Below are positions 1 through 64,000 of a stretch of DNA of 64,000 nucleotides, piece by piece. The translations under genes were made by a program, and so were the position numbers. The stretch lies in the NCBI GenBank assembly GCA_030390025.1, contig CM059427.1:8184001-8248000 (forward strand), written 5' to 3'. A model generated the notes under the pieces. The model did no database searches, was not told where the DNA came from, and saw only the letters and a program-made list of their open reading frames with translations. Numbering within the stretch: the stretch's first letter is position 1; the number at the start of each line of letters is the position of its first letter. The DNA comes from Squalus acanthias. Taxonomy: Eukaryota.

Positions 1-397
1 CTGGGGTCCCATTACGGAGAAGCAGTAGGGTGGGAAGGGGGGACGTGCGCAAAGGAAGGAGATCACACTCGAAGGGCAAAAAGTAGGAGGTGTGACAAAA
101 TGTTGGTCATTTTTTTATTAGTGGCCGAGGTTCGTGGTCAAACTTTTGTTTAGTATTTTGGACATTATCTCCAGGTTGTGAGAACCAGTTATGTTAATGA
201 CTGTTTTTTTGTGTTTCTTTCTATTAGTTTGTCATGAGGAAATGACACACACAGAGTTTGTAAAATAAATAAGTTTTTGTATTCAAAATGTGCATGTTTG
301 GTCTTTGCAATCATTGCTGCGTGGGCCAGCTTAGGGGTTGCGGGTTGGTTTCATTCATGTTGTTCTCAATGGCAGAAGCCATTTCCTCAGCAGAGGC

Positions 398-1355
398 CTA
401 GAAGCGGCTTGCTATCAGCCGTTGACGGATGGTCCGTCCAGTTTCTACATTGTGGGCCTCCCTCCCGCCTTGGTGCTGCTGATGATCATCCTCCTCCTCT
501 TCCTCCTCCTCTTCCTCCTCCTCCTCTGGTGGTGCTCCAAGGCCTGGTGGCATTGGCTGGGTCTTGAGGATTGCCAGGTTATGCAGCATGCAGCACACAA
601 CAACGAAGAGGGAGACTCGCTCAGGCGAGTCCTGCAGGGCTCCTCCAGAATGGTCCAGACAGCGGAACCGTTGCTTGAGCACGCCGATTACGTGCTCAAT
701 GATGTTCCTGGTAGCTAGATGGCTCTCATTGTACCGCAGCTCAGCAGGGGTGTTGGTCGTACGGAGCGGTGTCATCAGCCAGGTGCACAGTGGATATCCC
801 TTGTCCCCGAGAAGCCACCCACCTGGGTGATGCGGTGCCTGGAAAAGTTCTGCCACAGTAGTCTGGCGCAGGATGTATGCACCATGGCTGCTGCCAGGAT
901 AGCGGGCATTGACAGCAAGTATCAGCTGTCTGTGGTCACAGACCAACTGCACGTTTTAGGAACGGAACCCCTTTTGGTTGCGGAAATCCTCTGCATTCTC
1001 ATGCAGAGCACGCAAAGCCACATACGTGCAGTCAATGCTGCCCTGCACCATGGGGAAGCCCGCTATCCTCGCAAAGCCCATAGCGTGTTCATGCTGCTTG
1101 GCCGGGGTCATGGGGAAAGAGATGTACTCTCGTATCCTTTTATAGAGGGCATTTGTGACCTGATGGATGCAGCAATGGACCTCGAACTGGGAGATATTGG
1201 TGATGTCCCCAGTAGCTGATTGAAATGAGCCGGTGGCATAAAAGTTGAGAGCCACTGTTATCTTCACTGGCAACAACAGAGACGTCCTGCTCCTCAGTTG
1301 AGCCTGCAGATCTGGCTGTGGCAGCGCTCAGTGACCACCTCCTTGCTGGAGCAGA
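398..1355 (-). pseudogene. Harbinger/PIF (HARBI1-like) DDE transposase, 5'-truncated, in-frame stop at 956-958
   Basis: Same-frame ORFs 956..1276 and 398..952 carry IDCTYV, GDKGYPL and RNIIEHVIGVLKQRFRCL motifs, CCMLHN and an acidic C-terminal run; similarity stops at the minisatellite (~1355). Confidence 0.92.
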
Positions 1356-2089
1356 ATAGGTATATTGGACCAGACTGGAGGAGTACCTGTATATTGGAAC
1401 AGATTGTAGGAATTCCTGTATATTGGAACAGACTGGAGGAGTACCTGTATATTGGAACAGACTGGAGGAGAATCTGTATATTGGAACAGACTGGATGTGT
1501 ACCTGTATATTGGAACAGACTGGAGGTGTACCTATATATTGGAACAGACTGGAGGAATACCTGTATATTGGAACAGACTGGAGGAATACCTGTATATTGG
1601 AACAGACTGGAGGAATACCTGTATATTGGAACAGACTGGAGGAGAATCTGTTTATTGGAACAGACTGGATGTGTACCTGTATATTGGAGCAGACTGGAGG
1701 AGTACCTGTATATTGGAACAGACTGGAGGAGTACTTGTCTTAAGAACAGACTGGAGGAGAATCTGTATGTTGGAAAAGACTCCAGGTGTACCTGTATATT
1801 GGATCAGTCTGGAGGAGTAACTGTATATTGGACCAGACTGGTGGAGTACCTGTATATTGGACCAGACTGGTGGAGTACCTGTATATTGGACCAGACTGGA
1901 GGAGTAACTGTATATTGGACTAGACTGGAGGAGTACCTGTATATTGGAACAGACTGGAGGTGTACCTGTATATTGGAGCATACGAGAGGTGTACCTGTAT
2001 ATTGGAACAGACTGGAGGATACCTGTATATTGGAGCATACGAGAGGTGTACCTGTATATTGGAACAGGCTGGAGGAGAATCTGTATATT
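1356..2089. repeat. 29-bp minisatellite, left block (consensus ACCTGTATATTGGAACAGACTGGAGGAGT)
   Basis: About 25 head-to-tail degenerate units seen directly. Confidence 0.97.
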
Positions 2090-2292
2090 ACATAAGAACA
2101 TAAGAACGTAAGAAATAGGAGCAGGAGTAGGCCAATCGGCCCCTCGAGCCTGCTCCGCCATTCAATAAGATCATGGCTGATCTGATCCTCACCTCAAATC
2201 TAAAGAACACAAGAAGTAGGAGCAGGACCCGGCCACTCAGCCCCTGGGCCCGCTCCGCCACCCATAGGGCCTTGACCGATCCGAACTCAGCC

Positions 2293-5200
2293 TCATGTCC
2301 AATTTCCTGCCCGCTCCCCGTAACCCCTAATTCCCTTTACTTCTAGGAAACTGTCTATTTCTGTTTTAAATTTATTTAATGATGTAGCTTCCACAGCTTC
2401 CTGGGGTAGCAAATTCCACAGACCCACTACCCTCTGAGTGAAGAAGTTTCTCCTCATCTCAGTTTTGAAAGAGCAGCCCCTTATTCTAAGATTATGCCCC
2501 CTAGTTCTAGTTTCACCCATCCTTGGGAACATCCTTACCGCATCCACCCAATCAAGCCCCTTCACAATCTTATATGTTTCAATAAGATCGCCTCTCATTC
2601 TTCTTAACTCCAATGAGTAGAGTCCCAATCTACTCAACCTCTCCTCATATGTCCACCCCCTCATCCCCGGGATTAACCGAGTGAACCTTCTTTGTACTGC
2701 CTCGAGAGCAAGTATGTCTTTTCTTAAGTATGGACACCAAAACTGTATGCAGTATTCCAGGTGCAGTCTCACCAATACCTTATATAACTGCAGCAATACC
2801 TCCCTGTTTTTATAATCTATCCCCCTAGCAATAAAAGCCAACATTCCGTTGGCCTTCTTGATCACCTGCTGCGCCTGCATACTAACTTCTTGATTTTCTT
2901 GCACTAGGACCCCCAGATCCCTTTGTACTGCAGTACTTTCAAGTTTCTCGCCATTAAGATAATAACTTGCTCTCTGATTTTTCCTGCCAAAGTGCATAAC
3001 CTCACATTTTCCAATATTGTATTGCATCTGCCAAATCTCCGCCCACTCACCCAGCCTGTCTATATCCCCTTGTAGGTTTTTTATGTCCTCCTCACTTTCT
3101 ACTTTCCCTCCCATCTTTGTATCATCTGCAAACTTTGATATGTTACACTCGGTCCCCTCCTCCAAATCGTTAATATAGATTGTAAAGAGTTGGGGACCCA
3201 GCACCGACCCCTGCGGAACACCACTGGCTACTGGTTGCCAGTCCGAGAATGAACCATTTATCCCAACTCTCTGCTTCCTGTTAGATAACCAATCCTCCAC
3301 CCATGCCAGAATATTACCCCCAATCCAGTGATTTTTTATCTTGAGCAATAATCTTTTATGTGGTGCCTTGTCGAATGCCTTCTGGAAGTCTAAATACAGT
3401 ACATCCACAGGTTCCCCTTTATCCACCCTGTACATTATGTCCTCAAAGAACTCAAGCAAATTTGTCAGACATGACTTCCCCTTCATAAAGCCATGCTGAC
3501 TTTGTCCTATTAAATTATGTTTATCTAAATGTTCCGTTACTGTCTCCTTAATAATAGACTGCAAAATTTTATCCACCACAGATGTTAGGCTAACTGGTCT
3601 ATAATTTCCAGCCTTCTGCCTACTACCCTTTTTAAATAAGGGTGTTACATTAGCAGTTTTCCAATCTGCTGGGACCTTTGCTGAGTCCAGGAAATTTTGG
3701 AAAATTATTACCAAAGCATCCACAATCCCTACTGCCACTTCCCTCAAGACCCTAGGATGTAAGCCATCAGGTCCAGGGGATTTATCCGCCTTGAGTCCCA
3801 TTATTTTACTGAGTACCAATTCCTTAGTGATTTTAATCGTATTTAGCTCCTCCCCCCCCCCCCCCCCTAGAGCCCCCTGTTTGTCCAGTGTTGGGATATT
3901 CTTAGTGTCCTCTACCGTAAAGACTGAAACAAAATATTTGTTCAGCATTATTGCCATCTCCATGTTTCCCACCATTAATTTCCCGGTCTCATCCTCTAAG
4001 GGACCTACATTTGCCTTAACCACCCTTTTTCTTTTGCTATAACTATAGAAACTCTTGCTATCTGTTTTTATATTTTTTGCTAATTTATTTTCATAAGCTA
4101 TCTTCCCTTTCTTAATCAATCCTTTAGTTACTTTTTGCTGTCTTTTGAAGACTTCCCAATCTTCTATCCTCCCACTAAGTTTGGCTACCTTATATGTCCT
4201 TGTTTTTAGTCGGATACTATCCTTAATTTCTTTACTTAGCCACGGATGGCTGTCATTGCTTTTACACCCTTTTTTCCTCAGTGGAATATATTTTTTTTGA
4301 AAGTTGTAAAATAACTCCTTAAATAAACACCACTGCTCATGTACCGTCTTACCCTTTAATCTATTTTCCCAGTCCACTTTAATCAATTCCGCTCTCATAC
4401 CATCATAGTCTCCTTTATTCAAGCTCAATACGCTTGTTTGAGAACCAACCTTCTCACCCTCTAATTGGATATGGAATTCAACCATGTTATGGTCACTCAT
4501 TCCAAGGGGATCCTTAACTAGGACATTATTAATTAATCCTGACTCATTACACAGGACCAGGTCCAAGGTTGCTTGCCCCCTTGTAGGATCAGTTACATAC
4601 TGCTCAAGAAATCCATCCCTAATACACTCAATAAACTCTTCCTCAAGGCTGCCCTGCCCAATTTGATTTGTCCAGTTAATATGATAGTTAAAATCCCCCA
4701 TAATTATAGCTGTTCCCTTATTACATGCCCCAACTATTTCCTGATTAATACTTCTTCCAGCAGAGTTGCAACTATTAGGAGGCCTATATACTACTCCCAC
4801 TAGTGTTTTTTTCCCCTTATTATTCCTTATCTCCACCCAAACTGTTTCATTATCCTGATCCTTTGACCCAATATCATTTCTCTGTATTACAGTGATTCCA
4901 TCCTTTATTAACATAGCCACCCCACCTCCCCTTCCTTCCTGCCTGTCCTTCCTGATTGTTAAATACCCTGGCATATTTAATTCCCAGTCGATGTCACCCT
5001 GCAGCCATGTTTCTGTAATCGCCACAAGATCATACCCATACGTAGTTATTTGTGCCGTTAACTTGTCCATTTTGTTACGAATGCTACGTGCATTCAGATA
5101 AAGAACTTTCAAATATGTTTTGTGACACTTAGTTCCTGCTTTTTCCTTTTTTAACACTTTACCTTTTACTCCATACCTTCTGTCCCTTTCTGACACGCTT

Positions 5201-5409
5201 TCCTCTGTCTCCCTGCTCAGGTGCCCAACCCCCTGCCACTTTAGTTTAAACTCTCCCCAACAGCACCAGCAAACACTCCCCCTCGGACAGCGGTCCCGGC
5301 CTTGCCTAGGTGCAGACCGTCCAGTTTGTACTGGTCCCACCTCCCCCAGAACCGGTTCCAATGTCCCAGGAATTTGAATCCCTCCCCCTTGCACCATTCC
5401 TCTAGCCAC
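2293..5409 (-). CDS. CR1 ORF2: APE endonuclease + reverse transcriptase (open frame; true start probably downstream of the ORF-finder start)
   Basis: LYLNARSIRNK, ITETWL, MGDFN, SDHN endonuclease motifs; NYRPVSLTS, LDFQKAFD, GVPQGSVLGP, FADD RT motifs. Confidence 0.95.
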   Translation of the reverse strand: MARGMVQGGGIQIPGTLEPVLGEVGPVQTGRSAPRQGRDRCPRGSVCWCCWGEFKLKWQGVGHLSRETEESVSERDRRYGVKGKVLKKEKAGTKCHKTYLKVLYLNARSIRNKMDKLTAQITTYGYDLVAITETWLQGDIDWELNMPGYLTIRKDRQEGRGGGVAMLIKDGITVIQRNDIGSKDQDNETVWVEIRNNKGKKTLVGVVYRPPNSCNSAGRSINQEIVGACNKGTAIIMGDFNYHINWTNQIGQGSLEEEFIECIRDGFLEQYVTDPTRGQATLDLVLCNESGLINNVLVKDPLGMSDHNMVEFHIQLEGEKVGSQTSVLSLNKGDYDGMRAELIKVDWENRLKGKTVHEQWCLFKELFYNFQKKYIPLRKKGCKSNDSHPWLSKEIKDSIRLKTRTYKVAKLSGRIEDWEVFKRQQKVTKGLIKKGKIAYENKLAKNIKTDSKSFYSYSKRKRVVKANVGPLEDETGKLMVGNMEMAIMLNKYFVSVFTVEDTKNIPTLDKQGALGGGGGEELNTIKITKELVLSKIMGLKADKSPGPDGLHPRVLREVAVGIVDALVIIFQNFLDSAKVPADWKTANVTPLFKKGSRQKAGNYRPVSLTSVVDKILQSIIKETVTEHLDKHNLIGQSQHGFMKGKSCLTNLLEFFEDIMYRVDKGEPVDVLYLDFQKAFDKAPHKRLLLKIKNHWIGGNILAWVEDWLSNRKQRVGINGSFSDWQPVASGVPQGSVLGPQLFTIYINDLEEGTECNISKFADDTKMGGKVESEEDIKNLQGDIDRLGEWAEIWQMQYNIGKCEVMHFGRKNQRASYYLNGEKLESTAVQRDLGVLVQENQEVSMQAQQVIKKANGMLAFIARGIDYKNREVLLQLYKVLVRLHLEYCIQFWCPYLRKDILALEAVQRRFTRLIPGMRGWTYEERLSRLGLYSLELRRMRGDLIETYKIVKGLDWVDAVRMFPRMGETRTRGHNLRIRGCSFKTEMRRNFFTQRVVGLWNLLPQEAVEATSLNKFKTEIDSFLEVKGIRGYGERAGNWT

Positions 5410-6191
5410 GTATTCATTTGAAATATCCTCCTATTTCTACTCTGACTAGCACATGGCACTGGTAGCAATCCTGAGATTACTACCTTTGAGGTCCTATTTT
5501 TTAATTTACCTCCTAACTCCCTATATTCTGCTTTTAGGACCTCATCCCCTTTTTTACCTATATCGTTGGTGCCTATGTGCACCACGACAGCTGGCTGTTC
5601 ACCCTCCCCATCCAAAATGTTCTGTAGCCGCTCTGATACGTCCTTGACCCTTGCACCAGGGAGGCAACACACCATCCTGGAGTCTCGGTTGCGGCCGCAG
5701 AAACGCCAATCTATTCCCCTTACAATTGAGTCCCCTATCACTATAGCTATTCCACTCTTTTTCCTCCTAGCCTGTGCAGCAGAACCACCCATGGTGCCAG
5801 GAAGTTGGCTGCTGCTGCCTTCCCCTGATCAGTCATCCCCCCCAACAGTATTCAAAGTGGTATATCTGTTTGAGAGGGGGATGTCCACAGGGGACCCCTG
5901 CACTACCTGCCTGCACCTCTTACTCTGTCTGGTGGTCACCCATTTACTTCCTGCCTGTGCACCCTTTGCATGCGGTGTGACCAACTCTCTAAACGTGCTA
6001 TCCACGAGGTTCTCAGCATCGCGAATGCTCCAATATGCATCCATCCGCAGCTCCAGCGCCACAATGCGGTCTGTCAGTAGCTGCAGCTGGATACACTTCC
6101 CGCACACATGGATGTCAGGGACACCGGAATGGTCCCTGATTTCCCACATCGAGCAGGAGGAGCATAACATGGGGCTGGTCTGTCCTGTCAT
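5241..6191 (-). pseudogene. CR1 ORF1: zinc finger/leucine zipper + SGNH esterase, one in-frame TGA at 5829-5831
   Basis: CxxC...CxxC N-terminus (5829..6191) in frame with GDSIVR...HIGTND...DGLHL esterase (5241..5792). Confidence 0.9.
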
Positions 6192-6492
6192 GACTTACCC
6201 TTTAATTAATTGAACTTAAATTAAATCAAATCAATACCACCAATTACACTCAATTAAATGATATACTCAAGGTCCCTTGTTTACTAGCACTAGAAACTAT
6301 ATCCACAAAATTAAGACCTTCTAAACTTTATAAATTATGAAACTTAACTGTCAAACTATGGAGTAGTATAAATACTTAGCTAGCCATACTCACCCAATCA
6401 GCTGCTCCCTCCTGCCCGCGTCACGTTTTGAATCGTGACGTGGCTCTGGAACGCCGCCGCCGGTCTGAGATTGGTATGCCTGTGAAAAAAAA

Positions 6493-6655
6493 GCCCGCGA
6501 AAGTGAGTTCAAATACTCACCGGACCTCCGGTCTCGTCGCTCCCGACACCAGCCTGTGAATGAAAAGCCCGCGAAAGTGAGTTCAAATACTCACTGGACC
6601 TCCGGTCTCGTCGCTCCCGACACCAGCCTGTAAATGAAAAGCCCGCGAAAGTGAG
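6493..6655. repeat. 74-bp tandem repeat (2 units + partial) at the CR1 5' end
   Basis: gcccgcgaaagtgag recurs at 6493, 6567 and 6641. Confidence 0.9.
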
Positions 6656-6657
6656 AG

Positions 6658-7487
6658 CAGGCTGGAGGAGAACCTGTATATTGGAACAGACTGGAGGAGA
6701 ATCTGTATATTGGTACAGACTGGAGGAGTACCCATATATTGGAACAGACAGGAGGAGTACCTGTATAATGGAGCAGACTGGAGGAGTACCTGTATATTGG
6801 AACAGACTGGAGGTGTACCTGTATATTGGAACAGACAGGGGCAGTACCTGTATATTGGAACAGACTGGAGGTGAATCTGTCTATTGGAACAGACTGGAGG
6901 TGAATCTGTATATTGCAACAGACTGGAGGAGTACCTGTATATTGGAACAGACTGGAGGTGAATCTGTATATTGGAACAGGCTAGAGGTGAATCTGTATAT
7001 TGGAACAGGCTAGAGGTGTACCTGTATATTGGAACAGACTGGAGGAGTACCTGTATATTGGAACAGACTGGAGGTGTACCTGTATATTGGAACAGACTGG
7101 AGGTGTACCTGTATATTGGAACAGACTGGAGGAGAATCAATATATTGGAACAGGCTAGAGGTGAATCTGTATATTGGAACAGGCTAGAGGAGTACCTGTA
7201 TATTGGAACAGACTGGAGGAGAATCTGTATATTGGAACAGACTGGAGGAGTATCTGTATATTGGAACAGACTGGAGGAGTACCTGTATATTGGAACAGAC
7301 TGGAGGTGTACCTGTATATTGGAACAGACTGGAGGAGTCCCTGTATATTGGAACAGACTGGAGGAGTCCCTGTATATTGGAACAGACTGGAGGAGTCCCT
7401 GTATATTGGAACAGACTGGAGGAGAATCGGTATATTGTAGCAGACTGGAGGAGTACCTGTATATTCGAGCACACTGGAGGAGTACCT
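6658..7487. repeat. 29-bp minisatellite, right block (copied at 9936-10765 and 13214-14043)
   Basis: Same unit as 1356-2089. Confidence 0.97.
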
Positions 7488-7500
7488 AGCTGTATGTGTC

Positions 7501-7928
7501 AGTCATGATTCAGTGTTAGCACTCTTGCCTCTGATTCAGACGATCGTGCGTTCAAACCCCACTCCAGGGTCTCGGCTAACACTTATTTGAGGTAGTGCCG
7601 CACTGTCGAATATGGAATTTTTTGGAGGAGACGTTAAACCAAGGTTCCGTCCGCCCTGCAAGTAAAGGATCCCATGGCAGTAGTTGAAGAATTGCAGGGG
7701 AGATCTCCCAATGTCTTGTCCAATGTTTATCTCTCAACCAACATCAATAAAACAGTTTAATTGATCATTCATCTTATTGCTGCCTGTGGGATCTTGCTGT
7801 GCACAAATTAGCTGCGACGTTTCCCTATATTACAACAGTAACCACAAAAGTAATTTAATTTGCTGTGAAGCGTTTTGCTACTTCCTGATGCAATGAAAGG
7901 CGCTATATAAATGGAAGTTTCTTTTTTT
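7501..7928 (+). mobile_element. tRNA-head DeuSINE (SacSINE1/AmnSINE1-like); copies at 10779-11206 and 14057-14484
   Basis: A/B-box-like head, gagacgttaaacc...gatcccatggca Deu-domain-like core, tail gaaaggcgctatataaat; family name is from recall, not a search. Confidence 0.75.
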
Positions 7929-8963
7929 ACAATAACAATTGGGAACAGTCAACTTTATTTCCCCTCAAGGCCCTGCATGTAGCAAGGATATCAGTGCAGT
8001 TGTCTTCTTGTTATCACCATCTGCTGCTCCACTGTTTCAACAAGTATTCCTGCTTCCTTGTATGTGTGTGTGTGTGCTGTATTAAGTTATGCAAGTTTTA
8101 CAGGCATCTGATCATAATTTAGACACATTGTCGATGGTTCTCGATTGCTCGCACAGCTTGCCATACAGATTAACTTGTATATTGTTCGCAAGATCTTAGG
8201 ATATAGAGAAATTGAAGCACACTTGCAAGCTACCACTTTCCATGAATATGGATAGACGCTAAATATAATTTGTTTCTGCACATCTATACAGTGAAACTGC
8301 CTCAGAAAATGAGGCAGCCAAACCCACACTGATATGGTTCAAAATGCAGTTATTTTCCATGAGGGGAGAGTTACTGCCCTGGAGGGATAGGCTTCGATGG
8401 ACTAAATGGCCCCTTCACAATCCAGACTTTGTTTTAAATGTAATCAATGATTGTGCACTGTCTCCTACAGTCAAGCTTTCTATCACTTAACCACGACAAC
8501 TTAATTCATTTAATCTTCTCTCCTCCACTTTTCAACCATGGTGCTGTGCTGCACCATGGGCCTTGGCCCTTTAGCTGGGTGTCTCAATAAAATGGAAAAG
8601 TGATCGAGCGCCTATGGTGAAAGTGACTGCAGAGAGGCATATGCTCTATCAAAGTGAGTAGTTCCACTCTACTTGCTGTAGCGCAAAGATTTCCCTGGTG
8701 AAAAACATGGCAGTTTCTTTCCAAGGTGTCACAGCCTCTAAGGCCTAACATAATCACAGGCTGCTCTGTTTTAGTGTACATTAGTTCAGGTGCAACAGGA
8801 CCCAAAGTCATATTTCTGATGTTTTATGGAGATTTTTTAAATTTCTCCTCACTGAGACCTGCCATGCAATGCAATTCTGTATCTTTGAATGCATTTTATG
8901 ACAACAAAATGATTTGCATTAAAAATTGAATAAATTACACAATCGCATTTTCTTAAACATGCT

Positions 8964-9246
8964 GGCCCGGAATTTCCTGTGAATTTGCACCCAAAGACAT
9001 GCGCACAGGCTTCAAACTTTCATGCTCATGCATCAAGCGGGACTTAAAGAAGAAATATGGCATCAGTTCCGCACTTCCCTTGAACCCCGATTGTTTACGG
9101 TGATTCCCACTTGTACTCCGCTGGTTTCACATTCCGACATATGCAAATGAGATTCCCAGGAAATTTGGGCGTACCTCACCGACAGGAAGATCGCCGTAAC
9201 TTTCAGCCTAATTTGCCGGTTGCACTGTTTCAGGAAATTCTGGATC
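8964..9246. mobile_element. Old Harbinger-type MITE (copies at 12242-12524 and 15520-15802)
   Basis: Imperfect TIRs ggcccggaatttcctg / caggaaattctggatc. Confidence 0.6.
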
Positions 9247-12200
9247 GCTACTTCTTTGCTGTGATTGGAGTATCTTGTTCTTTCTTCATGCACCCTTTAT
9301 TTCTCCAATACTACTAAAATGTTTGTTGATCTTTCAGTATTCAGTTCTAAAGAAGGGCTCTACCATAAACATTCACTTGTCTTTTCTGTCTACAGATGCT
9401 GACTTACCGTCTTGTGTACTTCTAGCATTTGCAGTTTTCTTTTCCATTTTATTTGTATTGTTTTTCTTTTGTTTAAAGACAGAAACAGATTTAAAAAAGA
9501 ACATTGGGAAGAAGAGGCAGTAGAAGCAGCCTGTAAATAAAGAGGCCCATCAACATCAATAAGATTAAAAGTGTCAGCACCAATCCTGTTAGTCGGCCCT
9601 TCAGATCACTTGGTGGAGCTATGAATGGTAGCATCCCTGAGCTGCGTGGAGGATGGTAGCTGACTGCAGACCCAATCAGCTGCTCCCTCCTGCCCGCGTC
9701 ACGTTTTGAATCGTGACGTGGCTCTGGAACGCCGCCGCCGGTCTGAGATTGGTATGCCTGTGAAAAAAAAGCCCGCGAAAGTGAGTTCAAATACTCACCG
9801 GACCTCCGGTCTCGTCGCTCCCGACACCAGCCTGTGAATGAAAAGCCCGCGAAAGTGAGTTCAAATACTCACTGGACCTCCGGTCTCGTCGCTCCCGACA
9901 CCAGCCTGTAAATGAAAAGCCCGCGAAAGTGAGAGCAGGCTGGAGGAGAACCTGTATATTGGAACAGACTGGAGGAGAATCTGTATATTGGTACAGACTG
10001 GAGGAGTACCCATATATTGGAACAGACAGGAGGAGTACCTGTATAATGGAGCAGACTGGAGGAGTACCTGTATATTGGAACAGACTGGAGGTGTACCTGT
10101 ATATTGGAACAGACAGGGGCAGTACCTGTATATTGGAACAGACTGGAGGTGAATCTGTCTATTGGAACAGACTGGAGGTGAATCTGTATATTGCAACAGA
10201 CTGGAGGAGTACCTGTATATTGGAACAGACTGGAGGTGAATCTGTATATTGGAACAGGCTAGAGGTGAATCTGTATATTGGAACAGGCTAGAGGTGTACC
10301 TGTATATTGGAACAGACTGGAGGAGTACCTGTATATTGGAACAGACTGGAGGTGTACCTGTATATTGGAACAGACTGGAGGTGTACCTGTATATTGGAAC
10401 AGACTGGAGGAGAATCAATATATTGGAACAGGCTAGAGGTGAATCTGTATATTGGAACAGGCTAGAGGAGTACCTGTATATTGGAACAGACTGGAGGAGA
10501 ATCTGTATATTGGAACAGACTGGAGGAGTATCTGTATATTGGAACAGACTGGAGGAGTACCTGTATATTGGAACAGACTGGAGGTGTACCTGTATATTGG
10601 AACAGACTGGAGGAGTCCCTGTATATTGGAACAGACTGGAGGAGTCCCTGTATATTGGAACAGACTGGAGGAGTCCCTGTATATTGGAACAGACTGGAGG
10701 AGAATCGGTATATTGTAGCAGACTGGAGGAGTACCTGTATATTCGAGCACACTGGAGGAGTACCTAGCTGTATGTGTCAGTCATGATTCAGTGTTAGCAC
10801 TCTTGCCTCTGATTCAGACGATCGTGCGTTCAAACCCCACTCCAGGGTCTCGGCTAACACTTATTTGAGGTAGTGCCGCACTGTCGAATATGGAATTTTT
10901 TGGAGGAGACGTTAAACCAAGGTTCCGTCCGCCCTGCAAGTAAAGGATCCCATGGCAGTAGTTGAAGAATTGCAGGGGAGATCTCCCAATGTCTTGTCCA
11001 ATGTTTATCTCTCAACCAACATCAATAAAACAGTTTAATTGATCATTCATCTTATTGCTGCCTGTGGGATCTTGCTGTGCACAAATTAGCTGCGACGTTT
11101 CCCTATATTACAACAGTAACCACAAAAGTAATTTAATTTGCTGTGAAGCGTTTTGCTACTTCCTGATGCAATGAAAGGCGCTATATAAATGGAAGTTTCT
11201 TTTTTTACAATAACAATTGGGAACAGTCAACTTTATTTCCCCTCAAGGCCCTGCATGTAGCAAGGATATCAGTGCAGTTGTCTTCTTGTTATCACCATCT
11301 GCTGCTCCACTGTTTCAACAAGTATTCCTGCTTCCTTGTATGTGTGTGTGTGTGCTGTATTAAGTTATGCAAGTTTTACAGGCATCTGATCATAATTTAG
11401 ACACATTGTCGATGGTTCTCGATTGCTCGCACAGCTTGCCATACAGATTAACTTGTATATTGTTCGCAAGATCTTAGGATATAGAGAAATTGAAGCACAC
11501 TTGCAAGCTACCACTTTCCATGAATATGGATAGACGCTAAATATAATTTGTTTCTGCACATCTATACAGTGAAACTGCCTCAGAAAATGAGGCAGCCAAA
11601 CCCACACTGATATGGTTCAAAATGCAGTTATTTTCCATGAGGGGAGAGTTACTGCCCTGGAGGGATAGGCTTCGATGGACTAAATGGCCCCTTCACAATC
11701 CAGACTTTGTTTTAAATGTAATCAATGATTGTGCACTGTCTCCTACAGTCAAGCTTTCTATCACTTAACCACGACAACTTAATTCATTTAATCTTCTCTC
11801 CTCCACTTTTCAACCATGGTGCTGTGCTGCACCATGGGCCTTGGCCCTTTAGCTGGGTGTCTCAATAAAATGGAAAAGTGATCGAGCGCCTATGGTGAAA
11901 GTGACTGCAGAGAGGCATATGCTCTATCAAAGTGAGTAGTTCCACTCTACTTGCTGTAGCGCAAAGATTTCCCTGGTGAAAAACATGGCAGTTTCTTTCC
12001 AAGGTGTCACAGCCTCTAAGGCCTAACATAATCACAGGCTGCTCTGTTTTAGTGTACATTAGTTCAGGTGCAACAGGACCCAAAGTCATATTTCTGATGT
12101 TTTATGGAGATTTTTTAAATTTCTCCTCACTGAGACCTGCCATGCAATGCAATTCTGTATCTTTGAATGCATTTTATGACAACAAAATGATTTGCATTAA

Positions 12201-15200
12201 AAATTGAATAAATTACACAATCGCATTTTCTTAAACATGCTGGCCCGGAATTTCCTGTGAATTTGCACCCAAAGACATGCGCACAGGCTTCAAACTTTCA
12301 TGCTCATGCATCAAGCGGGACTTAAAGAAGAAATATGGCATCAGTTCCGCACTTCCCTTGAACCCCGATTGTTTACGGTGATTCCCACTTGTACTCCGCT
12401 GGTTTCACATTCCGACATATGCAAATGAGATTCCCAGGAAATTTGGGCGTACCTCACCGACAGGAAGATCGCCGTAACTTTCAGCCTAATTTGCCGGTTG
12501 CACTGTTTCAGGAAATTCTGGATCGCTACTTCTTTGCTGTGATTGGAGTATCTTGTTCTTTCTTCATGCACCCTTTATTTCTCCAATACTACTAAAATGT
12601 TTGTTGATCTTTCAGTATTCAGTTCTAAAGAAGGGCTCTACCATAAACATTCACTTGTCTTTTCTGTCTACAGATGCTGACTTACCGTCTTGTGTACTTC
12701 TAGCATTTGCAGTTTTCTTTTCCATTTTATTTGTATTGTTTTTCTTTTGTTTAAAGACAGAAACAGATTTAAAAAAGAACATTGGGAAGAAGAGGCAGTA
12801 GAAGCAGCCTGTAAATAAAGAGGCCCATCAACATCAATAAGATTAAAAGTGTCAGCACCAATCCTGTTAGTCGGCCCTTCAGATCACTTGGTGGAGCTAT
12901 GAATGGTAGCATCCCTGAGCTGCGTGGAGGATGGTAGCTGACTGCAGACCCAATCAGCTGCTCCCTCCTGCCCGCGTCACGTTTTGAATCGTGACGTGGC
13001 TCTGGAACGCCGCCGCCGGTCTGAGATTGGTATGCCTGTGAAAAAAAAGCCCGCGAAAGTGAGTTCAAATACTCACCGGACCTCCGGTCTCGTCGCTCCC
13101 GACACCAGCCTGTGAATGAAAAGCCCGCGAAAGTGAGTTCAAATACTCACTGGACCTCCGGTCTCGTCGCTCCCGACACCAGCCTGTAAATGAAAAGCCC
13201 GCGAAAGTGAGAGCAGGCTGGAGGAGAACCTGTATATTGGAACAGACTGGAGGAGAATCTGTATATTGGTACAGACTGGAGGAGTACCCATATATTGGAA
13301 CAGACAGGAGGAGTACCTGTATAATGGAGCAGACTGGAGGAGTACCTGTATATTGGAACAGACTGGAGGTGTACCTGTATATTGGAACAGACAGGGGCAG
13401 TACCTGTATATTGGAACAGACTGGAGGTGAATCTGTCTATTGGAACAGACTGGAGGTGAATCTGTATATTGCAACAGACTGGAGGAGTACCTGTATATTG
13501 GAACAGACTGGAGGTGAATCTGTATATTGGAACAGGCTAGAGGTGAATCTGTATATTGGAACAGGCTAGAGGTGTACCTGTATATTGGAACAGACTGGAG
13601 GAGTACCTGTATATTGGAACAGACTGGAGGTGTACCTGTATATTGGAACAGACTGGAGGTGTACCTGTATATTGGAACAGACTGGAGGAGAATCAATATA
13701 TTGGAACAGGCTAGAGGTGAATCTGTATATTGGAACAGGCTAGAGGAGTACCTGTATATTGGAACAGACTGGAGGAGAATCTGTATATTGGAACAGACTG
13801 GAGGAGTATCTGTATATTGGAACAGACTGGAGGAGTACCTGTATATTGGAACAGACTGGAGGTGTACCTGTATATTGGAACAGACTGGAGGAGTCCCTGT
13901 ATATTGGAACAGACTGGAGGAGTCCCTGTATATTGGAACAGACTGGAGGAGTCCCTGTATATTGGAACAGACTGGAGGAGAATCGGTATATTGTAGCAGA
14001 CTGGAGGAGTACCTGTATATTCGAGCACACTGGAGGAGTACCTAGCTGTATGTGTCAGTCATGATTCAGTGTTAGCACTCTTGCCTCTGATTCAGACGAT
14101 CGTGCGTTCAAACCCCACTCCAGGGTCTCGGCTAACACTTATTTGAGGTAGTGCCGCACTGTCGAATATGGAATTTTTTGGAGGAGACGTTAAACCAAGG
14201 TTCCGTCCGCCCTGCAAGTAAAGGATCCCATGGCAGTAGTTGAAGAATTGCAGGGGAGATCTCCCAATGTCTTGTCCAATGTTTATCTCTCAACCAACAT
14301 CAGTAAAACAGTTTAATTGATCATTTATCTTATTGCTGCCTGTGGGATCTTGCTGTGCACAAATTAGCTGCGACGTTTCCCTATATTACAACAGTAACCA
14401 CAAAAGTAATTTAATTTGCTGTGAAGCGTTTTGCTACTTCCTGATGCAATGAAAGGCGCTATATAAATGGAAGTTTCTTTTTTTACAATAACAATTGGGA
14501 ACAGTCAACTTTATTTCCCCTCAAGGCCCTGCATGTAGCAAGGATATCAGTGCAGTTGTCTTCTTGTTATCACCATCTGCTGCTCCACTGTTTCAACAAG
14601 TATTCCTGCTTCCTTGTATGTGTGTGTGTGTGCTGTATTAAGTTATGCAAGTTTTACAGGCATCTGATCATAATTTAGACACATTGTCGATGGTTCTCGA
14701 TTGCTCGCACAGCCTGCCATACAGATTAACTTGTATATTGTTCGCAAGATCTTAGGATATAGAGAAATTGAAGCACACTTGCAAGCTACCACTTTCCATG
14801 AATATGGATAGACGCTAAATATAATTTGTTTCTGCACATCTATACAGTGAAACTGCCTCAGAAAATGAGGCAGCCAAACCCACACTGATATGGTTCAAAA
14901 TGCAGTTATTTTCCATGAGGGGAGAGTTACTGCCCTGGAGGGATAGGCTTCGATGGACTAAATGGCCCCTTCACAATCCAGACTTTGTTTTAAATGTAAT
15001 CAATGATTGTGTACTGTCTCCTGCAGTCAAGCTTTCTATCACTTAACCACGACAACTTAATTCATTTAATCTTCTCTCCTCCACTTTTCAACCATGGTGC
15101 TGTGCTGCACCATGGGCCTTGGCCCTTTAGCTGGGTGTCTCAATAAAATGGAAAAGTGATCGAGCGCCTATGGTGAAAGTGACTGCAGAGAGGCATATGC

Positions 15201-15832
15201 TCTATCAAAGTGAGTAGTTCCACTCTACTTGCTGTAGCGCAAAGATTTCCCTGGTGAAAAACATGGCAGTTTCTTTCCAAGGTGTCACAGCCTCTAAGGC
15301 CTAACATAATCACAGGCTGCTCTGTTTTAGTGTACATTAGTTCAGGTGCAACAGGACCCAAAGTCATATTTCTGATGTTTTATGGAGATTTTTTAAATTT
15401 CTCCTCACTGAGACCTGCCATGCAATGCAATTCTGTATCTTTGAATGCATTTTATGACAACAAAATGATTTGCATTAAAAATTGAATAAATTACACAATC
15501 GCATTTTCTTAAACATGCTGGCCCGGAATTTCCTGTGAATTTGCACCCAAAGACATGCGCACAGGCTTCAAACTTTCATGCTCATGCATCAAGCGGGATT
15601 TAAAGAAGAAATATGGCATCAGTTCCGCACTTCCCTTGAACCCCGATTGTTTACGGTGATTCCCACTTGTACTCCACTGGTTTCACATTCCGACATATGC
15701 AAATGAGATTCCCAGGAAATTTGGGCGTACCTCACCGACAGGAAGATCGCCGTAACTTTCAGCCTAATTTGCCGGTTGCACTGTTTCAGGAAATTCTGGA
15801 TCGCTACTTCTTTGCTGTGATTGGAGTATCTT

Positions 15833-16598
15833 TTACCTGAATGGTGGCAGATTAGGGAAAGGGGACGTGCAACGAGACCTGGGCGTCATGGTACATCAGT
15901 CACTGAAGGTGGGAATGCAAGTGCAGCAGGCAGTCAAGAAAGCAAACGGAATGATGGCCTTCATAGCAAGGGGATTTGAGTACAGGAGTAGGGAGGTGAT
16001 GCTACAGTTGTACAGGGCCTTGGTGAGGCCACACCTGGAGTATTGTGCGCAGTTTTGGTCTCCTAACTTAAGGAAGGACATTCTTGCTATTGAGGGAGTG
16101 CAGCGAAGGTTCACTAGATTGATTCCTGGGATGGCCGGACTGACATATCAAGAAAGATTGGGTCAACTGAACTTGTATCCTCTGGAGTTCAGAAGAATGA
16201 GGGGGGATCTTATAGAGACATTTAAAATCCTGACTGGTTTAGACAAATTAGATGCGGGCAGAATGTTCCCAATGGTAGGGAAAACTAGAACCAGGGGTCA
16301 CAGTCTAAGGATTAAGGGGAAGCCATTTAGGACTGAGCTGAGGAGGAACTTCTTCACCCAGAGAGTGGTGAATCTATGGAATTCTCTTCCACAGAAGGTT
16401 GTTGAGGCCAGTTCGCTAAATATATTCAAAAGGGAGTTAGATATAACACTCACAACTAGGGGGATCAAGGGGTATGGCGAGAAAGCAGGAATGGGGTACT
16501 GAGGTAGCATGTTCAGCCATGAACGCATTGAATGGCGGTGCAGGCTCGAAGGACCGAATGGTCTACTCCTGTACCTATTTTCTATGTTTCTATGTTTC
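15833..16598 (+). mobile_element. 5'-truncated CR1 (RT C-terminus + 3' UTR), present only in triplication copy 3
   Basis: Open 211-aa ORF 15867..16502, (TTTCTATG)n tail, 6-bp TSD TATCTT at 15827-15832 and 16599-16604; empty site visible in copies 1 and 2. Confidence 0.95.
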
Positions 16599-17613
16599 TA
16601 TCTTGTTCTTTCTTCATGCACCCTTTATTTCTCCAATACTACTAAAATGTTTGTTGATCTTTCAGTATTCAGTTCTAAAGAAGGGCTCTACCATAAACAT
16701 TCACTTGTCTTTTCTGTCTACAGATGCTGACTTACCGTCTTGTGTACTTCTAGCATTTGCAGTTTTCTTTTCCATTTTATTTGTATTGTTTTTCTTTTGT
16801 TTAAAGACAGAAACAGATTTAAAAAAGAACATTGGGAAGAAGAGGCAGTAGAAGCAGCCTGTAAATAAAGAGGCCCAGCAACATCAATAAGATTAAAAGT
16901 GTCAGCACCAATCCTGTTAGTCGGCCCTTCAGATCACTTGGTGGAGCTATGAATGGTAGCATCCCTGAGCTGCGTGGAGGATGGTAGCTGACTGCAGACC
17001 AGTGCTGAAAGTCAGTTGATCAGAGAGCCATATTCAGATGACAGTGTCACTTGGCCAAGGTCTGCAACATTGGCCTTGCTGATATTACAGTTCTTGTGGA
17101 CAATCAAAATCCTGGCCAACATTTAGAGATAGTTCATTAATTTCCAACAGATTTTGGGATCCTACTTTCTGAACTTATTATATCCCAATCATTTCATCCT
17201 CTAATACGTGTAGCTATTTTATATGTTGATCGCGTAATAACCTTCTTAAAAAAATTCAATCAAAATTTAAAGCATAAGCTTTCTAAACATAACTTTTATT
17301 GATCCGCTTTGGTTGGGTCTTAATTCTCCACTCTTTATCCCCATGCACATTTGATGGAGCTGCTCACCAGGATACTCGTGAGGAGTTCCTGGTACTTGCT
17401 GTCTGCATCAGTGGAATTCAAACCTGTCGTCTTTACTCCTTGTGACCAACTTGATAATCTGACACCTGAGCCAAGCAGATTTACGGGTGTAAAACGGGCG
17501 CAATCAGACCAAATTTTGGGTACCAACATTCCACGCCTAAAGGAATTGATTTTCTTTATCTGATTGAACTACTGTGCGTTTCCAGCATTTTCTGTGTTTA
17601 TTTCAAATATCTA

Positions 17614-18506
17614 GGGGTAGAAATTAGGTCGCGCCCCATTTGGGGCGCAAATATCGTCTGGACGCAAATATTAGCGCCTGGCGCTAATTATCGGCACTGA
17701 CTGGAAACTTCACTTTTACCGCCCCGGGAGGTGAGTGGAGCGCTAAATCAGGCGCTGCACACCTGTCTTAAGGCGCAAAGGCCAAGGAGTGAGGCGCTAA
17801 CTCAGAGCGCTGGCGAAGCTCATGTAATGTCAGTCAGCAATGGAACACACACACAATGGCACGGGCCAGTTCTTAAAGGGGATGGTTAATCTTGCTTTCC
17901 ATCCACATCCTGTTCATTGCAGCCTTGAATCTCGGCCTGGAGAGACTTGCACATCAAATGTGCTGGAAAGAACAATGGAGAGTACCAGGCAAAGAGCTCA
18001 GAGTGCAGCTCCCACAGTCTCTGCTAAATCGATACAAGGAATGGCAAATCAAAATGAACCTGCAAAGTGCTGCTCAGTACCCAAAACTCTTTCACACAAC
18101 GTTGAATCTCTCCAGAAGTCTCTCCCTCTCTCTCTCAGAATGCGTAGTTCAAAAATGCCACCAACAATAAAAGACAGGAAGAGGTCCCCTTTAAATAGCG
18201 CCACCCCCAGCCCCACAGCGATTGATAGCGTTCCAGTCTTCTGGTCGTTGGATGCGCCAGGCGGTAAGGCAGGGGGCGCCACTCAATTTCCGCTCCGGGG
18301 CGCCACAAGGGCGTTGCACCATGGAATGACGTCACAATCTGCGCGCGCAGGTGGTCGCAGCGGTAAGTTTTAGCACCGCCGCACAATCTCAAGTTAAGTT
18401 CTCGAGCGGCGCAAACATCGCTGCGCCCGGGCGTTAGCGGCTTTGCGCCCCATTAGCGCCCTCTTAAGGCGCTAATGGGAGGCGCAACCAACTGAATTTT
18501 TACCCC
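17614..18506. mobile_element. Harbinger non-autonomous element, subfamily A
   Basis: TIRs GGGGTARAAATT, TSD CTA, subterminal (TA)GCGCC repeats; inverted homolog at 25318-26214. Confidence 0.9.
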
Positions 18507-19213
18507 CTAGTATTTGTGGTTTCTCTCTTTATCTGATCAGTGTTGATGTTTGACAATAGGTTGATCACGGAGTTCTATAATTATCCTAGTAGAATGTGTG
18601 CTATTTATTTTAGTGATTGTTGCTTCTCTTGTCCCCATGGTTTCTGTATTACTTTGCTTATCTGCTAATTTCTATTGTCCATATTTGACATTAGTACTTA
18701 CTGTTAAATTTTGCACATTTGTTAACTAGGTCTTGTTGAGGGTAATATTTTCTTCAGTTTCAATTAGTATGGAGCACCGGGTTTTCTACTCTTTGATGGT
18801 TTGAGGGCATCCAGTTATACCGTTCTGTAATCTTTTATTTCTGACAACCACTATAACTCTTCCCTGGCAAATGAAACCATACCAATACCCTCTGGTCTTC
18901 TGTTAAGTTTGTATAAATTGCCTTCTTCTTTGTAAAGAATCCGTTTTCTATTCCATTTCGATTCCAGTACAGTATGATTTTCTGCTAGGTTTTTGCAATC
19001 ATTTTACATTCACTGTGTAACTCAAGCACTCTGTTGCTAAAAGGCTGTGCTTTGCACTTATACACATTCTTTGATCTGTCTTACCAATTGCTTCAGAATG
19101 GGTGACTGGATCTTCCTCCGGCTTATTTATACCAGGCCAATCATTTACTTTTTCCTCTCCCATCTGTACTGCGCGTAAGCTGCTGTCAGTACGTTGTGTA
19201 ATGCAATGTCTGG

Positions 19214-20292
19214 GGGGGAAAAATTCGGTTGGTTAGCGCTTCCCGTTAGCACCTCCGGGGGGCGCTAACGGGGCGCTAGGAAATTAGTGCCCGAGCGCAG
19301 TGATTTTAGCGCCGCTCGCAAAATTGACCAGTCGTTTTGCGGCGGGGCTAAACACTATCGCCATGATCTCCTGCGCCCGCAGATCGTGACGTCAGTCGAG
19401 TGTGCAACGCCCCGGTAGCGCCCCAGACCGGATATTGAGTCGCGCCCCCTGCCTTAGCGCCTGCCACTAGGAACGACAGGTCGAGGGGAACGTTTTCAAG
19501 TCAGGAAGGGGCTGGGCGAGCACTATTTAAAGGCGAGTGCTTCCTGCCTTTTCTCGCTAGCAGAACCTTTGGTTTTAACGCTGACCTAAGGAGTTTTGGC
19601 CCTCAGCACCACTTTTGAGGTTCCTAAGCGCCAAGCTCTTTCCCTGGGCCTATCCATTAGTGCTTCCAACACAATTGCTTTTGAGGTCTCTCCAGGCCGA
19701 GATTCAAGGCTGCAATGAGCAGGGTGTAGCTGGCCAGCAAGATGGCCCCTCCCCTTTAAGAACTGGACGGTGCCAGTCTGTCTGGCTTCCATGGTAACGG
19801 TCATCGCTTGAGCTTTGGTAGTGTTTAAGGTAGCGCCTCGCTCCCTGACGTTTGCGCCTTAAGTGAGATTTAGCGCTCAAATCACCTCCAGGAGCGGTAG
19901 ATGCGAATTTTGCAGTCGGAGATGATAATTAGCGCCGGGCGCTAAAATTTGCGCCCGGCTGATATTAGCGCCCCAAAATGGGCGATACTGAAATTTCCCC
20001 CCATTATATACACACAGATATACATACAAATACACACAGATATATAGATATACACACGCGCGCACACACGTATATACATACACACATATAAATACGCATG
20101 TAAATATAGAAACACTCATGCACATATACACACATACATATGTATGTGGGTGATGCATCTCCTATCAGAACTTGTTGAGCAATATGACCTTTATTCCACT
20201 TTCTCTTTTCCTCAAGTCTTTTCCTTTACCTCATCATTTTCTATTTACGTTTTTTAAGAAATATATTTTCAAAAATACCGAATTTTTCCCCC
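19214..20292. mobile_element. Composite Harbinger MITE: subfamily B (19214-20002) + captured flank + outer TIR
   Basis: Perfect 16-bp TIR gggggaaaaattcggt (19214-19229) / accgaatttttccccc (20277-20292), TSD TGG; an inner TIR ends at 20002. Confidence 0.85.
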
Positions 20293-20394
20293 TGGGTGTC
20301 CACTCAGACAAGTTTTAATGAATCAATTTCTAATCTTTGTCAATAGCATGGGCGTGATGACAATCAGTAACAGTAAAACTGCTACTATTTCTTT

Positions 20395-20462
20395 AAATAA
20401 ATTTAAAAATAATTTCTCAAATAAAACTGTTGGACTATAACCTGGTGTTGTGCGACCTCTCA
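20395..20462 (+). mobile_element. Short Penelope-like 3' terminal fragment
   Basis: aaataaaactgttggactataacctggtgttgtgcgac terminus shared with the 27020, 31680 and 34681 copies; 11-bp TSD ACTATTTCTTT. Confidence 0.8.
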
Positions 20463-20779
20463 ACTATTTCTTTGAACAGGGTCTTCATTTAAATGTAGAG
20501 GCCGCAACATCGTAATGAAGAAGGAATGATCGGTAAACCTGTTGAAAACACTATCATATTCTAATCCGTTCAGCAGGGCCTAATGCATTCAGAGAAGGGG
20601 TTGATCAGTGATCAGCCATGGTAATGGATTCCAAGACACCTTAACTTCACTCATGCACATAGCAGATAAATCTCATTGTCATGTTATATTAGGAAATTTG
20701 AGCCTTGTCTGACGCTCCAGTCAAACTGACCTTTGATCATTAATCACACAAATTTCTTTAGCTACCGCTTCCTGTGGAC

Positions 20780-21320
20780 TTGATGGAACTTCACTAACAG
20801 CTCAGCTAAAGAGGCAGGGGAACTAATTGCTTTTTGTCTGCTATCATGGCTGATGGGTGAGAAGCCGAAACCCAATTTAACTGGTAATTGCTACGTTCAT
20901 GAAGAACAGCATCAAAGCCTTGATGTGTTTTGCTGTTTTCTCCAGGAGGGGGAGGTGATGGTGGGGGGGGGGGGGGCGGGGGCGGGGGCGGAGGGGGGGA
21001 GTGGGGGGGCGGTGGATGCGGGCGAAGCTCATGTCTAATTTGAATGCTGATACGGCTTGTAACTGTTCGGGTGCTCTTGCAATTAAACCAATTTTTTTTT
21101 TTAATTTTCCCGTTGTGCATATTCCTCTGAACGGAGATTAGCTTGCTGAGCTCACTGTGAAAGCCCAAGCATGTCAAGTCTGACATTGTGCATTTAACAT
21201 ACACGTGCACGCAGAATCAATAAAGCAACAGAATTTTCTACTTCGTCCCCTGATCAATCAAATTAGTAGAATGGGTGGATTATTGTTTAATCATGACAGT
21301 TTAGTGCCTGCTGTGTAAGA
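20780..21320. promoter_or_regulatory. Candidate conserved non-coding enhancer
   Basis: Repeat-free apart from a G-rich tract at ~20946-21025; canonical PBX site ATCAATCAA (21253-21261) near MEIS site TGACAG (21294-21299), many TAAT cores; conservation not tested. Confidence 0.4.
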
Positions 21321-22774
21321 TAGTCTTTACATTCCATAACCTATTTATTTTCAAAGGCCTGTTTTATTGCATTAACATAAGTTTGAAGGTGAAGGGTTTT
21401 GTACATCAAACACATTTGAACACAAATCTAACAATTTTGTTCCCTAATTTTGTTATAGATCCTTTTTGTTTCTCTGAAATTGATATATATCCACAGTTTA
21501 TGGCATAAGCAAGCAAACATCATACATGACAAAATATTATTTGGATGGCATGCCACTATAACAAAATATTGAGCTAAAAATCATAACTGTTATAACAATG
21601 ATTCTGTAAGACTACCGCTAAAATATGAATTCAATCAAAACTAGGTAGCATCAATCAAATGTTCCTGTCACGTGACAGCATTTGTGCCTTCTGGTTAGTA
21701 GCTGTATTATGCAGACACTGGCTAAGTCAATAGCAGTGTCAGTACAATTTAAAGGCTGTATGTTATCCCATTGCCATTGGCAAGATGGGGAGTCATCAGC
21801 ACTATTATGGTATCAGCTTAAAACTGCCTAATTGGTTACCGTAATGGCACATCTCCTAGCACCATATCAAAACTGGAGGCAAAAGTCTCTTGTATATTTT
21901 TGTAATAGAGTCTTCATATATATGTGAACATCATTGTGCTAGCTTTGATACTCCAAAATGGCCATATTGTAAAATATTTCCTGATGAACTATAGCTTTTA
22001 AATGGGTACTGTTTTGCAAAGAAAGTTCTTGATGCTGTATAGCCTTTAATTTGTGGTTTAATGTATATAGTTTTAAGACACTATTATAAATTTCTCTTTA
22101 CTTTTCAAATGTTTTGACAACTAGTGCTTGGTGAACCATTTTTGACAAATGTTGATGCTATAATTTATGCTTTAGTGTCTTTTTTGGGGATTATACTTGC
22201 TATATTTATATTATCACAGTGATAAATGCTTATCGTACTATGTGATGCTTCTAAATGTTAGCCTTTCTTCGTATTTATTATTATGCTGACTGCACTGCAA
22301 TGAATTGGGTCATTTGACATCTTACAGAACCTGTAACTGTTTGTCTCAGCTATGCTCACTGTATCAATATAAAACAACATAAAATCCATACTGGAGTTCA
22401 GCTTTACGCTAAGTAAATGTTCACACCATTATTCCTTTGGTGGAAAATAGAGGCCAATTTCTTCCCATCGTGGAAGTTTAAATTTTCTCTATTCCAATCA
22501 GGCTGTGTGTTTGAGCAAAGGAACATTTTGTATTACTTTTATGGATTAGATAATGTTAAAACAGGCTGGATGTGCTACTACTGGACCTAGGCCAAAAATG
22601 TTCAGTTCTGGAAATGGGTTAATATTAAAATAATTGTTAAAATAGCAGAAAAAAGAATTTCACATGATTGTATTCACACTTTCGTTACTAGTATTGCACA
22701 GCATGATTTTAACCCATAGACAATAAACATTAAAATCCAAGAGAAACAAATAGATTTGTTAAGGTTTAAAACCT

Positions 22775-23268
22775 TAGGCACTGGAGAAAGTGCAAACAAG
22801 ATTTACAAGGATGATACCAGAACTGAGAGGTTATAACTATCAGGAAAGATTGAACAGGCTGGGGCTCTTTTCTCTAGAAAAGAAAAGGCTGAGAGGTGAG
22901 CTGATAGAGGTCTTTAAAATTCTGAAGGGGTTCGATAGGGTAGATGTAGAGAAAATGTTTCTACTTGTGGGTGAGTCCAAAACTAGGGGCCATAAATATA
23001 AGATAGTCACTAATAAATCCAATAGAGAATTCAAGAAAAACCTCTTTACTTAGAGAGTGGTTAGAATGTGGAACCTGCCACTACATGAAGTAGTTGAGGC
23101 AAAAACATAGATGCATTTAAGGGGAAGCTAGATAAGTACACGAGGGAGAAAGGAATAGAAGGATATGTCGATAGCATGAGATGAAGTAAGGTGGAAGGAG
23201 GCTCGTGTGGAGCATGAACATAGACCAGTTGGGCCGAATAGCCTGTTTCCGTGCTGTAAATTCTATGT
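22775..23268 (+). mobile_element. Decayed CR1 3' fragment
   Basis: ORF 22790..23053 (RFTRMIPELRG...RLRGELIEVFKI) followed by a CR1-like 3' UTR. Confidence 0.85.
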
Positions 23269-23521
23269 AAAAACAAGGTTTACATACGTTAGCTCCCACT
23301 ACCTTACTGATCTTACCTTATGAATTGGCTAACTTGTCCAGTTTGGATTTAACTAATTGCCTTATTGCAATTTTGATACTGGTATTAAAGGAGTATCTCC
23401 AAATTACATACTCAGACTGATGCACCATTATACTCTCATCTCCAGTGCATGGAAAATTAAGAACAAACTTAAGAATTAACCCTATCTATTGGCTGCAAAG
23501 GCCATTGTCTGACTAGATAAT

Positions 23522-24283
23522 GGGCCCGTAATTTCCGATAGGAGGCTTCCTGCATGCGGAGGCCTCCGATTTGGAAAAAAATCTACAGACTTACCTGAGG
23601 GCTCCCGAGGTCCGGACACTTCCGATCCTGGGCCTCTCCAAACTCGAAATGTGCAGGGCCCACGTATCCCAGAGGCGCATGCGGTTCGCAAGCGTCCCTG
23701 GGATCACGTGGGCCATGGGGAGCCAATCAAAGAAGGGAATCTCCCTTCATACACTTGACAAATAGACCTGTGAAATATATGAATGGAGATCATCTCCAAA
23801 AACACTGTAAAACATTAAATAAACTTTTTTATTAAATCACATTTTTAAAATTAGTTGACATTACAATAAATTAAATATTTTTTAAAAAATTAAATTTTTT
23901 GAAAAAAATAATTAAATCTTTTTACGGGGCTAAAAATAAACTTACCTTTTTTAAAGTATTTTAAAATGAAAAATGAGTAAAAACATTTTTTTTTTACTTT
24001 TTTCAAATCTTATGCTGGTAAAAGCAGGCCTTACACCTGCTTTTACCAGGCGTAAGATTTCTAAAGGTTTTTTGTGGGCGGAGGTTCTCCAGAAAGCGGA
24101 ACTCTTCCCCCCACAGAGGCCCATCTCTAGGGCAGGCGTTCGATCTGTCAAGAGCATTCTTGACAGATCAGAAATGCCGGTTTTCAGCGCATGCGCTTGG
24201 CATGCCTGAAACAGGCATTTCCAATGTCCCTACGGGTGTGTACACAGCGCGTACCCAACCGTAGGCATCGGAATATCCGGGCC
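23522..24283. mobile_element. Harbinger-type MITE, family C
   Basis: Imperfect TIRs ggcccgtaatttccgat / atcggaatatccgggcc, flanks aat/att, AT-rich core; related to 39540-40284 and 50472-52358. Confidence 0.8.
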
Positions 24284-24439
24284 ATTGTTAAAACAGCCTG
24301 GATTAGGTACTACAATAGGCCTAATACATCTGGTTCTGGAAACAGGTTAATGTAAAAGGGGTTAAAATAGCAAAGGAACTTCATGCAAATATATTAGCTC
24401 ATTCACTACTAGAATCACACAGCATGATTTAAATAATAG

Positions 24440-25190
24440 GGGGGAAAAATTGTGTATCGCCCATTTTGGGGCGCTAATATCGGCTGGGCGCAAAGTTTAG
24501 CCCGTATCGCCCCGGAGGTGATTTGAGCGCTAAATCAAGCGCTACACACCTCTCTTAAGGCACAAACGTCAGGGAGCAAGGCGCTACCTCAGAATGCTAC
24601 TGAAACTCAGGCGATGCCAGTTACCATGGAAGCCAGACAGACTGGCGCCATCCAGTTCTTAAAGAGGAGGGGCCAGCTACACCCTGCTCCATTGCAGCCT
24701 TGAATCTCGGCCTGGAGACCTCAAAAGCAATTGTGTTGGAAGCACTAATGGATAGGCCCAGGGAAAGAGCTCGGCGCTTAGGAACCTCAAAAGTGGTGCT
24801 GAGGTCCAAAACTTCTTAGGAGAGCGTTAAAACCAAAAATATTGCCGACAAGAAAAGGCAGGAAGCGCCCACCTTTAAATAGCGCTCCCCCAGCCCCTTC
24901 CCGACTTGAAAACGTTCCCCTCTACCTGTCGTTCCTAGTGGCAGGCGCTAAGGCAGGGGGCGCGACTCAATATCCAGTCCGGGGTGCTACCGGGACGTTA
25001 TATGCTCGACTGATGTCACGATCTGCGGGCGCAGGAGATCGTGGTGGTAGTGTTTAGCGCCGCCGCAAAACGACTGATCAATTTCGCGAGCGGCGCTAAA
25101 ATCGCCACGTTCGGGCGCTAAGTTCCTAGCGCCCAGTTAGCGCCCCCCAGAGGCGCAACGGGAGGCGCTAACCAACAGAATTTTTCTCCC
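24440..25190. mobile_element. Harbinger MITE, subfamily B
   Basis: TIRs GGGGGAAAAATT / GGGAGAAAAATT, TSD TAG. Confidence 0.9.
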
Positions 25191-25317
25191 TAGGGGTGTA
25201 ACAACCATAAGTACGTCTCCTTTTATCAAAAGCTGTGGACTTTGGGAAAGGAAATCAGTGTTTGATCTTAGAAAACAGCACCTTGGGGTAAAGAATCTAA
25301 AATGCACTAGAAACATA

Positions 25318-26214
25318 GGGGGGAAAATTCAGTTGGTTGCGCCTCTCATTAGCGCCTTAAGAGGGCGCTAATGGGGCACAAAGCAACTAGCGCCCGGGCA
25401 CGGCAATGTTTGCGCCGCTCGCGCAATTAACTAGACATTTTGCGGCGGCGCTAAACACTACCACCACGATCTCCTGCGCCGGCAGATCATGACGTCAGTC
25501 GAGTGTGCAACGCCCCGGTAGCGCCCCGGAGCGGATATTGAGTGGCGCCCCCTGCCTTACCGCCTGCCGTTAGCAACGACAGGTGGAGGGGAGCGTTTTG
25601 CAGTCAGGAAGGGACTGGGGGAGCGCTATTTAAAGGCGACCGCTTCCTGCCTTTTTTTGTTGGTGACATTTTTGAACCACGCATTCTGAGAGAGAGAGAG
25701 AGAGAGAGACTTCTGGAGAGATTCAACGCTGTGTGAAGGAGTTTTGGGTACTGAGCAGCACTTTGCAGGTTCATTTTGATTTGCCATTCCTTGTATCGAT
25801 TTAGAAGAGATTGTGGGGGTTGCACTCTGAGCTCTTTCCCTGGTACTCTCCATTGTTCTTTCTAGCAGATTTGATGTACAGGTCTGTCCAGGCCGAGATT
25901 CAAGGCTGCAATGAGCAGGATGTGGATGGAAAGCAAGATCAACCCTCCCCTTTAAGAAGTGGCCGGCGCCATTGTGTCTGTGTTCCATTGCTGACTGACA
26001 TCACATGAGCTTCGCCAGCGCTCTGAGTTAGCGCCTCGCTCCTCGGCCTTTGCGCCTTAAGACAGATGTGTAGCGCCTGATTTAGCGCTCCAATCACTTC
26101 CAGGGGCGATAAAAGTCAAGTTTGCAGTCGGAGGTGATAATTAGCGCCAGGTGCTAATCTTTGCGCCCGGCCGATAATTGCGCACCAAATGGGGCGATAC
26201 TGAATTTCTCCCCC
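25318..26214. mobile_element. Harbinger non-autonomous element, subfamily A (inverted relative to 17614-18506)
   Basis: TIRs GGGGGGAAAATT / GGGGGAGAAATT, TSD ATA. Confidence 0.9.
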
Positions 26215-26404
26215 ATAATATTAAACAGCAAGTCTAATAGCATAACACATATAGAGCAACTATGGTTATTATAATGAGAATCTAGCAGGCATACTTACTC
26301 AATAAATTTCAAGATCAAGCCTTTATAAATGGAGGCTGACCAGAACAAGTCATGACACCAATAAAATGAAAGAAACAGAGCATTTAGCAGATTCTCAATC
26401 TGAA

Positions 26405-26820
26405 GCCTTGGCTCAGTCGTAGAACTCTTCCCTCCGAGTCAGAAGATTGTGGGTTCAAACTGTACACCAGAGATCTGAGCACGTAAACAAGATTGACACT
26501 TCAATGCAGTGCTGTGCTGTCAGAGGTGCTGTCTTTTGGATGAGATGTTAAACCAAGACCCCATCAGTCCTCCCAAATGTACATTAAAGATCCTATGGTA
26601 CAATTCGAAGAGCATGGAAGGTGTCTTGGCCAACATTTATCGCTCAATCAACACCACGGAAAACATTTAACGCACTGTTATTAGTAGGACCTTGCTGTGC
26701 ACAAATTGCCTGCCATGTTTCCGTACATTACAATAGTGACTGCACTTCACATTGGCTCCGAAGCAATTTGGGATGTGCTGAGGACATGAAACGTGCTATA
26801 TAAATGTATATTCTTTCTTT
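26405..26820 (+). mobile_element. DeuSINE-like SINE
   Basis: ggctcagtcgtag...gggttcaaac head; same core and tail as 7501-7928. Confidence 0.75.
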
Positions 26821-27019
26821 AGTAGGACCTGAAGGAAGTGCAACCACATGTAAACAGTAGGGGAGACATCAGTGGTATTTCAGGGATTGGAAGGGCAAAG
26901 AGCAGAACATAATTAGATGGGGAAATGTACTCTTCATTCCTGCCTCCTGAGTGCTTGTGCATCAATACCACTGGGCAAGAAAGGGGAAAATGATTCAGAA
27001 CCCCACACCTGAATATTCT

Positions 27020-27189
27020 TTCTTTGATGTAGGGAAAGATTTGAATAGATTTTGTCTGTGTTTAAATTGTGAATTCTGGGAGATTCTCTCACTGCTAACT
27101 TACCTGAGGAAGGAGCGAACCGCTCCGAAAGCTTGTAAAATTAAATAAATCTGTTGGACTATAACCTGGTGTTGTGCGACTTCTCATTT
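27020..27189 (+). mobile_element. Penelope-like 3' fragment (pLTR)
   Basis: Near-identical to 32087-32250; 11-bp TSD CTGAATATTCT (27009-27019, 27190-27200). Confidence 0.9.
27100..27138 (+). ncRNA. Minimal type I hammerhead ribozyme motif
   Basis: UUAC-CUGAGGA-A-GGAGCG/CGCUCC-GAAA-GCUU-GUAA. Confidence 0.75.
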
Positions 27190-29110
27190 CTGAATATTCT
27201 CCAATGACCTTTGCTGGAAAGTGGGCAGTTGTGAATGACTGATGAGGACAAGGTCAGGTTCAGCTATGATGCCTTCTATGGTCAAGTAATCTACCAGCAC
27301 TCACTGTCTTCAGTCACAATAAAGACTGGCTATTTTGGGTGAAATATTGGAAGGTAGCCAGCACCGATTAAACTGCGCCCATTTGAATCAGGGCCGGAAA
27401 AAAAATTGGGGAAAAAGTCAGCGATGTCAGCCACCAGAGGTGTATGACCCTACTTTAACAAATAGTTTGGTATTAAACATAAGAATGGACTGGAATTAAC
27501 TTGAGCCATGTATCAGCAGTAGGTAGTACTGGTACATTGTGCCCAGAAATAGAAAATAAATCACATCAATCTAATTAAAGAGTTTTGTGCTACACTTCCA
27601 TTCATCTCTCTTCAGGTCTCCACTCTGCAAAGGATGTTATGGGTCAGAAATGAGTTTTTGACTGCCACATTCCAATTCCCAGTTGACACTAATCCATATC
27701 ACAAAACATCACTAATTTCAACACTAATTGGTATTAATGCAGTCATGTGTAAAAGGGGCAAGCCCTGGGAACACACTGAGCTCATGTCAATTATCTGACT
27801 CAAGTCAGGATTAATAAGCACGCTGCTTGTGGTGAGGCCTGTATACTCGCAAAGAAAATGATGTCATAATAGCACCACCTTTGAAGCTGTTTGGCCCATC
27901 ACAATAATTTCCTCCTAATCAAGGAAAGCCAGTGGCGATGTACAAGGATAGTTCCAATAGTACCAGTAGTTCCTGATTTCAGAATTTGTTTAATTCTAAT
28001 TCAACTTTTTGATTCAGATTCAACTTCTTTGATTTTTTTCCTAATTGTCTGCCTGGCACTGATTCAAGTGGTGCAAAAGTTCAGTGGGTGTCAGCCACCC
28101 TCCAATGCAACATAGGAACGGCCAAATGGCCATTCGTTACATGTGAGTCTACACCATAAGTAGACTGCTTAATCATGGGACCATCACAACTAAGCCTTAT
28201 CTTGTCCTCATCCAACATTCACAGGTACACACTTTGCAGCACAGTTCACTGGAGAATACTCAGGACTCAACAGGAGTGGGGCTCCTTCTGACCTGAGGAC
28301 ATTAAGGCATAGGCACAACCACTGGGGGGGGGGGGGGGGAGCAGGGAGGAAGAGGAAGGCAGGGGTAAAAGGAGTGGGACATGTCCCTTCCAAATTTTGT
28401 TGCCATGGGCCGTGCGCCCCTCTCCTACTTCCAGTCTCAAAATTGCCCCCGCCCTCCCGCCCCGCCACCAACTGTTGACAACCAATTCTTTTGAAGCCAG
28501 TTGGAGCACCCCTCCTGCTGCCCTGCCTGAGATCAGTTAACTCAGCATATACTGGGAATCAAGCAGCATTTTTGATTTTAACAGTGCAATAATTCACTGA
28601 CTTACATTAACGGCGGTGAAATATTAAGGCTGTTATTCAGCACAATGAGAAATGTAGTGATACACAGACAGACAGGCTGGAGCGGCTTAATAGCCGAACC
28701 TACAAGACAAGCTGGAGACGAGACTAAACTATGGGCGCGAGAAGGCTGAGTTATTTCATAAAATATTAGCAGTGCACAAATATTTCAGCATACATTATTC
28801 ATAATATCGAGGCATCCAGCTGCAGTAAACTAAAACTTCCCAAAAAATTAGATGGGGATATTATTTTTTCTCATCGCGCCTAACTCCGAGTAAATAAAGA
28901 CTTTTTTTTGTGTTTTACTGTGTTCAGCCAAGTGGTGACATTTAATGTGGCCAAATTTTTTATTTGACAATTTGTGCAGAAGGGATTAAAAAAAACTTTG
29001 GAATTTCTAATTAAGTTCACCAAAAATTTTGGCCCAATTGGTTCCTTCCTTGTCCTGGTCTGGCTCAAAAATAGGGACAGCTGGAGGTAGTGCCTGCCTG
29101 TGACATACTT

Positions 29111-29432
29111 CATAGAATCAGAGAATGATACAGCACAGAAAGAGGTCATTTGGCCCATCGTGCGTGTGCCAGTTCTTTGAAAGAGGTAGCCAATTAATCT
29201 AATTCCTCTGCCCTTTCCCCATAGTTCGGCAAATTTGTTCCCTTCAAATATTTTTCCCATTCCCTTTTGAAAGTTATTACTGAATCTGCTTCCACCACCC
29301 TTTAAAGCAGAGCATTCCAGATCACAACAACTCTCAGCATAAAAAAAAATTCTCTTCATCTCACCTCTGGTTCTTTTGCCAATTACATTCAATCTGTGTC
29401 CTCTGGTTACCGACTCTCCCGCCAATGGAAAC
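29111..29432 (-). mobile_element. Decayed CR1 3' fragment
   Basis: catagaatca tail and GESVTRGH...RIFF remnant. Confidence 0.8.
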
Positions 29433-29599
29433 TTGCTCGAAATTGCTTCCCTAGATTGCGAAATGGAAAATGTGCTCCAATCTTCAGCACAGCTCCAATC
29501 ACATTAAAGCCCACGTTAAAGTGAAAAAAATTACATAGTAAGAAAAAAAAATCATAACAGGTCACTTAACACTCTTTTATTTTTTTAAAAAAGGGATGG

Positions 29600-30360
29600 A
29601 TAATTGTTTGACAAACCTACAAAGGATTTCAGTCAGCCAGCAGGCTCTGCAAAGCTGTGTCAGGCTTAATTGTCAGATTACTGCCTAATCAATGGGTTTT
29701 GTGATTTGTGACCGGCTGACAATACATCTAATCAATGTGTTTATGCCAGGCAAGCTTGCAGGAAGTCTAATGTTTTCCTGAATGTCGAAGTGAGTTCCAG
29801 TACGCTGCAAAAAGCTGGGTGCCGCATGCAAATGAAATTACCGACGAAGGTTGATTATTCATAGACTGCAGGGGACATTTGTTTAGTGATTGTGAGAATA
29901 ATGAAAGGCACACAAATAACCATTAATTACAATTTATTATCTTAATTGTGCTAAACTGCTGTATGATCAGTGTATTTTCATGCAGCTCAGCCTTGCGCAT
30001 AGTATTCTACTTCACTTTAAATAATGGAAGGACCATTCATAATTGGCTCTAAATGTAATTGCTAACATTTGTGACAAAAGCCTGTCTTTATTGATCATTT
30101 GGGGGAGATCAAGTGAGACATTGCAGTGAAACAAAGGCACAGTGCCCCTCGCCCCCCCTCGACCTCACACAAAGAACGCCGGGAGAATCACAAACAAGCA
30201 GCGATGGATCAGGTCCTGCTTGTTATGCAATTCATTTGAAATTAAATGAAAATATACAAGCGACAGTGAATTAAACATTTCAACCCGAAAAGGTATTTAG
30301 CAAGTAAGCAATCATTTCCAAAGCAAAGAGTGAGGATACAATCATTTTAGTCTCACATTA
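29600..30360. promoter_or_regulatory. Candidate conserved non-coding enhancer
   Basis: Repeat-free; CTAATCAATG twice (29685, 29728) each next to a TGACA site; dense TAAT/ATTA cores; conservation not tested. Confidence 0.45.
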
Positions 30361-31226
30361 ACCCTTTGAGCATTGCAAACCTTTTCCTGGTTCCTTTCAA
30401 ACCGGCAAAGCTGACTTGCGGCATATTTCCATGCTTTCCCCAATTTTTTTCCATCTCCTTCTCTTTAAGTGGCCTTTATATTTAAAAAAAATGGGTCTTC
30501 CTGAGTGGGCCTCGGTGAATCCCAGCAACTTTACTTTCAGATTACAGTAGCATGGGTCTTAGTGCAGTGCAAAAAGCAGCATTAGCTATTTATGGAAGGA
30601 TAAAGCTGAGCATTCATGATGGCACTGGAGTAACTGTCGAGCACAGCATGCTGGCTTGCCATAATCTTTCACACTGGTGAACTGTAGGCTCCTGACTGCT
30701 CCGTTTTTATGAATGATGCGCTACGAAACTATTTTTAGCAATTCAAGCGGATAGAATGTGGAGTGAAAGATTGAAGGAATGAAAGATAAAATACTTAGAA
30801 ATTTCCAGGCTACAAACTGTGAATGGCTCAGTATTTCGGCGCTGCTATTTACAGATTTGCAACCTGTATGCTCAAATCTAAGGCAGAGTTTCACATCCAC
30901 ATTTTCTTTGAATATTGCATGTCAATGATCGTTCCCAGGGATGGTGACAATTCAACTTACAGTCGTTCAAAGCAGTTTCAGCCTGAAATTGTGGAACTTA
31001 TTTCAGTAATCAGCAATTTCATATTTCATCTCAAAATGTTGAAAGATAGTAAAGAAACCATAAAGAGTAGAATGGAGAAACAAAATACAACAAAGTCAGA
31101 TTGACATAATCTGTTTACTCTTCAGAGCTACTTTTCAACATTTTTTTTGTAAAAAGCAATTTTGAAACCCGCATAAGGACATCAAACAATATGGAGTTAG
31201 GTAAGAGTGTTCAGCTTATCAGAATT

Positions 31227-31430
31227 ATAGAATCATAGAATCATAGAAGATAGGAGCAGGAGTAGGCCATTCGGCCCCTCTAGCCTGCTCCGCCATTCAA
31301 TGCGATCATGGCTGATCATCCAAATTCAGTACCCTGTCCCTGCTTTCTCCCCATATCCCTTGATCCCTTTAGCCTTAAGAAATATATCTAACTCCTTCTT
31401 GAATCTATTTAATGAATTGGCCTCTACTGC
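31227..31430 (-). mobile_element. CR1 3' end fragment
   Basis: atagaatcatagaatcatagaa tail plus ggagcaggagtaggccattcggccc 3' UTR. Confidence 0.85.
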
Positions 31431-31679
31431 AATCCATTCTTTCCATAGACCATGAACTGATTGCCTCTGTCCAATCTATTCTATCTGCTGAGAGAGGTGA
31501 CTAATCATTGGCAAAACTTCCAAGATGCTCAAGTTCAGGGACAATCCAAAATAAATTTGGAGGATTGCAACCCATTATACTTCTTTAATTTACTACAGAG
31601 CACCCAAGCTTTGTGGCTATGCGTGTGTTGAAGAATGCCCAGACTGCCCTCAACAGGATTAAGCAATGTCATTATGAAC

Positions 31680-32250
31680 ATCGGCGAGACCATGCAGACA
31701 CTGAGACAACGTATGAACGGACACCGCGCAACAATCGCCAGGCAGGAGGGTTGCCTCCCAGTCGGGGAACACTTCAGCAGCCAGGGGCATTCAGCCTCGG
31801 ATATGCGGGTAAGCGTTCTCCAAGGCGGCCTTCGAGATACACGACAGCGCAAAATCATAGAGCAGAAACTGATAGCCAAGTTCCGCACTCATGAGGATGG
31901 CCTCAATCGCGATATCGGGTTCATGTCACGATACAGAACGTGACTTGACATCATGGCCGGTCTTCCCAGGTGTTTTTTTTTAAAAAGACTAACACAAGAA
32001 CCTACACAGATTGACAGGATATGCAGCCAGCAGGTGGTTTGACACGTTGGACCCCCTGGGACACATCTCATTGTCTTGGCTGTGCTCTTTGATGTAGGAA
32101 AGATTTGAATATATTTTGTCTGTGTTTAATTTGTGAATTCTGGGAGATTCTCTCACTGCTAACTTACCTGACGAAGGAGCGAACTGTTCCGAAAGCTTGT
32201 AAAATTAAATAAATCTGTTGGACTATAACCTGGTGTTGTGCGACTTCTCA
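31680..32250 (+). mobile_element. 5'-truncated Penelope-like element (GIY-YIG C-terminus + 3' UTR)
   Basis: IGET...LRQRMNGHR...PVGEHF...EQKLIAKFRTHEDGLNRD; 9-bp TSD ATTATGAAC (31671-31679, 32251-32259). Confidence 0.92.
32164..32202 (+). ncRNA. Minimal type I hammerhead ribozyme motif
   Basis: UUAC-CUGACGA-A-GGAGC/GUUCC-GAAA-GCUU-GUAA. Confidence 0.75.
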
Positions 32251-33349
32251 ATTATGAACTTGTAACAGAGATCTTACTAAAATGCACGTTTCTACAGTAC
32301 TGCTCTCTTTACTGCTGCAGCCCAACTTTCCCTGTTACTGCCTCGGGACCCCATTCCTGTCACATGGCCTACTTAGCAGGCCAATTACTTTCTGCCCAAT
32401 TACATTTTGAAACTTTGTTCTTGCAAAAAGAAGAATAATAATTGCAAAGTATATTCTGAAGTATTCATATCTTCATGCTTTGTTAATATTCATTATTCTA
32501 CATAATTTTGCTGCTATGTTATCCCCTAAAATTATCTTGTGAATTAAGAGAGCTTGTATTTTTCTCCACTCTACCCTAGGCTTTCAGGAAGTACAGTAGC
32601 CGTGCAACAAAGAAAATAGTGCAGGGAGGCCTACTGGCAAATCCCCACCCCTATGTCAGCTCTTTGAGATTTTACTCCCCTCTCCCCACCAGGAACCTCA
32701 GTAACCCACTACCCCACTGCATTTGAATGATGGTAGGGGTGGGTCTATGGGAATTGGCTGATTTCCTTGCAATAGTAAGAACAGAACAGGGCTAGTGGTA
32801 CTGATTCTGTCGGCAGTGATGGTAAGATCACTAATGCCAAAGAAAGAGGGCAAGACATGGCCCTGTCCACCTCTCCATTTCCTCTGTCTTCTAAACACTG
32901 GCTGCCATGATCTGTACTCATGCAGACAGTCATTTGCACAAAATTATTCCTAGGAATATGACATACCCCTCTCCCCCCACTACCACCACCAACAGGGGGA
33001 TGGGGGCAGATAATCTTCCTAATCTACCCATTAGGAAGTTTATGATAGCCAGCCATGGTGATTAGGCAACTGATGTTTCATTCGTCTCTGTGTGGCGCTT
33101 GTGGCCTTTGCTCTTTGTTTCCCTTTGATGGTAAGGCCAAAATTCAAAACTCATGGCCCAAGCAATCATGCCTACGAAAGCATGGGACAACATTTTATTA
33201 GACATAATTAAGTAGTAATTGAACAAAATTATTTTGCTTGGCTAAAGAAAACATGCAAGATTAGTTTTCACAGAGAAGAATTCCAAGGTTTGAAAAAAAA
33301 ATATTTCCGAATGCTGCTTAAAATAACTTGGGCGTCTCCTAAAAATATT

Positions 33350-33538
33350 GGGGTGAATTTTAAATTTGGCGGGGTGCAAAATAGGCATTAGCAAATCGGC
33401 CGCCCATTATACACCTTGTCCAGTTTTCCTATCCATTGACTTCAATGGAATGTGAAATCAGGCGTGGTGTATTTCGATATGTTATAGCCAGTTTGTTACC
33501 ACCCGTTTTGTTCCCTCGTCGAGGTTGAATTTACTCCC
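33350..33538. mobile_element. Short palindromic MITE
   Basis: Ends ggggtgaattt / gaatttactccc; central ccattgacttcaatgg palindrome. Confidence 0.65.
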
Positions 33539-34680
33539 ATCATCTATGTTGGTTTACATTAGGCTTCTGTATGTAAAATATACACAATAGGGCATATAAA
33601 CAACATTAGAAAACTATCATGACTTTCAACAGACATCAGCGCGTTTCTCTTCTATGATTTTTATAGTTTATAGAATATCTCATTTCAGCTAATGAGGGTG
33701 GGAATTTTCATCACATGCAAATTACGATTTTTCCAAGAAAGGTTTTGAAAGTACAGAAACAAAATCTCATATCATTTCTTGACTGGCACATGAGTCTAAA
33801 GAGATTCTGCTGGGATTCAATTATTTTTTTATAATGCTTTCTTGGGTATTATAAAACATCTACAAAAAAATACATATATGTCAGCACTTTTCTGAGGATG
33901 ATAATGAATTATTTTAAGGCAATTCTGGTGGAAGTCTTTGCTTTATTCAGAGTGAAAACTTTGAATTGAAGGGAGAGACTAAGGAATAAATAGCACAGTA
34001 AAGAAAGACAGGAAAGAAAACAACAGAGAAAAATAGAGAGCGGGTAATGGGTTTAATTAGCAAGATAGATTTGTTCCTTCAAGCTTGAAGAAATAAATGC
34101 ATCTTAAACCTTGCAGAACATGTTAGTATCATCCAGTAAATATATGGACCAAAGTTCTTTCAAGACCAAATAATTAAATAATACAGGAAGAAGCTAAGGA
34201 AGTATATCAGTGATAAATAAATTTCTCCATTTTGAAGAAGCTTAACTTTTTACAGTGCAGATCAATATTACTAACACACACCCCTGGGTTCTGGCTCAAT
34301 AATTGGAAAGAGGTCAGTGGTGTAAGTATACAAACCATGCGTTATTGATATTGATCTTTCCTGCAAAAAGTTAATTATCTTCAAAGCGGATGGAATGAGG
34401 AACAACAATTTTTCACAGGTGGACTTCTCCAGCCTGAATCTATATATAGAAATTATTTAATTATGAGATGTTGCAGTTTTAATAGAATTTCGCCACAAGT
34501 TTCTGCAGCCGCTTTGTTCTTCCAATCCGTTTGCAGCTTTCGTTTTCAGCATTTTAATGCAAGCCTCGAGTGTAGCGCAACATGGCAACCACATCGAAAG
34601 GTTATTGATTACTTCGATATACATGGCTTAGGGTGCTAAGTGTGTGCCTAATCTATGGCAATCTAACACTCTAATAATTG

Positions 34681-35290
34681 TGAGAAGTCGCACAACACCA
34701 GGTTATAGTCCAACAGTTTTATTTGAAATCACAAGCTTTCGGAGCTGCTGCTCCTTCGTCAGGTGAAGTGAAGGAATACGAATCGGCAACGCATATATAG
34801 TCAGAGAACAATGCCTGTGCAGAGTACAATGTCAGATGACTACAGTTAATCTTTCTGACTGCCTTTTATCACACCTCGGCAGAGAAACAATCAGGTCAGT
34901 CAGGAAGGCATTATATCAAAGACATAGCAAGATACAACTAAGACAATGAGGTGGGGTCACAGGGGGTCTAATGTGTCAAATGCAGTCTGTATGGAAAACC
35001 ATAAACTTTAAACTTTTTACTTTTTTTTACTGGAAATCACATCTGTGAACAAGCCAACGACGACTCGAGTCTGGATGACTCTACGTCATGTAGCGTGACA
35101 TGAACCCAAGATCCCGGTTGAGGCCGTCCTCGTGGGTGCGGAACTTGGCTATCAGTTTCTGCTCGATGATTTTGCGTTGTCGTGTGTCTCGAAGGCCGCC
35201 TTGGAGAACGCTTACCCGCAGATCCGAGGCTGAATGTCCTTGACTGCTGAAGTGTTCCCCGACTGGGAGGTAACAATCCTGCCTGGCGAT
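34681..35290 (-). mobile_element. 5'-truncated Penelope-like element
   Basis: GIY-YIG C-terminus nearly identical to the 31680 copy; 11-bp TSD TCTAATAATTG (34670-34680, 35291-35301). Confidence 0.92.
34729..34766 (-). ncRNA. Minimal type I hammerhead ribozyme motif
   Basis: UCAC-CUGACGA-A-GGAGC/GCUCC-GAAA-GCUU-GUGA. Confidence 0.78.
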
Positions 35291-38200
35291 TCTAATAATT
35301 GGTGGATATTTTGGTGGCCACAGTGTTTTCTGAAAATTTAGATACTGGGGGGCGGGGTGGGGAGGGGGGAAAGAGAGATGGGGATGATCGGTCATTGTTT
35401 AGCCTGGGTCCAACTTATCGATGATACTATTGCTGCGGGAAAGTGTGCACATTCTCTGGTGGTCTAGTTCTTCAAGGGTTACTTAGGTGTATGTGTTATC
35501 CTGGTGGCTCTCTGTGAGTTGCTGCATTTAGGTTCCCTAGGAAAACTTGCACAAAGGTCTAGGCTTTCAGGATTTATTTCAACCTAACAAGTATCTTAAA
35601 GTTCTGGGGGCGACAAGGTTAAAACTTTCAAAAGACCTGATTGCTGATCCTCATCTGAGTAGGATGCAACTACTAAAGTTGGAAGCTGTCATCAATCTAG
35701 TACTGCAACCTCAAATGGTGAATACTGGATACCTAGTTGATGTGGATCTAAGGAAAAATTGAAACTCTCTACATTTGATTTAAAGGCCACAGTGACCAGC
35801 AACCAGACAATAAAGAACAACTTTGGCTGATTACACAGATACCTCAGCAGTCCCATCTCTAATGTCAATAGAGGATGAGGGATCGGAAACAAAAATATGT
35901 AGAACAGTGACTATAGCAGGTCAGTGCTGAAGGGAACATTTCCAACAAAAAAAACTGGGGATCAGAAATGAGGATCTAGAGAAAAGTATGCCTGTTTTAA
36001 ATGGATTCACGGATGGGTAAGAGAGTAATGAGATAGAATCCTTACAATTACTTACCTTTGGACCTGGGTTTGAGGAAAGCTGCTGGCTGATTGAAATTGA
36101 CAAAATTATCATATCAAATTCCCCTTTACAACCATGCAGAAAAACCCATGTGTTATGTTCCCAGGTTTCTGCTTAGATGTTTCAAACTGTTGGGAAAATT
36201 CGAAACAAAACTTACAATAAGAAGCAGCATATCTGAATATATTTGGCCTGCTCAGCAGAAGTTCAGAACAAGTGGACATGTATGAAAAAAATCTCCTTGC
36301 CACCAATATTATTTATCCAGCCATGCTAGAAACAGTCTAAAAGAGAAGATATCGAATTCTTCTTGTCCCCAGGTCAGGTGTGCAAGGAGTTAGACATGGA
36401 AGTAAACAGCAACAACTTAAGACATCAGAACTTAGCTCCTCCTTAGAAAAGGATTGAAAGTGAAGTCAATAGAAATGGAATTTGATACCTCGATCACAAG
36501 TGTAGGCTGAGTTGTAACTTTAAATCTGTTGAGAAGGGTTGATCATGTTTGAAATTAAAACCCAATTGTTATGAAAAATGAGCTTTAAAGAGAAGAATTT
36601 CATGAGGTGAGATTTGCTGTTGTAAGCAATGATTGTTACTTAAGAACATAAGAAATAGGAGCAGGAGTCGGCCATTTGGCCCTTCGAGCCCGCTCTGCCA
36701 TTCAATAAGATCATGGCTGATGATCTACCTCATCTCCACTTTCCTGAACTATCCCCATATCCCTTGATTCCCTTAATATTCAAAAATCTATTGATCTCTG
36801 TCTTGAATATACTCAACGACTGAGTCGCCACAGCCCTCTGGGGTAGAGAATTCCAAAGATTCACCACCCTCTGAGTGAAGAAATTTCTCCTCATCTCAGT
36901 CCTAAATGGTTGACTCCTTATTCTGAGACTGTGACCCCTAGTTCTAGACTCCCCAGCCAGGGGAAACATCTACCCTGTAAGAATTTTGTATGTTTCAATG
37001 AGATCACCTCTCATTCTTCTAAACTCTAGAGAATATAGGCCTAGTCTACTCAATCTGTCCTCATAGGACAATCCTCCCATCCCAGGAACCAGTCTGGTGA
37101 ATCTTCGTTGCACTCCCTCTATGGCAAGTATATCCTTCCTTAGGTAAGGAGACCAAAACCGGACACAATACTCCAGGTGTGGTCTCACCAGGGCCCTATA
37201 TAATTGCAGTAAGACGTCTTTACTCTTATACTCAAATCCTCTTGTAATAAAAGCCAACATACAATTTGTTTTCCTAATTGCTTGCTGTACCTGCATGTTA
37301 ACTTTCAGTGATTCGTGTACAAGGACACCCAGGTCCCTCTGAACACCAACAATTCCCATTCTCTCACCGTTTAAAAAATACTCTGCTTTTCTATTTTTCC
37401 TACCAAAGTGGATAACTTCACTTTTCTCCACATTATATTCCATTTGCCATGTTCTTGCCCACTCACTTAGCCTGTCTATATTCCCTTGAAGCCTCCTTGC
37501 ATCCTCCTCACAACTTACATTCCCACCCAGCTTTGTATCATCAACAAACTTGGATATATTACATTTGGTCCCCTCCTCCAAATCACTGATGTAGATTGTG
37601 AATAGCTGAGGCCCAAGCACTGATCCTTGCGGTAGCCCACTAGTTACAGCCTGCCAACCTGAAAATTACCCATTTATTCCCACTCTCTGTTTTCTGTCCA
37701 TTAACCAATCCTCAATCCATGCTAGTATATTACCCCCAATCCCATGAGCCCTAATTTTGTTTAATAACCTCTTGTGTGGCACCTTATCGAATGCCTTCTG
37801 AAAATCCAAATACACCACATCCACTGGTTTCCCCTTATCTATTCTGCTAGTTACAACTCTAACAGATATGTCAAACAAAATCCGTGTTGACTCTGCCAAA
37901 TCCTATTATTATTTTCTAAGTGCCCTGTTACCACGTCCTTAATAATAGATTCTAGCATTTTCCCGACTACTGATGTCTTTAGTTCCCTGTTTTCTCTCTC
38001 CCTCCTTTATTAAATAGTGGGGTTACATTTGCTACCTTCCAATCTGCAAGAACCGTTCTAGAATCTATGAAATTTTGTAAAATGACAACCAATGCATCTA
38101 TTATTTCTATAGCCAACTCTTTCAAAACCCTAGGTTGTAGACCATCAGGTCCAGGGGATTTATCGGCTTTCAATCCCATTAATTTCTCCAGTACTATTTT

Positions 38201-38308
38201 TTTTACCCCAATACTAATTTCTTTCAGCTCCTCATTCTTGCGAGAGCCTTGGTTCTCCACTATTTCCGGGAAGTTTTTTGCTTCATCTTCCATGAAGACA
38301 GACACAAA

Positions 38309-39120
38309 GGGCTGGATTTTGTCAATGGGGACGCGTTGGGGGTGGGACTGCTGGTTGTCGGGTTTCAGTCCGGCCAACCCATGCTATTTTCCCTTGAATG
38401 ACCTTGTTAAGCCCGCCCTATGGGCTTAGCCGGCCAATTAAGGGAAAGCCGGTGACAGAGGACGTCAGCGTATGACGTTTCATCTGTCGAAAATTTTTGA
38501 CAGATCAATTGTCAGCGTTTGACAGCTTTGAGAAGCTGTCAAACACTGACAATCTCTGTTCTATGGTGACCCCTTGCACAAAGACTCACCAAAACCTCTT
38601 TCCTCAGCAGAAATCAGATGGCTGCTGCATCTGAGAATTCTGTCATCTCTGCCGTTGAGATGAAGCACCTCCGGATCCCCAAGGGTTGAAGCCTGCTGGA
38701 AGAAGCAAAGGTAAGTAAACTTTTTCTAACACTTTGCACTCACCTCTCATACTTACCTCTCCACACACCCACCACTCACCTCCACAGTGGACTTTTCGAT
38801 CCCTCTCACCCCCACAGACCCACTGCTAGCCTCGCTGACCCTGGCGAGGTTCGCAGCCATCGGGAAGCCAGCACTTGCAGGGGTAAAATGGGGATAAGCC
38901 TCAAAACTGCCTGTTAACTACCTGTTAACAGGCAGTTAATTGGCTCTAATCCCCTTCCCACCTCGAGGAGACGGTTTCCTGCGCGAGTCGGGGACCCGCC
39001 TCCCGGGAAGATGGCATGGAGGCAGGTTGGGAGCGGGTTCGGAACACGCTCCCAGTTTCTGCCATGTTCCCGGCAGTCCCCTCTCCATACCCGCCTCCCC
39101 AGGGCTGGCAACATTCCCCC
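38309..39120. mobile_element. Harbinger-type non-autonomous element nested in CR1
   Basis: Interrupts CR1 at gacacaaa|gtatttg with TSD AAA; degenerate GGG-starting TIRs. Confidence 0.8.
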
Positions 39121-39539
39121 AAAGTATTTGTTTAATTTCTCTTCCATTTCCTTATTCCCATTATAATTTCTCCTGTCTCAGCCTGTAAGGGACCCACATT
39201 TACTTTCACTAATCTTTTCCTTTTTCCATACCTATAGAAGCTTTTACAGTCTGTTTTTATGTCTCTCACTAGTTTACTCTCATATTCTATTTTCCCTTTC
39301 TTCATCAATTTCTTGGTCCTCCTTTGCTGAATTCTAAAATCCTCCTAATCCTCAGGCTTACTACTCTTTTTGGCAGCATTATCAGCCTCTTCCTTTGATG
39401 TAATATGATCTTTAACTTCTCTTGTTAGCCACGGTTGGACCACTTTTCCTGTGGGGTTTTTGTGCCTTAAAGGAATGTATATTTGTTGTAAATTATGTAT
39501 TAATTCTTTAAATGCTAGCCATTGCTCATCTACTATATT

Positions 39540-40284
39540 GGGCTGAAACTTGATCCCGGGACGCGAGAGTACGCACTGCATACTCTCGCGTATTCCCACT
39601 CCAATTGCCGGTTTTCTGCATGCCCTGCGCATGCGCTGAAAACCGGCAATTGCTCTTCCGAAAAGGGGGCGGGGCCGGAGTGCATCGCGTGCGCGCTACA
39701 GGCTGCGCGCACGCTGTGCACTTCATGCTTTGGACGCGCAGGTAAGTACTGAAGATTTTGGAAATGTAAAAAGGAGGAGTAAGACCCGCTTTTAAGAAGG
39801 TAAGTAGTGAATTAAGTATTTTTTTGAATTTTTTTTTACAGGTATATCTTTTTTATAGACTTTAAAGACAGGTAAGTTTATTTTTATAACTTTTTAAAAG
39901 ATTTTAAATTTTTTCAAAAATTTAATTTTTTATTTAAAATGGTTAATTTAATTAACTATACTTATTTTATTAATGTGATGGTTTTTTTTAAAAATTTAAT
40001 TGAGGTTTAGCTGTTATTTTGGGGGGGTGTAAGATTCATAAGTCTCTCAGCCATGCTGTGAGACTTATGAATGGAAGATGGTGTGCTGCCATTGGCTCTA
40101 ACTGAGTCACGTGATCCCACAGCTCGCACGAATTAACTACGCCGCTGGGATACGCAAGCCCAGCACAGCTGATGTCTGGAACATCAATTTCGTGCGAGCT
40201 GGATCAGAAAAAGCATAAGCGAGGTGAGACATCGCGGGAAAGGCTTACCCCCGCGGGAACAGAGCGAGATCAATTTCTGGGCCC
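39540..40284. mobile_element. Harbinger-type MITE, family C, nested in CR1 (inverted relative to 23522)
   Basis: TIR-like gggctgaaacttgatc / gatcaatttctgggccc; CR1 continues on both sides. Confidence 0.8.
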
Positions 40285-43200
40285 ATATCTTTTAATGTAA
40301 TTTCCCAATCTACATTAGCCAACTCACCCCTCATACCTACATAGTTTGCTTTGTTTAGATTTAAGACCCTAGTTTCGGCTTGCACTAAGTCACTTTCAAA
40401 CTCAATATAAAATTCTATCATATTATGGTCACTCTTCCCTAAAGGCCCCTTTACTACAAGGTTATTAATTAACCCTTTCTCATTGCACAATACTAGATCT
40501 AAAATAGCCTGTTCCCTAGTTGGTTCCTCAACATACTGATCTAGAAATCTATCTTGCATACATTCCATGAATTCGTCCTCCACACTATTACTGCAAATTT
40601 GGTTTGCCCGGTCTTTATGTAGATTAAAATCCCCCATGATTTCTGTGTTACCCTTGTTACATGCACCTCTAATTTCCTGATTTATATTCTGCCCTACATT
40701 ACAACTATTGTTTGGGGGCCTATAAACAACTCCCACCAATGTTTTCTGCCCCTTGCTGTTTCTTAGCTCCACCCAAACTGATTCTACTTCTTGATTTTCT
40801 GAGCTAAGATCCTTTCTCTCTACTGTTTTTATCCCATCCTTTATTATCAGGGCTACCCCTCCTCCTTTTCCATTTTGCCTATCCCTTCTAAAAGTCATGT
40901 ATCCTGGAATATTTATTTCCCAACCTTGGCCACTTTGCAACCACGTCTCCGTAATGGCTATTAGATCAAACCTATTAATTTCTATCTGCGCTATTAATTC
41001 ATCTATTTTGTTGCGAATGCTTCGTACATTCAGATATAGTGCCTTTCGCTTTGACCTATTTCTCTTTTTCCCTGATGTCACTTTAGTCACTGATGCCTTA
41101 TTACCTTTGTTGCTCTCTCTGTCCCTTCCTGACCCACTCTGCTTATTTTTACCCAAAATTCTACTCTGCTCTAGAGCCTCAACTTTTGTTTCGCTTCATT
41201 TAAATTTACTCTTTCCTGAATCCTCCCCCCTCCCCACCCCATTATTTTAAAGCCCTGTCTACTGCCCTAATTATTCGGTTCGCCAGGTCACTGGTCCCAA
41301 CCCAGTTTAAGTGGAGCCCGTCCCAATGGAACAGCTCCCTCTTTCCCCAGTGCTGGTGCCAGTGCTCCATAAACTGAAACCCCTTCCTCCCACACCACTC
41401 TTTGAGCCACACATTTAAACCTCTAATCTGTTTGTCCCTATGCCAATTTGCACGTGGCTCAGGTAACAATCCAGAGATTATTACCTTTGAGGTTCTGCTT
41501 TTTAATTTGGATCCTAGCTCCTCAAACTCCCTCAGCAGATCCTCATTCCTAGTTCTACCTATGTTGTTGGTTCCTATATGGACCACGACAACGGGATCCT
41601 CCCCCTCCCACTCCAAGTTCTTCTCCAGTCATGAGGAGATGTCTTTAACCCTGGCAGCACCACCTTTGGAACTCTCGGTTGCGGCTGCAGAGAACAGTAT
41701 CTATCCCACTGACTATACTGTCCCCTACCACAACTACATTCCCTTTCACTCCCCCCACTTGAATGGCCTCCAGCACCATGGTGCCATGGTCAGCCTGCTC
41801 ATCCATCCTATAGGCTTTTCCCTCATCCACACAGGCAGCAAGAACCTCATACCTGTTGGACAAGGGCAAAGGCTGAGGCTCTCCCACACTGCACCTGGGG
41901 TCCCCTTACCTGCCTGAGTTGCAGTCACACCCTCTTGTCCCTGACCACTAACCAGACCTGTACCACTACCTAACCTAAGGGGTGTGACTGCCTCCTGGAT
42001 CAAATGTCCAGGTAACTCTCCCCATCCCTGATGCCCCCCAATGTCTGCACCTCAGACTCCAGCTCAAAAACTCTGAGCTGAAGTTCCTCAAGATGCAGGC
42101 ACTTACTGCAAACGTGGTTGTCCGGGATCACAATGCTCTCCACAAACTCCCACATGCTGCTGTTGTGGCAAACCACCTGCACTGCCATCCCTATATGACC
42201 TTGATTTATTTAATTAAATTTGTAATTAGGTAACTTAGTTTACAGTGTAGTTTCCTGACTACTTACTTGATCGAGATTAAGTTAAGGGTACTGAAATTAA
42301 ATATCTACCTGTAACACAAAGCACTACAAGTAGTGTCGGCAAAAAGCAACAACTCCTTCCCCCTCTTCTCCAAAGTCCCACTCTTTCCAAATTCCCAACC
42401 AAAGCACTCCGTTCAAGCCTACTCCGTTTAATCCCGCTCTGTGCAGACCTTACACAAGTAATCAATACTTATATTGATTACTTGTGGGATAGAATAGGCT
42501 GAGAGACAACTGCGATGGGGAGATAGGATATTAAAAAGTGAATTCACGTTCATCTGCTGCAATACATCACCTCAATAAGAACATTAAGAAAACTTGGAAT
42601 AAGAACAGGTCAGTTGACCCATCAAGTCTGCTCCCGTAAGGGATGTGTAGTTTGGAGTGCCAAGAAGCCTCCAAACCTAGGGAGGCAAATTATCAGATAA
42701 AACTGTCAAGAACATTGTGAAATTTCTCCCAGATTCCCCAAAGCAAAAGCTTCAGTATTTCAATTTGACATTTGTTTTATTAAAGCCTTAACCAATGTTC
42801 CCACATGCTCCCACATGCCTGCAGTCATAACGTTCCTTGTAGTATTTGATCATCTATAATGTTCATTCATCTACTTATCCTTATGGCTTGCAATCCCGTA
42901 CTTGACTAGGTGTTCATCCTGTTATTTCTAAAAGAAATAATTGGCTTAGCCTTGAATGCGTTTGATGGGAATTAATTTCACATATATAAAACTTTTATAA
43001 TCCACAGCTTATTTTATGTTTCCAAAATTCTATTCCTGCATCCTCTAGAACTGCAATCATAGTTAAGGTAAATAAATTGCTTAAGTGTACATTATTCTAC
43101 CTTTCAGTTGGAGCTTTCCCGCTTAATTTTTTTCTTAGATGAGAACAAGTTCAATTCTGTTCTTTTGAATGTAAAGTGATCAAAATTGTGTACAATATTC

Positions 43201-43897
43201 CAGGTATGACCTTACGAAAGAGTTGTCATTGCGGTTTATAATCAAATGCCCTAGAGAAGCATCCCAGAAATTGGTTAGTCTCTTGACAACAGCCTCTTAT
43301 TGATTAGATACTTTCAATATATGTTCATGTGTGCATATTTCATGTTTCATATCACTATCCCGCATTAGTTTACAATTATCCACATCAAATCGCAGCTGCT
43401 ATTTTTAGCTCATTTATCTAATTTGGGGGAGAACTTGGGCACCTTAACGCCTGCAGTTAGCGCCTCCTGGGGGCACTACCGGCTTTGCGACCGGGCGCTG
43501 CGATACTACCGACGCCCGCGAAAAAGGCGGAGGTTTGCGGTGGCGGTAACCACTAGCGCCACAATCTCCTGCGGCCGGAGATCGTGACGTCATCAGGGTG
43601 CGCAGCGCCCCGGTAGCGCCCCGTTCTGAAATTCACTCTCGCCGCCTGCTTGAGCGCCTGCCGTTAGCAACGACAGGTAGAGGAGGCGGTATGCAGTTGG
43701 ATGAGCGCTGGAGGAAGTGCTATATAAAGGCGTCAACTTCCGGTTATTTTTGTCAGCACAGAATGCTGCCTTGCCAGTTTGGCACAAGCAGACAGGCATT
43801 TTGAGCGATTTCAGCGTTTTCAATTTGAAAGAATATTCTGCCTCAGAAAAATTTATCACTTTCATTTCGGTGAGATTTTAAACATTTCCATAATTTA

Positions 43898-45051
43898 ATG
43901 GGGGCTGTACTGGCACTGGACCTCGCCCTCCAGCGTCAACGTCGGAGGCAGCGGAGCCAGAGACAAACATTGGAAAACATGGCCAGAGAGAGGAGGGCCA
44001 ACAGGGCTCTCAACAGGAGGCCTTACCCTCCCAGGGTATTCCGGCAGCATTTCTCCTACATCAATCTCACTGAGGAGCAGTGTCTTAGAAGGCTCCGTTT
44101 CACCAAGGACGCGGTCGCAGAGCTCTGCCACCTCCTGCAGCCAGACCTCAAGCCTGACATCAGGAGCACCACGTCTCTCTCCGTGGCAGTCAAGGTCACC
44201 GTCGCCCTCAATTTCTACGCAAGTGGATCCTTCCAGTGTGAAACAGGAGACATATTTAACATATCGCAGTTCGCCGTCCATTGCTGCATCCGTGAGGTCA
44301 CAGGTGCTCTCTACAGAAGGAGAAGGGACTACATTTCCTTCCCTATCACCAGAGAGAAGCAGCGCGAGCATGCATGTGGTTTTGCCAGGATAGCGGGCTT
44401 CCCCATGGTGCAGGGTGCCATTGACAGCACCCACATCGCTTTGCGGGCACCTCATATCAATCCTGAGGTATTCTGTAACCGCAAAGGCTACCGCTCACTT
44501 AATGTGCAGTTGGTGTGCGACCACACACAGCGCATCTTCACCGTCAATGCCCGCTATCCTGGCAGCAGCCATTAGCCTCCATCCGGCACCAGACTCTGCC
44601 ACCTCTGTTCCAGCCATCACATCAAGCTAACGGATGGCTGCTGGGATACAAGGGCTGTCCGCTCTCCACCTGGCTCATGACTCTCCTCCGCAACACCAGC
44701 ACTCGTGCCCAGCACTCATACAATGAGAGCCAAACTGCCACCAGGAACATCATCGAGCAGACCATCGGGGTGCTCAAGCAACGGTTCCGCTGTCTTGACC
44801 ATTCAGGAGGAGCCCTCCAGTACTCGGCTGCGTGGGTGTACATTTTTGTCGTCATCTGCTGCATGCTGCACAACTTGGCCATATTGAGGGCACAGCCATT
44901 ACCACCAGGCATAGCCGCACCACCTCAGGAGGACGAGGACAAGGACAAGGAGGAACAGGAGCACGAACAACAGCAACGGAGGAGGCAGCCACTCCATTGG
45001 CCTTGTGGAAGGGCGGCCCGTGACCGCCTGATCAGACTGCGGTTCCAATGA
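43898..45051 (+). pseudogene. Harbinger DDE transposase, frameshift near 44575, second catalytic Asp lost (GYKGC)
   Basis: ORFs 43898..44575 (GAIDSTHI) and 44515..45051 (RNIIEQTIGVLKQRFRCL). Confidence 0.92.
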
Positions 45052-45216
45052 ATTCGAGGCCACTTCCCGATTGCTCATCCAGTCCCCATCAGTCCATCAA
45101 TTTCTCATTCAATACCACACCCCAAAGCTGAAATGAAACACAGCACCATTTCTGCAACATTCCAATAATAGATTTATCCACAAGCAATAACCACATATAT
45201 ACAACAACAATATTAA

Positions 45217-47100
45217 CTAATGACCCTTGTGCAAACCCTTAATTGCCCTCTTTACAGTGCCTTTTCCTAATCTAGTGCTCCTACGTAGTGTCTCTCCAGT
45301 GGCTGCAGCAGGGCTGGTGGAAGGCTGCTGAGTGTTGGTGCCAGAAACTACAGATGGCCTTGCAGGATGCCCTCGAGCAGCTCTGGGCCTGGAAGGCCCG
45401 GCTGTACACTGCGCCACCTCAGGATGGGCGGCGGCAGTCTGGGCTGGCTGGATGTCAGGCAGCGGCAAAGACAATGGTGGAGTGGCAGTGATGGGAGCAG
45501 AAATGCTGTCATCCTGAGAGAGGACAGCAGGTTCCTGCTCCATTGGCACACTGCCACTCCCCCGGGGCAGCACCTCAGCATCCCTAGCAATTTGCTGCAG
45601 CACAGATTGCTGGCCTGCTGCGACACTGTGAGATCCCCGGTGGACTGTGGTGGACCCAGCAACGATGGCAGCAGTCAGAGCTTTCGTGGCATCAATCTGA
45701 GACTGCATGAGAGCAGTCTGAGACTGGATAGCATCAACCATTGACTGCATTACAGCACTACAACGTTGCGTGGCTTCCGCCTGTGCTGCAATGGATGCTG
45801 CCATAACACGCAGCATGAGGTCTGGGTCCCCACGGTCGCTCAGGGAGTCCACCATCCTTTGCAGACTGCCAAGAATGGGCTCCATGGTATGCGCCGAGTT
45901 CTGTGCACTGTTTGAAGGCGGACTCCTCCACGCTCCTTACCATTGCCGACAGGCTCTCGGGCACCTTTGTCATTGCACCCATCATCTCGGTGTGCATGCC
46001 CATCACCCTTCTTGTGAATGCCTCCCCATCGAGTTCCTCATCTGAGTCCTGCACAGCAGAACTCGCGCGCGAACTCACCCTCCGGGGAGCTGGCTCCCGA
46101 GCTACCCTTTCCCCCTGGCCTTGCTGCTGCCCGCTCATGCCTGGTGCCTCACCCTGTACAGACCCCTCTACTAAACTTGCCTCTAAAGATCGCGTAGTGC
46201 CAGTATCTGAAGTCGTGCCTGCGGGTGAGAGATGCAGTGATGTGGTGCTTTGCTCCTCCTCATCTCCCGCCTCACTCTCACTGGGAGGCTCAGGGACAGG
46301 CTGGTCATCAGGTTGCTGATTCTCTGAAAGCATAAAGGCACAATACTCGCTTTAAGGTGAGGGCAGGGGGGCAGGAAGGGAGCAGGGAATGCAGACAGTA
46401 TAATGAGCTGGAAAGTGGGAAAGGCTTGTGGTGTGAGGGGGAAGTGGGATGAGAGAAGGAGAGGTGCTGAAGATACCGTTGTTACCCCCAAGGGGGTCGA
46501 CGTTGCCGAGGGCCTCGGTGCCCACCACCTGCTGCCCAATGAGGCGCAGCACTTGCTCCAGCAGGTTTGAAAGCTGCTAGAGCTGCGCATCACCCCCGCC
46601 TGTTCTCTGGTGCTCCCTCCTATTGTGGGCCATCTTGGCCTGCAAGAGAAATGAATGTGTATGAGTCAGAGTCCAGCTATGTGTTTGGTAGATATGCCTG
46701 TCGTAGTTGAATAGCTGAGATTGTAGGCAAGGCGTGAGATGTGGCTGTGAGTTTGAGTAGGTGCAGATGCTTGGCGGGTGAGTGGTGGGGGTGTGGTGGT
46801 TTGTGCAGTGTGTACAGACTGAGGTTCAGATGCTGGTATGTAGGACCTGTTGAAGCATGTACTCACCTTGACCACCCGAGTGAGGTCATTGAAATTCCTC
46901 CGGCACTGTGTCAGGCTGCGTTCCACCACACTACTGGCCGAGACCTCCTGGGCCACTTGCCTCCACATTGCCCTGAAGGCCTGGGGCAATGGCCTCTTTC
47001 CAGTGTCCGGGAACAGCACTGCTCTCCTTTGCTCTGCTCCCGCGACCAACGCCTCGTCCATGAAATGGCGAGCTCTCTCCCTGGGAGTGGGATCAGCCAT
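45217..47100 (-). pseudogene. Harbinger Myb/SANT-like DNA-binding protein; predicted exons 47100-46867, 46639-46477, 46323-45217
   Basis: RERARHF...W..VA..V...RS..QCRRNFNDL trihelix-like motif; GT/AG sites at the predicted boundaries; frameshifts in exons 2-3. Confidence 0.8.
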
Positions 47101-47799
47101 CACGATCAAGGGATTGAGTTGCTTGCAGGTCGCCCTCACAGCAAGCACGGCTGATAATGAGGATCTGCACAATGATGCAACCTCCCCTTTAAGAGCTGCA
47201 AGGAGCCAGTGTGAACTATCATCCCCGATTGCATTGCACCTAAAATTCATTATCGATCTGCTGGTAGCGCCCCTGTAGCACCCTAATGCGGTCATTAGCG
47301 CTTGATTTAGCGCTCCAGCTCTCTCCTGGAGCGCTAACAGCCAATTTAGGGGAACCTCAGATTCATTTGCATCTGGCGCTAATTTTTCATAAATTCAAAA
47401 TTTAGCGCCCCAAACAGGGCGATAATGAATTTCTCCCCCTTTATCTTTTGAATGTTATCAATCTCCCTTACATTGGTCACCTGACCATATAGCTTGGGGT
47501 CATTAGCAAATTTTATAATATTACCAGTTTACCCTTCACACTAATTAAAAACAGTGTAAACGTCAAAAGACCCACAATAAACCCCGGCAGGCTTCCCCTC
47601 ACGAACCCTCAGTCAGAGCCCTGTTCATCGATCGTCACCTTTTACTTTCCACTGCCAAGGTCATTTTCAACCCATTTAGCTAATTTGCCATTCATTCTAT
47701 GCATTTTTTTTCTTTCAAAGCCTCAGATGTGGAGCTTTGCGAAGCTCTTGCTGAAAATTCAATGATATCTATTGGATAGCCATCCTCTTAATAATCTTA

Positions 47800-48229
47800 T
47801 GAGATACGATAGCAAAATACTGCGGATGCTGGAAATCCGAAATAACAACAGAAAACGCTGGAAAAACTCAGCAGGCCAGGCAGCATCCTTGGAGAGAGAA
47901 AGAGAGTTAACGTTTCAGGTCGATGACCTTTCATCAGAACTGGGAAGAGCCGGAAATCAAATAGATTTAAGGCCAGGGTAAAGCTGGGAAAAGGGGGAGG
48001 GGATAAAGGAACAAAGGGGGAGATGAAGAGACATTAAGAGACATTAAGAGATATGCAAGGCTAGAGGTGGTGTTAATGTGACAGATTAAGGCTGAATGAA
48101 GTGTGAAATCCATTGGCAGAATGAAGGACAGCTGCCAGCTTCTAGGAGGAAAAAAAAAGGTGGGGGGGATAAATAAAAGGGTGGAAAAAATAAAATATAA
48201 ATGTGATTGGAGCTGAGGTTATGATCTAA
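47800..48229 (-). mobile_element. Penelope-like 3' fragment, second family
   Basis: Near-identical to 51009-51435; candidate TSD AATCTTA. Confidence 0.85.
47905..47941 (-). ncRNA. Minimal type I hammerhead ribozyme motif
   Basis: AGUU-CUGAUGA-A-AGGUC/GACCU-GAAA-CGUU-AACU. Confidence 0.75.
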
Positions 48230-51008
48230 AATCTTACTGCCTCATCTGAGAACTTCAGTAGGTTCTTGAGGTATTGGTCATTGTTTCTAAAATGATGCTG
48301 ACTCTCCTTTCTGACCCCCATGATTTTTAGATGAATATTGACAGCACCCTGTCTATGATTCTCTACTTCAAGCTTCGCTCCTTTTTTTTGAGTATTGCAA
48401 TTATTTGACTTATCTTTTAGCCCTATGTTACAGCAGTTTTATTTATGATGTACCTAAAAATATAAACCAAAGGACAAAACATTCAAATTGAACTTAAAGA
48501 GAAATTGGTGTGTTGGAGAAAAAAAATGCATTTGTTCTGCTTCAAACAAAAAGCCCTGGCCTGGAGTTGTCAGCTAAATGCCAGTTGGCCCTCTAATCAA
48601 GGAACCGGCTGAGAACACTGTCTAATTTATCACACCAATAGATTGAAACTCAGCTGCAAAATTGACTTGAAATTGGTTAATTCACAGAATTCTACAAAAT
48701 GGAAAAATGAGAGTTAAACAGACAGCAGCACACTGTAAGATGAATTTGATCCGGCTCGACAAATAATATCCAGGTTCTTAGCTGACTTCCTCAACTCTTT
48801 CTCTCCCAAGAGAGGTGTGGGAAAACTGGCACTAACACCTAGTAGTTACATTATAGGGTCTATCCAATGCTGTGATTGTATGGCATGGCTAAGGAAGTGC
48901 AAACGTTGTGAGAACGGTGATATGGTAGAATGCACTAAGTGGAGCTGTAGTTAGCTTTGTGAAGATCCTCTGTTATCTAGTGTTCTGTAATTGTAATTAT
49001 AGTTACCCTTGGCTGGTAATAGAAGACTTGATCCTAATTAGTGGGTTAGTTACTTCTTTGGAGTTTTATGCTTTATTTTCCTCCTGGATGTGATAAAAAA
49101 TTCTTTAATTGAGAATGAAGGGCCCAAGGTCAAGGCTACAACTTTAAGGCAGAAATGGTCATTAAAATAGGAAATGAAAAACAGGAAGTGCAAATACTCA
49201 ATGGTCTCTGGATCTCAGGTGCTACTATAGCAGGAAGCTCGTCAGGATTTGCCAGTCAATAAATCAATGAAGTTATTTTCTTAAAATCTCAATTGGTACT
49301 AACAGGTTTGTAAAAAGATGCATAAATGGGGTTGCCGTGGCACCTCAGGGCCTCGTTTCCATTCTGCTGATGAGCTGCACGTCCCGAACGGGCATCTTGC
49401 TGCAGCTTGCCGGCTCCAGGCGGTAACATCAGGCGGCATCTAACACCGGGCCTACTCACAGGGCAGGTCCGGGGGCTGGGGGAGGTGAATAAGGAGGGCG
49501 GAGCGGGCGGGTGGGGCGAGCCTGGGCCCAGAATGACCTGCAGTACTTGTGTCGAGTCTCCTGCTCCTCCTGGTTGCACAACAGCAGAAGACAACAACAT
49601 TTCTGGACTGTTTTTGGAGCAGCAGGAAGCAGTGCCTTTAAGGACCGCCGCTTGGGCCATTCACTGCCCAGTACGACTGGGCAGAGTGCACGCTCGTACC
49701 TTGAAATTGCATTGGGATCCTAGATACCTCATAGGACCCCGATTTGAATACTTTAATGAGGTTCTCGTCTGATTTAGCCGGGCGCCTGGGCCGTCCTTGT
49801 AAGGGTCCTGGGCAAAATGGTGGCAAGCGGGATCAGAGCTCGAATGGGGCGGTAAGTGCAGCAGTCCGCTGCTGCCCCATCCCCAACAAACCGAACTGAA
49901 GTAAAAATTGCTCCTCTTACATTGAAACCTGAATAAATCTGAATGTTCATCATAAGAGAATTTGCAATGGTGTACCCTATAAAAGAGGATTAATCTGAGG
50001 CACACGCCTGTTACTAGATACTGGGGAGATATGCTGGACTAACATGCCCTGGAAAAAACACGCTTCCTTATTCAAACTAAGGTACAGATTTTTAGAAAAT
50101 TATGAGCTGTGTCTGAGGAAAGAAATAATATTTGAGAGGAAACTAAACATTGCTGCAGCTAACAGATCCTTTTTTCCCAAACTACATTAAAACTGTAGTT
50201 TTTCAGACTGATTAATGTGTATCCTTTATCTCACTTAGGATGTGTATTATAACTATTAGCTATGTGCCATTTCTATGAAGATGATGATGTATGTAGTGTT
50301 CCAAGGATGTCAAAAAAATTATTCTTCTGATGTATAGGGATCTGCTAAAGAAGCCTACTTGTTAAATGTTCTTGTGAGCACCATCTGTTATGAAGACATT
50401 GGAATCTTGAGAGTCGATGATAGTTTCAGGGACAAAATAATCAGTTCTTTGCTGAGGGATATTTAAAGAATGGCCCTGAAATTCGCCTCTCCGGCTTACC
50501 ACGGGGGTAAGGATCGCGCGCGCACTTACCTACCGCGCCTGCCGTTGACCTCTGGGTCCACGGGAACTTCAGCTCCTGGGCCTGCTCCAAGTGCCGGCGT
50601 GTCCCAGGGGCGCAGTTAGTGCGATGCGTCCCCTGGGATCACGTGGGCCATGGAGAGCCAATGGCAGCAGACCATCTTTCATTCATAGATTTGACAGGAA
50701 GACCTGTCAAATCTGTGAATTGAAATCGGCCCCAAAAGAACAGCTAAACTTCAAAATAAATTTTAAAAAAATCACATTTATAAAATAACCGTAAGTTAAA
50801 TAAATTAACTACTTTAAACAAAAATTAAAATTTTTGAAAAAATTAAAATACTTTTTAACAGCGCTAAAAATAAACTTACCTTTCTTTAAAGTATCTAAAA
50901 AAGATAAACCTGTTGAAACATTTTTTAAATTATAATTAATTAACCACTTACCTTGTTGAAAACGGGTCCTGTGCCTCCTTTTTAAAAGCGCAGCCTCTTC
51001 AATACTTA

Positions 51009-52132
51009 TACGATAGCAAAATACTGCGGATGCTGGAAATCTGAAATAACAACAGAAAACGCTGGAAAAACTCAGCAGGCCAGGCAGCATCCGTGGAGAG
51101 AGAAAGAGAGTTAATGTTTCAGGTCGATGACCTTTCGTCAGAACTGTGAAGAGCCGGAAATCAAATAGATTTAAGGCCAGAGTAAAGCTGGGAAAAGGGG
51201 GAGGGGATAAAAGAACAAAGGGGGAGATGAAGAGACATTAAGAGACATTAAGAGATATGCAAGGCTAGAGGTGGTGTAAATGTAACAGATTAAGGCTGAA
51301 AGAAGTGTGAAATCCACTGGCAGAATGAAGGACAGCTGCCAGCTTCTAGGAGGAAAAAAAAGGTGGGGGGGGGCAAATAAAAGGGTGGAAAAAATAAAAT
51401 ATAAATGTGATTGGAGCTGAGGTTATGATCTAAAATTGTTGAACTCGATATTGAGTCCAGAGGGCTGTAGCGTGCCTAAACGAAAGATGAGGTGCTGTTC
51501 CTCGAGCTTACGCTGCGCTTCCGTGGAACAGTGTAATAGGCCGAGGACGGTGAGGTCAGAGTGGGAGTGAAGCGGTGAATTAAAGTGACAGGCCACCGGG
51601 CTCCCGGTGGCCTGTCACTTTAATTCACCGCTTCACTCCCACTCTGACCTCACCGTCCTCGGCCTATTACACTGTTCCACGGAAGCGCAGCGTAAGCTCG
51701 AGGAACAGCACCTCATCTTTCGTTTAGGCACGCTACAGCCCTCTGGACTCAATATCGAGTTCAACAATTTTAGATCATAACCTCAGCTCCAATCACATTT
51801 ATATTTTATTTTTTCCACCCTTTTATTTGCCCCCCCCACCTTTTTTTTCCTCCTAGAAGCTGGCAGCTGTCCTTCATTCTGCCAGTGGATTTCACACTTC
51901 TTTCAGCCTTAATCTGTCACATTTACACCACCTCTAGCCTTGCATATCTCTTAATGTCTCTTAATGTCTCTTCATCTCCCCCTTTGTTCTTTTATCCCCT
52001 CCCCCTTTTCCCAGCTTTACTCTGGCCTTAAATCTATTTGATTTCCGGCTCTTCACAGTTCTGACGAAAGGTCATCGACCTGAAACGTTAACTCTCTTTC
52101 TCTCTCCACGGATGCTGCCTGGCCTGCTGAGT
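51009..52132. mobile_element. Palindromic (fold-back) Penelope-like insertion
   Basis: Arms 51070-51600 and 51603-52132; 14-bp TSD CTCTTCAATACTTA (50995-51008, 52133-52146); encodes LPVACHFN...RKLEEQHLIFRLGTLQPSGLNIEF. Confidence 0.93.
52057..52093 (+). ncRNA. Minimal hammerhead motif (mirror copy on - strand at 51109-51145 has a stem III mutation)
   Basis: AGUU-CUGACGA-A-AGGUC/GACCU-GAAA-CGUU-AACU. Confidence 0.75.
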
Positions 52133-52648
52133 CTCTTCAATACTTACCCTCCCGTAGAAACCTGAAAAAAACCTAAGTTTGCTGCGTGCGCACAGCCTCT
52201 ACCACGCACGCGGTTCACCTAGGAACCGCCCCCTTCACCAGACCGGAAGTTCCGGTTTCCCGCGCATGCGCAGTGCATGCAGGAAACCGGCAATTCAGGA
52301 CGCCTTACGGGTGAGTACACAGCGCGTACTCACCCGGCAAGGGCCGAATTTCTGGCCCATTATGTAGGAAATGTATTTTTGAAAATATATTTCTTAAAAA
52401 ACTTAAATAGAAAATGACAAGGTAAAGGAAAAGACTTGAGAAAAAGAGAAAGTGGAATAAAGGTCATATTGCTCAACAAGTTCTGATAGGAGATGCATCA
52501 CCCACATACATACGTGTGTGTGTATATGTGCATGTGTGTTTGTATATTTACATGCGTATTTATATGTGTGTATGTATATACGTGTGTGCGCGCGTGTGTA
52601 TATCTATATATCTGTGTGTATTTGTATGTATATCTGTGTGTATATAAT

Positions 52649-53452
52649 GGGGGAGATATTCAGTATCACCCATTTTGGGGCGTTAATATTGGCCGGGTGC
52701 AAATATTAGCGCCCGGTGTTAATTATCGCCTCCAACTGCAAAATTTGCCTCTATCGCCCCTGGAGGTGATTTGAGTGCTGAATCAGGCGCTACACACCTC
52801 TCTTAAGGCGCAAACGTCAGGGAGTGAGGCGCTACCGCAGAACACTACCAAAGCTCAGGCGATGACCGTTACCATGGAAGCCAGACAGACTGGCGCCGTC
52901 CAGTTCTTAAAGGGGAGGGGCCATCTTGCTGGCCAGCCACACCCTGCTCATTGCAGCCTTGAATCTCAGCCTGGAGAGACCTCAAAAGCAATTGTGTTGG
53001 AAGCACTAATGGATAGGCCCAGGGAAAGAGCTCGGCGCTTAGGAACCTCAAAAGTGGTGCTGAGGGCCAAAACTCCTTAGGACAGCATTAAAACCGAAAA
53101 TGTTGTCGACAAGAAAAGGCAGGAAGCGTCCGGCTTTAAATAGCGTTTCTCCAGCCCCTTCCCGACTTGAAAACGTTCCCCTCTACCTGTCGTTCCTAGT
53201 GGCAGGCGCTAAGGCAGGGGGCGCGACTCAATATCCGGTCTGGGGCGCTACCGGGGCATTGCACGCTCGACTGATGTCACGATCTGCGGGCGCAGGAGAT
53301 CATGGCGGTAGTGTTTAGCACCGCCGCAAAACGACTGGTCAATTTCGCGAGCGGCGCTAAAATCGCCGTGCTCGGGCGCTAAGTTTCTAGCGCCCCGTTA
53401 GCGCCCCCCGGAGGCGCGAACGGGAGGCGCTAACCAACTGAATTTTCCCCCC
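52649..53452. mobile_element. Harbinger MITE, subfamily B
   Basis: TIRs GGGGGAGATATT / GGGGGGAAAATT, TSD AAT. Confidence 0.92.
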
Positions 53453-53599
53453 AATATATTTGAGAAAATCGAAGAGGTAATAGTCGGCATCACTGCCTCA
53501 CTTTCCTGCTGTTGCCGCTGCTATCCTGCCTACTTTGAGACAAGAGAATGGAGGAAAATCCAGGCTCTTAATTCTTAATACTACATTTTCTTTATATAT

Positions 53600-53932
53600 T
53601 CATTCTGACAAGGCCGCATTTATTGCCCATCCCTAACAACTGATTGGCTTGCTAGGTCACTTCAGAGGGTAGTTAAGAGTCAACCACCTTGGTGTGGAAC
53701 TGGAATCACATATAGGCCAGACCGGGTAAGGATGGCAGGTTTCCTTAGTGAACAAGTTGGGGTATTTACGACAATCCGACAGTTTCATGGTCACTTTTAC
53801 AGATACCAGCTTTTTATTTCCAATTTTTTTTTTGAAACTGCATTAAAATTCTCAAACTTCCACTTGCTCTGCATTATTAGTCCCGGCCTCTGGATTACTA
53901 ATCCAGTAACATACCCACTACACTACTGTATC
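53600..53932 (-). mobile_element. Decayed tRNA-head SINE whose tail resembles the LINE 3' end at 61706-62010
   Basis: Minus strand: tagtgtagtgggtatgttactggattagtaatccagag head; agggatgggcaataaatg tail. Confidence 0.55.
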
Positions 53933-55035
53933 GTTATATTTCTAAAGGTAACAAACAGATCACCATCCAGTAAGAATCCTCAGTGTAGTGATTCCCTTAT
54001 TCATATGAAACATGGAAGCAGAGCTTATAATTTTAGCTTTACAATTCAAAATCTTACTGGTACCTTTAAATATGGTGAAGTGTTTACAAATACTGGCCTA
54101 AGTCGATACTGTAATTTTAACTTTTAGATGAGGTTTTGTATTTCAGAGTGGGAGTGAAGGAAAGGAAGGATGTGTGGGAGGCCCTCAATGTATTAATTGT
54201 TCTGAATTCATTTCAAAATGGCCTGATTCCAAGCCTTGATTTAGTTCAGTAAGATTTGGACCCACCTTGTTAGAAGTTTCCTTCTCTGTACAAAGTGCAA
54301 TGAAATCATAAACTTGTCTGTTAGAAGCAACTTTGTAATTTTGCTACATATAACACATACAGGAGATGTCCCCCTTTATTGTCAGTTTCTCCCGTAGGAA
54401 GACAGAGTGGACTCTGTTGTAAAAACAGAAAATGCTGGAAATACTCATCAGGTCAGGCAGCCTCTGTGGAGAGGGAAAAGGAGTTAATGGCCGGAATTTC
54501 CCGGGGTGGTAGCGGGCGGGAATGGAGGCGGGTCAGGTGGGAAATTTTAAAATAGTCGGAGTGGGTCAGGAACCCACCGTCATCCCGCCTCCATGTGCCT
54601 TTCCCTCGGGCGCGTTAGCCGGTGCGGCAGCAACCCGACCGGCAGAGGCAGGCGATAAACTTAAATCATTATCAGCTTGTTTACAGACACTTAAGAGCCT
54701 TTTCCCCCTACATTTTAAATTTCCCTGCATGGCCACGGGATTCACGCAGCTCGGGAACCACGTCTGTCAACCTGAGGCAGGAGTTGAGTGGCCATTGCTC
54801 CAGCTGATTACTTGACAGCATCAAATGTAATTTAAAAGCTCCCACCTGATAGCTGATCACTTTCTTCAGGCAGAAGCTGTTGCTGACTGTATTCCCAGCA
54901 CAGACTGAGCTTTCTGCAGCCTGCAAGTCTTTCCAGCAAAGTTTCCATCCAGTGTCACCTCATTGGAAGAAACTCTCTCACCATTGACAGATTGCTTCTG
55001 TCAACTCGATTTGACCTGCCATCTCTTCCATCAGT

Positions 55036-58000
55036 ATGGGTGCCATTTATACTGTCTCACCTTGGTCCTCAGAATCTGACCACGATGAGCCCCAACACCA
55101 GCAGCACCAGGCACACCAGCAGCACCAACAACAACACCAACCTTCTCTGCAATCACCTGATGCTGCACAGGACAGATGGCATCAGCACCTGAGCACATTG
55201 CTGCCCGGGAGGCCAGGGATGGCCTCATCACGGCCAGATTTACTTTCCTTGACACTGTACATCCATATGGCTGCCACATGATGAAATATCCCCAACACAG
55301 GCTATACAGGCAGAGGATGAGCTTCCTCAACATGACTGAGCAGCAGTGCCAAAGGAGGCTCAGGCTATCGTGCCAGGTCGTCGCAGACATTTGCACATTG
55401 CTAGAGGAAGATCTGCAGCCCAGAGCAGCGGGTGGACACACCTTACCAGTGGCTGTCAAAGTCACCACTGCCCTCAACCTCTTCGCCTCAGGCTCCTTCC
55501 AGGGATCTGCAGCAGACAATTTGCGGCATCTCGCAGTTGGCTGCCCACAGATGCATCACACAGGTCGCCGATACCCTCTTTGACAAGTCAGCCAATTATA
55601 TCAACTTTGCCACTGCTGAAGCCAGTGTTGCAGAGTGTGCTCAGCTTTGCAGCTCTGGTGGGTTCCCATGGGTGCATGGCATCATCGACTACACACATGT
55701 GGCCATCAGGGCACCCCATCATCACCCAGGAGTCATAAGAACATAAGAACATAAGAAATAGGAGCAGGAATAGGCCACTAGGCCCCTCGAGCCTGCTCCG
55801 CCATTCAATAAGATCATGGCTGATCTTGGGCTCAAAGCCACTTCCCTGCCCACTCCCCATAACCCTTCACTCCCTTATCTTGCAAAAATTTGTCTATCTC
55901 CACTTTAAATGTATTTAATGACCCAGCCTCCACAGCTCTCTAGGGAAGAGAATTCCACAAATTTAAAACCCTCTGAGAGAAGAAGTTCCTCCTCATCTCA
56001 ATTCTAAAAGTGCGTCCCTTTAATCTGAGACTGTGCCCCCGAGTTCTAGATTTCCCCATGAGGGGAAACATCCTCTCTGCATCTACCCTGTCGAGCCCCC
56101 TCAGTATCTTATATGTTTCGATAAGATCACCTCTCATTCTTCTAAATTCCAATGAGGGGAGGCCCAGCCTGCTCAACCTTTCCTCATAAGTCAAACCTCT
56201 CATCTCTGGAATTAACCTAGTGAATCGTCTCTGAACTGCCTCCAATGCAAGTATATCCTTCCTTAAATAAGGAGACCAAAACTGTATGCAGTACTCAAGG
56301 TGTGGTCTCACCAATACCCTGTAGAGTTGTAGCAGGACTTCACTGTTTTTATACTCCAACCCCCTTGAAATAAAGACCAACATTCCATTTGCCTTTTTGA
56401 TTACTTGCTGTACCTGCGTGCTAACTTTTTGTGTTTCATGCACAAGGACCCCCAGGTCCCTCTGAACTGTAGCATTTTGTAATCTCTCTCCATTTAAATA
56501 ATAGTTTGCTTTTTTATTTTTCCTGCCAAAGTGGATAATCTCGCACTTTCCCACATTATACTCCATCTGCCAAATGTTTGCCCACTCACCTAGCCTGTCT
56601 ATATCCCTTTGCAGATTCTTTGAGTCCTCTGCACAACTTGCTTTCCCACCCGTCTTTGTATCATCCGCAAACTTGGCTACATTACACTCGATCCCTTCAT
56701 CGAAGTCATTAATGTAGATTGTAAATAGTTGGGGCCCCAGCACCGATCCTTGTGGCATCCCACTAGTTACCGTTTGCCAACCAGAAAATGACCCATTTAT
56801 CCTGACTCTCTCCTTTCTGTTAGTTAGCCAATTCTCTATCCATGCTAATATATTACCCCCAACTCCTTGAGCTCTTATCCTATGCAGTAACCTTTTATGT
56901 GGCACCTTATCGAATGCCTTCTGGAAATCCAAATACACCACATCCACTGGCTCACCCTTGTCCACCCTACTTGTTACATCCTCAAAGAACTCCAGCAAAT
57001 TTGTTAAACATGATTTCCCTTCCCTAAATCCATGCTGACTCTGTTTGACTGCAGTATGATTTTCTAAATGCCCTGCTACTGCTTCCTTAATGATGGACTC
57101 CAGCATTTTCCAAACGACAGATGTTAGGCTAACTGGTCTATAGTTTCCTGCTTTCTGTCTCCCTCCTTTCTTAAATAGGGGTGTTACATTAGCGGTTTTC
57201 CAATCCACTGGGACCTCTCCAGAGTCCAGGGAATTTTGGTATATTGCAACCAATGCATCCACTATCTCTGCAGCCACTTCTTTTAAGACCCTGGGATGCA
57301 GGCCATCTGGTCCAGGGGACTTGTCGTCTTTTAGTCCCATTATTTTACTGAGTACTATTTCCTTATTAATTCCCCTCTCCCTGTGGCTCCTTGATTATCC
57401 ATTATTGGGATGTTGTTAATGTCTTCTACAGTGAAGACAGATGCAAACTATTTGTTCAGAGTCTCGGCCATTTCCCCGTTCCCCATTATTAATTCCCCAG
57501 TCTCATCCTCTAAGGGACCAACGTTTACTTTAGCTACCCTCTTCCATTTTATATACCTGTAGAAGCTCTTACTATCTGTTTTAATGTTTCTTGCCAGCTT
57601 ACTCTCATAATTCATCTTCTCTCTCTTTATTATTTTTTTAGTCATCCTTTGCTGGTTTTTAAAAATTTCCCAATCCTCTGGCCTCCCACCAATCTTGGCA
57701 ACATTGTATGCCTTCGTTTTCAATTTGATCCCATCCTTTACTTCCTTAGTTAGCCACGGATGGTGCTCCCTTCTCTTAAAATCTTTCTTTCTCACTGGAA
57801 TATATTTTTGTTGAGAGATATGAAATATCTCCTTAAATGTCCGCCACTGCATTTCAACTTTCTTACCCTTTAATTTGTTTTTCCAGTCCACTTTAGCCAG
57901 TTCTGCCCTCATACCATTATAATTGCCTTTGTTTAAGATCAGGACACTGGTTTGGGATACAACTTTCTCACCCTCCAACTGAATTTGAAATTCAACCATG

Positions 58001-58973
58001 CTATGCTCACTCTTTTCTAGAGGATCCTTTACTATGAGATCATTTATTAATTCTGTCTCATTACATAGTACCAGATCCAAGATAGCCTACTCCCTGGTTG
58101 GTTCCATTACATACTGTTCTAGGAAAACATCCCGGATGCACTCTATGAACTCCTCCTCCAGGCTACCATGGCCAATTTGATTTGTCCAATCAATATGGAG
58201 ATTAAAATCACCCATGATTATTACCGTACCTTTTTTACGGGCCTCCATTATTTGTTGATTTATACTCTGTCCAACAGCATTGCTACTGTTTGGAGTCTGT
58301 AGACTACACCCACCAGAGACTTTTTCCCCTTATTATTTTTATGCGACTTGTCAACTGCAAGGGCTTCCACTCCCTTAACGTGTAGCTGTTCTGCAACCAT
58401 AGGAAGATCATCAAGCATGTGTGTGCCAAATTCCCTGGCAGCTGCCATGTTTCTTTCGTCCTGCGCCAGTCCACCCTCCCTCAGCTCTTCGCTCCTCCAA
58501 ACAGACTTTCCAGCTGGCTGCTTGGAGACAAGGGCTATCCACTGAAGACGTGGCTCCTGACACCCTTGAGGAAGCCAAGTACTGAGGCTGAGGAGAGATA
58601 TAATGAAAGCCACATCTCCACCAGATGTGTCATAGAGCAGACAACAGTCATGCTGAAAATGCGCTTCAGATGCCTTGACAGATCTGGAGGAGCCCTTCAG
58701 TATGCACCAGCCAGAGTCTCCAGAATCGTCGTGGTCTGCTGCACCCTGCACAACATAGCGCAGCAGCGAGGATTAGCGCTGCATGAGGAGCAAGGCTCTG
58801 AGCGCACAGCCTTTTCAGAGGAGGAGGAGCAGGAGGAGGAAGAGGAGGAGCATCAGCTGGAAGATGAGGAGGAGCAGGAACTAGAGGAACCTGCGGTGCA
58901 GATGGCATCAGCGCTCAAGCGCATTGCTGGCCGGGAGGCCAGGGATGGCCTTATCATGGCCAGATTTACTTAA
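55036..58973 (+). pseudogene. Harbinger DDE transposase split by CR1 (55036-55733 and 58348-58973)
   Basis: [32 protein letters not shown] | KGFHSLNV, GDKGYPL, RCVIEQT, CCTLHN. Confidence 0.88.
55734..58342 (-). mobile_element. 5'-truncated CR1 LINE (partial endonuclease + RT)
   Basis: (TTCTTATG)n tail; ORFs 55940..57340 (FADD) and 57448..58080. Confidence 0.95.
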
Positions 58974-59269
58974 CCTTATGTAGTACATCCATATGGCTGC
59001 CACATGCTTCACCAGGTTGGCAACACCCCACAGCCACAACATTAAGTATCCCTACAATGACCAATCCATTCCTTTCACACTGATCACCATTGCTGGAGGT
59101 ACCGTTATGTCTCACCATTCACTCCAACTAAGTAAGCCACTTCCAATGGTGCACACAAATTTGTGCAAGACCAGAAAGTTTTGAAAAGAAAGAAATTTAT
59201 GGTTCACATTAAATAAACTGAAACTTCACATCAACATTGAATAAAACACCCAAGTGGCTACCCTTGTGT

Positions 59270-61153
59270 ATCTACTTGTATGGCATTTTTCTCTTACGCG
59301 TGCTTCTATGTAGTGCTACCCCTGTGACTTCAGCAGAGGTAGAGGCAGCTTCCTCACTTCCCTGCTGCGACTTCTAAGACATTTTTGGCGGTCGTCCTCT
59401 GGATTTTGAAGCCTGTGATGGCCCCGCCAAAGTCTGTTCTTCCTGCGACTGTGCAGGGGCAGACTCGGCCATCGCTGTCCGGGAAGACATCTGGGGCTCT
59501 GACTGAGGCGGTGGCAACAGGGGAGAAGTGTGAGCACTTTGAGAGGAGCCCCCACTTCCATGTCCCCTCTCACCATCATCCCTCTCATGGATCACCCGCA
59601 CTTCCCTGCTAGTAAGGAGCTGGAGAGCACCTTGCTGCACATCAGTGGGGCCATGAGGACCCACGTCTACACTGACATCCCTCGTAGAGTGGACGTCTAT
59701 GAGCCTCTGCCATCTGTTCTCCATAGAGACCATATGCTCCTGTGAGTGGCACATTAGCTGCTCCATGCAGGTGGCCATCCTATCCATGGAAAAACCTACA
59801 GTCGCCATCACCTGCGACACGATGGTGCTCATGTTGAAGATGGATTCCACCATTCTCTGAACATTTGCAGTCATCGCGTTCGCAAAAGCTGTCAGAGCCT
59901 CCTGCACTACTTCCTGCACCTCCAGGATCACCCTCTTTCTGGATGGCCCCCGAGGCTCAGCGTCTGCATGCAGCTGAGCAGAGCTGGGAGAGTCCTGCGC
60001 TCTCCCATGAGGACTCTCCACTGCGGTCCCTGTTTCCACCATCTGCTGTTGCTCGGTTGTGATTTGTGATACACCAGGTGACAACACTACTCTATCTCGC
60101 GAGGGACCCACTGAGGTGTGAGTATCTGCGCTGATGCTGGGTGCACTTCTGTCTGGTAATGGTGTGCCCTCAGAGGCTGGAGGCTCCTCTGAGGAGTCAT
60201 CTTCCTCTTCCTCCTGGACAGTGGGGGGGTGGGGGAGGGGGGCCTCTTGATGGACCTGTGGGAGAGTAAAGAGATGAGTTAGATATGTCATATGTAGATT
60301 GGGTACAGAAACCATTTTGCACATGATGACCATTCACTGGCTGCTGACATGAGCCCCCATATGAGTGAGTGATGTATGCCATGTAGCTGTATGATATGTA
60401 ATTCTGTCACCAGATTGCTGAGATGTTCCCCTCTCTCCGTCTCCCACCTCCAGCTGCTCGGCGACTCCCACCAGCTTTAAGGCAGCTTCCTCTGCTGTGG
60501 TCAGGGTGGCCATTGATGCCATTCCACCGCCAGTTCTCCCCCTCTCCCTCTTAGTTTAGGCTCTCTTTTCCTGCAAGGAGGGAAAGAAGCGAAGGTTGAG
60601 TGAGAGTGATGGAATGAGTGTAAGGAATGGATGAGTTTCCTCTGTAGAGGGTGACTATGATGGAGTGGGGTGGCAATTCCAAGTGGCCTCCTTGTGTGTT
60701 GTTAGTTGACATGATTGCATTAGGGTGAGGGTGAATCTGAGGGTGACTGGTAAGACGGGGATGTGATAATGTAGATAGAGAGAGAGGGATGGGTGGAGGT
60801 GCAAGGTAAATTGGTGTGAGTGATGATGTGCAGGAGAAGGGTTGGGAAAGCAGAGTGATGGGGATGTGATGAGAGGCAGTGCAGGATGAAGGTGAGTGTG
60901 GCTTTGGAATCACCTTCCCTGATCTAACAAGATGGTTGAAGCGTTTGCGGCAGTGCACCCAGGTCCTCCTGACGACATCCCTGCTGTTGACCTCCTCTGC
61001 TATTTGGAGCCAGACTCCTTTGCTCTGCTGGGGAGGTCTCTTCCGCCTATCAGCAAGGAAGAGGACCTCCCTGCGTGCTCTGACTCCCTCCACAAGCATA
61101 TGGAGGGAGTCATCGGAGAACCTGGGTGCAGCCCTGTGCCTCTGTGCAGTCAT
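59270..61153 (-). pseudogene. Harbinger Myb/SANT-like gene; predicted exons 61153-60914, 60570-60411, 60255-~59270
   Basis: RAAPRFSD...W.QIA..V...RTWVHCRKRFNHL; GT/AG sites at positions equivalent to the 45217-47100 gene. Confidence 0.78.
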
Positions 61154-61705
61154 CTCTGGTGGTGTGTACAGCAGTGAAGTAATGAAGTGCACTGCCTGCA
61201 AATTCCTCGATGAATCTTCAAATGCAATGTGGCCATGGCTCCTTTAACTATCCTGGCTGAAAACGCATCATCAATGACATCACCAGGCCTGCACCTTTTA
61301 ATTGGGCCGGGTAACGCGCAGGGCGGACTTAATAGGCCCCATTAACGTAAAGTCGTTCTGTGGAGCGGGATGGAGCCAGCAATAGACTTGTGAACCATCA
61401 TGGCAGCTGCCTGCACGGGACCCACCCAGGTAGGGAAAGTTCCAGACAATATTTGTGGTCAATGACCTTGCACCAGAACTGGAAAAAGTTAGAAATGTAA
61501 AAGGTTTTATGCACGTACATAGGCAGGGAAAGAGGGAAGGAGGAAAGAACAAAAAGGAGGTGTGATAGGGTGGAAGGCAGGAGAGATTAAATGACAAAAG
61601 GGATGATGGTGCAAGGCAAAAGGAGATGGTGATGTGACAAGTAAAGAAACAAAAGATGGGTCCAGAGGAGATGTAAATGGGAATAGCAGAATCATTACCA
61701 ACACC

Positions 61706-62010
61706 TCCCAAACCCGCGACCTCTTCCACCTAGAAGGACAAGGGCAGCAGGCGCATGGGAACACCACCACCTCCAAGTTCCCCTCCAAGTCACACACCAT
61801 CCTGACTTGGAAGTATAATCGCTGTTCTTTCATCATCGCTGGGTCAAAATCCTGGAACTCCCTCCCTAACAGCACTGTGGAAGCACCTTCACCACACGGA
61901 CTGCAGCGGTTCAAGAAGGCGGCTCACCAACACCTTCTCATGGGCAATTAGGGATGGGCAATAAATGCTGGCCTTGCCAGCGATGCCCATATCCCATGAA
62001 TGAAAAAAAA
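61706..62010 (+). mobile_element. LINE (CR1/L2-type) 3' end nested in the Penelope element
   Basis: HTILTWKY...GSKSWNSLPNS...RFKKAAHQHLL remnant, 3' UTR and A-rich tail. Confidence 0.75.
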
Positions 62011-62961
62011 CCTGCTGTCCGTAAAAATGGGAACGGTGGTTATGATCTGAAATTGTTGAACTCAGTGTTGTGTCCAGAGGCTGTAAAGTGCCTCATCGAA
62101 AGATGAGGTGCTGTTCCTTGAGCTTACGGTGAGCTTCATTGGAACAATGTAGGAGACCGAGGATAAAGAGGTCAGAGTGGGAGTGGGGCGGTGAATTAAA
62201 ATGTAGAGGAGACCGCATCGTGAGCAATGAATATAGTATACTAATTTGAAAGAAGTACAAGTAAATCGCTGTTTCACCTGCAAGGAGTGTTTGGTGCCCT
62301 GGATGGTGGGAAGGGAGGAGGTGTGACGGCAAGTGTTGCATCTCCTGTTCTTGCATGGGAAGGTGCCGTGGGAAGGGGAGGGGGTGTTGTGGGTGATTGA
62401 GGAGTAGACCAGGGCGACCAAGAAGTTGGAGAGATCAAGAGGAACATAATGTGAGTGCCTTCCTGCCAATGCACTGTGATTGCACAAATATTATGATTAG
62501 GTTAGCCCGCTGCTGCAAGAGGCTTAGTCATAATAGCGGAAGCAGAAGTGAGAAAGGATGCCACTTGTCTCTTACATCCTCCTCAGAAAGATTGATGATA
62601 ATGTTATTGGTGCAAAATCAATGCTTTTGCAACAGAAAGTACAGAGAGTAAATGATAATGACATTCATATCAAAGAATCTCAGCTTCTAGGTCACAGTGA
62701 AGACAAATTTATAGTTGATTTAATTGTCCACTACTTAAGCATCGTTGGCTGAGCTAGGTTTTTTTTCCCCTGGAATCTATGTAGACTTACAATCAATTTC
62801 AAGCAATTCGATACTTTGTTAAATGAATGCCTACCTTACATGATGCCTGTTTGGAGCGGATGTGCTCGTTCGGATGGTACTACCCTAATTATAGTGCCTT
62901 TAAATTTAGGGTGATTCTTTAAGTGCCAATTGAAGATTAGATGATAGGATCTCTGTTTAAA

Positions 62962-63004
62962 TTATATATATATATATCTATATATATATATAGATAGATA
63001 GACA
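62962..63004. repeat. (TA)n/(TAGA)n microsatellite
   Basis: Seen directly. Confidence 0.9.
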
Positions 63005-63374
63005 GTACATAAACAGTGTGTGCATGTGATGGAAATGTAACTTAATCTGATCATGCAGATCACAATGCAGCTTTCATTTGATGCATTTTCTGCTGTATTC
63101 AGTCACAAATATTGGCTATAAGGACAAACAGCTGACTTTTCTTCAGAATACAGGCATCCTCATGACTAAACTGCAGCTTGGAAAATGTTCTCTCGTGCTA
63201 GTTATCCGTTTGCTGTTGCCAATGCTGTAAATCTCTAGCGAGACAATATATACTTCACAGACAATTCAAATGAAAAAATAATAGCACAAATACATAATCT
63301 TAACGGTAGTCACAGTAGAGTTTTGTAAAACCATTAGAAATATGTGTTCCACAGGGCAAATCTTGATGAATTTT

Positions 63375-63442
63375 TAGTGGTAACAGACACGATGGGCCGA
63401 ATGGCCTCCTTCTGTGCTGTAAATTTCTACGATTCTATGATT
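63375..63442 (+). mobile_element. CR1 3' tail fragment
   Basis: gggccgaatggcctccttctgtgctgtaaatttctacgattctatgatt. Confidence 0.7.
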
Positions 63443-64000
63443 ACAAAGAATTCAGGTTGCTTCTTTTTTTAAAAGTACTGTTAAGCTCATAAAAACCTGT
63501 TGGGGATAAAATCAACTCACCGCCACCTGTTTTTCTGGCATAAAATTGCTGTTAGACCTCCACCTGCTGCATCTGAACTATGCTGGTAGTGCGCTAGACA
63601 GCATATGGGTTCGGGTGACTTTTAGTCATCCAGGGTGCCTGCCCTAAATAGGCATTAGGCTCCTTAAATATGTAAATTGGGCTCCTATGCCAGATGTAGT
63701 GTGAAGGAATAAGCCATATAACCTATTCAGAAAAATACACCATTCTATGAAAGAATTCTGGCCTTATTAAAACATGACAAACTGGGTTTGGAAATCTAGA
63801 AACCTAACTATGAAAAAGCTGTGAAAGCATTCTGGCTATAGAGATAAGATAGTTGTTGACACTGAATCAATAACCTTATTGAAACAGAAGGTTAAAGGCT
63901 CCGGTAGTCTGAACCTTTCGGAATGAGACAATGGTTCACCCTGTACAAGGTGTTCTAATTCACACTTTGTAAAGAAGCACATAAAAGTAAGAAACATCTG

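Follow-up and report, generated by a model that had tools for sequence, protein, structure and literature searches.

In a 64,000-nucleotide stretch of Squalus acanthias DNA (the window), a non-autonomous Harbinger-like MITE (copy A) is followed at its right end by 276 bp copied from the flank of a sister MITE (copy B), which lies 32 kb away in inverted orientation, and the enlarged unit is closed by a third TIR (Table 1). The explanation that we hold, with moderate confidence, is that a resident MITE was broken or excised, that one of its ends copied the sister element past its terminus and that the new strand was rejoined by microhomology to a remnant of the old right end (gap filling), with one further event affecting the match between the two copies.

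Table 1. Coordinates of the three-TIR unit, its donor and related elements in the window.
Feature	Position	Strand	Remarks
Left TGG of the 3-bp target-site duplication	19211..19213	+	
Left TIR of recipient copy A, 16 bp	19214..19229	+	2/16 off donor B left TIR; equals outer TIR
MITE body of A, 789 bp, non-autonomous Harbinger-like	19214..20002	+	91.1% vs B; gaps of 14 bp and 1 bp
Divergent patch 1, A vs B	19514..19590	+	21/77 differ; non-CpG 12/61; surrounds TATA-like word
Inner right end, subterminal motif array (divergent patch 2 vs B)	19867..20002	+	21/136 differ; non-CpG 12/103
Inner right TIR	19987..20002	-	Mismatches: A left TIR 3, B right TIR 4, B left TIR 1; followed by ATT, not TGG
Captured flank, 276 bp, 31% G+C, first half CA/TA-rich	20003..20278	+	
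Microhomology ATAC, 4 bp, flank and family right end	20275..20278	+	
Outer right TIR, perfect inverted copy of 19214-19229	20277..20292	-	Without subterminal motifs behind
Right TGG of the duplication	20293..20295	+	
Donor flank	52373..52648	-	Followed by 14 bp of AT-rich DNA and an unrelated ISL2EU-like element; TIR absent where homology stops
Donor MITE B, 804 bp	52649..53452	-	Own 3-bp duplication AAT (+ strand) at 52646-52648 and 53453-53455
Full-length relative G, 4,015 bp	43425..47439	+	TTT duplication; broken DDE_Tnp_4 transposase; convergent Myb_DNA-bind_5 frame
Third copy C, same MITE subfamily (control)	24440..25190	-	
More distant family copy D (outgroup)	25318..26214	+	
More distant family copy F (outgroup)	17614..18506	-	

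The 1,079-bp unit (19214–20292) consists of the 789-bp MITE, the 276 bp of flank and 14 more bases that complete the outer TIR. It aligns with the donor at 91.6% identity over 1,082 columns (19214–20278 versus 53452–52373; blastn within the window), which bears out a preliminary description of the locus as an inverted copy of a MITE and its flank, closed by a perfect 16-bp TIR and surrounded by TGG. The shared stretch is real but ends at 20278 rather than at 20277 as first described, giving a flank of 276 bp. Likewise, the term 'inverted copy' applies cleanly to the flank, as 20003–20278 is the reverse complement of 52373–52648 with 8 of 276 positions different and no indels in an ungapped comparison (97.1% identity, equal length), whereas the MITE parts are 91.1% identical and their differences are clumped. 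The perfect inverted repeat (19214–19229 and 20277–20292) does not extend beyond its 16 bp. TGG is found on both outer sides of the unit and ATT after the inner TIR, so that the inner end has no matching duplication, as had been reported. The whole unit is present in one copy in the window, and its flank has no match there other than the donor (blastn, word size 7).

A fortuitous match between simple repeats, or a fault of assembly, can be regarded as a negligible alternative. The first half of the flank is indeed CA/TA-rich, and near-identical tandem and fold-back segments are found elsewhere in the window, but the 276-bp match has no gaps and extends into non-repetitive DNA; the copies differ by 3–9%, so they are not one sequence placed twice, and the 16-bp TIR has just two matches in the window at no more than one mismatch, against a chance mean of 0.01.

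The captured DNA contains no recognisable gene fragment and is likely non-coding. An Rfam search of 18900–20600 yielded no matches. A Pfam scan of 218 frames of the window (212 of the 309 listed, the others being in or beside recognised repeats, and 6 more) detected no domain (0/133 and 0/85 matched), short exons being liable to be missed.

The family was identified through relative G, in which DDE_Tnp_4 is detected in two frames (E-values 3.4e-7 and 2.2e-11) and Myb_DNA-bind_5 in another (E-value 2.3e-4; 21.5 bits, just below the 21.7 cut-off). Copy A is similar to G at both termini, over 273 bp on the left (71.8% identity) and 43 bp on the right (83.7%), which makes its family Harbinger-like, in agreement with the original assignment; G is likely kin of the elements that mobilised the MITEs. 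The family TIRs are about 16 bp long and begin with G. All six family duplications comprise 3 bp (TGG, ATT, CTA, ATA, TAG and TTT on the element strand, at positions 19211, 52646, 24437, 25315, 17611 and 43422); none of the six is TWA, none conforms to CWG or C-TNA-G, and one conforms to ANT. Six different non-TWA duplications represent relaxed target choice for a Harbinger-like family. As the TWA mark of the PIF/Harbinger group is absent (0/6), we file the family under the PHIS superfamily only.

Several other observations concern the family at large. Both TIRs of copy C share a private T at position 14 and both TIRs of copy F a private T at position 5, hinting at subfamilies with matched ends. 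Copies C and D stand back to back (24440–26214), their left ends 127 bp apart, so that together they make up an extended but imperfect inverted repeat. At 398–1327 and 55161–61243 are other transposase and Myb frames of Harbinger-like type, broken by a 29-bp satellite and LINE fragments. For the transposase frame at 401–955, shark proteins are the best 18 of the 120 matches listed, as expected of a shark-like host, and its DNA region is 72.8% identical to that of G; in BLASTP, the first transposase frame of G overlaps a named shark protein over just 30 residues (22/30 identical).

Copy B is likely the original site and the source of the flank in A, as the preliminary description had it. It carries its own AAT on both sides, and a chance duplication is unlikely because ATT makes up only 2.4% of the 3-mers in the window. 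An AT-alternating run passes uninterrupted across the insertion point, and all five other family elements terminate at the position of the inner TIR of A, each with a 3-bp duplication. The element part is bounded exactly by the TIR, which would rarely be expected of random truncation. The opposite view, that a longer, amplified element normally includes the 276 bp and that the 52-kb copy is a truncated version of it, could appeal to the A–B difference near the inner TIR, which exceeds that of a fresh copy. It is nevertheless very improbable: besides the common end point of the other five elements, the truncation would have to land exactly on the TIR boundary and next to a matching ATT, the AT-alternating run spans the insertion point, and the flank is absent from G.

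There is no cryptic TIR at the donor: where the homology ends, the 16-mer in register mismatches the TIR at 13 of 16 positions, in line with the earlier observation that the flank has no TIR there. This bears on end bypass, in which the transposase would have passed over the right TIR of B and acted at a cryptic end lying 276 bp farther downstream. Linkage of the donor to a family copy is indeed what that model predicts according to the survey of animal captures (PMC8277862). However, such an end was not found, the outer TIR is a genuine family end and the left TIR of A is not that of B, leaving end bypass largely refuted and scarcely tenable. We also considered the element at 52358, next to the donor, as the source of the outer TIR and rejected it: it belongs to another family, has the wrong orientation and shows at least 7 mismatches.

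The TIRs of A set it apart from B. The left and right TIRs differ at 3 of 16 positions in B, 2 in C, 2 in D, 3 in F and 5 in G, whereas the left and outer TIRs of A are identical; given the other family elements, the chance of a perfect pair is about 0.04–0.07. The left TIR of A differs from that of B at two positions, and both states are common to the outer TIR. Since the outer TIRs of A match each other and differ from the ends of B, the outer shell of A is not derived from B. The last join falls within ATAC (GTAT on the other strand), which is common to the flank and to the right-end type of the family; the preliminary description had placed it in a GTAT shared with the TIR type, and it is the right-end type that is concerned. 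The homology of the flank with the donor stops exactly at this microhomology. The 4-bp microhomology with this type is of a length reached by 1.4–2.7% of possible junctions, whereas the left-end type shares just 2 bp at the join, as do 12% of random junctions. The TIR and junction pattern would fit a resident element whose termini were kept in place while its interior was rewritten. The 4-bp microhomology, the nearby donor and the matched outer TIRs unlike those of the donor support the view that the capture bears marks of template-switch repair.

The divergence between A and B is clumped and fits a single copied tract poorly. In their MITE parts the two copies are 91.1% identical to each other and 89.8% and 90.5% identical, respectively, to copy C. 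Non-CpG differences between A and B number 20/515 in the body, 12/103 in the last 136 bp and 6/262 in the flank; the end differs from the flank with Fisher P = 0.0006, for a segment chosen after viewing the data, and scan tests gave P values of 0.019, 0.0002 and 0.027 for spans of 20, 60 and 100 sites. Identity changes abruptly at the border of TIR and flank, with 15 of 100 positions different in 19914–20013 and 1 of 100 in 20014–20113. Outside both patches, A–B divergence at non-CpG sites (8/454, 1.8%) is close to that of the flank (6/262, 2.3%) and about half that of A–C (16/440) or B–C (15/453). These like ages of body and flank suggest that the capture would have come soon after insertion. 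A single-age model with CpG correction predicts 15.8 differences in the flank, against 8 observed (P = 0.024; non-CpG Fisher P = 0.068), so a single age for body and flank appears strained, though by this test alone still tenable.

Comparison of A, B and C points to the right end of B as the altered part. In the last 97 columns of the three-way alignment, B is the odd one out 11 times, C 10 times and A 3 times, as against 16, 30 and 29 times, respectively, in the earlier columns (shift of B versus A, Fisher P = 0.006). At two sites the inner end of A has a state in common with C that is missing in B, D, F and G. The 10 columns in which C is odd may mean that this end is variable between master elements. 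In patch 1, private changes number 12 in A and 8 in B. A small strand-biased G-to-A cluster is seen in the right end of B. The patch at 19514–19590, with its TATA-like word, differs among all of A, B, C and D (11–21 of 77 positions) and is possibly an old transposase promoter region. We attempted to place a template-switch point using five aligned copies but claim none, as the shared-derived sites conflict (6 for A+B, 3 for A+C and 3 for B+C); all 6 A+B sites fall in CpG columns, one of them adjoining a gap.

The preliminary description had taken A for a single uninterrupted copy of the donor MITE and flank. This cannot be upheld, as the copy resembles its donor least in the 136 bp adjoining the inner TIR (21/136 different). 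One-tract copying predicts equal divergence of inner end and flank, and the observed inequality therefore calls for an extra event. The options would be a later conversion of the right end of B by an older copy, a third template, or a contribution from B limited to the flank; the simplest may be either the later conversion or a third template used during the repair. A conversion tract would stop at the TIR, because the homology ends there.

The following scenario would account for most of these features. A plain MITE would have inserted at 19214, creating the TGG duplication, and would later have suffered a break or an excision near its right terminus. Strand invasion by the end to the left of the break would have taken sister B, homologous and inverted at a distance of 32 kb, as template, and synthesis would have proceeded through the terminus of B and 276 bp into its flank; the copying itself is observed, and its place in the sequence of events is what we infer. 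Once past the long homology, the new strand appears to have joined a 14–18-bp remnant of the right end at the 4-bp microhomology; again, the junction is observed and the pathway proposed. A second event would have altered the match of the last 136 bp of B to A. The resulting three-TIR copy, similar to a Pack-TIR, would have arisen at its present site and has probably never transposed as a whole. Tan et al. expect a breakpoint near the terminus from excision-induced gap repair, not from internal breaks (PMC8277862), and animal Pack-TIRs are described in the same work as having nearby donors and microhomology. In mammalian cells, conversion tracts that end outside homology have been reported to be rejoined by microhomology or added bases and to show template switches (PMC5104497). 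Several findings speak against gap filling: the stretch just before the inner TIR, which would necessarily be donor-derived, is the least donor-like; the inner TIR differs from the right TIR of B at 4 of 16 positions; and TGG is the only one of the six duplications with a middle G. The two sites at which the inner end of A agrees with C, the 10 odd columns of C and the private changes of both copies in patch 1 also count against it.

Formation of the composite first and a jump second is an unlikely alternative. A neighbour fusion beside B, or FoSTeST (fork-stall template switch), would have built MITE, flank and end at the donor, and a 32-kb hop would then have made the TGG. A 3-bp duplication does frame the entire unit, local hopping and neighbour fusion have been described for Pack-PIF (PMC8903248), and FoSTeST is described in PMC8277862. 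However, the donor has no second family end: the best TIR match has 8 of 16 mismatches in the flank region and 7 of 16 inside the unrelated neighbour. Moreover, the left TIR of A equals the outer TIR, not the left TIR of B, and the outer end lacks the subterminal motifs, which correspond to a region reported to be bound by Harbinger Myb proteins (PMC4055405). The divergence of patch 2 is an equal problem for this scheme.

A still less probable alternative, which we rate as improbable, is that the cut right end of A primed synthesis on the flank of B, that the new right end was built by fold-back from the left TIR of A itself, and that the 1,079-bp unit was then inserted whole, producing the TGG, or resealed. 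End-primed transduction would explain, with no extra mutations, the sharp identity step at the border of TIR and flank, the C-like states of the inner end and the perfect pair of left and outer TIRs. On the other hand, it has only the 2 bp of microhomology with the left end, as against the 4 bp with the right-end type, it requires two switches and an exact run-off, and a right end of the outer type exists in the family (the right TIR of C). If true, a self-templated end would allow flank transduction in the absence of both a cryptic end and a second insertion.

Returning to gap filling, the TGG would predate the capture. This and the structure of the outer end leave the claim of a new mobile unit with three TIRs unsupported. 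One 7-mer is more enriched than any other in the ends of B, C, D, F and G, with 38 counts and a presence in 10 of 10 ends. With no more than one mismatch allowed, each of these elements has it 8 to 10 times in its final 300 bp; in A it is found 8 times within 170 bp of the inner TIR and not at all in the 290 bp of flank and outer TIR. This 7-mer is a candidate Myb binding site, Harbinger Myb proteins having been reported to bind subterminal regions (PMC4055405), and mPing mobility is affected by sequences beside and inside the TIRs (PMC9921582). With eight motifs near the inner end and none behind the outer one, the inner end appears to be the likelier transposition substrate, and the flank would probably not be carried along in a jump.

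The surroundings contain further repeats. A 3,278-bp unit is repeated in tandem about 2.9 times at 6392–15832 (99.8–99.9% identity), and a 402-bp piece (16599–17000) lies beyond a LINE fragment; this array may be either a very recent duplication or an assembly artefact. An open frame of 1,045 aa (2293–5430), which we take to be of the LINE reverse transcriptase type, has decayed relatives at 36.6–41.7 kb and 55.7–58.3 kb. Short local repeat pairs are 27021–27194/32086–32258 (95%), 31733–31941/35083–35291 (90%, inverted) and 22554–22712/24286–24433 (69%). Inside the ISL2EU-like neighbour of the donor lies a 1,063-bp fold-back (51070–52132, 99.2%, no spacer; total span 50995–52146), presumably Penelope-like although without a Pfam match. 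With a 14-bp direct repeat on either side (50995 and 52133) and a single copy (96%) at 47804–48232, the fold-back looks like an inverted retroelement insertion. No transposase for the ISL2EU-like TIR family was seen in the window. Copies of this neighbour at 50472–52358 and 23522–24283 are framed A-AT...AT-T, fitting the ISL2EU target of PMC4482050, and a partial third copy is at about 39567–40155.

The value of the locus is that donor and product are in one window with readable junctions, which makes it easy to follow how a TIR element captured sequence. Captures of this class, with a donor next to a same-family copy and a retained inner TIR, were filtered out of the main animal survey, and the present one belongs to a lineage that scored none there. 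Its weight is limited by its being one event with apparently non-coding cargo and no sign of amplification in the window, most of which is explained by a known repair route; it would matter more if the unit were multi-copy or the new end self-templated. Among the titles and openings of abstracts listed in a literature search whose scope excluded Repbase and most subscription journals, none describes such a capture by a shark Harbinger MITE.

Among known systems, the PIF/Harbinger group (Han et al., 2015, PMC4482050) shares short TIRs starting with G and 3-bp duplications. Its described marks include TIRs of less than 60 bp beginning with A or G (about 16 bp here), autonomous elements of about 4.1 kb (4,015 bp in G) and an autonomous partner with a DDE transposase and a Myb/SANT ORF, as seen in G; the TWA mark is the one absent (0/6). 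Plant Pack-TYPE and Pack-PIF elements (Gisby and Catoni, 2022, PMC8903248) likewise consist of Harbinger-type TIRs around chromosomal DNA, with donor and product within 100 kb, but the model given there needs two neighbouring insertions moved as one, whereas the donor of A has no second family end in this haplotype. The end bypass and gap filling of P elements, as presented in PMC8277862, resemble the present case in the capture of DNA near a transposon from nearby templates; unlike end bypass, no cryptic donor end is found here. The closest counterpart in repair studies is that of PMC5104497 (2016), with one-end homologous invasion, synthesis into DNA without second-end homology, microhomology rejoining and extra template switches. 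That work used a reporter and a sister-chromatid donor in mammalian cells, whereas here the donor is an inverted paralogue at a distance of 32 kb and the event is deduced from sequence.

For capture of this kind the preliminary description named precedents from plants, but novelty in vertebrates is not supported: Tan et al. (2021, PMC8277862) already list 21 PIF-Harbinger cases among 370 animal Pack-TIRs (3 in X. laevis, 4 in X. tropicalis and 14 in alligator), and in 16 of these 21 parent and product share one sequence. Most animal Pack-TIRs are described there as single-copy and ascribed to gap filling; the elephant shark, the only cartilaginous fish surveyed, had none. The pipeline removed parents with a TE within 100 bp, and the authors say that TE-linked cases were possibly missed. 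Copy A resembles these Pack-TIRs in its captured, apparently non-TE DNA of 100–5,000 bp, nearby parent, identity above 90% and microhomology at the join (4 bp), the mark of gap filling. Where at least 10 bp of the termini of the same element are called for on both sides, A has a perfect 16-bp pair and TGG; where the internal sequence should be 100–5,000 bp long, with a parent of at least 90% identity and 80–120% of the length, it is 276 bp, with a parent 97.1% identical and of equal length, and the match that should be uniquely best is unique within the 64-kb window. Unlike the parents retained by Tan et al., however, that of A has TEs within 100 bp, as B adjoins it and an ISL2EU-like element begins 14 bp beyond. 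A also differs from the Pack-TIRs described in that survey in having a same-family MITE next to the parent, an entry seemingly by long homology, an inner TIR left behind and a breakpoint 14–18 bp from the terminus, whereas the breakpoints of Tan et al. skew internal. Thus, A works like a Pack-TIR but would be excluded from their set, and it is distinguished from the known captures by the position of its donor next to a copy of the same family, by the inner TIR that it has kept and by its lineage.

Follow-up and report, generated by a model that had tools for sequence, protein, structure and literature searches.

Insertions in which a Penelope-like element (PLE) meets an inverted copy of itself are a known class. 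According to PMC3846280, inverted pLTRs are flanked by one TSD of 9-10 bp and a tail is present on one of the two; the same source describes palindromes at the inverted junction, gives the head-to-head orientation as the usual one, and offers self-priming as the explanation. An inverted, 5'-truncated copy with a one-sided tail is treated as a generic PLE feature in PMC8557442, and the Penelope element of Drosophila virilis carries inverted terminal repeats of variable size (PMC2377424). The layout was thus described in 2013 and in 2021 (PMC3846280, PMC8557442), and an earlier note on the DNA studied here was correct in calling inverted pLTR arrangements established. How the inverted repeats form and how the second strand is completed are called open in PMC8557442 and PMC11167929, and the available text of PMC9977147 and of bioRxiv 10.64898/2026.07.22.740005 adds nothing on the palindrome question.

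Biochemical work on a purified PLE protein indicates that it cuts and extends both strands, starts RT at two neighbouring internal positions, the tail being the stretch between them, and is predicted to be a dimer (PMC11167929). In R2, 'snap-back' 5' junctions are described in which the 3' end of the cDNA primes itself before the second junction is made; R2 is site-specific for rDNA, has neither pLTR nor tail, and snaps back after one TPRT (PMC11371274). Small-hairpin inverted duplications are also reported at L1 sites (bioRxiv 10.1101/2024.12.14.628481). Twin priming of L1 is a further system for comparison. In this process, put forward by Ostertag and Kazazian in 2001, RT is reportedly primed by both target ends, by one at the end of the RNA and by the other at an internal position, and the cDNA ends are said to join by short complementarity, yielding an inversion with a TSD.

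The window analysed here, a stretch of 64,000 nucleotides, contains at 51009-52132 an insert of 1,124 bp that is a near-perfect palindrome of about 1.1 kb (Table 1). The palindrome is real and as the earlier note described it: the estimates of arms of about 530 bp around a 2-nt spacer agree with the measured values, the approximately three differences between the arms are exactly three (a 1-nt indel in a G-run near 51373 and substitutions at 51284/51918 and 51115/52087), and the right arm, put at about 60 bp short, is exceeded by the left by 61 nt. The innermost 235 bp pairs without a mismatch; the runner-up among perfect inverted arms in the window (spacer up to 10) has 15 bp. Both arms are truncated within 2 nt of one common point. 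Five near-palindromes are listed for the window, and this is the only one made of a PLE; of about eight PLE fragments it alone is palindromic.

Table 1. Features of the palindromic insertion and of related sequences (columns: feature, positions in the window, strand, remarks)
Left arm	51070-51600	-	531 bp; 5'-truncated PLE 3' segment, sense running leftwards
Right arm, short and tail-less	51603-52132	+	530 bp; arms aligned outward from the centre
Centre	51596-51607		5-bp inverted repeat round the 2-nt spacer CT (51601-51602); putative snap-back or annealing site
Left-arm-only extension (PLE 'tail')	51009-51069	-	61 nt; identical 3' end in the 47804-48232 copy
Endonuclease C-terminus and stop, left copy	51423-51600	-	GIY-YIG endonuclease ORF
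Endonuclease C-terminus, right copy	51601-51780	+	59 aa and stop; spacer CT is the first two bases of a Leu codon
Right-arm hammerhead	52057-52093	+	core start 52061; minimal, dimer-type; pattern only; predicted cleavage after 52089
Left-arm hammerhead	51109-51145	-	core start 51141; minimal; G-to-A at a CpG (51115)
Left TSD copy	50995-51008	+	14 bp, identical to 52133-52146
Right TSD copy	52133-52146	+	14 bp, matches the left copy at 14/14
Interrupted host repeat	50470-52350		about 740 bp; imperfect terminal inverted repeats of about 15 bp, ends approximate; paralogues 39567-40155 and 23618-24261
Sister copy	47804-48232	-	outgroup; a simple insertion truncated at its 5' side and tailed at the same 3' end, divergence about 3%
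Older related PLE fragment	62027-62412	-	83% over 178 nt; keeps the CX4CxxC linker and GIY-YIG start

The locus is a clean further example of this known PLE insertion type, and neither its architecture nor the idea of self-priming is new; the earlier note gave self-priming as its own inference, whereas PMC3846280 had already proposed it at such junctions. Like Pen2/Pen2a of Adineta vaga, the generic PLE and Penelope of D. virilis, as far as the sources describe them, the insertion has a head-to-head 5'-truncated copy, one TSD, a one-sided tail and a palindrome at the junction. There are also several differences: the unit here is just the two inverted arms and lacks any tandem or ORF between them, its TSD has 14 bp against 8-10 bp in the rotifer cases, and its tail has 61 nt against the 30-40 reported. 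In contrast to the inverted-pLTR PLEs described, the arms here meet inside the endonuclease coding region with 2 nt between them, although the published figures may already show an equally pure palindrome.

Read from the centre outward, each arm opens with the C-terminus of a GIY-YIG endonuclease and its stop codon, followed by some 280 nt of UTR and then by a pLTR; thus, the arms are head-to-head. The 59-aa peptide carries the motif HFN...EE.HLIF.L, and the catalytic N-terminal part is truncated. Although Pfam gives no match with the peptide of either arm, the 59-aa sequence has 422 relatives (cluster representatives) at E<=1e-3, the best being a skate protein with 74% identity (E ~1e-18). 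Eight of the ten relatives looked up by organism come from skates, rays or the whale shark and one from a sea urchin, which makes a cartilaginous fish the likely origin of the DNA. Sixteen of 20 candidates proved to be longer relatives; in 8 of the 16 scanned a GIY-YIG domain is seen at E 1e-2 to 2e-4, below Pfam's cut-off, and the longer relatives also carry a C..C motif, in agreement with a C-terminal GIY-YIG endonuclease bearing the CCHH motif of PLEs. In two (P0087 and P0110) RVT_1 precedes GIY-YIG, the PLE order; the insertion itself, being 5'-truncated, has no RT. With its GIY-YIG C-terminus, UTR, hammerhead-bearing pLTR with an ORF start, and inverted pLTR, one-sided tail and TSD, the insertion is the 3' part of an EN+ PLE.

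Its clade is probably Neptune-type, an assignment taken from the relatives that leaves Neptune and Nematis together. A CX2-5CxxC zinc-finger linker before a C-terminal GIY-YIG is given in PMC8557442 as the mark of Neptune/Nematis and not of Penelope/Poseidon, and the related fragment at 62 kb possesses it, as do 21 of the 29 homologues that extend far enough; the region is absent from the insertion itself. Judged on these relatives, the Penelope/Poseidon clade in the strict sense was rejected. Three ray or skate proteins (P0017, P0021 and P0036), annotated as neuromedin-U receptor 1, an ATP synthase subunit and mucin-2, end in the PLE endonuclease peptide; these ends are probably gene-model errors or exonised PLE fragments.

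The evidence for a single event comes from the target. The 14-bp TSD word does not occur again in the window, and in 5000 shuffles of both 71-nt end regions no shared word of at least 12 nt arose, the longest being 11. When the empty site was reconstructed in silico by taking out the insert and one TSD copy, it aligned across the junction to the paralogue at 39567-40155 (74% over 603 nt, E 9e-102), and in this uninterrupted paralogue the target word is present once, as a 12/14 match, near 39756 on the minus strand. No mirror symmetry is present between the flanks in the 200 nt outside each TSD. Because the paralogue runs through the junction with one target copy and the flanks show no such symmetry, this is a single real insertion, and the earlier claim of one 14-bp TSD around the whole holds. 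The interrupted repeat is likely a non-autonomous PIF/Harbinger-type element, a label taken from the DDE_Tnp_4 and Myb/SANT relics nearby. Several decayed PIF/Harbinger-like elements with DDE_Tnp_4 and Myb/SANT ORFs lie at 398-955, 43874-47394 and 58386-61243, and non-autonomous relatives are numerous; two of them form an inverted pair at 24834-25674 (77%).

The sister copy, itself bounded by a 7-bp TSD-like repeat (47793-47799 / 48230-48236), serves to place the differences between the arms. The right arm agrees with it at both substituted positions, which places the two changes in the left arm alone and makes an origin after insertion the simplest reading. Only 2 substitutions in 530 nt separate the arms, compared with about 10 in 366 to the sister copy (Poisson P 6e-5), which suggests that the arms share a template or source locus, although very young family members could also be this close. 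At the tailed end, the target duplications of both family insertions finish with CTTA, which hints at a preferred target (n=2). The relative at 62 kb is internally deleted across the fold point of the palindrome. Its deletion, at 62200-62215, joins the GIY-YIG start directly to the HFN motif, and at least two homologues (P0040 and P0045) show a like join, which suggests a recurrent or ancestral deletion derivative.

The earlier note credited each strand with one hammerhead motif and its antisense. Cores are indeed present on both strands, but the left motif is broken at 51115 and Rfam finds neither: at gathering thresholds it has no match in the window, and at E<=10 only three chance matches lie over a hammerhead. 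Given this negative result, what backs the hammerhead is its pattern. The right-arm motif is composed of a CUGAnGA core with an extra base, a 5-bp helix II, GAAA, a palindromic helix III (15.2-16.2 pair) and a 4-bp helix I. As far as the minimal type I hammerheads of metazoan PLEs are described in PMC4209133, they share with it the core, the extra base after position 9, the position in the pLTR and the palindromic 15.2-16.2 pair, which implies dimer activity; helix II here closes with A-U rather than the usual G-C, and the left copy is mutated. The change at 51115 abolishes the C-G pair of the palindromic helix III, and the self-duplex is computed at +1.4 kcal/mol, versus -5.5 in the right arm. 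Any self-cleavage, as a dimer or with the help of a protein, is putative, the computation having covered folding.

The left arm was said to have the complete 3' end. The 61-nt extension is there, but it is most likely the known optional PLE tail (a concept set out in PMC3846280, PMC8557442 and PMC11167929) rather than the completion of a 3' end. An ATG at 51090 in the pLTR opens a frame of 27 codons through the tail, and we infer that this is the true ORF start; in rotifer PLEs the first 22 codons are held by pLTR and tail (PMC3846280). The pLTR/tail peptide has no match among the 161 proteins fetched. Poseidon from Anolis carolinensis (PAc) resembles the present element in its pLTR hammerhead, in an ORF start in pLTR and tail, in two alternative 3' ends bounding the tail and in an AT-rich target (PMC11167929). 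It belongs to another clade, its start sites lie in an AC-rich stem-loop rather than in the U-rich predicted loop seen here, and palindromic products are not explained in the main text of that work. The short arm of the palindrome terminates in this predicted hairpin loop, within a structured 3' region. In the tail, on the minus strand, a pyrimidine tract ending in CAG (51040-51060) resembles a 3' splice site, and PLE introns are said in PMC4209133 to map to the pLTR region.

How the palindrome was made turns on the 2-nt spacer, which can be read against the coding frame. The centre reads G-L-P-V-A-C-H-F on the plus strand and G-S-P-V-A on the minus strand. Homologues were anchored at the conserved His, which was possible for 135 of 161 (in the other 26 the His was unaligned or the upstream part too short). 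One hundred have P-[VI] at the site; the two residues before it are G-L in 7, G-F in 24 and G-S in none, and P-G precedes in 25. At the spacer position itself these 100 have F (32), K (28), L (26) or S (8), and among the 34 homologues scoring at least 60 bits L occurs 18 times and S 4 times. These counts indicate that CT is probably the native sense sequence of the short right arm, with the reservation that the homologues are at most 74% identical and that the position varies.

The centre also forms a 12-bp imperfect palindrome with a 4-bp stem and a 4-nt loop (-2.4 kcal/mol). This small hairpin may be native, given that Gly is more frequent than any other residue two positions ahead of the Pro (35 of 135), but the mirror yields a Gly codon either way. 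The family's native DNA upstream of the centre was found neither in the 62-kb relative nor in a scan of non-eukaryotic genome contigs; the sole locus from 600 pattern matches, in a bacterial MAG, was rejected as chance (49% match, no DNA similarity, stop-interrupted frame). In a snap-back the loop lies on the first-strand cDNA, here the bottom strand primed from the right, tail-less junction, and the short-arm cDNA therefore probably carried it. A strand that starts at this short end and folds back cannot serve as template for the 61-nt tail, which would need a second priming or later trimming.

What is observed is one target, a 14-bp duplication, a common truncation point and a 61-nt tail on one arm. 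The explanation that we favour, with moderate confidence, is that both cut target ends primed RT and that pairing then occurred at the small central hairpin in the endonuclease coding region. The endonuclease would have nicked both strands 14 nt apart, as the TSD and the in-vitro work on another PLE suggest. The right-hand 3'-OH would have primed at an inner start site to give the short arm, and the left-hand 3'-OH at the outer site, the tail end, the template being either one RNA or a pair of RNAs bound by a dimer. About 530 nt in, the short-arm cDNA would have snapped back at the 12-bp imperfect palindrome or annealed there to the other cDNA; if snapped back, it would have served as template for a sense strand able to pair with the left cDNA, and repair would have sealed the product. 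The two left-arm substitutions would have come later, one of them the CpG decay that disabled the left hammerhead. The product, a young and dead insertion without RT, is probably unstable, and no function is implied.

Priming from both ends is consistent with the loop polarity on the short arm (the G-L reading), with the end of that arm in a predicted hairpin loop, and with the purified protein, a predicted dimer that cuts and extends both strands and has two RT starts (PMC11167929). Microhomology at the right junction is unexceptional, an identity of 6/14 being matched by 117 of 579 windows; allowing G-T wobble, however, 9/14 is reached by 30 of 579 (top 5%), which lends slight support to end-joining. 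Other points also weigh against priming from both ends. This is one locus, its tail has 61 nt rather than the published 30-40, none of the other copies in the window terminates at the short-arm site to mark it as a recurrent start, and the clade studied in vitro was another one (Poseidon). The spacer may have had no template, a single arm-to-arm crossover or an assembly phase error would flip it, and its polarity is uninformative if two cDNAs annealed to each other. A stretch of 36 nt at 17579-17614 matches the tail region only and starts almost at the short-arm boundary (83%); the match, weak at E 1e-4, is cut by a neighbouring repeat, and it could be a tail-only insertion such as priming from two ends predicts.

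The contrast with L1 twin priming drawn in the earlier note is sound insofar as inverted L1 segments are not duplicated and 530 nt is present twice here, which would need displacement, snap-back or two RNAs. It is overstated in that a second priming event (or trimming) is needed in this case too. Thus, the insertion lies outside the L1-type pattern of non-overlapping segments, and its priming step may nevertheless be like that of twin priming.

In the mechanism originally suggested, a single TPRT from the tail end makes the left arm, and the cDNA then folds onto itself, is extended for 530 nt along its own sequence and is attached by end-joining to the target's right end. This is the simplest route. 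Snap-back before 5' joining is known for insertions by R2 protein (PMC11371274), the sister copy shows that the tailed end is a normal 3' end, and the wobble complementarity at the right junction, though weak, would suit the final joining. The proposal nevertheless predicts an antisense loop, AG, on the top strand, where the homologue-like sense CT is found; it would thus have to invoke a subsequent flip, the loss of 2 nt at the centre or a spacer made without template, and the copying must run about 90% of the way and then halt, leaving a tail-like asymmetry. What survives is pairing at a short central palindrome; the folding strand was probably misassigned, the loop polarity being the opposite. 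As a whole we regard this route as rather unlikely.

Still less probable is a free hairpin intermediate, self-primed on antisense RNA or on unattached cDNA, its tail trimmed by the endonuclease, that is joined into a staggered cut. Self-priming on an antisense template was argued for head-to-head junctions in 2013 (PMC3846280), a one-sided tail is ascribed to EN-mediated resolution in PMC8557442, and the polarity fits, with the 5' (antisense) arm short and the 3' arm tailed. The tail, however, is explained in PMC11167929 by two target-primed RT starts on sense RNA, and neither antisense transcripts nor free DNA have any evidence here.

Two remaining explanations are very improbable. Fold-back (chimeric) reads are a known source of long palindromes, and an unrelated tandem pair of 3,278 bp, 100% identical, makes assembly error nearby possible; a fold-back read, however, mirrors everything and never returns to collinear flank, whereas the flanks here are unique, bear a TSD and together restore a repeat of which an unbroken paralogue exists. 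One of the differences between the arms is a CpG transition, where the right arm equals the sister copy, and the earlier dismissal of such reads stands. Palindrome arms can be homogenised by gene conversion and very young family copies may be near-identical anyway, but two independent back-to-back insertions, or a later rearrangement (inverted duplication or arm-to-arm conversion), run counter to the single outer TSD with none internal, the shared truncation point and the lack of an inverted flank duplication.

Returning to priming from both target ends, a broader proposal, which we advance tentatively and consider doubtful, is that PLE head-to-head palindromes and the one-sided tail come from a single 'twin-prime then snap-back' reaction by a dimeric RT-endonuclease. 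Both target strands would be primed at two RT start sites, and the inner cDNA would prime itself at small native hairpins. If so, the spacer polarity of each palindrome records the folding strand, and thousands of insertions in cartilaginous fishes could test the PLE second-strand mechanism. Among titles and abstract openings of the openly licensed literature, none was found that combines twin priming and snap-back in a PLE model or that exploits loop polarity. Loop polarity and the end position of the short arm offer a cheap genome-wide means of separating single snap-back, priming from two ends and free hairpins.

The locus is a dead retroelement fragment inside another repeat, and its value is that of an unusually clean specimen: the TSD is exact, a paralogue represents the empty site, another copy of the family serves as outgroup, and the coding frame makes the 2-nt loop readable. 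It indicates that PLEs can deposit near-perfect palindromes of kilobase size, potential sources of hairpin RNA if transcribed. The expectation that any read-through transcript would form long dsRNA holds thermodynamically, with 528 predicted pairs in a duplex of about 528 bp in a folding computation, and in such a transcript the long duplex would enclose both hammerheads. Nothing points to transcription, and none of the 75 open stretches scanned matched a host-gene Pfam family, a scan that would miss short exons and non-coding transcripts; the matches in 7 of the 75 were all to transposon domains. Long palindromes with a short spacer and high identity are described as prone to breakage (PMC7999016), in line with a young age of this insertion.

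Other repeats occupy much of the window. A second PLE family (20419-20467, 27021-27194, 31671-32255 and 34674-35291) has its own minimal hammerhead with a palindromic helix III and a common 3' end. A TSD of 11 bp flanks the copy at 27 kb, remnants of the endonuclease survive in two copies, and none is palindromic. At 6392-17000 there is a tandem triplication of a 3,278-bp unit with a 29-bp minisatellite. Copies 1 and 2 are 100% identical, and copy 3, with 7 differences in 2,885 nt, is broken by a CR1-like LINE 3' fragment of about 766 bp (15833-16598) that is absent from the other two; the triplication is either a very recent duplication or an assembly error. Finally, a near-intact CR1-type LINE lies at 2293-5828 on the minus strand, with an open stretch of 1,045 aa that contains endonuclease and RT domains and an ORF1-like frame upstream.
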